NCBI RefSeq assembly: GCF_964355755.1
Contig: NC_092673.1
Coordinates: 10,292,001 to 10,356,000 of the forward strand
From: Antedon mediterranea
Taxonomy: Eukaryota > Animalia > Echinodermata
DNA length: 64,000 nt
Direction: 5' to 3'
Within the stretch, counting starts at the first letter, position 1; every line of letters starts with the position of its first letter. This document shows, piece by piece, positions 1 through 64,000 of this stretch. Made by a program: the position numbers and the translations under genes. The notes beneath the pieces are model-generated. The model saw nothing but the letters and a program-made list of their open reading frames with translations, had not been told where the DNA came from and did not search any database.

Positions 1-3000
1 ACATCATTTTACATTGATGGATCATTTATTTCATATAAATAGACTATTATCAGCTCTTCACTCATCTACTGGTTTGTGGCTTAACCGGTAGTGCTCAGGT
101 TTGAGTTCTCGCAGTTGGTGGGTACGAACCTCTAGGAATTTTTTTTAAATTTTTTTTTAATTGAAAATAAATATTGTTTTTGAAAGTGAGATATTTTGAG
201 TGTTGTAAATGTCAGGCCTAAACAAGTGGACCTTTTTTAAAATCAGAATCAAAGTTGCATGGCATTATTTTTCATTGATTGATCATGCATTTCATATAAA
301 TAGACTATTATCAGCCCTTCACTCATCTGCTGGTTTGTGGCGTAACGGATAATGCTCAGGTTTGAGTGCTCTCAGTAGTGGGTTCGAACCTCTAGGGATT
401 TTTTTTTTTAATTGAAAATAAATATTTTTTTTGAAAATGAGATATTTTTTAGAGTTGTAAATGTCAGGCCTAAAAAAATGGATCTTTTTTAAAATCAGAA
501 ACAAAGTTGCATGGCATTATTTTTCATTGATTGATCATTCATTTCATATAAATAGACTATTATCAGCTCTTCAGTCATCTACTGGTTTGTGGCGTAACGT
601 GTATTGCTCAGGTTTGAGTGCTCTGAGTAGTGGGTCGAACCTCCATGGATATTTTTTTTCTTTTTTTTTTCAATTGCAAATAAATATGGTTTTTGAAAGT
701 GAGATATTTTGAGGGTTGTAAATGTCAGGCCTAAACAAGTGGACCTTTTTTAAAATCAGAAACAAAGTTGCATGGCATTATTTTTCATTGATTGATCATC
801 CATTTCATATAAATAGACTATTATCAGCTCTTCAGTCATATACTGGTTTGCGGCGTAACGGGTAATGCTCAGGTTTGAGTGATTTCAATAGTGGGTTCGG
901 ACTTCTAGGGATATTTTTTTTCTTTTTTTTTTATTTGAAAATAAATATTGTTTTTGAAAGTGAGATATTTTTATGGTTTTAAATGTCAAGCCTAACCAAG
1001 TGGACCTTTTTTAAAATCAGAAACAAAGTTGCATAACATCATTTTACATTGATGGATCATTGATTCCATATAAATAGACTATTATCAGCTCTTCACTCAT
1101 CTACTGGTTTGTGGTGTAACCGGTAGTGCTCAGGTTTGAGTTCTCCAAGTAGTGGGTTCGAACCTCTACGAATATTTTTTTTCTTTCCTTTTTTTTAATT
1201 GAAAATAAATTATATTTTTGAAAGTGAGATATTTTGAGTGTTGTAAATGTCAGGCCTAAACAAGTGGACCTTTTTTAAAATCAGAAACAAAGTTGCATGG
1301 CATTATTTTTCATTGATTGATCATTCATTTCATATAAATAGACTATTATCAGCCCTTTACTCATCTGCTGGTTTGTGGCGTAACGGATAATGCTCAGGTT
1401 TGAGTGCTCTCAGTAGTGGGTTCGAACCTCTAGAGATTTTTTTTTTTTTAAATTGAAAATAAATATTTTTTTTTAAAGTGAGATATTTTGAGGGTTGTAA
1501 ATATCAGGCCTAAACAAGTGGACCTTTTTTAAAATCAGAAACAAAGTTGCATGGCATTATTTTTCATTGATTTATTATTTATTTCATATAAATAGAGTAT
1601 TATCAGCTCTTCAGTCATCTACTGGTTTGTGGCGTAACGGGTAATGTTCAAGTTTGAGTGCTCTCACTAGTGGGTTCGAACCTCTACGGATATTTTGTTT
1701 CTTTTTTTTGGTTTTAATTTAAAATAAATATTGTTTTTGAAAGTGAGATATTTTGAGGGTTGTAAATGTCAAGCCAAACCAAGTGGACCTTTTTTTAAAT
1801 CAGAAACAAAGTTGCATAACATCAGTTTACATTGATGGATCATTGATTTCATATAAATAGACTATTATCAGCTCTTCACTCATCTACTGGTTTGTGGCGT
1901 AACCGGTAGTGCTCAGGTTTGAGTTCTCGCAGTAGTGGGTTCGAACCTCTACGAATTTTTTTTTCTTTCTTTTTTTTTAATTGAAAATAAATATTGTTTT
2001 TGAAAGTGAGATATTTTTATGGTTTTAAATGTCAAGCCTAACCAAGTGGACCTTTTTTTACATCAGAAACAAAGTTGCCTAACATAATTTTACATTGATG
2101 GATCATTTATTCCATATAAATAGACTATTATCAGCTCTTCACTCATCTACTGGTTTGTGGTGTAACCGGTAGTGCTCAGGTTTGAGTTCTCGCAGTAGTG
2201 TGTTCGAACCTCCACGAATATTTTTTTTCTTTCTTTTTTTTTAATTGAAAATAAATATTGTTTTTGAAAGTGAGATATTTTGAGTGTTGTAAATGTCAGG
2301 CCTAAACAAGTGGACCTTTTTTAAAATCAGAAACAAAGTTGCATGGCATGATTCTTCATTGATTGATCATCCATTCATATAAATAGACTATTATCAGCTC
2401 TTCAGTCATATACAGGTTTACGGCGTAACGGGTAATGCTCAGGTTTGAGTTATTTCAATAGTGGGTTCGAACTTCTAGGGATATTTTTTTCTTTTTTTTT
2501 TTGTTTGAAAATAAATATTGTTTTTGAAAGTGAGATATTTTTATGGTTTTAAATGTCAATCCTAACCAAGTGGACATTTTTTTAAATCAGAAACAAAGTT
2601 GCATAACATCATTTTACATTGATGGATCATTCATTTCATATAAATAGACTATTATCAGCTCTTTACTCATCTACTGGTTTGTGGCGTAACCGGTAATGCT
2701 CAGGTTTGAGTTCTCTCAGTAGTGGGTTCGAACCTCTAGAAATATTTTTTTTCTTTTTTTTTTTGTTTGAAAATAAATATTGTTTTTGAAAGTGAGATAT
2801 TTTTATGGTTTTAAATGTCAAGACTAACCAAGTGGACCTTTTTTTAAATCAGAAACAAAGTTGCATAACATCATTTTACATTGATGGATCATTTATTTCA
2901 TATAAATAGACTATTATCAGCTCTTCACTCATCTACTGGTTTGTGGCTTAACCGGTAGTTATCAGGTTTGAGTTCTCGCAGCTGGTGGGTACGAACCTCT

Positions 3001-6000
3001 AGGAATTTTTTTTTTATTTTTTTTTAATTGAAAATAAATATTGTTTTTGAAAGTGAGATATTTTGAGTGTTGTAAATGTCAGGCCTAAACAAGTGGACCT
3101 TTTTTAAAATCAAAAACAAAGTTGCATGGCATTATTTTTCATTGATTGATCATGCATTTCATATAAATAGACTATTATCAGCCCTTCACTCATCTGCTGG
3201 TTTGTGGCGTAACGGATAATGCTCAGGTTTGAGTGCTCTCAGTAGTGGGTTCGAACCTCTAGGGATTTTTTTTTTTTTAATTGAAAATAAATATTTTTTT
3301 TGAAAATGAGATATTTTTTAGAGTTGTAAATGTCAGGCCTAAAAAAATGGATCTTTTTTAAAATCAGAAACAAAGTTGCATGGCATTATTTTTCATTGAT
3401 TGATCATTCATTCCATATAAATAGACTATTATCAGCTCTTCAGTCATCTACTGGTTTGTGGCGTAACGTGTATTGCTCAGGTTTGAGTGCTCTGAGTAGT
3501 GGGTCGAACCTCCATGGATATTTTTTTTCTTTTTTTTTTCAATTGCAAATAAATATGGTTTTTGAAAGTGAGATATTTTGAGGGTTGTAAATGTCAGGCC
3601 TAAACAAGTGGACCTTTTTTAAAATCAGAAACAAAGTTGCATGGCATTATTTTTCATTGATTGATCATTTATTTCATATATATACACTATTATCAGTTCC
3701 TCAGTCATCTACTGGTTTGTGGCGTAACGGGTAATGCTCAGGTTTGAGTGCTCTCAGTAGTGGGTTCGAACCTATACGGGTATTTTTTTTCTTTTTTTTT
3801 AATTGAAAATAAATATTGTTTTTGAAAGTGAGATATTTTGAGGGTTGCAACTGTCAGGCCTAAACAAGTGAACCTTTTTTAAAATCAGAAACAAAGTTGC
3901 ATGGCATTATTTTTCATTGATTGATCATCCATTCATATAAATAGACTATTATCAGCTCTTCAGTCATATACTGGTTTACGGCGTAACGGGTAATGCTCAG
4001 GTTTGAGTTATTTCAATAGTGGGTTCGAACTTCTAGGGATATTTTTTTCTTTTTGTTTTAATTTAAAATAAATATTGTTTTTGAAAGTGAGATATTTTGA
4101 GGGTTGTAAATGTCAAGCCAAACCAAGTGGACCTTTTTTTAAATCAGAAACAAAGTTGCATAACATCATTTTACGTTGATGGATCATTCATTTCATATAA
4201 ATAGACTATTATCAGCTCTTCACTCATCTACTGGTTTGTGGTGTAACCGGTAGTGCTCAGGTTTGAGTTCTCGCAGTAGTGGGTTCGAACCTCTACGAAT
4301 ATTTTTTTCTTTCTTTTTTTTTAATTGAAAATAAATATTGTTTTTGAAAGTGAGATATTTTTATGGTTTTAAATGTCAAGCCTAACCAAGTGGACCTTTT
4401 TTTACATCAGAAACAAAGTTGCCTAACATAATTTTACATTGATGGATCATTTATTCCATATAAATAGACTATTATCAGCTCTTCACTCATCTACTGGTTT
4501 GTGGTGTAACCGGTAGTGCTCAGGTTTGAGTTCTCGCAGTAGTGTGTTCGAACCTCCACGAATATTTTTTTTCTTTCTTTTTTTTTAATTGAAAATAAAT
4601 ATTGTTTTTGAAAGTGAGATATTTTGAGTGTTGTAAATGTCAGGCCTAAACAAGTGGACCTTTTTTAAAATCAGAAACAAAGTTGCATGGCATGATTTTT
4701 CATTGATTGATCATCCATTCATATAAATAGACTATTATCAGCTCTTCAGTCATATACAGGTTTACGGCGTAACGGGTAATGCTCAGGTTTGAGTTATTTC
4801 AATAGTGGGTTCGAACTTCTAGGGATATTTTTTTCTTTTTTTTTTTATTTGAAAATAAATATTGTTTTTGAAAGTGAGATATTTTTATGGTTTTAAATGT
4901 CAATCCTAACCAAGTGGACATTTTTTTAAATCAGAAAAAAAGTTGCATAACATCATTTTACATTGATGGATCATTCATTTCATATAAATAGACTATTATC
5001 AGCTCTTCACTCATCTACTGGTTTGTGGCGTAACCGGTAATGCTCAGGTTTGAGTTCTCTCAGTAGTGGGTTCGAACCTCTAGGAATATTTTTTTTCTTT
5101 TTTTTTTGTTTGAAAATAAATATTGTTTTTGAAAGTGAGATATTTTTATGGTTTTAAATGTCAAGACTAACCAAGTGGACCTTTTTTTAAATCAGAAACA
5201 AAGTTGCATAACATCATTTTACATTGATGGATCATTTATTTCATATAAATAGACTATTATCAGCTCTTCACTCATCTACTGGTTTGTGGCTTAACCGGTA
5301 GTGCTCAGGTTTGAGTTCTCGCAGCTGGTGGGTACGAACCTCTAGGAATTTTTTTTTTATTTTTTTTTAATTGAAAATAAATATTGTTTTTGAAAGTGAG
5401 ATATTTTGAGTGTTGTAAATGTCAGGCCTAAACAAGTGGACCTTTTTTAAAATCAGAAACAAAGTTGCATGGCATTATTTTTCATTGATTGATCATGCAT
5501 TTCATATAAATAGACTATTATCAGCCCTTCACTCATCTGCTGGTTTGTGGCGTAACGGATAATGCTCAGGTTTGAGTGCTCTCAGTAGTGGGTTCGAACC
5601 TCTAGGGATTTTTTTTTTAATTGAAAATAAATATTTTTTTTAAAAATGAGATATTTTTTAGAGTTGTAAATGTCAGGCCTAAAAAAATGGATCTTTTTTA
5701 AAATCAGAAACAAAGTTGCATGGCATTATTTTTCATTGATTGATCATTCATTCCATATAAATAGACTATTATCAGCTCTTCAGTCATCTACTGGTTTGTG
5801 GCGTAACGTGTATTGCTCAGGTTTGAGTGCTCTGAGTAGTGGGTCGAACCTCCATGGATATTTTTTTTCTTTTTTTTTTCAATTGCAAATAAATATGGTT
5901 TTTGAAAGTGAGATATTTTGAGGGTTGTAAATGTCAGGCCTAAACAAGTGGACCTTTTTTAAAATCAGAAACAAAGTTGCATGGTATTATTTTTCATTGA

Positions 6001-9000
6001 TTGATCATTTATTTCATATATATACACTATTATCAGTTCCTCAGTCATCTACTGGTTTGTGGCGTAACGGGTAATGCTCAGGTTTGAGTGCTCTCAGTAG
6101 TGGGTTCGAACCTATACGGGTATTTTTTTTCTTTTTTTTTAATTGAAAATAAATATTGTTTTTGAAAGTGAGATATTTTGAGGGTTGCAACTGTCAGGCC
6201 TAAACAAGTGAACCTTTTTTAAAATCAGAAACAAAGTTGCATGGCATTATTTTTCATTGATTGATCATCCATTCATATAAATAGACTATTATCAGCTCTT
6301 CAGTCATATACAGGTTTACGGCGTAACGGGTAATGCTCAGGTTTGAGTTATTTCAATAGTGGGTTCGAACTTCTAGGGATATTTTTTTCTTTTTGTTTTA
6401 ATTTAAAATAAATATTGTTTTTGAAAGTGAGATATTTTGAGGGTTGTAAATGTCAAGCCAAACCAAGTGGACTTTTTTTTTAAATCAGAAACAAAGTTGC
6501 ATAACATCATTTTACGTTGATGGATCATTCATTTCATATAAATAGACTATTATCAGCTCTTCACTCATCTACTGGTTTGTGGTGTAACCGGTAGTGCTCA
6601 GGTTTGAGTTCTCGCAGTAGTGGGTTCGAACCTCTACGAATATTTTTTTCTTTCTTTTTTTTTAATTGAAAATAAATATTGTTTTTGAAAGTGAGATATT
6701 TTTATGGTTTTAAATGTCAAGCCTAACCAAGTGGACCTTTTTTTACATCAGAAACAAAGTTGCCTAACATAATTTTACATTGATGGATCATTTATTCCAT
6801 ATAAATAGACTATTATCAGCTCTTCACTCATCTACTGGTTTGTGGTGTAACCGGTAGTGCTCAGGTTTGAGTTCTCGCAGTAGTGTGTTCGAACCTCCAC
6901 GAATATTTTTTTTCTTTCTTTTTTTTTAATTGAAAATAAATATTGTTTTTGAAAGTGAGATATTTTGAGTGTTGTAAATGTCAGGCCTAAACAAGTGGAC
7001 CTTTTTTAAAATCAGAAACAAAGTTGCATGGCATTATTTTTCATTGATTGATCATTCATTTCATATAAATAGAATATTATCAGCTCCTCAGTCATCTACT
7101 GGTTTGTGGCGTAACGGGTAATGCTCAGGTTTGAGTGCTCTCAATAGTGGGTTCGAACCTATACGGTTTTTTTTTTTCTTTTTTTTTTAATTGAAAATAA
7201 ATATTGTTTTTGAAAGTGAGATATTTTGTGGGTTGCAACTGTAAGGCCTAAACAAGAGAACCTTTTTTTAAATCAGAAACAAAGTTGCATGGCATTATTT
7301 TTCATTGATTGATCATCCATTTCATATAAATAGACTATTATCAGCTCTTCAGTCATATACTGGTTAGCGGCGTAACGGGTAATGCTCAGGTTTGAGTGAT
7401 TTCAATAGTGGGTTCGAACTTCTAGGGATATTTTTTTTCTTTTTTTTTTTATTTGAAAATAATATTGTTTTTGAAAGTGAGATATTTTTATGGTTTTAAA
7501 TGTCAAGCCTAACCAAGTGGACCTTTTTTAAAATCAGAAACAAAGTTGCATAACATCATTTTACATTGATGGATCATTCATTCCATATAAATAGACTATT
7601 ATCAGCTCTTCACTCATCTACTGGTATGTGGTGTAACCGGTAGTGCTCAGGTTTGAGTTCTCGCAGTAGTGGGTTCGAACCTCTACGAATATTTTTTTTT
7701 CTTTCCTTTTTTTTAATTGAAAATAAATATTATTTTTGAAAGTGAGATATTTTGAGTGTTGTAAATGTCAGGCCTAAACAAGTGGACCTTTTTTAAAATC
7801 AGAAACAAAGTTGCATGGCATTATTTTTCATTGATTGATCATTCATTTCATATAAATAGACTATTATCAGCCCTTCACTCATCTGCTGGCTTGTGGCGTA
7901 ACGGATAATGCTCAGGTTTGAGTGCTCTCAGTAGTGGGTTTGCCCCTCTAGGGATTTTTTTTCTTTTTTTTTTAATTCAAAATAAATATTGTTTTTGAAA
8001 GTGAGATATTTTGAGGGTTGCAACTGTCAGGCCTAAACAAGTGAACCTTTTTTGAAAACAGAAACAAAGTTGCATGGCATTATTTTTCATTGATTGATCA
8101 CCCATTTCATATAAATAGACTATAATCAGCTCTTCAGTCATATACTGGTTTGCGGCGTAACGGGTAATGCTCAGGTTTGAGTGATTTCAATAGTGGGTTC
8201 GAACTTCTAGGGATATTTTTTTTCTTTTTTTTTTTATTTGAAAATAAATATTGTTTTTGAAAGTGAGATATTTTTATGGTTTTAAATGTCAAACCTAACC
8301 AAGTGGACCTTTTTTAAAATCAGAAACAAAGTTGCATAACATCATTTTACATTGATGGATCATTCATTCCATATAAATAGACTATTATCAGCTCTTCAGT
8401 CATCTACTGGTTTGTGGGGTAACCGGTAGTGCTCAGGTTTGAGTTCTCGCAGTAGTGGGTTCGAACCTCTACGAATATTTTTTTTCTTTCCTTTTTTTTA
8501 ATTGAAAATAAATATTGTTTTTGAAAGTGAGATATTTTGAGTGTTGTAAATGTCAGGCCTAAACAAGTGGACCTTTTTTAAAATCAGAAACAAAGTTGCA
8601 TGGCATTATTTTTCATTGATTGATCATTAATTTCATATAAATAGACTATTATCAGCCCTTCACTCATCTGCTGGTTTGTGGCGTAACGGATAATGCTCAG
8701 GTTTGTGTGCTCTCAGTAGTGGGTTCGAACCTCTAGGGATTTTTTTTTTTTTAAATTGAAAATAAATATTTTTTTTTAAAGTGAGATATTTTGAGGGTTG
8801 TAAATATCAGGCCTAAATAAGTGGACCTTTTTTAAAATCAGAAACAAAGTTGCATGGCATTATTTTTCATTGATTTATTATTTATTTCATATAAATATAG
8901 TATTATCAGCTCTTCAGTCATCTACTGGTTTGTGGCGTAACGGGTAATGCTCAAGTTTGAGTGCTCTCACTAGTGGGTTCAAACCGCTACGGATATTTTG

Positions 9001-12000
9001 TTTCTTTTTTTTGTTTTAATTTAAAATAAATATTGTTTTTGAAAGTGAGATATTTTGAGGGTTGTAAATGTCAGGCCTAAACAAGTGAACCTTTTTTAAA
9101 ATCCGAAACAAAGTTGCATGGCATTGTTTTTCATTGATTGATCATTAATTTCATATAAATAGACTATTATCAGCTCTTCAGTTATCTACTGGTTTGTGGC
9201 GTAACGGGTAATACCCAGGTTTGAGTGCTCTCATTAGCGGGTTCCAACCTCTAGGGATATTGCTTTTTTATTGTTTTAAAATAAATATTGTTTTTGAAAG
9301 TGAGATTTTTTTATGGTTTTAAATGTCAAGCCTAACCAAGTGGACCTTTTTTAAAATCAGAAACAAAGTTGCATAACATCATTTTACATTGATGGATCAT
9401 CCATTTCATATAAATAGACTATTATCAGCTCTTCACTCATCTACTGGTTTGTGGCGTAACCGGTAGTGCTCAGGTTTGAGTTCTCGCAGTAGTGGGTTCG
9501 AACATCTACGAATATTTTTATTCTTTCTTTTTTTTTAATTGAAAATAAATATTGTTTTTGAAAGTGAGATATTTTGAGTGTTGTAAATGTCAAACCTAAA
9601 CAAGTGGACCTTTTTTAAAGTCAGAAACAAAGTTGCATGGCATTATTTTTCATTGATTGATCATTCATTTCATATAAATAGACTATTATCAGCTCCTCAG
9701 TCATCTACTGGTTTGTGGCGTAACGGATAATGCTCAGGTTTTAGTGCTCTCAGTAGTGGGTTCGAACCTCTAGGGATTTTTTTTCTTTTCTTTTTAATTG
9801 AAAATAAATATTGTTTTTGAAAGTGAGATATTTTGAGGGTTGCAACTGTCATGCCTAAACAAGTGAACCTTTTTTGAAATCAGAAACAAAGTTGCATGGC
9901 ATTATTTTTCATTGATTGATCATCCATTTCATATAAAGAGACTATTATCAGATCTTCAGTCATATACTGGTTTGCGGCGTAACGGGTAATGCTCAGGTTT
10001 GAGTGATTTCAATAGTGGGTTCGAACTTCTAGGGATATTTTTTTTCTTTTTTTTTTTATTTGAAAATAAATATTGTTTTTGAAAGTGATATATTTTTATG
10101 GTTTTAAATGTCAAGCCTAACCAAGTGGACTTTTTTTAAAATCGGAAACTAAGTTGCATAACATCATTTTACATTGATGGATCATTCATTTCATATAAAT
10201 AGACTATTTCTATAAATAGATATTTTTATGGTTTTAATTGTCAAGTCTAACCAAGTGGACCTTTTTTTAAATCAGAAACAAAGTTGCATAACATCATTTT
10301 ACATTGATCGATCATTTATTTCATATAAATAGACTATTATCAGCTCTTCACTCATCTACTGGTTTGTGGTGTAACCGGTAGTGCTCAGGTTTGAGTTCTC
10401 GCAGTAGTGGCTTCGAACCTCTACGAATATTTTTTTTCTTTCTTTTTTTTTAATTGAAAATAAATATTGTTTTTGAAAGTGAGATATTTTGAGACTTGTA
10501 AATGTCAGGCCTAAACAAGTGGACCTTTTTTTAAATCAGAAACAAAGTTGCATGGCATTGTTTTTCATTGATTGATCATTCATTTCATATAAATAGACTA
10601 TTATCAGCTCCTCAGTCATCTACTGGTTTGTGGCGTAACGGATAATGCTCAGGTTTGAGTGCTCTCAGTAGTGGGTTTGCCCCTCTAGGGATTTTTTTTC
10701 TTTTTTTTTTAATTCAAAATAAATATTGTTTTTGAAAGTGAGATATTTTGAGGGTTGCAACTGTCAGGCCTAAACAAGTGAACCTTTTTTGAAAACAGAA
10801 ACAAAGTTGCATGGCATTATTTTTAATTGATTGATCATCAATTTCATATAAATAGACTATTATCAGCTCTTCAGTCATATACTGGTTTGCGGCGTAACGG
10901 GTAATGCTCAGGTTTGAGTGATTTCAATAGTGGGTTCGAACTTCTAGGGATATTTTTTTTCTTTTTTTTTTTTTATTTGAAAATAAATATTGTTTTTGAA
11001 AGTGAGATATTTTTATGGTTTTAAATGTCAAGCCTAACCAAGTGGACCTTTTTTAAAATCAGAAACAAAGTTGCATAACATCATTTTACATTGATGGATC
11101 ATTCATTTCATATAAATAGACTATTATCAGCTCTTCAGTCATCTACTGGTTTGTGGTGTAACGGGTAGTGCTCAGGTTTGAGTTCTCGCAGTAGTGGGTT
11201 CGAACCTATACGGGTGTTTTTTTTCTTTCTTTTTTTTTAATTGAAAATAAATATTGTTTTTGAAAGTGAGATATTTTGAGTGTTGTAAATGTCAGGCCTA
11301 AACAAGAGAACCTTTTTTAAAATCAGAAACAAAGTTGCATGGCATTATTTTTCATTGATTGGTCATCCATTTCATATAAATAGACTATTATCAGCTCGTC
11401 AGTCATATACTGGTTTGCGGCGTAACGGGTAATGCTCAGGTTTGAGTGATTTCAATAGTGGGTTCGCACTTCTAGGGATATTTTTTTTTCTTTTTTTTTT
11501 ATTTGAAAATAAATATTGTTTTTGAAATTGAGATATTTTTATGGTTTTAAATGTCAAGTCTAACCAAGTGGACCTTTTTTAACTCAGAAACAAAGTTGCA
11601 TGGCATTATTTTTCATTGATTGATCATTCATTTCATATAAATAGACTATTATCAGCTCTTCACTCATCTACTGGTTTGTGGCGTAACGGATAATGCTCAG
11701 GTTTGAGTGCTCTCAGTAGTGGGTTCGAACCTCTAGGGATTTTTTTTTTTTTTTAATTGAAAATAAATATTTTTTTTGAAAGTGAGATATTTTGAGGGTT
11801 GTAAATATCAGACCTAAACAAGTGGACCTTTTTTAAAATCAGAAACAAAGTTGCATGGCATTATTTTTCATTGATTGATCATTCATTTCATATAAATAGA
11901 GTATTATCAGCTCTTCAGTCATCTACTGGTTTGTGGCGTAACGGGTAATGCTCAAGTTTGAGTGCTCTCACTAGTGGGTTCGAACCTCTACGGATATTTT

Positions 12001-12799
12001 GTTTCTTTTTTTTTGTTTTAATTTCAAATAAATATTGTTTTTGAAAGTGAGATATTTTGAGGGTTGTAAATGTCAGGCCTAAACAAGTGGACCTTTTTTA
12101 AAATCAGAAACAAAGTTGCATGGCATTATTTTTCATTGATTGATCATTTATTTCATATATATACACTATTATCAGTTCCTCAGTCATCTACTGGTTTGTG
12201 GCGTAACGGGTAATGCTCAGGTTTGAGTGCTCTCAGTAGTGGGTTCGAACCTATACGGGTATTTTTTTTCTTTTTTTTTAATTGAAAATAAATATTGTTT
12301 TTGAAAGTGAGATATTTTGAGGGTTGTAAATGTCAGGCCTAAACAAGTGAACCTTTTTTAAAATCCGAAACAAAGTTGCATGGCATTATTTTTCATTGAT
12401 TGATCATTCATTTCATATAAATAGACTATTATCAGCTCTTCAGTTATCTACTGGTTTGTGGCGTAACGGGTAATACCCAGGTTTGAGTGCTCTCATTAGC
12501 GGGTTCCAACCTCTAGGGATATTGCTTTTTTACTCGGGGTACCCGAGTCTAGTACTTACTCATTTTCTCCTTCTCTTCCTCCATCTGGACACTATTGAGT
12601 AAAAAGTGCGATTTTTAAAGTACTACTCCTCTCTTATTCGTTATAGTATTGAGCTGGGATTTGGCATGAACATACTACAGGGACATGTCCTCAAAGCTAT
12701 AGAGCCGGATTTTTAATTTTTTGTTAATTAATTTGTTTAATTAAGAAGCCACAATGTGTGACACACACCACAGCGTTATGTAGTTATATGGTTATATGC

Positions 12800-12872
12800 G
12801 GATTCTTGGCGTAGTGGTTATCACGTTTGCTTAACACGCAGAAGGTACCTGGTTCGAGCCCGGACGAAACCT
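12800..12872 (+). pseudogene. tRNA-Val(AAC)-derived sequence inside HINE
   Basis: TGGCGTAGTGGTTATCACGTTTGCTTAACACGCAGAAGGTACCTGGTTCGAGCCCGGACGAAACC followed by a T-tract. AAC anticodon loop; mismatched acceptor stem. Confidence 0.75.
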
Positions 12873-13083
12873 TTTTTTTTAACTTTATGGTGAAAAGTAC
12901 TGTATACGCAATATGATAATTATACAGAGTATATCTTATTTTTATTATTTTTTAAAATACTTATTTTGTGTAATCGGTAATTATCACTTTTACACATGTT
13001 TATTTTGCTTTGTGCTTATTACCATTTATTTGTAATTTAAATGGATTAAAAAACTTTCTGTAACCCACATTTTTAATGTAAGA

Positions 13084-13155
13084 GGTTTCGTAGTGTAGTG
13101 GTTGTCAAGTCTGCTTAACACGCAGAAGGTCCCGGTTCGAGCCCTGGCGAAACCT
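13084..13155 (+). pseudogene. tRNA-Val(AAC)-derived sequence inside HINE
   Basis: GGTTTCGTAGTGTAGTGGTTGTCAAGTCTGCTTAACACGCAGAAGGTCCCGGTTCGAGCCCTGGCGAAACC. Acceptor stem GGTTTCG/CGAAACC pairs; D and T stems imperfect. Confidence 0.75.
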
Positions 13156-13317
13156 ATTTTCTTTACTTTCTAACTGTATACGTCTGTATACAGCTTCTTT
13201 CGCTGTACCCCGAGTATTGCACATTCGTGCTTGTTATTGTTTGAAAATAAATGTTGTTTTTGAAAGTGAGATTTTTTTATGGTTTTAAATGTCAAGCCTA
13301 ACCAAGTGAACCTTTTT

Positions 13318-14308
13318 TACTCGGGGTACCCGAGTCTAGTACTTACTCATTTTCTCCTTCTCTTCCTCCATCTGGACACTATTGAGTAAAAAGTGCGATT
13401 TTTAAAGTACTACTCCTCCCTTATTCGTTATAGTATTGAGCTGGGATTTGGCATGAACATACTACAGGGACATGTCCTCAAAGCTATAGAGCCGGATTTT
13501 TAATTATTTGTTAATTAATTTGTTTAATTAAGAAGCCACAATGTGTGACACACACCACAGCGTTATGTAGTTATATGGTTATATGCGGATTCTTGGCGTA
13601 GTGGTTATCACGTTTGCTTAACACGCAGAAGGTACCTGGTTCGAGCCCGGACGAAACCTTTTTTTTAACTTTATGGTGAAAAGTACTGTATACGCAATAT
13701 GATAATTATACAGAGTATATTTTATTTTTATTATTTTTTAAAATACTTATTTTGTGTAATCGGTAATTATCCCTTTTACACATGTTTATTTTGCTTTGTG
13801 CTTATTACCATTTATTTGTAATTTAAATGGATTAAACAACTTTCTGTAACCCACATTTTTAATGTAAGAGGTTTCGTAGTGTAGTGGTTGTCAAGTCTGC
13901 TTAACACGCAGAAGGTCCCGGTTCGAGCCCGGACGAAACCTTTTTTTTTAACTTTATGGTGAAAAGTACTGTATACGCAATAATATGATAATTATACAGA
14001 GTATATTTTATTTTTATTATTTTTTAAAATACTTATTTTGTGTAATCGGTAATTATCACTTTTACACATGTTTATTTTGCTTTGTGCTTATTACCATTTA
14101 TTTGTAATTTAAATGGATTAAAAAACTTTCTGTAACCCACATTTTTAATGTAAGAGGTTTCGTAGTGTAGTGGTTGTCAAGTCTGCTTAACACGCAGAAG
14201 GTCCCGGTTCGAGCCCTGGCGAAACCTATTTTTCTTTACTTTCTAACTGTATACGTCTGTATACAGCTTCTTTCGCTGTACCCCGAGTATTGCACATTTG
14301 TGCTTGTT
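13318..14308 (+). mobile_element. HINE/DINE-1-like element, copy 2, with three tRNA-Val-like modules (13587-13658, 13870-13940, 14156-14226)
   Basis: Same termini as copy 1, inserted in CCTTTTTT^AAAATCAG of the satellite. Has one extra ~286-bp internal module. Confidence 0.8.
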
Positions 14309-17300
14309 AAAATCAGAAACAAAGTTGCATAACATCATTTTACATTGATGGATCATCTATTTCATATAAATAGACTATTATCAGCTCTTCACTCATCTAC
14401 TGGTTTGTGGCGTAACCGGTAGTGCTCAGGTTTGAGTTCTCGCAGTAGTGGGTTCGAACATCTACGAATATTTTTATTCTTTCTTTTTTTTTAATTGAAA
14501 ATAAATATTGTTTTTGAAAGTGAGATATTTTGAGTGTTGTAAATGTCAAACCTAAACAAGTGGACCTTTTTTAAAGTCAGAAACAAAGTTGCATGGCATT
14601 ATTTTTCATTGATTGATCATTCATTTCATATAAATAGACTATTATCAGCTCCTCAGTCATCTACTGGATTGTGGCGTAACGGATAATGCTCAGGTTTGAG
14701 TGCTCTCAGTAGTGGGTTCGAACCTCTAGGGATTTTTTTTCTTTTCTTTTTAATTGAAAATAAATATTGTTTTTGAAAGTGAGATATTTTGAGGGTTGCA
14801 ACTGTCATGCCTAAACAAGTGAACCTTTTTTGAAATCAGAAACAAAGTTGCATGGCATTATTTTTCATTGATTGATCATCCATTTCATATAAAGAGACTA
14901 TTATCAGATCTTTAGTCATATACTGGTTTGCGGCGTAACGGGTAATGCTCAGGTTTGAGTGATTTCAATAGTGGGTTCGAACTTCTAGGGATATTTTTTT
15001 TCTTTTTTTTTTTATTTGAAAATAAATATTGTTTTTGAAAGTGAGATATTTTTGTGGTTTTAAATGTCAAGCCTAACCAAGTGGACTTTTTTTTAAATCG
15101 GAAACAAAGTTGCATAACATCATTTTACATTGATGGATCATTCATTTCATATAAATAGACTATTTCTATAAATAGATATTTTTATGGTTTTAATTGTCAA
15201 GCCTAACCAAGTGGACCTTTTTTTAAATCAGAAACAAAGTTGCATAACATCATTTTACATTGATCGATCATTTATTTCATATAAATAGACTATTATCAGC
15301 TCTTCACTCATCTACTGGTTTGTGGCGTAACCGGTAGTGCTCAGGTTTGAGTTCTCGCAGTAGTGGGTTCTAACCTCTACGAATATTTTTTTTCTTTCTT
15401 TTTTTTTAATTGAAAATAAATATTGTTTTTGAAAGTGAGATATTTTGAGTGTTGTAAATGTCAGGCCTAAACAAGTGGACCTTTTTTTAAATCAGAAACA
15501 AAGTTGCATGGCATTGTTTTTCATTGATTGATCATTCATTTCATATAAATAGACTATTATCAGCTCCTCAGTCATCTACTGGTTTGTGGCGTAACGGATA
15601 ATGCTCAGGTTTGAGTGCTCTCAGTAGTGGGTTCGCCCCTCTAGGGATTTTTTTTCTTTTTTTTTTAATTCAAAAAAAATATTGTTTTTGAAAGTGAGAT
15701 ATTTTGAGGGTTGCAACTGTCAGGCCTAAACAAGTGAACCTTTTTTGAAAACAGAAACAAAGTTGCATGGCATTATTTTTAATTGATTGATCATCAATTT
15801 CATATAAATAGACTATTATCAGCTCTTCAGTCATATACTGGTTTGCGGCGTAACGGGTAATGCTCAGGTTTGAGTGATTTCAATAGTGGGTTCGAACTTC
15901 TAGGGATATTTTTTTTTCTTTTTTTTTTTATTTGAAAATAAATATTGTTTTTGAAAGTGAGATATTTTTATGGTTTTAAATGTCAAGCCTAACCAAGTGG
16001 ACCTTTTTTAAAATCAGAAACAAAGTTGCATAACATCATTTTACATTGATGGATCATTCATTTCATATAAATAGACTATTATCAGCTCTTCAGTCATTTA
16101 CTGGTTTGTGGTGTAACGGGTAGTGCTCAGGTTTGAGTTCTCGCAGTAGTGGGTTCGAACCTATACGGGTATTTTTTTTCTTTCCTTTTTTTTAATTGAA
16201 AATAAATATTGTTTTTGAAAGTGAGATATTTTGAGTGTTGTAAATGTCAGGCCTAAACAAGAGAACCTTTTTTAAAATCAGAAACAAAGTTGCATGGCAT
16301 TATTTTTCATTGATTGATCATCCATTTCATATAAATAGACTATTATCAGCTCTTCAGTCATATACTGGTTTGCGGCGTTACGGGTAATGCTCAGGTTTGA
16401 GTGATTTCAATAGTGGGTTCGAACTTCTAGGGATATTTTTTTTTCTTTTTTTTTTATTTGAAAATAAATATTGTTTTTGAAATTGAGATATTTTTATGGT
16501 TTTAAATGTCAAGCCAAACCAAGTGGACCTTTTTTAACTCAGAAAAAAAGTTGCATGGCATTATTTTTCATTGATTGATCATTCATTTCATATAAATATA
16601 CTATTATCAGCTCTTCACTCATCTACTGGTTTTTGGCGTAACGGATAATGCTCAGGTTTGAGTGCTCTCAGTAGTGGGTTCGAACCTCTAGGGATTTTTT
16701 TTTTTTTTTTAATTGAAAATAAATATTTTTTTTGAAAGTGAGATATTTTGAGGGTTGTAAATATCAGACCTAAACAAGTGGACCTTTTTTAAAATCAGAA
16801 ACAAAGTTGCATGGCATTATTTTTCATTGATTGATCATTCATTTCATATAAATAGAGTATTATCAGCTCTTCAGTCATCTACTGGTTTGTGGCGTAACGG
16901 GTAATGCTCAAGTTTGAGTGCTCTCACTAGTGGGTTCGAACCTCTACGGATATTTTGTTTCTTTTTTTTTGTTTTAATTTCAAATAAATATTGTTTTTGA
17001 AAGTGAGATATTTTGAGGGTTGTAAATGTCAAGCCAAACCAAGTGGACCTTTTTTTAAATCAGAAACAAAGTTGCAAAACATCATTTTACATTGATGGAT
17101 CATTCATTTCATATAAATAGACTATTATCAGCTCTTCACTCACCTACTGGTTTGTGGCGTAACCGGTAGTGCTCAAGTTTGAGTTCTCGCAGTAGTGGGT
17201 TCGAACATCTACGAATATTTTTTTTTCTTTCTTTTTTTTTAATTGAAAATAAATATTGTTTTTGAAAGTGAGATATTTTTATGGTTTTAAATGTCAAGCC

Positions 17301-19009
17301 TAACCAAGTGAACCTTTTTTTACATCAGAAACAAAGTTGCCTAACATAATTTTACATTGATGGATCATTTATTCCATATAAATAGACTATTATCAGCTCT
17401 TCACTCATCTACTGGTTTGTGGTGTAACCGGTAGTGCTCAGGTTTGAGTGCTCTCAATAGTGGGTTCGGACCTCTACGAATATTTTTTTTCTTTCTTTTT
17501 TTTTAATTGAAAATAAATATTGTTTTTGAAAGTGAGATATTTTGAGTGTTGTAAATGTCAGGCCTAAACAAGAGAACCTTTTTTTAAATCAGAAACAAAG
17601 TTGCATGGCATTATTTTTCATTGATTGATCATCCATTTCATATAAATAGACTATTATCAGCTCTTCAGTCATATACTGGTTTGCGGCGTAACGGGTAATG
17701 CTCAGGTTTGAGTGATTTCAATAGTGGGTTCGAACTTCTAGGGATATTTTTTTTCTTTTTTTTTTTATTTGAAAATAAATATTGTTTTTGAAAGTGAGAT
17801 ATTTTTATGGTTTTAAATGTCAAGCCAAACCAAGTGGACCTTTTTTAAAATCAGAAACAAAGTTGCATAACATCATTTTACATTGATGGATCATTCATTC
17901 CATATAATAGACTATTATCAGCTCTTCACTTATCTACTGGTTTGTGGTGTAACCGGTAGTGCTCAGGTTTGAGTTCTCGCAGTAGTGGGTTCGAACCTCT
18001 ACGAATATTTTTTTTCTTTCCTTTTTTTTAATTGAAAATAAATATTGTTTTTGAAAGTGAGATATTTTGAGTGTTGTAAATGTCAGGCCTAAACAAGTGG
18101 ACCTTTTTTAAAATCAGAAACAAAGTTGCATGGCATTATTTTTCATTGATTGATCATTCATTTCATATAAATAGACTATTTTCAGCCATTCACTCATCTG
18201 CTGGTTTGTGGCGTAACGGATAATGCTCAGGTTTGAGTGCTCTCAGTAGTGGGTTCGAACCTCTAGGGATTTTTTTTTTTAAATTGAAAATTAATATTAT
18301 ATACAGTACAGTACTTTAAATATACAGTATATTATTATACTTTCAGGTATGTTCCAGGACTAATACCTTCAGAGAAGAGGATGAGAGAACGCCAGAAGGA
18401 ACTGCTTTGCGGGTTGAAATCAAAAAATGAGCTACTGTTGTTTAATTCCAGTCGGCACGAAGGTCTCAGTTTGAAAGAGGTAGCTGTGGTTCACATACCA
18501 GATATTAAGACTTTGGTTTTTAATTACCTTGATGAGTACCGCCAGTAAGTTTATGATTTTATCTTCTCAATTCTGTACACAGATTTTATATGTTCCTGTC
18601 AAAAAAGAATAACAATGTTATTATATGACGATCGTTGGTGGCGTTTAAATGTACAAGTGCATTTAAAAAACCTACGATTAATATTCAGTTTTTTACAATA
18701 CTTTGGATTCAGGTTCGATATTAGAAACTTAAAAAAGTAAGCTGTTGTCTCTTAAGAGTATACTTCTATCTAAATCGTGTTATTTAGAAACCTATGATCG
18801 TACTTTGAGGTGTAAATCTACGTAGCCCCGTGTTCAATAACAGATTGATCAAAGAGCCACAAAATACCGGTGAAAAGAAGTGATTGATTGGTGAGACAAT
18901 TGTTTACACTAGCAACCTATAGCAACAAAGGATTAGAGCCTAGCTTTACTTGTGTACGCACGCTTCACGCTCTAGTAATTCTTCTTTGTCCTTGAAACCG
19001 CTTGTTGCG

Positions 19010-20398
19010 ATGGAGACAGTAACACAACCTAATACACGGGTTAAGCCGGTATTTGTCAAAGACGACGACATTCGGAACAAAAACGAAGATTATATAAAAG
19101 AAGAAGACATATATTTTGCTTTGACAGACGTAATCAATTGTGACAACCTAATTGGTACTCAAAAAGTGAAAAACTTATGGAGGATCTATATAAATGATCA
19201 CGGAGAAAGAGTCAAAGTAATAACTTCTGGACTCAGCATAAAAGGAAAGCAAGTGACTGTATATGACTTAAACCCATACATCAACGCAGATGAGAACTTG
19301 ATAAGAGTTTTAGTGAAAGACATACCTCTGTCAGTCAGAAATGAGGAGATAACTAACGCCTTAAAAAAATTAGGATGTAAGATTATTGGAGAGATACAAC
19401 TTATTAAATTCAGAATACAGGGAAAACTATCCCGTTTTCTGAACGGTGATCGTGCCATCTTTGTAGAGCGCTTCAAAGGAAGCTTGCCAAGATTCATTAA
19501 AGTGAATAACTTCAGTGCTAGGCTCTTTCACAAAGACCAGAAATTCGAAATTACATGTTTCGAATGCGGTCTAACTGGACATAAAATTAATGAATGCCCG
19601 AAAAAGATGGACAGTATAATATGTCACAAATGCAATATGTCAGGCCACTTTGCCAAAAACTGTAAAGGTGATAAATATGTAGGCCTACCACACAAATTAG
19701 TTATAAACTCGACAAATACATTACCAAAGCGTGCAACAAATATCACTAAGTGGATTGACAATGAGGAAGAATACCCGCACGAAGTAAAAGAAATAGAGGT
19801 AGGAATGGGAGAGGAAGTGCAAGTGGAAGTGGATATAGAAGAGGAAACATTAATGAATGTAGAAGAGGAAGAGAAAGTAGACATAGAAGAGGAAGATGAA
19901 GAAGAGGAAGAAAAGATATTAGACATCATTGAAGATGAGAATAAACAAGATGAAGCAACAAGCAACGTCATAGTAGTTCTAGAAGAACTGCTTAACAAAC
20001 CAGTTATGCCAACAAATAAGCCCGAATCTATAGAATTAGATGAAAAGGTACAGCAAATAATGAAGGAAGCCATAGACAGAGTGAAAACAATAAATCAGAA
20101 AGATAATGAAAAAATGCAACCACAAGACCAAAAGAATGAAAAGAAGAAGCAAAGAAAACGAGATAAAAAAAAAGCAAGCAATGTTGAGCAGACAAATAAA
20201 GCTGGTGAGAGAGCAAGTAGTATAAACATGGGTATGAGACCAATTACAGATTTCGCAACTACTAGCACAACGGATGCCTCTAATACCAAAGCAATAGTTG
20301 CTAGAGACCAGTTTGCATCTAGCAAAAGGAAAAAGCTTACTGAAAGTGGAGAGAAAAATGTTGAAAAGAAAGATAGAAAATCTAATTCAGTAAGTTAA
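19010..20398 (+). CDS. LINE ORF1, gag-like nucleic-acid-binding protein with two CCHC zinc knuckles
   Basis: CFECGLTGHKINEC and CHKCNMSGHFAKNC, acidic tract and basic tail. First ATG at 19010 within ORF 18950-20398. Confidence 0.88.
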   Translation: METVTQPNTRVKPVFVKDDDIRNKNEDYIKEEDIYFALTDVINCDNLIGTQKVKNLWRIYINDHGERVKVITSGLSIKGKQVTVYDLNPYINADENLIRVLVKDIPLSVRNEEITNALKKLGCKIIGEIQLIKFRIQGKLSRFLNGDRAIFVERFKGSLPRFIKVNNFSARLFHKDQKFEITCFECGLTGHKINECPKKMDSIICHKCNMSGHFAKNCKGDKYVGLPHKLVINSTNTLPKRATNITKWIDNEEEYPHEVKEIEVGMGEEVQVEVDIEEETLMNVEEEEKVDIEEEDEEEEEKILDIIEDENKQDEATSNVIVVLEELLNKPVMPTNKPESIELDEKVQQIMKEAIDRVKTINQKDNEKMQPQDQKNEKKKQRKRDKKKASNVEQTNKAGERASSINMGMRPITDFATTSTTDASNTKAIVARDQFASSKRKKLTESGEKNVEKKDRKSNSVS

Positions 20399-20487
20399 AT
20401 TACGTTGTTCTTGCTTCAACTGTAAATTTGATATAATTATTGAATTAGAAAAAACAAAAACAAAAAAAAAAACGAACAAAAATAATT

Positions 20488-23400
20488 ATGAAAAACAACA
20501 AAAAAAATGACTCCCTACATCTAATATCGCTAAATGTTAGAGGGATTAGAGAAAATTATAAGAAGAAGAAAATATTTAAATGGCTGGAAGATCAAAAATT
20601 TAATGTTGCATTCCTCCAAGAAACACACTTTGATCAGAAATCTATAAGATGTAACAATTTGTTGTGGAATGGGGCCATGTTTCATAGTTTTGGTACAACT
20701 AATAGTAGAGGTGTATCAATATTTTTTAAGCCAGGATTTGATCAAAGTGATATTGAATGTAAATATACAGACGAAGAAGGTAGAATGCTTATTCTTAAAG
20801 TAAGATATAATGAGAAGGTGTTTAATTTTATTAATGTATATGCACCTAATAATTACAAAGAAAGGGCAAACTTCTTCAAAAAATTAGAAAAAAAGATTGA
20901 ATTGATGTGTTTTAAAAAAGAAGAATATACAATAATTGGAGGTGATATGAATTGCATTTTAGAAAGAAAATTAGATCAAAAAAATAGTGTAAATCAATAC
21001 GACAAGTCACCATCTGTGTTAAAGAATTGCATGACAAAAAATAAATTAATAGATATATGGAGACAATATCACAAAACAAAAACCCAATTTACTTGGAGAC
21101 GAAAAAGCACGTACAGGAGGTTGGATCTGTGGTGCATCTCAAGTGCCCTTTATAAAAATGGTGATGTGATGTCTACCGACATTAGACCATCAATATGTTC
21201 TGATCATCAGGCTATCTCATTAAAAATATTAAATAATCAACAAAAAGCTGGTCCAGGAATATGGAAAATTAACTGTAGTATTCTTAAGGATGAAGAATAC
21301 AACATAAAAATAAAAAGAATTATTGAAAATGTAAAAAAAAATGAAAATAATCTTACTCCAGACTTGCTGTGGGAACTACTTAAAATAAAAATAAAAGAAT
21401 TTTCAGCTAAATTCTGTGCAAGAAAAAAAAAAGAGATGAATGTTAATAAGCTAAACCTAACTAAGGATTGAAGTCAATGTATTAACGAACAAGCTTAATA
21501 TCGCATACGATCAAAATATAGAAGAAAAATTAAAAAATAAAACTAATGACTTAGATAAGATTTATCATTGTGAAGCAAAAGGCGCCATAGTCAGATCAAG
21601 GGTTAAATGGTTTGAAAAGGGAGAAAAAAATAACATTTTTTTTTTAGGATTGGAGAAAAACAATGCAAAAAGAAAACATATTACCATGCTCTTAAAAAGG
21701 AATGGAAAACATACTACAGATGTTCACGAGATACTAGAGGAACAAATTAGATTCTATGAACATCTGTATTCAAATAAAATTCTAACAGAAAATGAAATAA
21801 ATAAATATTTACGAAATACTACAGTTAAAAAACTATCAGAAAAAGATAAAATAGAATGTGAGGGAATATTAACAGAAGGAGAACTAACAAAAGCAATATC
21901 TAACATGAAGTTGAATAAAAGTCCGGGTTCCGATGGACTAAGTGTCGAATTCTATCGTCATTTTTGGGAATATCTAAAAGATATTTTGTGTAATTCTTTA
22001 AATTACAGTTACAACAATAAGAGTTTAAGTAACTCACGGAGGTTAGGTGTAATAAATCTTTTATTTAAGAGTGGAAAGAGAGAGTGTCTCGAAAACTGGA
22101 GACCAATTACATTGCTAAATGTAGATTACAAAATAATGGCACATGCTCTTTCAAACAGACTAAAAAAAGTATTAGGGTCTATTATCAGTAATGATCAAAA
22201 AGGATATATTAATGAGAGATTTGGAGGAGAAAATATTAGACTAGTTGAAGATGTGTTGTCTTATACGAAAGAAAAGCAAATACCAGGAGCCATGATTTTT
22301 CTTGACTTTGCTAAGGCATTCGACTCAATAGATAGAAAGCTAATGTTAAATGTTCTAAGAAAGTTTGGTTTTGGTTTATCTTTTGTACATTGGATAAATG
22401 TAATATACACAGGCACTAGATGTATGGTTAAAAATAACGGATGGGTTTCAAACAGTTTTAATATGGAATGTGGAGTACGTCAAGGTTGCCCGTTGTCTGC
22501 ACTATTATTTACAGTTGTAGTCGAGGTAATGGCAATAAATATAAGGAATAATCCATTGTGTAAGGGAATTGAATTACCTGAGAATAAAAATATTGATAAT
22601 ATGGTGAAAATAGCTCAGCTCGCTGATGACACTGTGATTTTTACATCAGGTGAAAATAGTTTAAAATATTTTTTCACTGAAATCAATGCATTTTGTAATA
22701 TTTCAGGGTTGAAGCTAAATAAAGGAAAATGTAAAGGAATCTGGATTGGATCAATTCAGAATAACCTAGCAACCCCTTGTGGTATCACTTGGACGAAAGA
22801 GCCAGTGAAATTCCTCGGAATTTATGTAGGCTATAAAAAAGGTGTTTGTGAAAAAAAAAACTGGGATGATAAAATTATGGAGTTAGAACATACTTTAAGG
22901 CTATGGGAAAAACGACACCTTACCTTCTTTGGAAAAATGATAATAATTAAAAGTCTAGCAATTTCAAAATTAATATACAATGCTAGTATTATCAATGTAC
23001 CAAAACATGTATTTCCAATGGTAGAGAAGTTACTGTATAGATTCCTATGGGGAAATAAAAAAGAAAAGATTAAGAGGAAAACACTTATAAATAAAATAGA
23101 AGAAGGAGGGGTTAATATGATTGATTTTTATGTAGTTGTGAACTCGTTAAAGCTAAACTGGGTTAAGAGACTACTTAGCCCAGACCCAGGCAAGTGGAAA
23201 TGTATTCCAAAATATTACATGTACCCTATAGAATGTACATTAGAGATAAGTAGGCTTAATTTTGAAGAGCATAAACAATTACAAATTATGCCTGAATTTT
23301 ATTTAAATATGATTAATGCAATTGTGAAAATAAATAATATTGAAATGTTAGATCCTCAAAATGTACAGGAAATTAAATCTCAAACCTTGTGGGAAAATAA

Positions 23401-24286
23401 ACATATACTGTCAGACGGAAAGTCTTTATACTTCAAAGATTGGTTAAAGTCGGGCTATAAAACAATTGGTGACATTTTGGTCAATAACACAATTGTAAGT
23501 CTTAGAGATTTAATTCCCACGTTATTAGTAAAGCATAATGGGATAATAGAATACTTCAAGCTCATGAATGCTATTCCTATTGAATGGAAGGAAGTATTGG
23601 CACGACATAGATTAGAGAAAGAACGAGTTAATGTTGATATTAAAAATGAATTATTCAAATCAAATGTTAAAACAGGTTTTTATGATAAGTTTATATTTGA
23701 ACTAAAGACAGTGCCAATCTCCCAAGTAAAATGGGAAGCAGAGTTTTTAAATAAGACTATGGTATGGAACAAAATATGGAATAACAAAGTCAAAGATATG
23801 AAACATATGGTAAAAGTTGCGCAATTCAATTTTAAACTTTTACATCGCATACTTGTTTGTAATAAAAGATTACATATTTGGAAATTGTCTAAAACTAATA
23901 TTTGCGATAGATGTAAGAATGTGATAGAAAACGAAGAACATATGTTACTTAAGTGTAAAGTGATTAAGCCAGTTTGGAGGAAATTCAATAATCTTATTGT
24001 TGAATGTTTTCCCAATGAAACGCCAATACATTGGTTTGATATAGTTACTGGTTCCAAAGATAAACTTGTAAATGAGCTAACATCTATCTTTACGTTTTGT
24101 ATATACAAATCCCGCATAAGGCTTAGTTTATTAGATAACATGATGGGTAACGAATCAAAAAGTATCTTGAATATGTTTAAGTTTGAATTAAAAAATCTTA
24201 TAGAAAATGAATACGCATGTAATCAGTATAAAGCAGTTATAAAATGGAATGATGTTAAAATTAAATTATTAGAATTCATAAAATAA
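20488..24286 (+). pseudogene. LINE ORF2 (APE endonuclease, reverse transcriptase, C-terminal zinc finger) with one frameshift near 21465
   Basis: SLNVRG, LQETH, NVYAP, GGDMN and SDH (APE); KSPGSDG, WRPITLLN, LDFAKAFD, GVRQGCPLS and LADD (RT); CDRC...EHMLLKC. The downstream frame continues through AKGAIVRSRVKWFEKGEK. Confidence 0.92.
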
Positions 24287-25363
24287 GAAAAATATAAAAC
24301 TAGTACAAGCTGTAGTGTAAAACTAACACCTAGACTTATACTAAAACTAATACATGATAGAAATAAATGTATTAGGGTAAAACATAGACTGAAACACACG
24401 GTCAAGCATATAAGTAAACAAACTGGTAAATGTAAAGGGCCAACATAGTAAGAAAAGAACTTTAAAGGAATAGAAATAGTGGAATGAAACAAATGTTATA
24501 CAAGGCCAAAACATAAAAAGTAGCATATAATGTGTTTATAATAACTATATTAAACTGATTCGTAAATGTAAATAGGTATATTAATGTGTGTATGTGTGTA
24601 TATAATTATTTGTAACGGATGTAATATAAGGTCAAAAGAAATAAAGAAACAAATTGTGAGTACTGATTTAAGATATAATAAAAGAAACAGCTACTTTTTA
24701 ATACATTTCTTAATATAAAGTAAATTTAAATGATAAATAGTTGTACTTTTACTATAACTTGCAATAAACATAAAATGTACGTTTTTAAAGCATACTTTTA
24801 CTCCATCGATTTTATGTACATGTATAGATATAGTGCCTTTTTAGCTGTTATATTGCATTTTATTGTTCTTTATTTTATAAAAATGTATGTATGTTATGTA
24901 ATATATATTTGTAAAAGGAATGAATAAATGTGGGTGACCCCCACGAAAGAGAAAAAAAAAAAAAAAACAATGTTATTATATTTTACAGGCAAAATAAACT
25001 TAAAATATACAACGGCAATGAGATATGGCTGAAGTTTGGCGGAGATCATGGTGGTGAGAGTTTTAAGGCAGAAATCCAAATTGTAAGTGTTGCTGATCCG
25101 AATGCAGTCAGAAATATGGTTGTAGTATTGATGTTCCATGCAAAGGACAGCGTCTATAACTTGTCGCAAACATTACCAAGAGTGACGGAGCAAGTTATGG
25201 GACTGAATGGTCTACAGTGGAGGTAGTTATGTTGTTTCATTTATCATGGATAAAATGCTATGTATATCAACAGAGTAACAAATACACTTATCTTTATCTA
25301 TAAATGTGGATTTTTTTTTCTTTCACAGAGAGTATAATCTGCGAATGTTTTGTTTTGGTGACT

Positions 25364-25849
25364 GTTGTTGCTGTTGCTAACGTTTTCCGTCTTCCGACAT
25401 TACGCTTTCCACAATTTGTTTCCATTTTTTTCTGTTTATGGCAGGATGGTTTGTTATTGTGTTAGTGTCTACTAGTCCTTGTAAGTCTTTCTTTATTTGA
25501 TTCATCCAGTTATTTCTTGGTCTTCCTACGGATCGTTTTACTTTCCTGTTAGTTTCCTTCATTATTTGTTTGATTGGGGTATCATCCGGTAATCTAATTA
25601 TGTGTCCATACCATTTTAATCTCCTTCGTTTAATTCTTTTACTCCATTCTTCTTGTTTTGTTATCTCGTATATTTTCGTGTTACACACTCTATCTGTTAA
25701 TTTAATATCTATCATCTTTCGCAACATTTTCCTGTGATATATATCTATACTCTCTTGTAATTTTTTGTTTAGTACCCAGAGTTCACTGTTATATAAGAAA
25801 ATACTTGCTATGTATGCGTCAAACAAACGGGATTTCACGTCTATAGACA
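25364..25849 (-). mobile_element. 5'-truncated RTE-type LINE fragment
   Basis: 12-bp TSD GTTTTGGTGACT (25352-25363 and 25850-25861). ORF with RLKWYGHIIR...GRPRNNW typical of RTE ORF2 C-termini, and a short (CAA)-type tail. Absent from copy 2 (~42915-42926). Confidence 0.85.
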
Positions 25850-28672
25850 GTTTTGGTGACTATGATTTTCTAACCAAAATCTACGAAATCAATGGACCAA
25901 ACTGTAAGTAGTAAAAAAACATAATATAAAAAAACAATACATGTTTTTCTAACAAACAAAAAATAGAATGTGAAATAATATTAACAGTAAATTATATTTG
26001 TTTTAGGCCGGTATTGTTGCCTATTTTGTAAAAAATCCAAAGAGGAACAGCAAACAAAGTCTATTAATGAAGAGTGTAGGACACTGAGGTCATTGGCTGA
26101 AAACTTAAAGGCATTTGAGGAACATGGAGGGAAACAGGAAATGTCCAAGAATGTATCACTTAGTGTAATATGGGAGCCTATGATTGATATTGAAATTGAG
26201 CAAGTAAGTAATTTTTATCTTGTACTCTAAATACCAAGTAAATAATCTTAAATGTCGTAAGTATTTTTTTATAATTATCTTTACAGGTGTCCGTCCCTAC
26301 CCTCCATATCTCTTTAGGGATATTCAAAAAACTGTATGAGATGCTGGAAAGCGAATGGATGTTGCTATATTGATGGAAAGAAAAAATCATACAGAAGAAG
26401 ATGATTATGATGATGATCAAGCAAAATCAAAGTTTGATAAGTTAGTGAAGGCAGTGGCTATGAAGCAAGAAGGTATAATTTATTTATTCTCTCCTTTCGT
26501 TTTTATTTGTTGTCTTTCCTTGCTTTTTATATTTGTTTTGTCTTCTTTGTATTGTATATGGCAGAAAATTCAATAAATAAATAAAAATAAATTAAATTGT
26601 TTTTAATTCCAGAATTGGCAAGAGAAAAAGATCAACTTTTACTACAAATTGAGAAAATAGAAGACGATATCCCTTTATTGTATTTAAAAAATCAAAGTGG
26701 GGATGCTAAGGCAAAAATGTCTAAACAATTGCATGAACTAGTAAAGCTTCAAGATGAGTTGACAGAAACAGTACGTCAATATTTCATTCATAATTATATT
26801 GTTTGTTTTTACTTGTTACTTACCCTAAAAATCGATGCCTTAGAACCTCACATGGTTATTCTGTACCTATGAAAGCAAACATAATTACCTGCATAAGTAT
26901 TTTTCTATAGGAAAGGCAAATGGACGTACAACTGAAGTTTGGGACTGGTCCAATAGTAGCATCTATGGACCAGACACTCCAGTATCATGGTATTAAACGA
27001 CAGCCATTTCATGGGAAATCTTTTAATGGTAATCATGTGCACAAGGCACTAAAGGTATGCACATTAACTGTATGTAGAATTATGTATTTTAATTCTAATA
27101 CATAATAGTAGTAGGCCTCTTTATATACATGATCCTTATTTACATTACTACTACTATTACAATACTGTATTATAATTTTTTTTAAATAAAAGTCTGACGT
27201 CATAGATGATCTATGCAAGAACATTTCTAGAGTGGTCAGTATAGAGGCAGATCTCTTTTCAATTAGTAAGGGACAACTGATAATGGCGAAGGCAGCAGAG
27301 ATTGAAGTAAAATACACAAACTTACTCTCTAAATATTCAGCAGTACACAACAGTATCAACCATTGCCGGGTGTTAACAACCGATGACATTCAATCAATTG
27401 GTATGATTTTTCTTTATTTCAAACCACTATAGATGTATCAACTAGATTTGTTTACAAGTTGTAAAATTTTGGAACAAGAACAAAAGTAATCAATTATATT
27501 TAAAATAATTTGCGTTTATATTTATACAGATGAAAAAATAATGGCTTTTATGGACCACTTTCGCCAATACAATGAGAGAATATCACCTAAGCTCCATTTA
27601 CTTGAGGATCATGTGCTGCCATCAATTAAGAAGTGGGGAGTTGGGTTAGGACTGCTAGGAGAGCAGGGAGGAGAGTCCATACATGCCTCAATAAACAGAA
27701 GGAAACGGTCATTTTGGGGTATGCGTAATGAAAATTCAAGAACGACGTCTATTATGAAAGCGCATACCATGTCCACAGTCCCTGAAATATTCAAGGAGGT
27801 CGAACACCCAAAAAGCCGAAAGCAGCTGAAATTTAAATAAAATAGAAGGCAAAAATTAGTGAAAATCTCAGATAAAAACAGTAACCTTATTATATTGTCT
27901 ATACTATATTAATAATATACCTACTACATAATTGTCTAACTAGGCTAGGCCTGGAGGTCTATTATCTTAGTTAGTAGGCTATAATAATTGTAATAATATG
28001 GTTTATGACTAAAAGGCCTATCTATAACATGTTTTTATTATTATTGCATAAAAATTACAATAATAACATTATGTTAATATTTATACAAAGTCTCTTTATT
28101 GATCTTGAACTCCGTATTTACATTGCTGCTGGATTTGCCCTATGTTTAGGCCTAGACATGTGATATAGAGTGCTAGGCCGAAATACTAACCACGTGGATT
28201 ATATACCAATTTTGAGCTTCATTAAAAAAAAAATGGGACATAACACCAGCGTGATTTTTTTTCTAACAAATATAAATAGTATATAGTTATTATATTTGTT
28301 TGCATTTACTTCTTAAAAAATTAGGTTTTGATTTTATATGCGTGCAAAATTACACAAAAAAACCATCCTCAAAAACTGTTAAATATCTAAAAACTTACTC
28401 TCGAAATCGTTGGTTTACTAGACTGTCTTAAAATGGCCGTTTCGTTTAAAAGAGATCGTCACATGGTTCTACCATACCTTATCTTCAACTAAATATGAAT
28501 TATTCATGAGAAAAACAATTTGAAGGCTTCTCATTCGTTGATTAAAGATTACGGAAATAATGTTTTGAAAAAAACATCACTTCCGGTTACTATGCACGCT
28601 TCGCTGAGCAGATATTGAAGGTAGCAACCTATAGAGGGCGCATAACTTTTTTTTCCTGGTGAATTGAATGTG

Positions 28673-29377
28673 TTGTCGGCAGCTGGTGGAACTGAGAGGC
28701 GGCATGACGGAACAGGAGGCGACGTTCTGGTACACGTACATCAACTCGGATCCGAGGATCTGCAAAGCTCTCTCCTCGAAGCCGTCCGATCCCGTTTCCT
28801 TGTTGGATCGGTTCCGGACGTGCTCGGCGAACGGTTCACGAACCGGCTGAGGAACAACCTGAACCCGATTCCGGAGAAGAGAAAGTTTTACGTCGATGAC
28901 GTCGTCTACAAAGTCGATCAGAGGACCAGAGTCGAGTCGTTTGACAGTTTGGCGGTGGTGTTTTCCACTAAAAACCTTGTTCACTTACTCTACAGAGAAG
29001 AGGGCATCGTGGTGGGAGACTTGAAGGTTCGACGGTTACAGAACGAAAAAGGACAAGCGGCGAAAACCGCCTTCGTCGATCACGTGGAGCTCATGGTCGA
29101 CGCTCCCGATCTGCCGATGTCGTTCCTCACATCGGCGCTCGATCTGCTGTCGTTATTCGCAGAAACGGTCGTGTTTGCCACGTACAACGACCGGGAACGT
29201 CAGTCTCTGACCTCCATGTTTTTGGAACATCAACGCACCTCCAACGGAGACGTGCTGGTGAAGGTAGACAACAGCATCCGTAGGATCCAGGTTCTGAAAA
29301 AAGGTGTGAAAAACCACCCCGATTGCAACAGACGGCGAGGAAAAATACGATCCGTGCCATCTTTCAGGAAGTGTTAA
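28673..29377 (+). pseudogene. Orphan virus-like ORF, 5' end cut by the Chapaev terminus, probably frameshifted near 28845
   Basis: ORFs 28668-28850 and 28664-29377 overlap in different frames. No motif recognised. Confidence 0.45.
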
Positions 29378-29441
29378 AACCGGAGGTGCACCCGATTTCG
29401 CCCATACACTCGCCCCGGAAAGTAAAGGGCCCAGAACAATC

Positions 29442-30208
29442 ATGACGTACACAACCGTTCAATCCAGTTGCAACAGAGCGTCGATGAACTTCTTCCTGGT
29501 GAACGTGGTGTCTTCGCAAAACATCGCGTATCGATATCCGTACGACACGCGCGAGACGGCGCAATCCATCCACATGAGGGGCACGAAATTGCAAGACGAC
29601 ATGATAGAATTTCAATCGCCTCTGAAAAGAGGATCGACCGCGCTGTATTTCGTTTCCACAGGATCGACGAACATCACGACGAGGGGTAACTTCAACGTGA
29701 GAACGAAAACTTCGCTCAACTACCAACTGCAACAGGCGATAACTTGGAGAAAATACAAGAGCGTACCTATGCACATTTCGACAAACAACCTGAACCATGC
29801 AGGTAGGATGTACGGCGTGCTGGACGATCCGTCTGACGTAGTCGAACGACTTAAGCTTTTGGAATCTTTGACGGTCGACCGCAACGATCTGTTTCCGTCG
29901 GTCAAGTTCACCATCCCGTACCATGTGGACGGACGAGCGAGAAAGTTCCAGTTGTTTTCTCCTTCGCTTTGCTGCAACACTCAGTTTCAGACGGTCGCTT
30001 CTCTCAAGCAAACCGGTCGCACGTTCCTCGACATGATATTAAGGCACGTCGACAAATTCGATTCAGAACTGTCCCGAAAGTGCATTGCAGAGGAGCTGGA
30101 GGTGGCGAACCGTTAAACGATCGAACACTGCTGGAAATAAGTCCGTCGAACCGTCCGATCTGCTGCAAAAGGTCCGGTTGCAAACGCAAACGGTACGTCA
30201 CAAAGTGA
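29442..30208 (+). CDS. Divergent TATA-binding-protein-like protein (copy 1; C-terminal frameshift ~30100)
   Basis: Two TBP-like repeats: LVNVVSSQNI ~ LQNIVSTVNL, STALYFVSTG ~ TTALIFSSG, NDLFPSVKFTI ~ PELFPGLIYRM, KFQLFSPSLCCNT ~ VLLIFVSGKVVLT. Spacing and ~190-aa core length fit. Confidence 0.62.
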
Positions 30209-30671
30209 AAAACTTTTTGTTTTTTTTGTTTTTTCTGATTCTCCCGATGAGTTCTTACCTGTAAAAAACATTAAGATCAAGTATTTGGACTTTAGAAACT
30301 CTTCTTTGTACATGAGAAGACGACTGATCAAGGCATTTCAGAACTTTCAGAACGTTGGAAATGTTGCTGAACCTGTCGAGGTCGTGGACGAAGAAGAGTC
30401 CGAAGAGAAAAAAAAAAGAAGAAAGATTGTTTTACAAGTAATAACGGACTAAGGAATCATGCCAAAAATGCTGGCGATTCTTTCCCGACGGAGAAAAACG
30501 ACTCGAAATAGACAGGGGCAAAAAAAAAACCATTTTAGAAAACCAACTATAACTGATTAAATAGTAACATTTTACAGTATATTAATACAGAAATAGACTT
30601 GGAAGAAAAGAATAATATTTACAAAATTCAAAGAAAAGGAGAAAAGAAAGGGGAAAAAAAACAACACAAGA

Positions 30672-30894
30672 ATGAGCACAAACATATACATCGAAATGCC
30701 GGTCTTCCACGTGGAAAGGGTTCTGAAAGTGCTACGCCTTAAAAAAAGCAACACAGTGGCAACGACGGCGATGCGGATGAAAAAAACAAAAAAGACTTAT
30801 GCGAAGTGATCGACAAAATAGAGAGATTGATAGATTGCAAAGCAGAAAGTGAAAATACTTTATCTTCTAAATTTAAGAAAATGATGGTCGTTTG
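30672..30894 (+). pseudogene. Possible small orphan ORF (~74 aa) frameshifted in an A-run
   Basis: MSTNIYIEMPVFHVERVLKVLRLKK joins a downstream open frame (..DLCEVIDKIERLIDC..) if the A7 run is changed in length. Flanked by AT-rich spacers. Confidence 0.3.
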
Positions 30895-30995
30895 AAATAA
30901 AAGGAAATTGAAATTTATATACATATATGTGTTTTTTATTTATTTTTTTTTTTTTTTTTTTGTTGTTGTTGTTATGTTTCACAAGAATCTTTCTT

Positions 30996-32176
30996 ATGGA
31001 CTTGTTCAAAGAGAGACCGGTGTTGAAGTTGGGATTGCCTCAACCTGCCGTGCAGGTCAGGTGGTCAAAGATAATGACAGTCGACCCTAGACATTTCAAG
31101 TCGGACGACTACGACGACTACGACGACGACGGTGGCGGTGACGAGGGCAACGATTACGGAAGGCGTTATCTGACCGGTCGTCTCTGGTTGACTAGAATCG
31201 AAGATTACACAAACTACACGACGTTTTCCCGAACTCTACAGTCTCTGGACGATTGGAGCGTGTTTGTGAGAAGCGGCAACCCCTCTCCAACGTTCCAGTG
31301 GTACTTCGACGGAAGCCGTTACGGATCCGACAACCCTTACTTCGAGCTTCTGATTAGAATTGAGGCATCTGTGTCTGTCGTACAACAGATCGCTACCGTT
31401 GTGTCCGAAGAACGTCGCTTGCGCAGTCGAAACCTGCCTCGACAATTTGGCCGAGACGGAAGGTGGCGTAGGCAGAAGCGGCGTGCATTTGGGCCCGCCT
31501 CCGATGTTCGTCAGGCACGACAGACGACAGATCGGATGGCTTAACGCAGACTTCTTCTCTGCCCTTTTAACCATGGAAACCTCGCAACGACTGATGGTAG
31601 GTCTGGCCGATAGATCTTCCCGTCTTGTTTTCGAAGGATCGCAAACGACGGAAAGCATCCTGAATTTCGAGTTGGCGGAAGTGGAATTCTTCGAATTCGT
31701 CGAGGACGTCGTGGAAGAAGCAACGAACCCGAGACTGGTGGGCGTACGGAAAATATTTCAATTCCGTCTCGGCCAAATTCGTCCGTCCTCTGAGGCTACT
31801 CACCGAGGTCAAAGAAAGACACACCGCTTTCATGACGGACTCGGACGTGTTCCTGCCAAGCGTTTGGAAACGGTTGAGAGCGACCGGGACCACGTTGCCT
31901 TCTTGCATAACCGAATCGACCGTGTTGCACGAAACGGACAGGAAATGCAAGGAAAAGGTGATTTCGCTTTTTCTAGGAGAACACCTAGAGCCTGTCGAAG
32001 ACGATCTCGCCGTAGACGAAAACAAGATAAGAAGGGAGAGGTCGAAACGATGCATGAACGATGAGATCGACGAACGACCACCCAAATCTCTCGATTCGCC
32101 GTTTGTTTCAGGGAATCTACTGCTCGGCGTAAAAGATCTGGACGTGACCATGATTTGCGGATGCGCAATACTTTGA
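30996..32176 (+). pseudogene. Orphan virus-like gene (~390 aa) split by two frameshifts
   Basis: Overlapping ORFs 30927-31544, 31360-32064 and 31832-32176 tile one GC-rich segment bounded by AT spacers. Contains a (GACGACTAC)n DDY repeat. Confidence 0.5.
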
Positions 32177-34408
32177 CAAATTGACAAACAAAAGAATACA
32201 AGAAAAATTGTTAAACAATATTTTTGGTTTTTGTGTTTTTATTTCCTTCAACCATTTCTTTATTTCTTTTCTTTCAAAAGTAGACTTAAAACTATTTTTT
32301 ATTTATTTTTTATTTCTTGATTATTTTACGCTTCATCTTTTGCTGTGTAGTTCCATGCCTTTCCGCAGAATCGGTGTGCGTCGCAACCCAAAGCGTTTGT
32401 ACATCTTACGATGAATAATCTCCTCTCCCCGTTTTCGAGATCTACGCTTCGAAAGACCGGTTCGTTTTTTTCTAACCTGTCGCTCTTCTTCGGCGGTCGA
32501 CACCTTCACCGTGGAACAGCAACTGCCACTGAACACATTCCACCCTCCGCAGAGCTGCAGCTCCTTCCGGGGCAGTTGCGTCGGAATCTTTTCCAAAGTA
32601 TCTTTGATCTCCTTCAACCGATGCAATATGCTCGTTCGGCAGTCCCCTGCTTCCGCGTTCTAAACGATTACGCTCAAAACGTTGCTTTTGTCGAGTTCGC
32701 AAAATTGTTTCAGCTCTCGGATCAAGTGCTCAACTTCCACGGTCGGATGGATGCACGAATGCAACAGCGGATGATAGGAAACGCCTCCGTGTTTCAGGTG
32801 GTAAGGCGTCTGTCTGTAGCATCCGAGGGCGGCGCAACTCTTTTTGAATCTGTGAGAGTTCGTCTCGTTTTTGCCCTTTCGAACAACGTCCCGGACCTCG
32901 ATCGCTTCGTCGTCCTTCAGTTCGTTGACGACTCGACAAAATTCTTTTACGCAACGGTCGGCCGCCGTATTGCTATCTCCGATCCTCAGGGCTATGTCGA
33001 TCATGTTCTGTTCCCGTCGAGACGCGAATCTTTCGACGCCGGGCCTCGTCATCTCTGTGGTGCTCACCCTCCCGTCTGCATGGAGACACGCATACCTTTT
33101 CTTCTTGTCCGTCAGCAGCAAGCCGCAAAGCGTCTCCCTGTGTTTGAACCTTTGAAAGCTTCCTTCGCCCAAGACTCGGGCGAATTGCTCTTCCAGCTCC
33201 TGTCTCCCGCCTGGAACTATGTCCAAAAACAACGAGTCGGTGTCGCCGTACAGCACCCGAGCACCGTTTTCTTCGGCGCAATTTTTTAGCGCATTCAGTT
33301 GTTCCCTGCACTTTTCCGTCACGTGGTTGTAAAGGCTTTTCTTGCCAGACGTGCACAGACATCCGACGCTTGTTTGTACACGGCGGAGTTCTGGGGAGTG
33401 ATGTTTTTTTCTTCTCTAGCCGACACCAGTCTTTTCATGACGGACGGAAGCAGACCTTCGCGTACTTCGGCGTCGACGAAAGAGCCGTCTTCGAGAGCCG
33501 TCGACTCGTCCACGTTTTTGTCGATGATGAACCTCGGATAGCAAGACTGAAAGTCGTACAAGTCGACGTCTCTGTGAATGCCGGACACGGTGTCCAGCAC
33601 CAGGCCTCCTCTGCACGTTTCGTCTTCGTTGACGCTTCCTTTGGGCTTCGGGTCCGCATTGCTCCTCGGAAACACCACACGCTGACGCTGCGCTTCTCTG
33701 CACAGCACCGACGAAAGGACACCGGTCGACGATCCGTTGGGGAACCTTCCCACTATTCTGGACAAGTTCGTCTCGATTTCAACCAATTTTTTGGCTTCCA
33801 CCTCCGACACGTAGCGTTCCAGCACGCAAACGTCGTCGTCTAGCTTCTTCGCCGACAAGCTCGCCGCTAGCTCGTGACAAGATTCGTAACCGACGTAATC
33901 GTAGACGGAGTCGTTGTCGCCGCCCGCCGGCGACCGTACGTGTTTTGAAGTGTCCAAGCACACGGGGAACCCGTCTACGGCAAGGGGTACCTCGCACACC
34001 CGACATCTGGCGACGATGCTGTCCTTGACCCGACCACCGTGATACACGAACACGTCGGCAGATTCGATCGACTTTGCGATTTCCGACAGCGTGTCGATCT
34101 CCGCATTTTCGCCGTGCAGTCTCTTTCCGTCGGACAGCATCGCCGAAATTATTCGACCGTTCACGTCCCACCTGAGAACTACGCACAACACCGACAGTCG
34201 CACCGGGTGAACGTTCTGTCGTTCCAAGTGGATCTGCTCGTCGTACGTCAAGCCTTCGACGTTGCCGTCTTTGTCTTCGGAGTAACTGTGCCAAGCGCAT
34301 CCGTGAACCCCGACCGCGCACTGAGCGTCCAGGTCGCCCACGGACGAGGGGAGGTTGCCGAAGAGGTTGTCTACCTTGATGCCGTTCCTTTCGTCGGTCG
34401 TGAGCCTC

Positions 34409-37400
34409 CACACTCGATTCACCAGGGACAAAAAGTAGTGAGCCCTCTATCGGCAGCCAATCGTTTTTGCACACGAGACAGCGTGGACAATTACCCGGAA
34501 GCAACTTTGTTTTGAAAAGTAAATCTTAGGTTTTTGCAAACTGGCCAATTGGAACTTTTGGTTTTATTTACTAATGAATAATTCATGAAAACCTTTGACA
34601 AGGCATCTACGAACCACGTGATATTGTTTTTTAATCGACGAACCCATTATATTTGTGTGAAACAAGGGTGAATTACACCGATGTTTTTTAAACAATTTTA
34701 GGCCTATTCGAATGTTAAAATTTCGTCTAATTTGTTGAGGCTGTAATAAAATAACGCAATTTTTTGAGAAGGTAGGTTTTATAGTTTCTGAATATTTGAT
34801 TTTTCAATAGTAGTTAATAAAAAAATCTCGTTGGGGTTATTTTTTATTTTTTTTTTTAATGGCTGCTTAAACATGTGCCTTCTTGGGTATTTCACTATTG
34901 AAAATGGAACACATGGTTGTAGCTAAAATCATTTTTTACGCCATAAGATAAAAAATGTGGTTTTGTAAATTAATAAGGGCAACATATAATATATAGGAAA
35001 GCTGTTTTTAATCATAAAACTCTACAAAGCCTCTTTTTTTTATTTATAAATCAATATAGTCTAGGCCTAGTAGTAGTACAGTAGGAGAGCCAGGCTTTAG
35101 CCTATAGTGGGGTAGTGCGTGCATTTTTGGCGCGTGTTCATTGTCGGGCGCGCGTTGTTTATAGGCCTAAGAAAATAAGTAAAATATACAAATATAATTA
35201 AATAATGATTATTATTAATTGAATGTTGTTTTTTTTTACAGACCACAGAGGATTGTTCTACATACATCAATAGAAATAGCATTAAATCAACAACAATTTC
35301 TTATGAGTCATATTAATTTACCTCTGGCATATAATGTGAAAAAGCACTATTAATACTGTAATAGTGGATATCTATAGATGTATTGCCAAAAAGACATTTT
35401 ATTTTTTAAAAACTTTAACTTATCCTAATTTACTTATTTAAAGGTTCAAGTGGCGGTTGGTTGTTGTGCAGTAGTTTAATAAAGTTTAAATGTACATTTC
35501 AAATCGGCAAATAAATAATTTTAATAGGCCTACAGTACTACAGTAAAGAAAATCTTTTCGAAGATTAGGCTTAGTACAAAAGATGTTAGCTAAGTTGATG
35601 TAGAAAACTTGTCTGATTTTTAAGGTGAAATTTGTGATAATATTAAAAGTTAAAATGTTAATTGGTGTGTATTTGTATTTCATTTATTGCTCCATTATTA
35701 TAATAAAAAGCAGGGAACCATGAAATTTCATTTTAGCTCCGATAAAAAGTAAACATTTTCAGCATATACTGTACTTAAATTAATCATATGTTAGTGACAG
35801 GTGACATTAACAGATTTATTATGAGATTACTAGTAAGCCAACTAGTAGGTTTAGCTCTATTCATAAAAATAATGACATTATATACTGTACATTAATTAAT
35901 TAGCCTAGCTAGGCCTAACTAATTTACTGATTTTTCAGTTTTACCAAGACAACCGTTCAGGCATGCAGACAGTCCTCACTTCACACTAATCTTCATAATT
36001 TTAAGAAAAATGGAAGTTCAGCACTTTATTTTAAAATTTATAAGCCCATATTATAAGATTCTGCATCATCCACTTAACAAGAACTAAAATCGAGAGCCCA
36101 GTGATAGAGCGCATCTTCCGACGTTCTCGTCGCCTAAGGAAACGAGTATTCCAGCCCTGCCGCGTCTTCCTAGGCCTACGCGCACCGCACTTTCGCTCAA
36201 AATACACTATCTTCAACTCCTTATAGAATTTGTTTGAAAAATAACCCCAAGCTTATATTTGGAAATCTTTGAAAATGCATATAAGACTATATTATAGCGT
36301 TTTCAGAATTTCATTTAAAAATTGCAAATTAATGTTAGCTATTTTAACAGATTAGTTAGTTTTCACTTTTTTGTTTTCGCCGTATGACTCGCTTTGTTTA
36401 CGTTTACATTTGGCTTAGACGTTTATCTTAGAATTCGAATCAATTAATCCATAATCAACTCAGTGGGAAAGCCACTTCGCGTTTTGACCGTTAAATCGTG
36501 TAAAATCGACTTACTTCCGCATTGACGATTTTGAAGCGCCACCTATCGTTGAAAACTGAAACCACGATTTTTCGTCGCCTAGCAAATAAGTGCTGTTTTA
36601 TTTTAAGCTCTCATGAATATTTAAGAACCGCCCAACATTACTTATTATGGTAAAAGCATTTCCTAATAAGTATAATTGAATAACCAATCGGTTTCCTTCA
36701 AAGAAACCGAAGCTAATACAATACATTCGGCGACTGAAGTCGGGACTCGTGAAATTTATAAATGTGGTACGATTTGACTACTGTTTTGTTGTCCATTTTC
36801 TGAATAGTCGGAGGTGCATCCCAACAAATTAAAACAATTATAATCAATTGTTTTATCAAGAATAATATTAGTTTAATCGAGTATGATATATTTCTATCCT
36901 GTTCAAAATTTGTTGGTGTATTCTCAGGCCTCGAAAGGTAGGTACATTTTCTAGCTGTGAGCGTGGTTTCGGCAACGCGAGACACGTGTGTCAGTATAGG
37001 CGATAGCGAGACGTGTGTTGTACTGTGTTGATGCTGATCCGATAGTCGTTAAGTTGTACTGATTACGAGTATCATTGGTCCTGGCCGGCCTAGCCTGGTG
37101 ATCTGATCCCCCCCAAAAAATACTTTTTTTCAATCAGTATTAATATTATTATTTTATTTTTCATTTATTATTTGATTTATTAGGCTCAATAGGTGCCTAG
37201 CTAGGCTACTAGTAGGCCTAGATTATTATAAATAATAATAGCAAATACTGTAATATTAATTAATAAAATACAGCTTCCATTTGACATTAACAATTTTTTT
37301 AAATAATATTTATTATATTTCTGACACTTTCAGGAATCGTTGATGATGCAGAGTTCTTTGTCTTTGTGACTTCAAACTGAGAGTGAACTGGATAAAAAGA

Positions 37401-38839
37401 TGACACCGGTACCTACCGACATTGTCATACCCAAACTATAATTTAATTATTTAAAACAAAATATTGAATTACAAATATATGTATGTTGCAGAGGATTTAG
37501 ATGAATTACAATACAAATATTTATGTTTTACCTACTACACTATACTCTGTAAATTATGTTATTGTCATGTGGTAGACCTTAAAAATTGAATATTTATTGT
37601 ATGTTAGGCCTATTTTATATTTTATTAATACTGTATTAGTTTAATATTACTATTAATTTATATTATAGAGTAGGCCTACTAGTTTGTACATGTTTTTACC
37701 CAAAAAAAATGAATAAATAATTTGTTATTCAATCTAATTGCTTGTTTGTTCATCAATAACAAAACAATTGTAAGCAAGTATATAACAGTTCTTGTTAGCC
37801 GGTTATTTCAGGTCATATTATTAATATTAGCTAGGCCCGACGCGCCCGATCACAACGTCACTAAGTGACTTTCCGCCCCTGGAACAATCGCTCGCTAATA
37901 GGGCTAGGCCTCGGACTCGTATAAAAGCTATTATAATAGTTATGATAAATATTCCTCAACTAAAATGTATACTGTGATAAATAAACAAGTAATAATATAC
38001 GTTGTATTGGAATGTATTTATTTATATGAATTCTTATACGCGGACAATTATAAACATCGCTTATATCGTTCGCTATAAATAAATTCATAAACACGATGAC
38101 GATGTGTTTACAAAATGGCGGTTTCGCTAGTTTTCGATGGAACAAATAGTGGTACCTTTAGTTTGAATAGTCGGAGCTGCATCCCAACCACCGAATTTTG
38201 TATCTTAATATCGTATTCTGTAGATTATTAATTTTTCTAACAGGGATTTTAAATTCAGGACTGTTCAATTTTTCTAAATATTTTATTTTAACGATTTTCT
38301 AGGGTACAATTTCGGAAAAAAGACATTGGTTGATTTTGCCGTTAAATTACAGATTATCGTTTTGTTCAAATACATTTAATTTTACACGACAATATATTAA
38401 AACCATTTATGAATTTATTTCACTAACAATATTTTTCCGATAATCAGCTAAATTTACAAATATTGTGTTTTTCCAACACCCTAAAATTTAGCAATTTTGA
38501 ACTAAATTAGAAAAGTAGGGCGCCCTCTCCGAGTCGAAATTTGACACGATTTGTCGACTGGCTGTCCCACTGAACTAAAATTGCTATTGTTGTGGTTTTT
38601 GTTTAATATAAATGTTCTTAATAAACAGAAATAAATCAAACAACAATATAATTTAATATAATTCCGTTAAAAGGGAAATTTAGACAGCCTATAAAACAGG
38701 GAAGTCAGAACTCGCGTCGCTCGCAATGCTCGGGAACTTTCTATTTATAGCCAATCGAAAAAAGCTCCGGCTAACTTAAACAATGAAAACGGCTCTCGGA
38801 ACACTTAATGTCCCATTTTCGCTGTTTGACGTGGATGTG
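34409..38839. mobile_element. Non-autonomous Chapaev-like DNA transposon (4431 bp) inserted in the polymerase gene
   Basis: CACA...TGTG termini and 4-bp TSD CCTC (34405-34408 and 38840-38843). Empty site GTGAGCCTCCTGTAC in copy 2 (~51455-51469). AT-rich interior with no convincing ORF. Confidence 0.85.
36461..38572. mobile_element. Nested non-autonomous TIR element (2112 bp), superfamily unassigned
   Basis: TIRs CAGTGGGAAAGCCA / TGGCTGTCCCACTG (13 of 14 match), shared subterminal AAATCGTGT..TCGACT, and 4-bp TSD AACT on both sides. Confidence 0.75.
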
Positions 38840-39889
38840 CCTCCTGTACTTCTTGGCGCAAGAAATTGGATCGTCACCTCTGCGCATGATGCATTCTCCG
38901 TCCATTTCGTCTTCGACGTACGACGTGAATTTCACTTTCCTCGTCTTTAACGACAGCCTGTTTCCCTCCGGATCTCTGCCGTAGAGGTACAACTTTCCGT
39001 TTATATTGGAATACTTGACACGTGTCAGATACACGAACATTGCCTTTTGATCGGACAAAATTCCGAAGTCTGGAACTTCGACAGACTGTTTTTTCTTTTT
39101 GTATTTCTTTTTCTCCAAAGTCGATGCGAGTTCGTGTTGACCGGTTGCTTTTAGAGACTCGACGAAAGCTTTGTAACCGGACTCGTCTTGATGCTTCCAA
39201 ACGTTGTTGAGGAAAAAGTAAACGTTTCTCTCTCTGTCACCGTCGAGGAGGAAATTTGCGTATTCGGGTTCGTAAATTCTTCTGACGACCATTTGTTTGA
39301 CGGTGGCCTCCAGATTTATCGTTTCAGCGAACCGGTTGATGCGTTTCAGAAGAACGTTCCTCTCTCGCAATCGTTTCTTGTATGTTTGATCGATTTCGTA
39401 GTGCGAAAGACGGACCATCGCCGACTTGAAGGAAGAAAAAGGATGATCTTTCTCGAACGGCGTGTTCAAAGTTGTTTTCGCTCCTTTTCTCAAAGCGGCA
39501 ACAAGATCGTGGTGGCCGGCGCATTTAAGAGAATCCACGAAAGCTCCGTGAGCGTGCAATTTCGGATACCTTCGAATGTCGTCGATGAGATAATACGCCA
39601 TTCGATTCTCTTTAACCCCTTTCTCTCTGTCCATACACAGTACAAAGTTCTCGAAATCCCGCGAGTATATTTCTCTGACGACCAATGCTTCGAGTACCGC
39701 CGACAGGATCATGGACGTGGCGAGGAGTTTGCGATGTTTCGTCAGCAACGGTTCGCCTTCAAAGTAACTTTCTTCCATTCCTTCAGCACAGAGGAGACAA
39801 GGTTATGTCGATGTTGAAAGCCACGAATGAAAATAAAGAAAATTATATATTATATACCAAAACATGATAAAAAAAAATTATAATATGTC

Positions 39890-42208
39890 AGATATTTTGA
39901 GGGTTGTAAATGTCAGGCCTAAACAAGTGGACCTTTTTTAAAATCAGAAAAAAAGTTGCATGGCATTATTTTTCATTGATTGATCATTCATTTCATATAT
40001 ATAGACTATTATCAGCTCCTCAGTCATCTACTGGTTTGTGGCGTAACGGGTAATGCGCAGGTTTTAGTGATTTCAATAGTGGGTTCGAACTTCTAGGGAT
40101 ATTTTTTTTCTTTTTTTTTTTATTTGAAAATAAATATTGTTTTTGAAAGTGAGATATTTTTATGGTTTTAAATGTCAAGCCTAACCAAGTGGAAATTTTT
40201 TTAAATCAGAAACAAAGTTGCATAACATCATTTTACATTGATAGATCATTCATTTCATATAAATAGACTATTATCAGCTCTTCACTCATCTACTGCTTTG
40301 TGGCGTAACCGGTAATGCTCAGGTTTGAGTTCTCTCAGTAGTGGGTTCGAACCTCTAGGAATATTTTTTTCTTTTTTTTTTTGTTTGAAAATAAATATTG
40401 TTTTTGAAAGTGAGATATTTTTATGGTTTTAAATGTCAAACCTAACCAAGTGCACCTTTTTTTAACTCAGAAACAAAGTTGCATGGCATTATTTTTCATT
40501 GATTGATCATTCATTTCATATAAATAGACTATTATCAGCTCTTCACTCATCTACTGGTTTGTGGCGTAACGGATAATGCTCAGGTTTGAGTGTTCTCAGT
40601 AGTGGGTTCGAACCTCTAGGGATTTTTTTTTTTTAAATTGAAAATAAATATTTTTTTTGAAAGTGAGATATTTTGAGGGTTGTAAATATCAGACCTAAAC
40701 AAGTGGACCTTTTTTAAAATCAGAAACAAAGTTGCATGGCATTATTTTTCATTGATTGATCATTCATTTCATATAAATAGAGTATTATCAGCTCTTCAGT
40801 CATCTACTGGTTTGTGGCGTAACGGGTAATACTCAAGTTTGAGTGCTCTCACTAGTGGGTTCGAACCTCTACGGATATTTTGTTTCTTTTTTTTTTGTTT
40901 TAATTTAAAATAAATATTGTTTTTAAAAGTGAGATATTTTGAGGGTTGTAAATGTCAAGCCAAACCAAGTGGACCTTTTTTTAAATCAGAAACAAAGTTG
41001 CATAACATCATTTTACATTGATGGATCATTCATTTCATATAAATAGACTATTATCAGCTCTTCACTCATCTACTGGTTTGTGGCGTAACCGGTAGTGCTC
41101 AGGTTTGAGTTCTCGCAGTAGTGGGTTCGAACCTCTACGAATATTTTTTTTCTTTCTTTTTTTTTAATTGAAAATAAATATTGTTTTTGAAAGTGAGATA
41201 TTTTTATGGTTTTAAATGTCAAGCCTAACCAAGTGGACCTTTTTTTACATCAGAAACAAAGTTGCCTAACATAATTTTACATTGATGGATCATTTATTCC
41301 ATATAAATAGACTATTATCAGCTCTTCACTCATCTACTGGTTTGTGGCGTAACCGGTAGTGCTCAGGTTTGAGTTCTCGCAGTAGTGGGTTCGAACCTCT
41401 ACGAATATTTTTTTTTTTTTTTGTTTGAAAATAAATATTGTTTTTGAAAGTGAGATATTTTGAGGGTTGCAACTGTCAGGCCTAAACAAGTGAACATTTT
41501 TTGAAAACAGAAACAAAGTTGCATGGCATTATTTTTCATTGATTGATCATCCATTTCATATAAATAGACTATTATCAGCTCTTCAGTCATATACTGGTTT
41601 GCGGCGTAACGGGTAATGCTCAGGTTTGAGTGATTTCAATAGTGGGTTCGAACTTCTAGGGATATTTTTTTTCTTTTTTTTTTTATTTGAAAATAAATAT
41701 TGTTTTTGAAAGTGAGATATTTTTATGGTTTTAAATGTCAAGCCTAACCAAGTGGACCTTTTTTAAAATCAGAAACAAAGTTGCATAACATCATTTTACA
41801 TTGATGGATCATTCATTCCATATAATAGACTATTATCAGCTCTTCACTTATCTACTGGTTTGTGGTGTAACCGGTAGTGCTCAGGTTTGAGTTCTCGCAG
41901 TAGTGGGTTCGAACCTCTACGAATATTTTTTTTCTTTCCTTTTTTTTAATTGAAAATAAATATTGTTTTTGAAAGTGAGATATTTTGAGTGTTGTAAATG
42001 TCAGGCCTAAACAAGTGGACCTTTTTTAAAATCAGAAACAAAGTTGCATGGCATTATTTTTCATTGATTGATCATTCATTTCATATAAATAGACTATTTT
42101 CAGCCCTTCACTCATCTGCTGGTTTGTGGCGTAACGGATAATGCTCAGGTTTGAGTGCTCTCAGTAGTGGGTTCGAACCTCTAGGGATTTTTTTTTTTAA
42201 ATTGAAAA
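39890..42208 (+). repeat. ~260-bp tRNA-derived satellite, spacer of about 9 monomers between the two composite copies
   Basis: Same monomer. The first part matches 52510-54200 and the last part matches 17600-18290 in diagnostic variants. Confidence 0.95.
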
Positions 42209-45200
42209 TTAATATTATATACAGTACAGTACTTTAAATATACAGTATATTATTATACTTTCAGGTATGTTCCAGGACTAATACCTTCAGAGAAGAGAAT
42301 GAGAGAACGCCAGAAGGAACTGCTTTGCGGGTTGAAATCAAAAAATGAGCTACTGTTGTTTAATTCCAGTCGGCACGAAGGTCTCAGTTTGAAAGAGGTA
42401 GCTGTGATTCACATACCAGATATTAAGGCTTTGGTTTTTAATTACCTTGATGAGTACCGCCAGTAAGTTTATGATTTTATCTTCTCATTTCTGTACACAG
42501 ATTTTGTATGTTCCTGTCAAAAAAGAATAACAATGTTATTATATTTTACAGGCAAAATAAACTTAAAATATACAACGGCAATGAGATATGGCTGAAGTTT
42601 GGCGGAGATCATGGTGGTGAGAGTTTTAAGGCAGAAATACAAATTGTAAGTGTTGCTGATTCGAATGCAGTCAGAAATGTGGTTGTAGTATTGATGTTCC
42701 ATGCAAAGGACAGCGTCTATAACTTGTCGCAAACATTACCAAGAGTGACGGAGCAAGTTATGGGACTGAATGGTCTACAGTGGAGGTAGTTATGTTGTTT
42801 CATTTATCATGGATAAAATGCTATGTATTACAACAGAGTAACAAATACACTTATCTTTATCTATAAATGTGGATTTTTTTTTCTTTCACAGAGAGTATAA
42901 TCTGCGAATGTTTTGTTTTGGTGACTATGATTTTCTAACCAAAATCTACGGAATCTACGGACCAAACTGTAAGTAGTAAAAAAACATAATATAAAAAAAC
43001 AATACATGTTTTTCTAACAAACAAAAAATAGAATGTGAAATAATATTAACAGTAAATTATATTTGTTTTAGGCCGGTATTGTTGCCTATTTTGTAAAAAA
43101 TCCAAAGAGGAACAGCAAACAAAGTCTATTAATGGAGAGTGTAGGACACTGAGGTCATTGGCTGAAAACTTAAAGGCATTTGAGGAACATGGAGGGAAAC
43201 AGGAAATGTCCAAGAATGTATCACTTAGTGTAATATGGGAGCCTATGATTGATATTGAAATTGAGCCAGTAAGTAATTTTTATCTTGTACTCTAAATACC
43301 AATTAAATAATCTTAAATGTCGTAAGTATTTTTTTATAATTATCTTTACAGGTGTCCGTCCCTACCCTCCATATCTCTTTAGGGATATTCAAAAAACTGT
43401 ATGAGATGCTGGAAAGCGAATGGATGTTGCTATATTGATGGAAAGAAAAAATCATACAGAAGAAGATGATTATGATGATGATCAAGCAAAATCAAAGTTT
43501 GATAAGTTAGTGAAGGCAGTGGCTATGAAGCAAGAAGGTATAATTTATTTATTCTCTCCTTTCGTTTTTATTTGTTGTCTTTCTTTGCTTTTTATATTTG
43601 TTTTGTCTTCTTTGTATTGTATATGGCAGAAAATTCAATAAATAAATAAAAATAAATTAAATTGTTTTTAATTCCAGAATTGGCAAGAGAAAAAGATCAA
43701 CTTTTACTACAAATTGAGAAAATAGAAGACGATATCCCTTTATTGTATTTAAAAAATCAAAGTGGGGATGCTAAGGCAAAAATGTCTAAACAATTGCATG
43801 AACTAGTAAAGCTTCAAGATGAGTTGACAGAAACAGTACGTCAATATTTCATTCATAATTATATTGTTTGTTTTTACTTGTTACTTACCCTAAAAATCGA
43901 TGCCTTAGAACCTCACATGGTTATTCTGTACCTATGAAAGCAAACATAATTACCTGCATAAGTATTTTTCTATAGGAAAGGCAAATGGACGTACAACTGA
44001 GGTTTGGGACTGGTCCAATAGTAGCATCTATTGACCAGACACTCCAGTATCATGGTATTAAACGACAGCCATTTCATGGGAAATCTTTTAATGGTAATCA
44101 TGTGCACAAGGCACTAAAGGTATGCACATTAACTGTATGTAGAATTATGTATTCTAATTCTAATACATAATAGTAGTAGGCCTCTTTATATACATGATTC
44201 TTATTTACATTACTACTACTATTACAATACTGTATTATAATTTTTTTTAAATAAAAGTCTGACGTCATAGATGATCTATGCAAGAACATTTCTAGAGTGG
44301 TCAGTATAGAGGCAGATCTCTTTTCAATTAGTAAGGGACAACTGATAATGGCGAAGGCAGCAGAGATTGAAGTAAAATACACAAACTTACTCTCTAAATA
44401 TTCAGCAGTACACAACAGTATCAACCATTGCCGGGTGTTAACAACCGATGACATTCAATCAATTGGTATGATTTTTCTTTATTTCAAACCACTATAGATG
44501 TATCAACTAGATTTGTTTACAAGTTGTAAAATTTTGGAACAAGAACAAAAGTAATCAATTATATTTAAAATAATTTGCGTTTATATTTATACAGATGAAA
44601 AAATAATGGCTTTTATGGACCACTTTCGCCAATACAATGAGAGAATATCACCTAAGCTCCATTTACTTGAGGATCATGTGCTGCCATCAATTAAGAAGTA
44701 GAGAGTTGGGTTAGGACTGCTAGGAGAGCAGGGAGGAGAGTCCATACATGCCTCAATAAACAGAAGGAAACGGTCATTTTGGGGTATGCGTAATGAAAAT
44801 TCAAGAACGACGTCTATTATGAAAGCGCATACCATGTCCACAGTCCCTGAAATATTCAAGGAGGTCGAACACCCAAAAAGCCGAAAGCAGCTGAAATTTA
44901 AATAAAATAGTAGGCAAAAATTAGTGAAAATCTCAGATAAAAACAGTAACCTTATTATATTGTCTATACTATATTAATAATATACCTACTACATAATTGT
45001 CTAACTAGGCTAGGCCTGGAGGTCTATTATCTTAGTTAGTAGGCTATAATAATTGTAATAATATGGTTTATGACTAAAAGGCCTATCTATAACATGTTTT
45101 TATTATTATTGCATAAAAATAACAATAATAACATTATGTTAATATTTATACAAAGTCTCTTTATTGATCTTGAACTCTGTATTTACATTGCTGCTGGATT

Positions 45201-45737
45201 TGCCCTATGTTTAGGCCTAGACATGTGATATAGAGTGCTAGGCCGAAATACTAACCACGTGGATTATATACCAATTTTCAGCTTCATTAAAAAAAAAATG
45301 GGACATAACACCAGCGTGATTTTTTTTCTAACAAATATAAATAGTATATAGTTATTATATTTGTTTGCATTTACTTCTTAAAAAATTAGGTTTTGATTTT
45401 ATATGCGTGCAAAATTACACAAAAAAACGATCCTCAAAAACTGTTAAATATCTAAAAACTTACTCTCGAAATCATTGGTTTACTAGACTGTCTTAAAATG
45501 GCCGTTTCGTTTAAAAGAGATCGTCACATGGTTCTACCATACCTTATCTTCAACTAAATATGAATTATTCATGAGAAAAACAATTTGAAGGCTTCTCATT
45601 CGTTGATTAAAGATTACGGAAATAATGTTTTGAAAAACACATCACTTCCGGTTACTATGCACGCTTCGCTGAGCAGATATTGAAGGTAGCAACCGATAGA
45701 GGGCGCATAACTTTTTTTTCCTGGTGAATTGAATGTG
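42209..45737 (+). mobile_element. Chapaev-type transposon, right half, copy 2 (no nested insertions)
   Basis: Near-identical to copy 1 once the insertions are removed. Terminus ...GAATTGAATGTG at 45737. Confidence 0.7.
42265..44905 (+). pseudogene. Spliced Chapaev-type DDE transposase, copy 2 (5'-truncated; TGG>TAG at ~44699)
   Basis: Same exons and motifs as copy 1. The last exon reads AAGAAGTAG where copy 1 reads AAGAAGTGG. Confidence 0.75.
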
Positions 45738-46442
45738 TTGTCGGCAGCTGGTGGAACTGAGAGGCGGCATGACGGAACAGGAGGCGACGTTCTGGTACAC
45801 GTACATCAACTCGGATCCGAGGATCTGCAAAGCTCTCTCCTCGAAGCCGTCCGATCCCGTTTCCTTGTTGGATCGGTTCCGGACGTGCTCGGCGAACGGT
45901 TCACGAACCGGCTGAGGAACAACCTGAACCCGATTCCGGAGAAGAGAAAGTTTTACGTCGATGACGTCGTCTACAAAGTCGATCAGAGGACCAGAGTCGA
46001 GTCGTTTGAAAGTTTGGCGGTGGTGTTTTCCACTAAAAACCTTGTTCACTTACTCTACAGAGAAGAGGGCATCGTGGTGGGAGACTTGAAGGTTCGACGG
46101 TTACAGAACGAAAAAGGACAAGCGGCGAAAACCGCCTTCGTCGATCACGTGGAGCTCATGGTCGACGCTCCCGATCTGCTGATGTCGTTCCTCACATCGG
46201 CGCTCGATCTGCTGTCGTTATTTGCAGAAACGGTCGTGTTTGCCACGTACAACGACCGGGAACGTCAGTCTCTGACCTCCATGTTTTCGGAACATCAACG
46301 CACCTCCAACGGAGACGTGCTGGTGAAGGTAGACAACAGCATCCGGAGGATCCAGGTTCTGAAAAAAGGTGTGAAAAACCACCCCGATTGCAACAGACGG
46401 CGAGGAAAAATACGATCCGTGCCATCTTTCAGGAAGTGTTAA
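45738..46442 (+). pseudogene. Orphan virus-like ORF, copy 2
   Basis: Duplicate of 28673-29377. Confidence 0.45.
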
Positions 46443-46506
46443 AACCGGAGGTGCGCCCGATTTCGCCCATACACTCGCCCCGGAAAGTAAAGGGCCCGGA
46501 ACAATC

Positions 46507-47274
46507 ATGACGTACACAACCGTTCAATCCAGTTGCAACAGAGCGTCGATGAACTTCTTCCTGGTGAACGTGGTGTCTTCGCAAAACATCGCGTATCGAT
46601 ATCCGTACGACACGCGCGAGACGGCGCAATCCATCCACATGAGGGGCACGAAATTGCAAGACGACATGATAGAATTTCAATCGCCTCTGAAAAGAGGATC
46701 GACCGCGCTGTATTTCGTTTCCACAGGATCGACGAACATCACGACGAGGGGTAACTTCAACGTGAGAACAAAAACTTCGCTCAACTACCAACTGCAACAG
46801 GCGATAACTTAGAGAAAATACAAGAGCGTACCTATGCACATTTCGACAAACAACTTGAACCATGCAGGTAGGATGTACGGCGTGCTGGACGATCCGTCTG
46901 ACGTAGTCGAACGACTTAAGCTTTTGGAATCTTTGACGGTCGACAGCAACGATCTGTTTCCGTCGGTCAAGTTCACCATCCCGTACCATGTGGACGGACG
47001 AGCGAGAAAGTTCCAGTTGTTTTCTCCTTCGCTTTGCTGCAACACTCAGTTTCAGACGGTCGCTTCTCTCAAGCAAACCGGTCGCACGTTCCTCGACATG
47101 ATATTAAGGCACGTCGACAAATTCGATTCAGAACTGTCCCGAAAGTGCATTGCAGAGGAGCTGGATTGTGGCGAACCGTTGAACGATCGAACACTGCTGG
47201 AAATAAGTCCGTCGAACCGTCCGATCTGCTGCAAAAGGTCCGGTTGCAAACGCAAACGGTACGTCACAAAGTGA
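46507..47274 (+). pseudogene. TBP-like gene, copy 2 (premature TAG at 46810-46812)
   Basis: ORFs 46507-46812 and 46834-47274 are in frame. The stop replaces the Trp codon of copy 1. Confidence 0.6.
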
Positions 47275-48046
47275 AAAACTTTTTGTTTTTTTTTGTTTTG
47301 TCTGATTCTCCCGATGAGTTCTTACCTGTAAAAAACATTAAGATCAAGTATTTGGACTTTAGAAACTCTTCTTTGTACATGAGAAGACGACCGATCAAGG
47401 CATTTCAGAACTTTCAGAACGTTGGAAATGTTGCTGAACCTGTCGAGGTCGTGGACGAAGAAGAGTCCGAAGAGAAAAAAAAAAGAAAGATTGTTTTACA
47501 AGTAATAACGGACTAAGGAATCATGCCGAAAAAGCTGGCGATTCTTTCCCGACGGACAAAATCGACTCGAAATAGACAGGGGCAAAAAAAAAAACCATTT
47601 TAGAAAACCAACTATAACTGATTAAATAGTAACATTTTACAGTATATTAATACAGAAATAGACTTGGAAGAAAAGAATAATATTTACAAAATTCACAGAA
47701 AAGGAGAAAAGAAAGTGGAAAAAAAACAACACAAGAATGAGCACAAACATATACATCGAAATGCCGGTCTTCCACGTGGAAAGGGTTCTGAAAGTGCTAC
47801 GCCTTAAAAAAAGCAACACAGCGGCAACGACGGCGATGCGGATGAAAAAAACAAAAAAGACTTATGCGAAGTGATCGACAAAATAGAGAGATTGATAGAT
47901 TGCAAAGTGAAAATACTTTATCTTCTAAATTTAAGAAAATGATGGTCGTTTGAAATAAAAGGAAATTGAAATTTATATACAGTTTTTTAGTTTTTTTTTT
48001 GTTTTTTTTGTTGTTTTTGTTGTTATGTTTCACAAGAATCTTTCTT

Positions 48047-49240
48047 ATGGACTTGTTCAAAGAGAGACCGGTGTTGAAGTTGGGATTGCCTCAACCTGCC
48101 GTGCAGGTCAGGTGGTCAAAGATAATGACAGTCGACCCTAGACATTTCAAGTCGGACGACTACGACGACTACGACGACTACGACGACGACGGTGGCGGTG
48201 ACGAGGGCAACGATTACGGAAGGCGTTATCTGACCGGTCGTCTCTGGTTGACTAGAATCGAAGATTACACAGACTACACGACGCTTTCCCGAACTCTACA
48301 GTCTCTGGACGATTGGAGCGTGTTTGTGAGAAGCGGCAACCCCTCTCCAACGTTCCAGTGGTACTTCGACGGAAGGCGTTACGGATCCGACAACCCTTAC
48401 TTCGAGCTTCTGATGAGAATTGAGGCATCTGTGTCTGTCGTACAACAGATCGCTACCGTTGTGTCCGAAGAACGTCGCTTGCGCAGTCGAAACCTGCCTC
48501 GACAATTTGGCCGAGACGGAAGTTGGCGTAGGCAGAAGCGGCGTGCATTTGGACCCGCCTCCGATGTTCGTCAGGCACGACAGACGACAGATCGGATGGC
48601 TTAACGCAGACTTCTTCTCTGCCCTTTTAACCCTGGAAACCTCGCAACGACTGATGGTAGGTCTGGCCGATAGATCTTCCCGTCTTGTTTTCGAAGGATC
48701 GCAAAAGAAGGAAAGCATCCTGAATTTCGAGTTGGCGGAAGTGGAATTCTTCGAATTCGTCGAGGACGTCGTGGAAGAAGCAACGAACCCGTTGAGAGAC
48801 TGGTGGGCGTACGGAAATATTTCAATTCCGTCTCGGCCAAATTCGTCCGTCCTCTGAGGCTACTCACCGAGGTCAAAGAAAGACACACCGCTTTCATGAC
48901 GGACTCGGACGTGTTCCTGCCAAACGTTTGGAAACGGTTGAGAGCGACCGGGACCACGTTGCCTTCTTGCATAACCGAATCGACCGTGTTGCACGAAATG
49001 GACAGGAAATGTAAGGAAAAGGTGATTTCGCTTTTTCTAGGAAAACACCTAGAGCCTGTCGAAGACGATCTCGCCGTAGACGAAAACAAGATAAGAAGGG
49101 AGAGGTCGAAACGATGCATGAACGATGAGATCGACGAACGACCACCAAAATCTCTCGATTCGCCGTTTGTTTCGGGGAATCTACTGCTCGGCGTAAAAGA
49201 TCTGGACGTGACCGTGATTTGCGGATACGCAATACTTTGA
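48047..49240 (+). pseudogene. Orphan virus-like gene, copy 2, frameshifted
   Basis: ORFs 47966-48604, 48420-48857 and 48803-49240. One extra DDY repeat unit relative to copy 1. Confidence 0.5.
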
Positions 49241-49396
49241 CAAATTGACAAACAAAAGAATACAAGAAAAACTGTTAAACAATATTTTTGGTTTTTGTGT
49301 TTTTATTTCCTTCAACCATTCCTTTATTTCTTTTCTTTCAAAAGTAGACTTAAAACTATTTTTTATTTATTTTTTATTTCTTGATTATTTTACGCT

Positions 49397-52300
49397 TCAT
49401 CTTTTGCTGTGTAGTTCCATGCCTTTCCGCAGAATCGGTGTGCGTCGCAACACAAAGCGTTTGTACATCTTAAGATGAATAATCTCCTCTCCCCGTTTTC
49501 GAGATCTACGCTTCGAAAGACCGGTTCGTTTTTTTCTAACCTGTCTCTTCTTCGGCGGTCGACACCTTCACCATGGAACAGCAACTGCCACTGAACACAT
49601 TCCACCCTCCGCAGAGCTGCAGCTCCTTCCGGGGCAGTTGCGTCGGAATCTTTTCCAAAGTATCTTTGATCTCCTTCAACCGATGCAATATGCTCGTTCG
49701 GCAGTCCCCTGCTTCCGCGTTCCAAACGATTACGCTCAAAACGTTGCTTTTGTCGAGTTCGCAAAATTGTTTCAGCTCTCGGATCAAGTGCTCAACTTCC
49801 ACGGTCGGATGGATGCACGAATGCAACAGCGGATGATAGGAAACGCCTCCGTGTTTCAGGTGGTAAGGCGTCTGTCTGTAGCATCCGAGGGCGGCGCAAC
49901 TCTTTTTGAATCTGTGAGAGTTCGTCTCGTTTTTGCCCTTTCGAACAACGTCCCGGACCTCGATCGCTTCGTCGTCCTTCAGTTCGTTGACGACTCGACA
50001 AAATTCTTTTACGCAACGGTCGGCCGCCGTATTGCTATCTCCGATCCTCAGGGCTATGTCGATCATGTTCTGTTCCCGTCGAGACGCGAATCTTTCGACG
50101 CCGGGCCTCGTCATCTCTGTGGTGCTCACCCTCCCGTCTGCATGGAGACACGCATACCTTTTCTTCTTGTCCGTCAGCAGCAAGCCGCAAAGCGTCTCCC
50201 TGTGTTTGAACCTTTGAAAGCTTCCTTCGCCCAAGACTCGGGCGAATTGCTCTTCCAGCTCCTGTCTCCCGCCTGGAACTATGTCCAAAAACAACGAGTC
50301 GGTGTCGCCGTACAGAACCCGAGCACCGTTTTCTTCCGCGCAATTTTTTAGCGCATTCAGTTGTTCCCTGCACTTTTCCGTCACGTGGTTGTAAAGGCTT
50401 TTCTTGCCAGACGTGCACAGACATCCGACGCTTGTTTGTACGCGGCGGAGTTCTGGGGAGTGATGTTTTTTTCTTCTCTAGCCGACACCAGTCTTTTCAT
50501 GACGGACGGAAGCAGACCTTCGCGTACTTCGGCGTCGACGAAAGAGCCGTCTTCGAGAGCCGTCGACTCGTCCACGTTTTTGTCGATGATGAACCTCGGA
50601 TAGCAAGACTGAAAGTCGTACAAGTCGACGTCTCTGTGAATGCCGGACACGGTGTCCAGCACCAGGCCTCCTCTGCACGTTTCGTCTTCGTTGACGCTTC
50701 CTTTGGGCTTCGGGTCCGCATTGCTCCTCGGAAACACCACACGCTGACGCTGCGCTTCTCTGCACAGCACCGACGAAAGGACACCGGTCGACGATCCGTT
50801 GGGGAACCTTCCCACTATTCTGGACAAGTTCGTCTCGATTTCGATCAATTTTTTCGCTTCCACCTCCGACACGTAGCGTTCCAGCACGCAAACGTCGTCG
50901 TCTAGCTTCTTCGCCGACAAGCTCGCCGCTAGCTCGTGACAAGATTCGTAACCGACGTAATCGTAGACGGAGTCGTTGTCGCCGCCCGCCGGCGACCGTA
51001 CGTGTTTTGAAGTGTCCAAGCACACGGGGAACCCGTCTACGGCAAGGGGTACCTCGCACAGCCAACATCTGGCGACGATGCTGTCCTTGACCCGACCACC
51101 GTGATACACGAACACGTCGGCAGATTCGATCGACTTTGCGATTTCCGACAGCGTGTCGCATTTTCGCCGTGCAGTCTCTTTCCGTCGGACAGCATTGCCG
51201 AAATTATTCGACCGTTCACGTCCCACCTGAAAACTACGCACAACACCGACAGTCGCACCGGGTGAACGTTCTGTCGTTCCAAGTGGATCTGCTCGTCGTA
51301 CGTCAAGCCTTCGACGTTGCCGTCTTTGTCTTCGGAGTAACTGTGCCAAGCGCATCCGTGAACCCCGACCGCGCACTGAGCGTCCAGGTCGCCCACGGAC
51401 GAGGGGAAGTTGCCGAAGAGGTTGTCTACCTTGATGCCGTTCCTTTCGTCGGTCGTGAGCCTCCTGTACTTCTTGGCGCAAGAAATTGGATCGTCACCTC
51501 TGCGCATGATGCATTCTCCGTCCGTTTCGTCTTCGACGTACGACGTGAATTTCACTTTCCTCGTCTTCAACGACAGCCTGTTTCCCTCCGGATCTCTGCC
51601 GTAGAGGTACAACTTTCCGTTTATCTTGGAATACTTGACACGTGTCAGATACACGAACATTGCCTTTTGATCGGACAAAATTTCGAAGTCTGGAACTTCG
51701 ACAGACTGTTTTTTCTTTTTGTATTTCTTTTTCTCCAAAGTCGATGCGAGTTCGTGTTGACCGGTTGCTTTTAGAGACTCGACGAAAGCTTTGTAACCGG
51801 ACTCGTCTTGATGCTTCCAAACGTTGTTGAGGAAAAAGTAAACGTTTCTCTCTCTGTCACCGTCGAGGAGGAAATTTGCGTATTCGGGTTCGTAAATTCT
51901 TCTGACGACCATTTGTTTGACGGTGGCCTCCAGATTTATCGTTTCAGCGAACCGGTTGATGCGTTTCAGAAGAACGTTCCTCTCTCGCAATCGTTTCTTG
52001 TATGTTTGATCGATTTCGTAGTGCGAAAGACGGACCATCGCCGACTTGAAGGAAGAAAAAGGATGATCTTTCTCGAACGGCGTGTTCAAAGTTGTTTTCG
52101 CTCCTTTTCTCAAAGCGGCAACAAGATCGTGGTGGCCGGCGCATTTAAGAGAATCCACGAAAGCTCCGTGAGCGTGCAATTTCGGATACCTTCGAATGTC
52201 GTCGATGAGATAATACGCCATTCGATTCTCTTTAACCCCTTTCTCTCTGTCCATACACAGTACAAAGTTCTCGAAATCCCGCGAGTATATTTCTCTGACG

Positions 52301-52398
52301 ACCAATGCTTCGAGTACCGCCGACAGGATCATGGACGTGGCGAGGAGTTTGCGATGTTTCGTCAGCAACGGTTCGCCTTCAAAGTAACTTTCTTCCAT
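49397..52398 (-). pseudogene. Tandem-CARD / family-B DNA polymerase fusion, copy 2 (~1000 aa reconstructed)
   Basis: ORF 51037-52398 reads from the CARD-like repeats into the polymerase N-terminal/exonuclease-fold region without a stop. 7-bp deletion at ~51157, shared motif-B frameshift at ~50427, 2-bp deletion at ~49545. Confidence 0.87.
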
Positions 52399-52509
52399 TC
52401 CTTCAGCACAGAGGAGACAAGGTTATGTCGATGTTGAAAGCCACGAATGAAAATAAAGAAAATTATATATTATATACCAAAACATGATAAAAAAAAATTA
52501 TAATATGTC

Positions 52510-55500
52510 AGATATTTTGAGGGTTGTAAATGTCAGGCCTAAACAAGTGGACCTTTTTTAAAATCAGAAAAAAAGTTGCATGGCATTATTTTTCATTGAT
52601 TGATCATTCATTTCATATATATAGACTATTATCAGCTCCTCAGTCATCTACTGGTTTGTGGCGTAACGGGTAATGCGCAGGTTTTAGTGATTTCAATAGT
52701 GGGTTCGAACTTCTAGGGATATTTTTTTTCTTTTTTTTTTTATTTGAAAATAAATATTGTTTTTGAAAGTGAGATATTTTTATGGTTTTAAATGTCAAGC
52801 CTAACCAAGTGGAAATTTTTTTAAATCAGAAACAAAGTTGCATAACATCATTTTACATTGATAGATCATTCATTTCATATAAATAGACTATTATCAGCTC
52901 TTCACTCATCTACTGCTTTGTGGCGTAACCGGTAATGCTCAGGTTTGAGTTCTCTCAGTAGTGGGTTCGAACCTCTAGGAATATTTTTTTCTTTTTTTTT
53001 TGTTTGAAAATAAATATTGTTTTTGAAAGTGAGATATTTTTATGGTTTTAAATGTCAAACCTAACCAAGTGCACCTTTTTTTAACTCAGAAACAAAGTTG
53101 GATGGCATTATTTTTCATTGATTGATCATTCATTTCATATAAATAGACTATTATCAGCTCTTCACTCATCTACTGGTTTGTGGCGTAACGGATAATGCTC
53201 AGGTTTGAGTGTTCTCAGTAGTGGGTTCGAACCTCTAGGGATTTTTTTTTTTTAAATTGAAAATAAATATTTTTTTTGAAAGTGAGATATTTTGAGGGTT
53301 GTAAATATCAGACCTAAACAAGTGGACCTTTTTTAAAATCAGAAACAAAGTTGCATGGCATTATTTTTCATTGATTGATCATTCATTTCATATAAATAGA
53401 GTATTATCAGCCCTTCAGTCATCTACTGGTTTGTGGCGTAACGGGTAATACTCAAGTTTGAGTGCTCTCACTGGTGGGTTCGAACCTCTACGGATATTTT
53501 GTTTCTTTTTTTTTTGTTTTAATTTAAAATAAATATTGTTTTTAAAAGTGAGATATTTTGAGGGTTGTAAATGTCAAGCCAAACCAAGTGGACCTTTTTT
53601 TAAATCAGAAACAAAGTTGCATAACATCATTTTACATTGATGGATCATTCATTTCATATAAATAGACTATTATCAGCTCTTCACTCATCTACTGGTTTGT
53701 GGCGTAACCGGTAGTGCTCAGGTTTGAGTTCTCGCAGTAGTGGGTTCGAACCTCTACGAATATTTTTTTTCTTTCTTTTTTTTTAATTGAAAATAAATAT
53801 TGTTTTTGAAAGTGAGATATTTTTATGGTTTTAAATGTCAAGCCTAACCAAGTGGACCTTTTTTTACATCAGAAACAAAGTTGCCTAACATAATTTTACA
53901 TTGATGGATCATTTATTCCATATAAATAGACTATTATCAGCTCTTCACTCATCTACTGGTTTGTGGCGTAACCGGTAGTGCTCAGGTTTGAGTTCTCGCA
54001 GTAGTGGGTTCGAACCTCTACGAATATTTTTTTTTTTTTTGTTTGAAAATAAATATTGTTTTTGAAAGTGAGATATTTTGAGGGTTGCAACTGTCAGGCC
54101 TAAACAAGTGAACATTTTTTGAAAACAGAAACAAAGTTGCATGGCATTATTTTTCATTGATTGATCATCCATTTCATATAAATAGACTATTATCAGCTCT
54201 TCAGTCATAATTATATTGGTTTGCGGCGTAACGGGTAATGCTCAGGTTTGAGTGATTTCAATAGTGGGTTCGAACCTCTAGGGATATTTTTTTTCTTTCT
54301 TTTTTTTAAATTGAAAATAAATATTGTTTTTGAAAGTGAGATATTTTGAGGGTTGTAAATGTCAAGCCAAACCAAGTGGACCTTTTTTTAAATCAGAAAC
54401 AAAGTTGCATAACATCATTTTACATTGATGGATCATTAATTTCATATAAATAGACTATTATCAGCTCTTCACTCATCTACTGGTTTGTGGCGTAACCGGT
54501 AGTGCTCAGGTTTGAGTTCTCGCAGTAGTGGGTTCGAACCTCTACAAATATTTTTTTTCTTTTTTTTTTTTAATTGAAAATAAATATTGTTTTTGAAAGT
54601 GAGATATTTTGAGGGTTGTAAATATCAGGCCTAAACAAGTGGACCTTTTTTAAAATCAGGAACAAAGTTGCATGGCATTATTTTTATTGATTGATCATTC
54701 ATTTCATATAAATAGAGTATTATCAGCTCTTCAGTCATCTACTGGTTTGAGGCGTAACGGGTAATGCTCAAGTTTGAGTGCTCTAGGGATATTGCTTTTT
54801 TATTGTTTGAAAATAAATATTGTTTTTGAAAGTGAGATTTTGTTATGGTTTTAAATGTCAAGCCTAGCCAAGTGGACCTTTTTTAAAATCAGAAACAAAG
54901 TTGTATAACATCATTTTACATTGATGGATCATCCATTTCATATAAATAGACTATTATCAGCTCTTCACTCATCTACTGGTTTGTGGCGTAACCGGTAGTG
55001 CTCAGGTTTGAGTTCTCGCAGTAGTGGGTTCGAACATCTACGAATATTTTTATTCTTTCTTTTTTTTTAATTGAAAATAAATATTGTTTTTGAAAGTGAG
55101 ATATTTTGAGTGTTGTAAATGTCAAGCTTAAACAAGTGGACCTTTTTTAAAATCAGAAACAAAGTTGCATGGCATTATTTTTCATTGATTGATCATTCAT
55201 TTCATATAAATAGACTATTATCAGCTCCTCAGTCATCTACTGGTTTGTGGCGTAACGAGTAATGCTCAGGTTTGAGTGCTCTCAATAGTGGGTTCGAACC
55301 TATACGGGTATTTTTTTTCTTTTTTTTTTAATTGAAAATAAATATTGTTTTTGAAAGTGAGATATTTTGTGGGTTGCAACTGTCAGGCCTAAACAAGAGA
55401 ACCTTTTTTTAAATCAGAAACAAAGTTGCATGGCATTATTTTTCATTGATTGATCATCCATTTCATATAAATAGACTATTATCAGCTCTTCAGTCATATA

Positions 55501-58500
55501 CTGGTTTGCGGCGTAACGGGTAATGCTCAGGTTTGCGTGATTTCAATAGTGGGTTCGAACTTCTAGGGACATATTTTTTCTTTTTTTTTTATTTGAAAAT
55601 AAATATTGTTTTTGAAAGTGAGATATTTTTATGGTTTTAAATGTCAAGCCTAACCAAGTGGACCTTTTTTAAAATCAGAAACAAAGTTGCATAACATCAT
55701 TTTACATTGATGGATCATTCATTTCATATAAATAGACTATTATGAGCTCTTCACTCATCTACTGGTTTGTGGCGTAACCGGTAGTGCTCAGGTTTGAGTT
55801 CTCGCAGTAGTGGGTTCGAACCTCTACGAATATTTTTTTCTTTTTTTTTTTTTTTGAAAATAAATATTGTTTTTGAAAGTGAGATATTTTTATGGTTTTA
55901 AATGTCAAGCCTAACCAAGTGGACCTTTTTTTAAATCAGAAAAAAAGTTGCATAACATCATTTTACATTGATGGATCATTTATTTCATATAAATAGACTA
56001 TTATCAGCTCTTCACTCATCTACTGGTTTGTGGCGTAACCGGTAGTGCTCAGGTTTGAGTTCTCGCAGTAGTGGGTTCAAACCTCTACGAATATTTTTTT
56101 TCTTTCTTTTTTTTTAATTGAAAATAAATATTGTTTTTGAAAGTGAGGTATTTTGAGTGTTGTAAATGTCAGGCCTAAACAAGTGGACCTTTTTTTAAAT
56201 CAGAAACAAAGTTGCATGGCATTGTTTTTCATTGATTGATCATTCATTTCATATAAATAGACTATTGTCAGCTCCTCAGTCATCTACTGGTTTTGTGGCG
56301 TAACCGGTAGTGCTCAGGTTTGAGTTCTCGCAGTAGTGGGTTCGAACCTCTACGAATATTTTTTTTCTTTCTTTTTTTTTAATTGAAAATAAATATTGTT
56401 TTTGAAAGTGAGGTATTTTGAGTGTTTTAAATGTCAGGCCTAAACAAGTGGACCTTTTTTTAAATCAGAAACAAAGTTGCATGGCATTGTTTTTCATTGA
56501 TTGATCATTCATTTCATATAAATAGACTATTATCAGCTCCTCAGTCATCTACTGGTTTTGTGGCGTAACCGGTAGTGCTCAGGTTTGAGTTCTCGCAGTA
56601 GTGGGTTCGAACCTCTACGAACATTTTTTTCTTTTTTTTTGGTTTGAAAATAAATATTTTTTTTGAAAGTGAGATATTTTGAGGGTTGTAAATATCAGGC
56701 CTAAACAAGTGGACCTTTTTTAAAATCAGAAACAAATTTGCATGGCATTATTTTTCATTGATTTATTATTTATTTCATATAAATAGACTATTATCAGCTC
56801 TTCAGTCATATACTGGTTTGCGGCGTAACGGGTAATGCTCAGGTTTGAGTGATTTCAAAATATTTTGAGTGTTGTAAATGTCAGGCCTAAACAAGTGGAC
56901 CTTTTTTTTAATCAGAAACAAAGTTGCATAACATCATTTTACATTGATGGATCATTCATTTCATATAAATAGACTATTATCAGCTCTTCACTCATCTACT
57001 GGTTTGTGGCGTAACCGGTAGTGCTCAGGTTTGAGTTCTCGCAGTAGTGGGTTCGAACCTCTACGAATATTTTTTTTCTTTTTTTTTTTAATTGAAAATA
57101 AATGTTGTTTTTGAAAGTGAGATATTTTTATGGTTTTAAATGTCAAGCCTAACCAAGTGGACCTTTTTTTACATCAGAAACAAAGTTGCCTAACATAATT
57201 TTACATTGATGGATCATTTATTCCATATAAATAGACTATTATCAGCTCCTCAGTCATCTACTGGTTTGTGGCGTAACGGGTAATGCTCAAGTTTGAGTGC
57301 TCTCACTAGTGGGTTCGAACCGCTACGGATATTTTGTTTCTTTTTTTTTTTTTAATTTAAAATAAATATTGTTTTTGAAAGTGAGATATTTTGAGGGTTG
57401 TAAATGTCAGGCCTAAACAAGTGAACCTTTTTTAAAATCAGAAACAAAGTTGCATGGCATTATTTTTCATTGATTGATCATTAATTTCATATAAATAGAC
57501 TATTATCAGCTCTTCAGTTATCTACTGGTTTGTGGCGTAACGGGGAATACCCAGGTTTGAGTGCTCTCATTAGCGGGTTCCAACCTCTAGGGATATTGCT
57601 TTTTTATTGTTTGAAAATAAATATTGTTTTTGAAAGTGAGATTTTTTTATGGTTTTAACTGTCAAGCCTAACCAAGTGGACCTTTTTTAAAATTAGAAAC
57701 CAAGTTGCATAACATCATTTTACATTGATGGATCATCCATTTCATATAAATAGACTATTATCAGCTATTCACTCATCTACTGGTTTGTGGCGTAACCGGT
57801 AGTGCTCAGGTTTGAGTTCTCGCAGTAGTGGGTTCGAACATCTTCGAATATTTTTATTCTTTCTTTTTTTTTAATTGAAAATAAATATTGTTTTTGAAAG
57901 TGAGATATTTTGAGTGTTGTAAATGTCAGGCCTAAACAAGTGGACCTTTTTTAAAATCAGAAACAAAGTTGCATGGCATTATTTTTCATTGATTGAATAT
58001 TTATTTCATATAAATAGACTATTATCAGCTCCTCAGTCATCTACTGGTTTGTGGCGTAACGGATAATGCTCAGGTTTGAGTGCTCTCAGTAGTGGGTTCG
58101 AACCTCTAGGGATTTTTTTTCTTTTTTTTTTAATTGAAAATAAATATTGTTTTTGAAAGTGAGATATTTTGAGGGTTGCAACTGTCAGGCCTAAACAAGT
58201 GAACCTTTTTTGAAATCAGAAACAAAGTTGCATGGCATTATTTTTCATTGATTGATCATCCATTTCATATAAAGAGACTATTATCAGCTCTTCAGTCATA
58301 TACTGGTTTGCGGCGTAACGGGTAATGCTCAGGTTTGAGTGATTTCTATAGTGGGTTCGAACTTCTATGGATATTTTTTTTCTTTTTTTTTTTATTTGAA
58401 AATAAATATTGTTTTTGAAAGTGAGATTTTTTTATGGTTTTAAATGTCAAGCCTAACCAAGTGGACCTTTTTTAAAATCAGAAACAAAGTTGCATAACAT

Positions 58501-59060
58501 CATTTTACATTGATGGATCATTCATTTCATATAAATAGACTATTATCAGCTCTTTACTCATCTACTGGTTTGTGGCGTAACCGGTAGTGCTCAGGTTTGA
58601 GTTCTCGTAGTAGTGGGTTCGAACATCTACGAATATTTTTATTCTTTCCTTTTTTTTAATTGAAAATAAATATTGTTTTTGAAAGTGAGATATTTTGAGT
58701 GTTGTAAATGTCAGGTCTAAACAAGTGGACCTTTTTTAAAATCAGAAACAAAGTTGCATGGCATTATTTTTTATTGATTGAATATTCATTTCATATAAAT
58801 AGACTATTATCAGCTCCTCAGTCATCTACTGGTTTGTGGCGTAACGGATAATGCTCAGGTTTGAGTGCTCTCAGTAGTGGGTTCGAACCTCTAGGGATTT
58901 TTTTTTTAAATTGAAAATAAATATTGTTTTTGAAAGTGAGATACTTTTAGGGTTGTAAATATCAGGCCTAAACAAGTGGACCTTTTTAAAAATCTGAAAC
59001 AAAGTTGCATGGCATTATTTTTCATTGATTGATCATTCTTTTCATATAAATAGACTATTA
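52510..59060 (+). repeat. ~260-bp tRNA-derived satellite, array 3 (about 25 monomers)
   Basis: Same monomer, with some internally deleted units (~54780, ~56860). Confidence 0.95.
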
Positions 59061-60783
59061 AAATAAAAGGGTCTAATTTTGGACATTTTTTGAAAATTTC
59101 CCAGAGGGGGACCATAAGATTTTTTTTCGAAAAATGGCGAAAATTTACACTTTTTAAAATTCGAAAATTCAATAATTATGCTATAATATTGCCATTTTTC
59201 CAAATATATTGTTCTAACATCATCTTATAGAGCCATAGTAACTAGTTATGTCAAAAAATAAAAGGGTCGAAATTGGGCTTTTTTTCCTAAATTTTCCTCC
59301 GGGGACCACAGGAACTTTTTCGCTAAATGACGAAAATTTCCACCTTTTAAAATTCAATAATTAGACTATAATATTGCCATTTATGCACATATATTGTGTA
59401 AACATCAACTTATAGAGCCATAATAAATAGTTATGTCAAAAAATAAAAGGTTTGAAATTTCGCCATTTTTTGCGACAATTTCCCTGCGGGGGACCATACG
59501 ATTTTTTTCAAAAACGACCAAAATGTCCACCTTTTTAAATTCTATAATTAGGCTATAATATTGCCATTTATGCACATATATTGTGTTAACATCATCTTAT
59601 ACAGCCGGCCATAGTAACTCGTTATGTCAAAAAACAAGGCCAACAACAATAAGTTGCGTGCTTTCAGAAATAAATGAACTTTCAAAAAGTAATGTACTTT
59701 AAAACTTTTCTGTACATCAAAACAGTTCAAAAGTACAGAGAAGCGATAAAACGCAAAGTGATACCGGACCGACAGACAGACCGACAGACCGACCGACATA
59801 GTGAACTGTAGAGTCGCGTCCACGCGACTAATAAAAGGTTTGAAGTTTGGCCATTTTTGCGAAAATTTCCCTACGGGGGAACCATAGGAATTTTTTCGAT
59901 AAATGGCAAAAATTTCCAATTTCAAAATTCTATAATTAGGCTATAATATTGCTATTTATGCGCATATATTGTTTTAACATCATCTTATAGAGCCATACTA
60001 ACTAGTTATGTCAAGAAATAAAATGGTCAAAATTTGGACATTTGGCCAATAAGATTTTTTTTTCGAAAAATGTTCAAAATTTCCATTGTTTAAAATTCAA
60101 CAATTATGCTATAATATTGCCATTTATGCAAATAATTATATTGTGCTAACATCATCTTATAGAGCTATAGTAACTAGTTATGTCAAAAAATAAAAGGATC
60201 AAAATTTGGCCATTTTTCGAAAATTTCCCTGGGGGGACCATAGGAATTTTTTTCGAAAAATGACTAAAATTTCCACTTCTTAAAATTCAAAAATTATGCT
60301 ACAATATTGCCATTTATGCACATATATTGTGCTGACATCATCTTATAGAGCCATAGCAACTACTTATCTCAAAATATAAAAGGGTCGAAAATGGCAAAAA
60401 CTTTACACTTTTTAAAATTAAATAATTATGCTATAATTTTCCCATTTATGGACATATATTGTGTTAACATCATCTTATAGAGCCATCGTAACTAGTTATG
60501 TTAAAAAAGAAAAGGTTCAAAATTTTGCCAATTTTCGAAAATTTCCCTCTGGGGGACTGACTATAAGAAGTTTTTTGAAAAAGGGCCAAAATTTCCAATT
60601 TTTAAAATTCTATAATTATGATATAATATTGCCATTTATGCAAATATACTGTGTTAACATCATCTTTAGAGCCATAGTAACTAGTTATGTCAAAAAATAA
60701 AAGGGTCGAAAATTTGCCATTTTTCGAAAAATTTTCCTACTGAGGACCACAAGATTTTTTTCTCGAAAAATGGCGAAAATTTA
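59061..60783. repeat. Second satellite, ~187-bp diverged monomers
   Basis: CTATAATATTGCCATTTATGC...AACATCATCTTATAGAGCCATAGTAACTAGTTATGTC recurs at about 59181, 59366, 59553, 59941, 60109, 60299, 60431 and 60620. Confidence 0.9.
59633..59831 (-). mobile_element. Short HINE/DINE-1-like element of a second family
   Basis: Minus strand starts TTAGTCGCGTGGACGCGACT (palindrome), then a (GTCG/GTCT)n microsatellite, and ends GCACGCAACTT...GGCCTTGTT. Inserted in an A/T run of the 187-bp satellite. Confidence 0.75.
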
Positions 60784-63150
60784 CTCTCTCTCGCTGATCT
60801 ATCTCTCTCTCGGTGATCTATCTCTCTCTCGCTGATCTATCTCTCTCTCGCTGATGTATCTCTCTCTCTCACTGATCTATCTCTCTCTCGCTGATCTATC
60901 TCTCTCTCTCTCGCTGATCTATCTCTCTCTCGCTGATCTATCTCTCTCTCGCTGATCTATCTCTCTCTCGCTGATCTATCTCTCTCTCGCTGATCTCTTT
61001 CTCTCTAGCTGATCTATCTCTCTCTCACTGATCTCTCTCTCTCTTTCTCTCTCTCTCTCTGTCTCTCTCTCTCTCTCCTCCGCTGATCTATCTCTCTCTC
61101 GCTGATCTATCTCTCTCTCGCTGATCTATCTCTCCCTCGCTGATCTATCTCTCTATCGCTGATCTATCTCTCTCTCTCGCTGATTTATCTCTCTCTCGCT
61201 GATCTATATCTCTCTCTCGCTGATCTATCTATCTCTCTCTCGCTGATCTATCTATCTATCTATCTCTCTCTCTGGCTGATCTATCTATCTCTCTCTGGCT
61301 GATCCATCTCTCTCTCGCTGATCTATCTATCTCTATCTCGCTGATCTATCTATCTCTCTCTCGCTGATCTATCTATCTCTCTCTCTCGCTGATCTATCTC
61401 TCTCTCTCTCTCGCTGATCTATCTCTCTCTCTCGCAGATCTATCTCTCTCTCGCTGATCTATCTCTCACTCGCTGATCTATCTATCTATCTATCTCTCTC
61501 TCTGGCTGATCCATCTCTCTCTCGCTGATCTATCTATCTCTATCTCGCTGATCTATCTATCTCTCTCTCGCTGATCTATCTATCTCTCTCTCTCGCTGAT
61601 CTATCTCTCTCTCTCTCTCGCTGATCTATCTCTCTCTCTCGCAGATCTATCTCTCTCTCTCGCTGATCTATCTCTCACTCGCTGATCTATCTCTCTCTCG
61701 CTGAACTATCTCTCTCTCTCGCTGATCTATCTCTCTCTCTCTCGCTGATCTATCTCTCTTTCGCTGATCTATCTCTCTCTCTCGCTGATCTATCTCTCTC
61801 TCGATGACCTATCTCTCTCTCTCGCTGATCTATCTCTCTCTCTCGCTGATCTATATCTCTCTTGCTGATATATCTCTCTCTCTCGCTGATCTATCTCTCT
61901 CGCTGATCTATCTCTCTCTCGCTGATCTATCTCTCTCTCGCTGATCTATCTCTCTCTCGCCGATCTATCTCTCTCTCGCTGCTCTATCTCTCTCTCTCTC
62001 GCTGATCTTTCTCTCTCTCGCTGATCTATATCTCTCTCGCTGATCTATCTCTCTCTCTCTCTCGCTGATCTATCTCTCTCTCGCTGATCTATCTCTCTCT
62101 CGCTGATCTATCTCTCCATCGCTGATCTCTTTCTCTATCACTGATCTATCTCTCTCTCTCGCTGATCTCTCTCTCTCTCTCTCTCGCTGATCTATCTCTC
62201 TCTCTCGCTGATCTATCTCTCTCTCGCTGATCTATCTCCCTCGCTGATCTATCTCTCTCTAGCTGATCTATCTCTCTCTCGCTGATCTATCTCTCTCTCG
62301 CTGATCTATCTCTCTCTCGCTGATCTATCTCTCTCTCTCGCTGATCTATCTCTCTCTCTCTCTCGCTGATCTATCTCTCTCTCTCGCTGATCTATCTCTC
62401 TCTCGCGCTGATCTATCTATCTATCTATCTCTCTCTCTCTCTCTCTCGCTGATCTATCTCTCTCTCTCGCTGATCTATCTCTCTCTCTCGCTGATCTATC
62501 TATCTCTCTCGCTGATCTATCTCTCTCTCTCGCTGATCTATCTCTCTCTCTCGCTGATCTATCTATCTCTCTCGCTGATCTATCTCTCTCTCTGTCGCTG
62601 ATCTATCTCTCTCTGTCGCTGATCTATCTCTTTCTGTCGCTGATCTATCTCTCTCAGTCGCTGATCTATCTCTCTCTCTCTCTCTCTCGCTGATCTATCT
62701 CTCTCGCTGATCTATCTCTCTCTCGCTGATCTATGTCTCTCTCGCTGATCTATCTCTCTCTCGCTGATCTATCTCTCTCGCTGATCTATCTCTCTCTCGC
62801 TGATCTATCTCTCTCTCTCTTTCGCTGATCTATCTCTCTCTCGCTGATCTATCTCTCTCTCGCTGATCTATCTCTCCATCGCTGATCTCTTTCTCTATCA
62901 CTGATCTATCTCTCTCTCTCGCTGATCTCTCTCTCTCTCTCTCGCTGATCTATCTCTCTCTCTCGCTGATCTATCTCTCTCTCGCTGATCTATCTCTCTC
63001 TCGCTGATCTATCTCTCTCTCTCGCTGATTTATCTCTCTATCGCTGATCTATCTCTCTCTCGCTGATCTATCTCTCTCTCGCTGATCTATCTCTCTTTCT
63101 CTTGATGATCTCTCTCTCTCTCGCTGATCTATCTCTCTCTCGCTGATCTA
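60784..63150. repeat. CT-rich compound mini/microsatellite, unit GCTGATCTAT(CT)nC, about 18-26 bp
   Basis: Directly visible. Confidence 0.97.
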
Positions 63151-64000
63151 ATAGCTTTAAAACGGATTTGGAGACGTTTTAGACCATTTTGTGCATTTCG
63201 ATGAAACTTGGTTACACAAAAACATGTGCATACAATAGCTTAATATCGTATTTGAGACGTTTTAGACCATTTTGAGCATTTCGATGAAACTTTTCACACA
63301 AAAACAACAAAGTGCACAAAATAGCTTCAAATCGCATTTGGAGACGTTTTAGACCATTTTGTGCATTTCGATGAAACTTTTCACACAAAACATAAAAGTG
63401 CACAAAATAGCTTCAAATCGCATTTGGAGACGTTTTAGACCATTTTGTGCATTTCGATGAAACTTGATTACACAAAAACATCACAAGTCCTTAAAATCAC
63501 ATTTGAAACCGTTTTAGAACATTTTGAGCATTTCGAAAAAATTGTTAACATAAAAACACGAAAGTGCTTAGAATAGCTTCAAAGCGGATTTGGAGACGTT
63601 TGAGGCCATTTTGTGCATTTCCTTAAAACTTTTCACACAAAAACATCAAAATGCATATAATAGCTTAATATCGTATTTGGAGACGTTTTAGACCTTTTTG
63701 TGCATTTCGATGAAACTTTTCACACAAAAACAACAAAGTGCATACAATAGCTTATTATCGTATTTGGAGACGTTTTAGACCATTTTGTGCATTTCGATGA
63801 AACTTTTCACACAAAAACATCAAAGTACAAAAAATAGCTTCAAATCGCATTTGGAGACGTTTTAGACCATTTTGTGCATTTCATTAAAACTTTTCACACA
63901 AAAACATCAAAATGCATATAATAGCTTAATATCGTATTTGGAGACGTTTTAGACCTTTTTGTGCATTTCGATGAAACTTTTCACACAAAACAACAAAGTG
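63151..64000. repeat. Third satellite, ~86-bp monomer (runs off the window)
   Basis: GGAGACGTTTTAGACCATTTTGTGCATTTCGATGAAACTTTTCACACAAAA recurs at about 63170, 63254, 63340, 63426 and onward. Confidence 0.92.

Follow-up and report, generated by a model that had tools for sequence, protein, structure and literature searches.

The window (the whole 64,000-nucleotide stretch of Antedon mediterranea DNA analyzed here) has an overall GC content of ~31% and resembles animal DNA. Within it lies a putative viral island (copy 1, 28673–34409, unstranded) in which long frames are tightly packed, with a GC content of 0.493 and a CpG o/e of 1.42, against 0.31 and 0.58–0.60 in two flanking stretches; a third flank (34600–38700) has the same GC content of 0.31 but a CpG o/e of 1.18. 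We set the left island junction, 28673, from contigs of other sequencing runs, which continue in different sequence. A second island copy (45738–52440, unstranded) includes the start of the polymerase gene, its left end being placed by offset from copy 1. Host-like DNA and island together form an 8.56-kb segmental duplication unit (25850–34409, +; second copy at 42915–51464, 98.5% identical) that lies among arrays of a 261-bp repeat.

Each island copy carries a gene with a predicted TBP fold. In copy 1 the gene starts with an ATG and runs as an open frame of 224 codons (29442–30116, +), which takes in the whole predicted saddle (residues 12–205) and the first helix of a C-terminal extension and contains the motifs NVVSS, STALYFVSTG, NNLN, DLFPSVKF, and QLFSP. 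Because this frame is uninterrupted, no intron is required, and the island also holds a family-B DNA polymerase; the original prediction of an intronless gene beside a polymerase was correct on both points. Compared with copy 2, copy 1 has a frame break of one base near 30100, which leaves its Cys/basic tail out of frame, running in another frame to 30208 (30100–30208, +). Copy 2 (46507–47274, +) has an in-frame stop at 46810–46812, and the part downstream of it continues into the Cys/basic tail. A natural unbroken relative, P0002 (258 aa, 70% identical to copy 1), has a C-terminal end closely resembling this tail, in a comparison made with copy 2, and since an intact relative ends alike we regard the tail as a genuine part of the gene. 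The frames and the P0002 end thus agree with the earlier description of an open core in copy 1 and a Cys/basic C terminus supplied by copy 2. With a frame break in one copy and a stop in the other, both copies in the window are damaged, which makes a present function unlikely; the gene here is most likely a decaying fossil, probably endogenised. Neither TATA nor TATT occurs in the 241 bases upstream of the copy 1 gene.

The polymerase gene lies on the other strand. Copy 1 (32411–34409, −) comprises at least two frames and matches PF00136 over the cut-off in both pieces (E 1.5e-7 and 5.1e-7); its 5′ part, at ~38836–39778 (−), lies beyond a 4.4-kb AT-rich insertion (34410–38835) that divides the gene in copy 1 only. 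Copy 2 (49536–52398, −) comprises three frames with a CARD-like N-terminal region, and a natural relative of the polymerase, P0003, is 48% identical. The polymerase frame opens with ~250 residues that seem to form two similar helical repeats (51500–52398 (−) and 38836–39778 (−)); the match of this region to CARD_2 is weak and under the cut-off (E 0.003–0.009), PDB sequence searches gave no confirmation of it, and P0003 begins downstream of it. It would be unusual for a viral polymerase to carry a fused death-fold domain. The other island frames are unassigned: an upstream frame (28646–29377, +) is cut at the left junction and has no family match, and the downstream frames (30927–32176, +) are broken differently in the two copies and have no significant match. 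In the frames scanned, from the window and from loci of relatives (below), NCBIfam and PHROGs named only the polymerase and the helicase, and Pfam, NCBIfam, and PHROGs identified no HK97 major capsid, triplex, portal, or protease gene, all of these stretches being fragments; the window itself, with an island of 6–7 kb, has no identified terminase gene either.

Several mobile or repeated elements surround the island. Adjoining its left junction, a 42-base stretch (28631–28672) has very high contig depth in run X7 and looks as if the end of a mobile element had cut the upstream viral gene. A spliced DUF1280 gene (PF06918, E 4.6e-13; 24924–27840 (+), second copy 42475–44905) was duplicated along with the island; a short high-copy element interrupts its copy 1 at ~25377–25859, and its last exon holds what we take to resemble a DDE transposase motif. 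No terminal inverted repeats were found around this gene and no clear ones around the 4.4-kb insertion, for which reason we do not claim a Teratorn-like transposon fusion. The 261-bp repeat, whose unit reads like a degenerate tRNA gene, forms arrays at 1–18279, 39890–42197, and 52510–59060; five tRNA-Val(AAC) genes lie at 12800–14228, and a near-intact LINE-type retrotransposon with zinc-knuckle, endonuclease, and reverse transcriptase frames lies at 19010–24286 (+).

All or part of the stretch is contained in 12 public sequencing runs under four organism codes, 4 of the runs containing at least half of its words; no RNA run was among those listed, which has no bearing on expression. Run contigs were compared with the window for 7 of the 12, and X10 gave no contig for the stretch. 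Single contigs of runs X5, X7, and X8 span the TBP-fold gene at ~2% difference, and because they differ left of 28673 the junction is not common to all samples. In runs X7, X8, and X12 we observed a second version of the gene, ~82% alike at 29490–29620, suggesting that more than one related virus lineage has been present in these hosts. Among the rows listed, 7 of 13 transition places common to X7 and X8 fall in a CpG-decay context (background ~0.25), a small count that gives a hint, and only a hint, of CpG decay in the window's copy.

Predicted fold and DNA-facing residues

Using phmmer against 1.84 billion representatives, we found 13 related proteins at E ≤ 0.001, 5 of them at E ≤ 1e-30, and a profile search retrieved 23 family members among 2,952 candidates. 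No Pfam domain and no informative name is attached to any family member found, and no relative appeared in IMG/VR, phage records, or a first metagenome scan. Full-length members have 236–422 aa; in a tree of 38 rows, built with no outgroup and returned with long-branch warnings, the window protein groups with short forms (~240–260 aa) in a starred clade of seven, apart from forms of mostly 350–420 aa. Members of the window's own clade lie on contigs of 144 kb (P0016), 60 kb (P0006), and 36 kb (P0004). The core of the protein is basic (25 K+R vs 15 D+E), and the first helix of the C-terminal extension carries an invariant Cys and an invariant Glu.

An AlphaFold2 model of the window protein, made without templates from 13 rows, reached a pLDDT of 82.3 and a pTM of 0.75, with four of five models above 80; residues 38–46, in the stirrup region of the first repeat, are under pLDDT 50. 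The predicted model recovers, in order, two tandem alpha/beta repeats in one saddle of ~180 residues. The original prediction had proposed comparing such a model with the TBP saddle; TBP was retrieved in two structure searches, Foldseek and VIA. Searched with VIA against 48,161 chains, the model matched five at Z ≥ 8, all of them TBP, the best at Z 13.5 (rmsd 3.9, 170 aligned, model residues 12–205 on yeast TBP 60–240) against 6.3 for the next fold. With Foldseek, 39 TBP or TBP-containing PDB rows (best E 6.4e-8) come ahead of any clearly unrelated fold, one of them an entry whose whole title is "double stranded DNA binding protein" and which we take to be a TBP; among the matches listed, identity to solved TBP chains is 12–16%. 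A 359-aa relative from another locus (L003, below) was modeled at pLDDT 84.5 and gave VIA Z 10.0 to TBP vs 6.6 for the next fold, in a search that barely probed the C-terminal extension of the long forms; this model and that of the window protein are only partly independent, since some alignment rows are common to both. Given the 13 relatives and the confident TBP-fold model, the feature is beyond chance, and on the strength of the models the window protein almost certainly has a TBP fold. It is scarcely credible that the fold is an artefact of prediction: the alignments are shallow (13 and 38 rows) and come without profile-level support, but confidence is high without templates, both repeats appear in order and with a wide margin over other folds, and the motifs in both halves are spaced as in TBP.

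At the level of sequence, the relationship is beyond the reach of the searches we ran. PF00352, which does match archaeal TBPs as a control, matched neither the window protein nor P0002 nor any of 12 relatives; PDB sequence searches with one protein and two profiles gave no TBP match; and two proteins queried in the ESM Atlas gave no route to TBP. An hhalign comparison with 13 euryarchaeal TBPs, run with a reversed control, gave a probability of 0.8% and E 0.07 with only the Asn motif aligned. The two TBP-like half-repeats first read from the letters therefore hold in the predicted structure and not in sequence, where comparing the halves of the protein detected no internal repeat.

TBP contacts DNA through a face made of Asn, Thr, and two pairs of Phe. 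We mapped the family onto Halobacterium TBP by hand, using motif spacing and strand order. Among 36 rows, N21 (35/36), F70, T79, N116, F151, and P152 (36/36 each), F/Y172 (36/36), and T180 (33/36) correspond in this mapping to N12, F59, T67, N103, F135, P136, F152, and T160, so both Asn, both Thr, and three Phe/Tyr of the DNA face match. The mapped Asn, Phe, and Thr positions serve in TBP for minor-groove contact and DNA kinking. The likely fourth Phe position, in a poorly modeled loop, is Leu in the window protein and Phe in 26 of 36 rows. Cellular TBP and TRF (PF00352) share with the family the two-repeat saddle, aligned end to end, and apparently the Asn, Phe, and Thr residues that face the DNA; what sets the family apart is an additional strand at the N terminus, a longer loop in the first repeat, and a conserved helix at the C terminus.

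The gene had been judged too diverged to be a host TBP or TRF, and the 12–16% identity among the listed TBP chains and the lack of any PF00352 match agree. A TRF-like host paralogue, retroposed or domesticated beside viral DNA, might be considered because the gene sits in a cellular genome and in runs of several organism codes. We hold this to be very improbable, however, given that low identity to cellular TBPs, a GC and CpG signature identical to that of the polymerase island, the damage to both copies, and the gene-dense viral neighborhoods of the relatives. The viral origin proposed at the outset is instead something we hold with high confidence, based on the island signature (GC 0.49 vs 0.31, CpG o/e 1.42 vs ~0.6 in two of three flanks), the adjoining family-B polymerase, and a relative that lies near a herpes-type terminase.

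Relatives and virus lineage

In BFVD, the window model found Ranid herpesvirus 2 (RaHV-2) ORF75 (Q14W31) as its best match (E 3.3e-9, TMq 0.67, 18% identity, 229 columns), followed by unnamed entries and giant-virus TBPs (E 1.7e-7 to 8e-7) and, lower, by herpesvirus U58, UL87-type, and BcRF1 proteins (E 1.2e-4 to 1.3e-3). For the L003 member, ORF75 was again top (E 1.0e-13, 444 columns of the 440-aa target), and the next match was a gammaherpesvirus UL87-type protein at E 3.4e-6 (beta/gammaherpesvirus viral TBPs, 3.4e-6 to 1.7e-5). Several high rows are unnamed, and WSSV and mirusvirus TBPs are absent among the named ones. ORF75, from a virus of the Alloherpesviridae, resembles the family in the TBP core and the C-terminal extension, and does so over its whole length with the 359-aa relative, but it has 440 aa vs ~240–260 aa in the window's clade, identity is 15–18%, and its BFVD name gives no function. 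Judging by the modeled structures, ORF75 is a putative orthologue of this family.

Four loci encoding relatives, L001–L004, bear on the lineage. In L003, a match to the herpes terminase C terminus (PF02499, E 1.6e-5, 24.6 bits, cut-off 22.8) lies 7.5 kb from the TBP-like gene; the herpes-like segment runs from 8759 to 20659 of that locus, with the terminase gene apparently split into exons, and PDB sequence searches gave no confirmation of the terminase pieces. L003 also encodes a PIF1-like helicase, a spastin/Vps4-like AAA ATPase adjoining the TBP-like gene, and two RING proteins; the SalHV-1 helicase likewise matches PIF1 best, according to passages of its annotation (PMC13030845). The AAA ATPase stands beside the TBP-like gene in L002 too, and on reading, L002 and L004 have the same local gene order as L003. 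The terminase is found in one of the four loci, and the L003 relative, at only 27–29% identity to the window protein, belongs to a different clade of the tree. The closest locus, L001 (42–43% identical), contains a kinase and a metalloprotease and no hallmark gene; at 5328–8292 of that locus, the TBP-like gene overlaps the end of the protein kinase gene and faces the gene for the zinc metalloprotease, which looks secreted. None of the neighbors of the window gene matches L001–L004. We rejected a candidate for shared gene order with L001, a weak tblastx trace between a downstream frame and the L001 end, as it was unsupported by tblastn.

The virus behind the gene probably belonged to a herpes-like lineage. 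What links the family to herpes-like viruses is one match in structure (ORF75) and one neighborhood (L003), so for the window element itself the herpes label is indirect. The gene might derive from another group of large DNA viruses, such as mirusviruses, nucleocytoviruses, or a nimavirus-like group, with the ORF75 match reflecting a shared fold or gene transfer. TBP is carried by 59% of mirusvirus genomes and by WSSV as well, according to passages of PMC10132985 and PMC4506587, respectively; giant-virus and unnamed entries come close behind ORF75 for the window model; and neither a capsid nor a terminase gene was identified in the window, whose polymerase is assigned to family B. We consider such an origin unlikely, however, because for the longer relative from L003 ORF75 leads by seven orders of magnitude over its whole length, because that relative lies near the PF02499 terminase, and because the WSSV TBP has 891 aa (in the cited part of PMC4506587) vs 236–422 aa in full-length family members. 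Nucleocytovirus TBPs are likewise divergent virus-encoded TBP folds but stand below ORF75 in the BFVD lists, and mirusvirus and nimavirus TBPs, which have a divergent virus-encoded TBP fold in common with the family, are not identifiable among the named BFVD rows. The original reading as a viral TBP therefore stands, whereas its examples, giant viruses and WSSV, give way to the Herpesvirales, to which both the top match in structure and the single informative neighborhood point. The protein family also serves as a marker for large DNA viruses of animals, an unsampled group that sequence profiles miss.

Proposed role and ancestry

Our preferred reading, to which we give a probability of roughly 0.6, is that the gene came from a likely herpes-like DNA virus, is now damaged and likely endogenised, and codes for a protein with a predicted TBP saddle that would bind viral promoters. 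Taken by itself, a promoter-binding role is probable by analogy with known TBPs. In an active virus, the protein would take the place of host TBP at TA-rich viral promoters, its conserved Asn, Phe, and Thr lining the DNA face and kinking the DNA as in TBP, and would so help to bring in the RNA polymerase II machinery of the host. Its targets may be late promoters, by analogy with UL87/BcRF1/ORF24, and it could thereby serve as the virus's own transcription-initiation factor, as originally suggested. Among herpesviruses, descriptions of TBP mimics come from the beta and gamma subfamilies; there, in the passages cited, the mimics replace host TBP at TATT late promoters and drive late transcription (PMC7498053, PMC4893493, PMC12197705).

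Proteins of this known class (UL87, BcRF1, ORF24, U58) have the TBP saddle in common with the family, are ~10–16% identical to host TBP, and were matched in both BFVD searches, but those listed have 577–1005 aa including an N-terminal domain for which the window family has no counterpart. As passages of PMC7498053 describe it, the N-terminal RLLLG domain of UL87/BcRF1/ORF24 binds the Pol II CTD, and the family acts in a six-protein complex on TATT promoters. RLLLG occurs in 0 of 38 rows of our family, and in the 37 rows counted 17–58 residues (median 23) precede the first Asn; without the motif and the N-terminal domain, the family falls outside UL87/BcRF1/ORF24 as defined. As modeled, then, the gene likely encodes a minimal TBP from a herpes-like virus, without the Pol II-binding domain at the N terminus. 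Since there is no room for such a domain, recruitment would need another route, which might go through further proteins of the virus, TFIIB-type factors of the host, or the C-terminal helical extension. The five other partners of the late pre-initiation complex had no Pfam match in the scanned frames of the window, L001, and L003, all of which are fragments.

These same features could describe a herpes-like TBP-fold decoy that soaks up the partners of host TBP (TFIIB, TAFs, NC2, Mot1) and binds no promoter: a Pol II-binding N terminus is missing, the first stirrup is poorly modeled with one Phe replaced, and no pre-initiation complex partner was identified in the window or the loci. Such a role is nonetheless improbable in our view, because in the hand mapping the invariant positions lie on the DNA-facing strands and not on the outer surface, and a decoy would not need them.

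Herpes-like DNA integrated in animal genomes has precedents (PMC5822658, PMC12373286, bioRxiv 2025.04.19.649669), including, in passages of the latter two, elements of invertebrates and lancelets. The island resembles these elements in kind but is a damaged fragment of 6–7 kb, and the passages cited mention no TBP. TBPs encoded by viruses have been recorded in WSSV (PMC4506587) and mirusviruses (PMC10132985, PMC12768974), in the portions cited. In our literature search, no TBP was reported for allo-, malaco-, or invertebrate herpesviruses, though the original frog herpesvirus genome paper, a 2023 survey of invertebrate herpesviruses, and supplements could note the gene. The terms "TATA" and "TBP" are absent from the main text of the SalHV-1 structural annotation (PMC13030845), an OsHV-1 transcriptome paper (PMC11565193), and a Herpesvirales review (PMC12096621), and "TATA" is absent from Viro3D (PMC12583693), a further frog herpesvirus genome paper (PMC12638877), and a Teratorn survey (PMC5822658).

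Going by the modeled structures, ORF75 and this family likely represent a factor for promoter binding, so far unrecognised, in herpes-like viruses other than the mammalian groups. More speculatively, and with the odds against it, a viral TBP may be ancestral to all Herpesvirales: this family and ORF75 would then be true orthologues of UL87/BcRF1/ORF24 from before the Pol II-binding domain, handed down by a mirusvirus-like ancestor, with loss in alphaherpesviruses. If that were true, viruses would have directed promoter recognition long before the mammalian late-transcription complex arose. With its structural counterpart in a frog alloherpesvirus, this family of compact TBP-fold proteins from herpes-like elements, whose hosts are likely invertebrates, suggests a function for the unannotated ORF75 and gives biochemistry a viral TBP of minimal size. 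It also makes testable whether the viral TBP is older than the split of the herpesvirus families and whether it is linked to the TBPs of mirusviruses.

Follow-up and report, generated by a model that had tools for sequence, protein, structure and literature searches.

A compact, CpG-rich block of 6.8 kb in the 64-kb window (the whole stretch of DNA that was analysed) is rather probably the decaying germ-line remnant of part of a nuclear double-stranded DNA virus, one whose lineage is undescribed and is also represented in crinoids. The first-pass annotation had proposed a fragment of an undescribed endogenous large DNA virus or mobile element. The block is foreign, compact, intronless and cut from a larger element, as that proposal held, but the "large DNA virus" label is something we infer, with no virion or packaging gene in view. 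A literature search, with most subscription papers outside its scope, found nothing on this element or on a large DNA virus of crinoids. The features of the locus are as follows.

28673 to 34408, no strand: left part of a second block copy (copy A), which differs from copy B by 11 indel events and, over 5711 aligned columns, by 61 substitutions
34409 to 38839, no strand: 4.4-kb non-coding insert in the copy A polymerase gene; CAC..GTG ends and a 4-bp target duplication
38840 to 39889, no strand: right part of copy A (polymerase start and CARD-like pair); 5 substitutions in 1054 columns relative to copy B
42200 to 45737, plus strand: DUF1280 (Chapaev/Transib-like) transposon remnant, truncated and intron-containing, whose end cuts ORF1
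45738 to 52509, no strand: virus-like block (copy B), delimited by GC and CpG contrast, with a transposon end and satellite as its edges
45738 to 46442, plus strand: ORF1, an orphan with its 5' end cut by the transposon and a frame change near 45912; codon model best in the assigned frames, GC3 0.65
46507 to 47274, plus strand: ORF2, a conserved protein without a family assignment
47275 to 48046, plus strand: AT-rich spacer (GC 0.33) with one or two putative short basic/acidic ORFs at about 47316-47510 and 47736-47870; weak codon-model preference
48047 to 49240, plus strand: ORF3, an orphan stretch of about 400 codons that is probably a single gene, its frame changing near 48418 and again near 48814
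49241 to 49389, no strand: spacer at the convergent gene ends with candidate polymerase poly(A) signals, four AATAAA on the minus strand
49390 to 51660, minus strand: family B DNA polymerase (PolB) of the RNA/DNA-primed type (PF00136), in four pieces
51715 to 52398, minus strand: tandem CARD-like domain pair; in both window copies its reading frame is that of the PolB start
52510 to 59060, no strand: satellite array with a 261-264 bp unit, containing both composite inserts

The sharp contrast between block and flanks that had been described was confirmed. The block has a GC content of 0.484 and a CpG observed/expected ratio of 1.45, against 0.32 and 0.59 in the left transposon, 0.30 and 0.62 in the LINE, and 0.32 and 0.64 in the satellite. 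GC3 is 0.55-0.73 in the block genes and 0.26 in the host LINE. Assigned gene spans occupy 5677/6773 bases, and the plus-strand genes converge on the minus-strand PolB, in agreement with the compact layout reported earlier. The absence of introns was likewise upheld, since PolB aligns to its open relative P0023 without needing any. Long A/T runs occur in the spacers, which had been called T/A-rich; this is true of 3/4 (GC 0.20-0.33) but not of one short spacer with a GC of 0.61. Four AATAAA sites in the convergent spacer were reached in 23/2000 mononucleotide shuffles. The left gene is cut by a transposon as claimed: the transposon end, GTG at 45735-45737, lies inside ORF1 and is 84% similar over 45 bases to the end of the CAC..GTG insert. 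The right edge does adjoin the 261-bp satellite, at 52510. Within the 6.8-kb block, both ends of which are cut off, no capsid, terminase, packaging ATPase, helicase or integrase gene and no terminal repeat were found. An Rfam scan of 45000-53600 gave no match.

The block is present twice in the window, each time in a unit of about 10.3 kb (transposon remnant plus block) inside the satellite array. Copies A and B with their flanks are 98.5-98.7% identical and have the same two junctions. The counterpart of the left transposon remnant, at about 18280-28672, carries two retroelement insertions. CAC..GTG ends, a 4-bp target duplication and a DUF1280/RAG1-like transposase are what we take to be the hallmarks of Chapaev-type transposons; the ends and target duplication were found on the insert in copy A, which contains no long ORF, and a DUF1280 piece above the Pfam cut-off (E = 7.6e-12) was found in the remnant upstream of the left block edge. 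The genes are not intact: every long gene of copy B is broken by frameshifts or a stop, some breaks being common to both copies and others private to one. Abundant CpG had been read as a sign of recent integration or little methylation-driven decay. CpG is abundant, but of the 36 transitions that separate the copies 18 involve a CpG, where 28% would be expected (p = 0.005), and decay at CpG has begun.

The identification of a family B polymerase is secure. Two of the window pieces match PF00136 (E = 4.4e-8 and 7.8e-7; 32.8 and 28.7 bits, cut-off 23), as does P0023, an open relative of 738 aa (69.6 bits). Frame changes near 51160, 50430 and 49530 divide the copy B gene into four pieces relative to P0023; aligned to residues 1-732 of P0023, these show 38-53% identity. 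Motifs A and C are intact, while in both copies the frame breaks at motif B; neither copy would be expected to make a full polymerase. The exonuclease motifs look degenerate in a MAFFT multiple alignment, in a region without significant pairwise similarity to an archaeal PolB. As judged from these alignments, the enzyme is probably intact in its catalytic motifs and without proofreading.

Apart from P0023, the only close relatives are five predicted proteins of the crinoid Anneissia japonica, which form a cluster 44% identical to PolB on contigs of 1-128 kb (P0011 on the 128-kb contig). They are named "DNA polymerase delta catalytic subunit-like" or "DNA polymerase II-like" (XP_033122522.1, XP_033123481.1 and three more). 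It is these PolB homologs that link the block to crinoids. The window pieces are 39-50% identical to P0011, and the Anneissia proteins and the window PolB have insertions and deletions in common and a similar C-terminal region. Unlike the window gene, the Anneissia polymerases are annotated as host genes and have no CARD part. A search of 1.84 billion representatives returned five matches at E ≤0.001, one of them at ≤1e-10, and no further close relative. None was present in IMG/VR (viral_contigs) or JGI metagenome contigs; the metagenomes gave only two distant PolB loci.

The earlier description of the enzyme as Pol-alpha-like did not hold. Outside the family, the best PDB matches are archaeal (2e-20), ahead of Pol alpha (3e-9) and Pol delta (1.5e-7), and archaeal B3 and bacterial Pol II score better than Pol alpha. 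The C-terminal tail is Cys-rich and has no zf-DNA_Pol or PDB match; the CTDs of Pol alpha and delta were not matched. The PDB ranking, this tail and a length of 738 aa versus about 1400+ aa speak against a paralog or retrocopy of host Pol alpha. Bacterial DNA polymerase II and archaeal PolB3 (NF004421; PDB 5mdn, 1q8i) are the best non-family matches and have a similar length and the same catalytic motifs. The window PolB is different in being only ~30% identical to them, with shortened fingers, a replaced motif B tyrosine, apparently degenerate exonuclease motifs and the Cys-rich tail, and it sits among eukaryote-type orphan genes. The NCBIfam model NF004421 matches with E = 1e-19 at 70 bits, against a cut-off of 570. 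In the ESM Atlas, phage PolBs make up the top clusters, at 0.94-0.95; by the tool's own statement, its taxa rows are not to be read as evidence of transfer.

Polintons, Mavericks and adintoviruses are also endogenous, GC-rich, intronless DNA with their own PolB in animal genomes. Their PolB is protein-primed and of the PF03175 type. In contrast, the window pieces and P0023 match PF00136 and not PF03175, so that "not a Polinton" stands as far as polymerase type is concerned. An rve integrase, a double jelly-roll capsid, a packaging ATPase and terminal inverted repeats were not seen in the block, a fragment truncated at both ends. Endogenous large DNA viruses of animals include Teratorn/alloherpes-like elements and endogenous nimaviruses. 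With these and with Delta-like viral PolBs (EukVir2/3 of PMC7544198) the window has in common a primer-dependent PolB, compact genes and decaying germ-line copies; no hallmark gene is common to both, and the window PolB grouped apart in the trees described below. Small and midsize DNA viruses of animals have an exotic polymerase, HelPol, that remotely resembles cellular PolB (Buck et al. 2024, bioRxiv 10.1101/2024.03.25.586562). Four HelPol excerpts carry a GGRxE/GARVD-type motif before motif A whereas the window PolB, by eye only, has a GGLVL type, and HelPol was set aside.

Two quick trees were built, neither knowingly including baculo-, nima-, pox-, alloherpes- or malacoherpesvirus polymerases. 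The first held 62 rows (66/83 locus PolBs with both motifs plus 20 protein rows, less 24 near-duplicates) and the second 35 hand-picked rows; prokaryotic rows were chosen as the best matches of the query, which is a selection bias. Both trees placed PolB on a long branch (2.2-2.3 changes per column) joined to Pol II-like rows (support 92 and 93) and apart from Delta-like viral rows, the separating branch having a support of 93 in the first tree and a starred 99 in the second. The Delta-like clade is where a PolB of Nucleocytoviricota, Herpesviridae or Mirusviricota would be expected. P0023 and several Pol II neighbours have a skewed letter make-up in common. An AU test did not reject PolB joined with 19 Delta-like viral (giant-virus) rows (p = 0.11). 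By direct BLAST, the 18 prokaryotic-side rows taken from protein searches scored 114-66 bits and the best viral_contigs row 65. Large eukaryotic virus PolBs have been placed in Delta-like or EukVir1 groups (PMC7544198, PMC4889955), and the divergent EukVir1 group was misplaced in large PolB trees (Kazlauskas et al. 2020, PMC7544198), according to the available parts of these papers.

A CARD-PolB gene had been proposed, and the CARD-like part of it found weak but consistent support. The two repeats are 33% identical to each other (E = 5e-17). Matches to Pfam CARD (E = 0.011 over 3-83 of 85; 16.2 bits, cut-off 23.9) and CARD_2 (E = 0.057) are below threshold, as are CARD-clan scores of 13.9-16.8 bits (cut-off 28.2), which fall on both repeats. 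MDA5 and CED-3 make up 2/5 weak PDB profile matches. A stable fusion is doubtful, even with the pair in frame in both copies, because P0023 starts at the PolB methionine, the X5 contig differs in length at the junction, and the X6, X8 and X9 contigs skip 548 bases, most of the CARD-like pair.

The description of ORF2 as TBP-like found no statistical support. By eye its motif order resembles TBP, but phmmer and profile searches gave no Pfam (PF00352) or PDB match to TBP, and comparison with 7 archaeal TBPs gave shuffle-test z values of 0.3 and 1.4 and an hhalign probability of 0.2%; hmmsearch lent no support either. No signal of an internal repeat, of which TBP has two, was seen. Two AlphaFold2 models reached pLDDT 32.4 and 31.0, at which fold searches carry no meaning. 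ORF2 is ~70% identical to open relatives from ENA/Logan contigs (P0001 and P0007); copy B has an in-frame stop near 46810 and copy A a frame change near 30100. No relatives were present in viral or JGI metagenome contig collections, and the ESM Atlas gave no usable match. "Small ORFs and orphan" had been listed downstream. Their coding signal runs unbroken through three successive frames (GC3 0.59-0.67), and several of them are probably one broken gene of about 400 codons, ORF3. ORF3 had no meaningful match in Pfam, PHROG or NCBIfam. ORF1 had no Pfam or PHROG match and NCBIfam matches only at E above 0.1; a search for a longer homolog found none, which is weak evidence. Exact look-up of six window ORFs in a protein collection returned none.

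The block was detected in sequencing runs of organism A (two studies) and organism B (one study), with several copies or variants per sample. No RNA run is among the runs listed, an absence that has no bearing on expression. Contigs continue left of 45738 without the transposon for 95 (X5), 1608 (X6) and 1183 (X8) bases, and the X6 contig runs past about 52497 with a 145-base end unlike the window satellite. Because of these continuations, the source element was larger than the block, as had been claimed. The suggested search for other loci with these ORFs thus yielded extending contigs and relatives of PolB and ORF2, but no capsid, packaging or helicase gene was seen in the block. The X1 graph forks at this edge, one contig running up to 45767 and another starting from 45738, so a second left neighbour would exist in X1 too. 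X5 and X6 contigs differ in length where the window reading frames break; therefore the breaks are not common to all natural copies. Short pieces in X9 and X10 (organisms C and D; depth 2-7, in 24/30 and 16/30 bins) are not readable as host range.

How else might the block be explained? It is unlikely, though worth weighing, that it derives from a highly diverged member of the known animal large DNA viruses (nimavirus/nudivirus-like, alloherpes/malacoherpes or Teratorn-like, mirusvirus or Nucleocytoviricota), its prokaryote-like placement being an artefact of the long branch or of composition. Animal viruses that carry CARD decoys or a TBP are known, which counts for this reading. The AU result, the long branch, the skewed composition, the biased choice of prokaryotic rows and the misplacement of EukVir1 described in the available part of PMC7544198 all agree with it. 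Both trees and the BLAST ranking speak against it. So does length, 738 aa being short for polymerases of the known animal large DNA virus families. Less likely still is an echinoderm element without a capsid, either a self-synthesising mobile element or a nuclear plasmid, that uses a primer-dependent PolB and is analogous to Polintons or casposons. Such an element would fit the lack of a visible virion gene, the presence of five or more PolB copies in the crinoid genome and the several variants per sample. However, neither an integrase or transposase gene nor a terminal repeat belongs to the block itself, the X5, X6 and X8 contigs lack the transposon end at 45737, which was inserted later, and a CARD-like pair with several orphans would better fit a virus.

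DNA of a prokaryotic virus or symbiont with a Pol II/B3-type polymerase, taken into the host genome, is improbable. The bacterial Pol II, archaeal B3 and phage PolB matches point that way, but the NCBIfam score is far below its cut-off, the other genes have no meaningful PHROG, NCBIfam or phage match, four starts lack a clear ribosome-binding site by eye, and the AATAAA sites, long A/T runs and CARD-like pair count against it as well. That the junctions are assembly chimeras of co-sequenced virus and host repeats is very improbable. None of the listed contigs bridges the right junction, and the left is spanned, by 31 bases, in X1 alone, which may itself be the source sample; against this, two copies 1% apart have the same junctions, host-transposon insertions private to each, of which one lies inside PolB with a target duplication, and CpG decay.

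On the preferred reading, a decaying germ-line fragment of a nuclear DNA virus, a longer element would have integrated before a Chapaev-type transposon jumped into ORF1. A piece of the transposon-block composite may then have landed inside the satellite, and the composite unit been duplicated, probably by unequal exchange between satellite arrays, after which host methylation and further insertions would have eroded both copies. The locus thus shows stepwise cutting, satellite capture, duplication and CpG erosion of a virus-like fragment. In the source virus, genes may have been transcribed by host RNA polymerase II, as suggested by the AATAAA sites and an AT-rich, TATA-like leader before the CARD-like pair. 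The genome would have been copied by the short primer-dependent PolB, and the CARD-like pair would probably have served as a decoy that blunts host death or immune signalling through CARDs.

Together with the crinoid "Pol delta-like" records, which look like mis-annotated foreign genes, the block points to a large DNA virus of crinoids. If the polymerase is truly on the Pol II/B3 side, a replicase would have arisen independently in animal DNA viruses. A bolder proposal, possible but speculative, is that crinoids or related echinoderms harbour, in circulation or latency, nuclear DNA viruses of a new family. Such viruses would replicate with a short, proofreading-less polymerase of the Pol II/B3 side, in contrast to the large DNA viruses known from eukaryotes, and would encode a CARD decoy in tandem and a TBP that has diverged strongly; X5 would hold a high-copy or free form. 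In X5 the contig depth of the transposon-free form is 6-15 times that of the transposon pieces flanking the block.

The block at 45738-52509 is foreign, duplicated and decaying. It lies in an AT-rich, CpG-depleted animal genome carrying Chapaev-type elements; the polymerase homologues suggest that this animal is a crinoid or another echinoderm. The first-pass annotation described it as CpG-rich and sharply unlike its flanks, and this was confirmed: GC is 0.484 and CpG observed/expected (o/e) is 1.45, against 0.30-0.32 and 0.59-0.64 around it. The edges also proved to be as annotated, with a transposon ending at 45737 on the left and a 261-bp satellite beginning at 52510 on the right.

Composition of sequences around the block
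Transposon remnant left of the block: GC 0.32, CpG o/e 0.59
LINE in the window: GC 0.30, CpG o/e 0.62
Satellite right of the block: GC 0.32, CpG o/e 0.64

Assigned gene spans account for 5677/6773 block bases, and GC at the third codon position is 0.55-0.73 in the block genes versus 0.26 in the LINE. A codon model trained on five pieces with homology support placed the expected frame top of six in 10/10 further segments; its preference was weak for two short spacer ORFs and the tail.

Features of the block and its second copy
45738-46442, + strand: ORF1
46507-47274, + strand: ORF2
48047-49240, + strand: ORF3
49390-51660, - strand: B-family DNA polymerase (PolB)
51715-52398, - strand: CARD-like pair
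45738-52509: the block, copy B
28673-34408 and 38840-39889: copy A

Copies A and B are 98.5-98.7% identical, a match that extends to the transposon remnant and the adjoining satellite; the two junctions are the same in each. The two are a single insertion that was later duplicated, rather than two insertions. PolB in copy A is interrupted by a non-coding 4.4-kb insert that has CAC..GTG termini and is flanked by a 4-bp target duplication, both hallmarks of Chapaev. This insert (34409-38839) contains 9 TAGGCCTA sites and has a CpG o/e of 1.18, above other host repeats.

Both window copies are relics. PolB of copy B aligns to P0023, an open relative of 738 aa, in four pieces (residues 1-164, 169-401, 378-705 and 702-732; 38-53% identity). 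The first of these frame changes is absent from copy A, and that at motif B occurs in both copies. ORF2 is broken in each copy, by a stop near 46810 in copy B and by a frame change near 30100 in copy A. Frame changes in copy B also affect ORF1 and the region 48047-49240, so several of the "small ORFs" previously listed separately are probably one frame-broken gene of about 400 codons. Transitions between the copies touched CpG in 18/36 cases versus 28% expected (p 0.005). CpGs are still plentiful, as had been noted, but decay of the methylation type, which the first-pass annotation suggested might be slight, has begun.

Eleven sequencing runs from six studies contain parts of the stretch: organism A in two studies, one of them possibly the source of the window, organism B in one, and organisms C and D with small shares. 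Contigs were compared along the block for 6/11 runs. Without the transposon, contigs extend left past 45738 by 95 bases in run X5, 1608 in X6 and 1183 in X8. An X6 contig extends right beyond about 52497; its 145-base loose end at first resembles the A run of the window and then diverges. One X1 contig crosses the transposon junction by 31 bases and a second begins exactly at 45738, a fork which suggests a transposon-free copy there too. Contigs of X5 and X6 differ in length where the window frames break, so these lesions are not universal among copies.

Contig depth, block versus transposon pieces (not a measure of copy number)
X5 (either RNA or DNA): 40-74 versus 3-7
X6: 37-52 versus 16-17
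X8: 65-133 versus 74-86
X1: 39-49 versus 32-34

The excess of block in X5 hints at most at extra copies or at a free form, because depth is not copy number and the run may be RNA or DNA. Organism B (X6, X8) holds internally deleted block variants (window 48503-48815 and 50170-51344) alongside a longer form.

The main interest of the block is its unusual polymerase. Two window pieces passed the Pfam DNA_pol_B threshold and none matched the protein-primed PolB family. By polymerase type the block is not a Polinton, as already proposed, or an adintovirus. Among 1.84 billion representatives the C-terminal piece had 5 hits, one of them close (44%, E 4e-35). This close hit represents a cluster made up of five predicted proteins from the crinoid Anneissia japonica, encoded on contigs 1-128 kb long, with XP_033122522.1 on the 128-kb one. 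A PolB profile search gave 73 matches at E 1e-8 or better, led by the crinoid cluster and P0023 (79% identical to the crinoid protein). Beyond these, matches drop to E 4e-18, and the named ones are bacterial Pol II or "DNA polymerase I/-2". The first PDB match of P0023 was the archaeal 5mdn (E 2e-20), with Pol alpha (3e-9), Pol II (9e-9) and Pol delta (1.5e-7) ranking behind it. The label "Pol-alpha-like" is therefore unsupported. The protein is not a host Pol alpha, nor, judged by curated cut-offs, an orthologue of Pol II or B3. The five A. japonica proteins, RefSeq records titled Pol delta-like or Pol II-like (P0002, P0008-P0011), are 91-97% identical members of the same PolB family; they probably represent foreign genes that were annotated wrongly.

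Multiple alignment revealed intact PolB motifs A and C, V or I in place of the motif B tyrosine, short fingers and exonuclease motifs of degenerate appearance. Proofreading may have been lost, a tentative reading because the N-terminal region had no significant pairwise similarity to one archaeal PolB.

In PMC7544198, eukaryotic virus PolBs comprise EukVir1 and EukVir2/3, with EukVir1 misplaced in large trees; PMC4889955 places PolBs of Megavirales and Herpesvirales as the sister group of Pol delta. Two quick trees, of 62 and 35 rows, took their prokaryotic rows from the best matches and contained no polymerases labelled as cellular eukaryotic or EukVir1. In both, P0023 and the A. japonica relative P0011 form a branch 2.2-2.3 changes per column long that falls outside the Delta-like viral rows and adjoins Pol II-like rows (SH-aLRT for this joining 92 and 93, unstarred). 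Composition is skewed, and an AU test did not reject grouping with the Delta-like viral rows (p 0.11), where a member of the Nucleocytoviricota, herpesvirus or mirusvirus groups would be expected to fall. A Delta-like PolB of 1075 aa with a Cys-rich tail and a long tree branch is encoded on an unclassified metagenome contig (L069, 2170-5397).

The two N-terminal repeats beside PolB are homologous (33% identity, E 5e-17). Each has weak, below cut-off CARD-clan matches (CARD E 0.011, spanning almost the entire model; CARD_2 E 0.057), and MDA5 and CED-3 are 2/5 of their weak PDB profile matches. "CARD-like" is a fair label. The annotated joining of CARD and PolB stands in so far as they share one frame in both window copies. 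A fusion is doubtful, because P0023 starts at the PolB methionine, the contig of X5 shows a different length where the two parts meet, and contigs of X6, X8 and X9 skip 548 bases, most of the pair. ORF2 is about 70% identical to its relatives P0001, encoded on a 19-kb contig, and P0007 and, judged by this similarity, is a real conserved protein. Its description as TBP-like drew no support from the tests made. The motif order resembles TBP by eye; Pfam and PDB searches gave no match, hhalign gave a probability of 0.2%, shuffled sequences reached the real score in 97/300 and 33/300 cases, and an internal-repeat test offered no support.

The block is probably a piece of a DNA virus from an undescribed lineage, one shared with crinoids, and the source was likely a nuclear DNA virus. 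The 149-base convergent spacer has four AATAAA sites on the PolB strand (23/2000 shuffles reach four), the AT-rich leader ahead of the CARD-like pair contains TATA-like runs, and inspection of four starts by eye showed no clear ribosome-binding site. These features fit host RNA polymerase II, which would have transcribed the source genes. A virus-coded, primer-dependent PolB would have copied the genome and the CARD-like pair may have acted as a decoy. No virion, packaging or integration gene was found in the block, so a capsid-less self-replicating element is a possible source in place of the nuclear virus favored here. A literature search, with most subscription journals outside its coverage, found no paper on the element. 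HelPol is described by Buck et al. 2024; in the main text, "crinoid" has 0 occurrences, as do "crinoid" and "Anneissia" in the portions searched of six supplement files.

The 261-264 bp satellite occupies 1-18279, 39890-42197 and 52510-59060. By eye it shows motifs resembling A and B boxes and may derive from a tRNA, although ARAGORN does not call its units. Within the array, 12800-14228 is a 286-bp tandem repeat with five tRNA-Val(AAC) genes. Three more tandem arrays (185-190 bp, a CT-rich 19-bp unit and 87 bp) follow the satellite at 59164-64000. The transposon remnant of copy A contains an L1/Tx1-like LINE (18944-24900), missing from copy B, with long ORF1 and ORF2 frames, the latter split near 21465. 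A short second reverse-transcriptase-like fragment (25364-25860, - strand) is likewise present in copy A only.

Follow-up and report, generated by a model that had tools for sequence, protein, structure and literature searches.

Two broken copies of a compact family B DNA polymerase, perhaps of a lineage of its own, in a probable virus-like island of Antedon mediterranea

The window analyzed here, a stretch of 64,000 nucleotides from the genome of Antedon mediterranea, contains a compact family B DNA polymerase (PolB) gene without introns, present in two broken copies in a probable virus-like island (Table 1). We favor, with a probability of roughly 55%, the reading that they belong to a proofreading-dead PolB lineage of their own and not to a captured Pol alpha. 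Both copies in the window are dead, and the interest lies in their intact relatives.

Table 1. Positions of the features in the window
Feature	Position	Strand	Remarks
Family B DNA polymerase pseudogene, copy 2	49390–51660	−	four pieces; 38–53% identity to the intact homolog P0001
Motif A, YDFQSCYP	50597–50620	−	catalytic Asp and steric-gate Tyr retained; conserved Leu replaced by Cys
Motif C, YGDTDS	50295–50312	−	intact in sequence
Cys-rich C-terminal tail (CC ... Cx4C), putative zinc site	49390–49600	−	common to P0001, P0150, and P0154 in the alignment
Two tandem CARD-like repeats	51661–52398	−	same frame as the polymerase, in both copies
Distal part of polymerase copy 1	32326–34409	−	motif B frameshift, stop near 32660, frameshift near 32490
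Copy 1, CARD-like repeats and polymerase start	38836–39778	−	
AT-rich 4.4-kb insertion, splits copy 1	34410–38835		CAC...GTG ends, CCTC duplication, transposon-like
Segmental duplication, first arm	25850–42161		second arm 42915–54784, about 98.5% identical
GC- and CpG-rich island, 6.8 kb	45738–52497		likely fragment of a longer element
Coding region without family match	45738–47274	+	several broken frames, cut at the island's left end; GC3 0.62–0.63
Coding region with acidic low-complexity run	48047–49240	+	several broken frames

Copy 2 runs on the minus strand from an ATG at 51660 to a stop at 49390, and its reading frame is broken by frameshifts near 51157, 50430 (within motif B), and 49545. 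The presence of a family B polymerase at this place, as proposed in a sequence-only reading of the window, is confirmed by Pfam DNA_pol_B matches, above the cut-off in two of the copy 2 pieces, and by the location of motifs A and C. The description of the gene as intronless and compact also holds, because the intact homolog P0001 tiles the polymerase DNA with no intron-sized gaps. The motifs quoted in that reading are present, but they are spread over the four frameshifted pieces and do not lie in one open frame. Two of them, LFGNLPSS and VLCVVLRW, are real but come from copy 1 (about 34.2–34.4 kb); copy 2 reads LFGNFPSS and VLCVVFRW. The catalytic aspartates of motifs A and C were said to be retained, and both YDFQSCYP and YGDTDS were indeed found. 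The frameshift near 51157 is missing in copy 1 and in contigs of three sequencing runs. The Cys-rich tail consists of a single Cys cluster, a part in which the confidence of the P0001 model is low.

Upstream of the polymerase start, 246 codons continue in frame without a stop and hold both CARD-like repeats. The two repeats share 33% identity (E = 5e-16), and their match to the CARD families is weak (Pfam CARD E = 0.01, CARD_2 E = 0.086, both below the cut-off). The homologs P0001, P0147, and P0154 start at or near the position equivalent to 51660, and the contigs of runs X6 and X9 leave out 548 bp of the CARD-like part. Therefore, the fusion of the repeats with the polymerase may be a local event, or it may reflect a lost stop between two genes.

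The second damaged polymerase copy (copy 1) is situated 17 kb upstream of copy 2. The arms of the duplication appear as two GC-rich islands, and the polymerase copies were duplicated together with their flanks. The differences between the two copies are spread evenly over the codon positions (7/6/7), which fits decay after duplication and is silent on the active element. The insertion that splits copy 1 is noncoding, is bounded by a 4-bp CCTC duplication, and resembles a non-autonomous DNA transposon, for which it is a candidate.

As a whole, the window is eukaryotic in character and AT-rich, with a GC content of about 0.32, and it contains a 261-bp satellite, a LINE, and five tRNA-Val genes. 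The satellite, with a unit of 261–264 bp in which a tRNA-like box can be recognized by eye, occupies 1–18300, 39890–42197, and 52510–59060, and the right end of the island adjoins it in both copies. The tRNA-Val(AAC) genes stand in tandem at 12800–14228 within the satellite field, at a spacing of about 286 bp. The LINE (18944–24286) has a zinc-knuckle ORF1, and its endonuclease and reverse transcriptase are split over two frames near 21465. About 118 copies of a 19-bp CT-rich unit form an array at 60784–63150, and a tandem repeat of 87 bp adjoins it (63150–64000). Rfam gave no matches in 42000–54000.

The coding parts of the island have a GC content of 0.46–0.54, a GC3 of 0.54–0.73, and a CpG o/e of 1.4–1.6, compared with a GC content of 0.31 and a CpG o/e of 0.58–0.65 in the flank, LINE, and satellite. 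The island genes are intronless and are separated by short A/T-rich spacers. The frames of the left plus-strand region gave no match in Pfam, PHROG, NCBIfam, PDB, or the Atlas, and family searches with those of the right one gave no credible match. Inside the latter region lies a perfect 18-bp inverted repeat (48504–48521 and 48826–48843), at which a contig of run X6 leaves out 311 bp, from 48503 to 48815.

Parts of the island occur in 11 sequencing runs from six studies and four organisms, none of which is recorded as RNA. Contigs from four of these runs were compared with the island; run X9 is thin (20 of 30 bins), and no host claim is based on it. In X5, the long island contigs have depths of 40–74 versus 2.6–4.8 for the flank contigs, where depth is not copy number and X5 may be RNA. 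The contigs of X5 and X6 run on into other DNA to the left of 45738 and to the right of about 52497; the window thus holds a fragment of something longer.

The viral or mobile origin suggested in the sequence-only reading is likely, in view of the foreign composition, the Anneissia japonica contigs described below, and the layout of the run contigs. In the visible 6.8 kb, neither a gene for a capsid, packaging ATPase, integrase, or transposase nor a terminal repeat was found; hence, the term virus is based here on the composition, the layout, the repeated copies, and the CARD-like gene. We consider the island likely to be a fragment of an unclassified DNA virus or virus-like element, probably one of crinoids or similar hosts. 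Among viral contigs, metagenome contigs, and prokaryote genomes, a search with short exact patterns, which miss distant relatives, gave no family member with flanks.

The homologs of the polymerase form a small group. P0001 has 738 amino acids and matches with E = 3.8e-58, the next best of 26 matches to the C-terminal piece being at 9.8e-7; it is about 46% identical to the window polymerase overall and keeps all catalytic motifs. A search of 1.84 billion representatives gave 25 matches, including P0146, P0147, P0150, and P0154. The P0146 cluster comprises five proteins, all from the feather star A. japonica, encoded on contigs of 1.0–128 kb and named "Pol delta-like" or "Pol II-like"; the nearest named homologs of the window polymerase are from this crinoid. 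P0001, P0150, and P0154/P0216 are encoded on contigs of 5.5, 39.8, and 8.8 kb, respectively, and P0220 is on the 128-kb A. japonica scaffold. P0154 and P0216 are distant members with FGHADS as motif C, a changed motif B, and a full open frame of 1048 amino acids; judged from these residues, they may be catalytically weak or dead.

The model of P0001, based on a 125-row alignment (mean pLDDT 73, pTM 0.74, reliable to about residue 560), displays a complete N-terminal, exonuclease-like, and polymerase fold. It compares almost equally well with B3, Pol alpha, PolII, RB69, delta, HSV, and pox enzymes (Z 18.3–20.7, 490–585 residues aligned, rmsd 4.2–5.7), and Foldseek agrees. The family has the features of RNA/DNA-primed PolBs, namely, motifs A, B, and C with their aspartates, motif B being whole in P0001 and frameshifted in the window. 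A protein-primed PolB of the Polinton/Maverick type was considered and rejected: PF00136 is matched, PF03175 is not, and the visible part contains no integrase or terminal repeat. The ESM Atlas yielded only generic PolB clusters for the polymerase and nothing for the plus-strand frame. The literature, covered largely outside subscription papers and at the level of titles and abstract openings, offered no description of the family, and the accessible part of bioRxiv 10.1101/2022.05.25.493380 holds nothing bearing on it. Apparently, this is an undescribed and unplaced PolB lineage.

The loss of the ExoI DxE pair, another claim of the sequence-only reading, is borne out by the alignment: the pair is absent in the window polymerase, P0001, P0147, and P0154, and P0150 retains the Asp only. 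The aspartates of motifs A and C and the steric-gate Tyr are kept in the window polymerase and P0001. The residue preceding this Tyr is Cys in the window, Tyr in P0001 and the crinoid proteins, Ala in P0150, and Met in P0154. In 284 other PolBs, a redundant and unbalanced sample, the same position is occupied by Leu (237), Met (41), or another residue (6, some of them pattern mis-hits), and never by Tyr, Cys, or Ala. Similarly, the motif B Tyr is replaced by Val or Ile in the window and in seven of nine family proteins, and by Phe in P0154 and P0216; in the same sample, this position is Tyr in 242, Phe in 31, and another residue in 3, with no match in 8 and no Val or Ile. Since the ExoI pair is lost and the motif A Leu and motif B Tyr are replaced, a low-fidelity enzyme is predicted. 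The intact family enzyme would be primer-dependent, devoid of proofreading, and error-prone.

The two replaced residues, matched by motif, are those that we take to be equivalent to Leu415 and Tyr567 of RB69 polymerase. Y567A has a mutator effect in RB69. According to the accessible text of PMC3792054, its catalytic parameters are retained, and that of PMC2475618 reports for L415F/G an increase in substitution errors of more than 10-fold and easier lesion bypass. The engineered exonuclease-minus RB69 variants are thus changed at the same two pocket positions that are changed naturally in the family, although the family has other residues there (Y/C/A and V/I) and such effects depend on the enzyme.

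The sequence-only reading had regarded the polymerase as a relative of Pol alpha captured from a host, and this view was not supported. Five trees were calculated, on the polymerase domain with 78, 43 (quick), 43 (careful), and 52 rows and on the full length with 40 rows, with no herpes, mirus, pox, baculo, nudi, nima, or Pol-epsilon sequences knowingly included. P0153 and P0148, which the motif pattern missed, were left out, and the careful tree also leaves out P0154, L001, L002, and seven "other" long rows. The Pol alpha clade (99–100) and the delta clade (97–100) exclude the family in all five trees. The family itself is monophyletic (99/95 for four rows in the careful tree, 97 for five rows in the full-length alignment); P0154 clusters with it in the full-length tree alone, in which long branches come together. 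L002, a giant-virus PolB whose branch (2.6–2.95) is as long as that of the family, falls inside alpha in each of the three trees that include it, despite its branch length. Therefore, the trees are able to detect a Pol alpha captured by a virus.

The alternative that the gene arose recently from the host POLA1, as a retrocopy (a possibility raised in the sequence-only reading itself) or a processed pseudogene, would agree with an intronless, exonuclease-dead gene in a eukaryotic genome. However, grouping of the family with animal Pol alphas (tick and sea cucumber) was rejected by the AU test (p = 0.0018), the base composition differs from that of the host DNA, and an intact homolog with all catalytic motifs exists at about 46% identity, so that this origin is extremely improbable. 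Crown alpha and recent retrocopy origins are out. The delta/NCLDV clade sampled does not contain the family either, as the careful and full-length trees show.

An old capture, in which Pol alpha or a stem relative was taken long ago and cut to its core while its signatures eroded, is an unlikely origin that nevertheless has several observations in its favor. GCL follows the motif B Tyr position in 23 of the 284 other PolBs, 19 of which are alphas by Pfam or name (4 unchecked). P0001 and P0147 have LSIR/LSLR in the ExoI strand, where two alphas have ISLK/VSVR, and GGLVL is found in 9 of 10 alphas. In hhalign, the alignment with alpha covers 485 columns and reaches the N-terminal and exonuclease parts as well. 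Both enzymes are exonuclease-dead and share the same structural start (P0001 residues 1–668 on alpha 341–1225), with a superposition of Z 19.4 and rmsd 4.2 over 566 aligned residues. A position of the family as sister to alpha was not rejected by the AU test (p = 0.213 and 0.252). The GCL, ExoI, and GGLVL patterns, together with this unrejected position, make a very old link to Pol alpha possible.

Conversely, the alpha-diagnostic residues are at background level in the window polymerase (2 of 33), P0001 (4 of 35), P0150 (1 of 31), and P0154 (3 of 36); eight unrelated controls have 1–4 of 33–37, and L002 has 8 of 36. Among the seven groups of the profile comparison, alpha is fifth in rank for the polymerase domain and fourth for the N-part, and none of them is matched by the tail. 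The structural scores equal those with archaeal, phage, and pox enzymes. The family has KKRY in place of the KKKY of alpha, and GCL is missing in P0150 and P0154. The Cys tail gave no profile match to the alpha tail (hhalign E = 0.38) or the delta tail, and the family has no Pfam match to the Pol alpha C-terminal PF08996 (CysA, CysB) or N-terminal PF12254. Of the motifs that had been aligned with alpha by eye, GCL and GGLVL are alpha-like, but most can be found in archaeal B3/B4/B6, PolII, or delta as well. B4 and PolII are equally compatible with GKLYLYGR, as are delta and B6 with GxxW; one B3 and one B6 have GGLVL, and GLLPS and KKRY are nearer to delta than to alpha.

L002:3053–5983 and L003:2888–6853 are from the same giant-virus contig, on which a delta-type PolB is accompanied by another PolB of 976 amino acids, in which no DxE was seen by eye. 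The latter, which falls inside alpha in the trees, seems to be a genuine case of a Pol alpha captured by a virus, unless the contig is misassembled. L083 and L084 are two distant PolBs from metagenome contigs. The former, without a firm place in the tree, is partial (L083:1590–2450); its exonuclease domain is seemingly almost all deleted, its motif B Tyr is replaced by Val, and a SWIM-finger frame adjoins it.

Another conceivable source is a prokaryotic PolB, of the bacterial PolII or the archaeal B3 type, that was carried into an animal-infecting element. PolII and B3 give the top sequence and profile scores, and the family stands beside PolII in the careful tree (97/94) and the full-length tree (84). 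However, resemblance to P0001 was the criterion for choosing the PolII and B3 sets, and scores are higher for compact proteins. Furthermore, the pairing becomes an open fork once other long rows are added, only 0–4 of 15–17 PolII-diagnostic residues are found, and the PolII insert before KKR is missing. We regard this origin as improbable.

Large eukaryotic DNA viruses mostly carry delta-like proofreading polymerases. In the accessible part of PMC7544198, the PolBs of eukaryotic viruses are assigned to delta-related groups and EukVir1, and no viral alpha group is named; that of PMC12198294 argues that alpha and zeta are harder to co-opt. The family might be a fast-evolving offshoot, perhaps a divergent paralog, of an unsampled eukaryotic viral PolB group (herpes-, pox-, baculo-, nima-, or mininucleovirus-like), although we find this quite unlikely. 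A position with the delta clade was not rejected (AU p = 0.136), and the island layout and CARD-like gene are presumably compatible with an animal DNA virus. The top viral structural match is the polymerase of Carcinus maenas virus 1 (CmV1; E = 2e-19, TM 0.57, 15% identity), and mininucleoviruses carry a second, strongly diverged PolB (accessible text of PMC6960288). On the other hand, the best viral structural matches are scattered over many families at 11–16% identity with similar E-values. According to the same text and its Table S1, the 827-residue CmV1 enzyme is the main polymerase and keeps its exonuclease motifs, and the mininucleovirus paralogs have just 216–297 residues and other motifs. 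On these grounds, and with 6.8 kb of the element visible, membership in the Mininucleoviridae appears improbable, the CmV1 main enzyme being of the proofreading type and the paralogs short with other motifs. The second PolB of these viruses thus provides a precedent for an accessory polymerase, not for membership.

Returning to the reading that we favor, a separate lineage that has lost proofreading, we propose that the germ line of a marine invertebrate was invaded by a DNA virus or virus-like element, and that the integrated element was duplicated together with host flanks and then decayed. In the active element, the polymerase would extend a primer provided by another protein and leave errors uncorrected. 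Its role may be that of an accessory enzyme working alongside another polymerase that proofreads, at slightly better than even odds, or that of the sole replicase, at slightly less than even odds. The CARD-like repeats could serve as decoys against host cell death or immune signaling. A more far-reaching idea, which we put forward as doubtful, is that echinoderms harbor an undescribed group of DNA viruses or self-replicating elements whose polymerase is a natural mutator, with proofreading lost, two pocket residues relaxed, and CARD decoys fused to it. This enzyme would descend from stem alpha or from a PolB branch otherwise lost, and the element would still be present at high copy or active in some individuals.

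If proofreading has been dropped and two fidelity residues have been changed, the family would constitute a natural test of error tolerance in a DNA replicon, and it is possibly useful as a source of a permissive enzyme. It also appears to mark an unrecognized virus or mobile element of crinoids, whose copies in A. japonica now carry host-gene labels, "Pol delta-like" and "Pol II-like".

The family can be compared with several known systems. The Mininucleoviridae (CmV1, PaV1, DhV1) share with it, according to the accessible part of PMC6960288, a compact PolB, aquatic invertebrate hosts, and a second divergent PolB; unlike the family, their main enzyme keeps ExoI–III, and no NCLDV core gene was seen in the 6.8-kb island. 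Delta and delta-like NCLDV PolBs have GLLPS, KKRY, and GxxW in the N-terminal domain in common with the family, whereas their proofreading motifs are kept. Pol alpha (POLA1) shares the family B fold, a dead exonuclease, GGLVL, a Cys-rich tail, and, with the crinoid-type members only, GCL in motif B. However, the family is about half as long, has KKRY and a tail unmatched to that of alpha, and has replaced the motif A Leu and motif B Tyr; it resembles Pol alpha in its lost proofreading, yet it groups outside crown alpha in all five trees and has the diagnostic residues at background level. Bacterial PolII and archaeal PolB3 are similar in their compact size and have the top raw similarity to the family. 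In contrast, their exonuclease is active and the link in the trees is unstable, and the CARD-like neighbor and animal hosts suggest a eukaryotic element.
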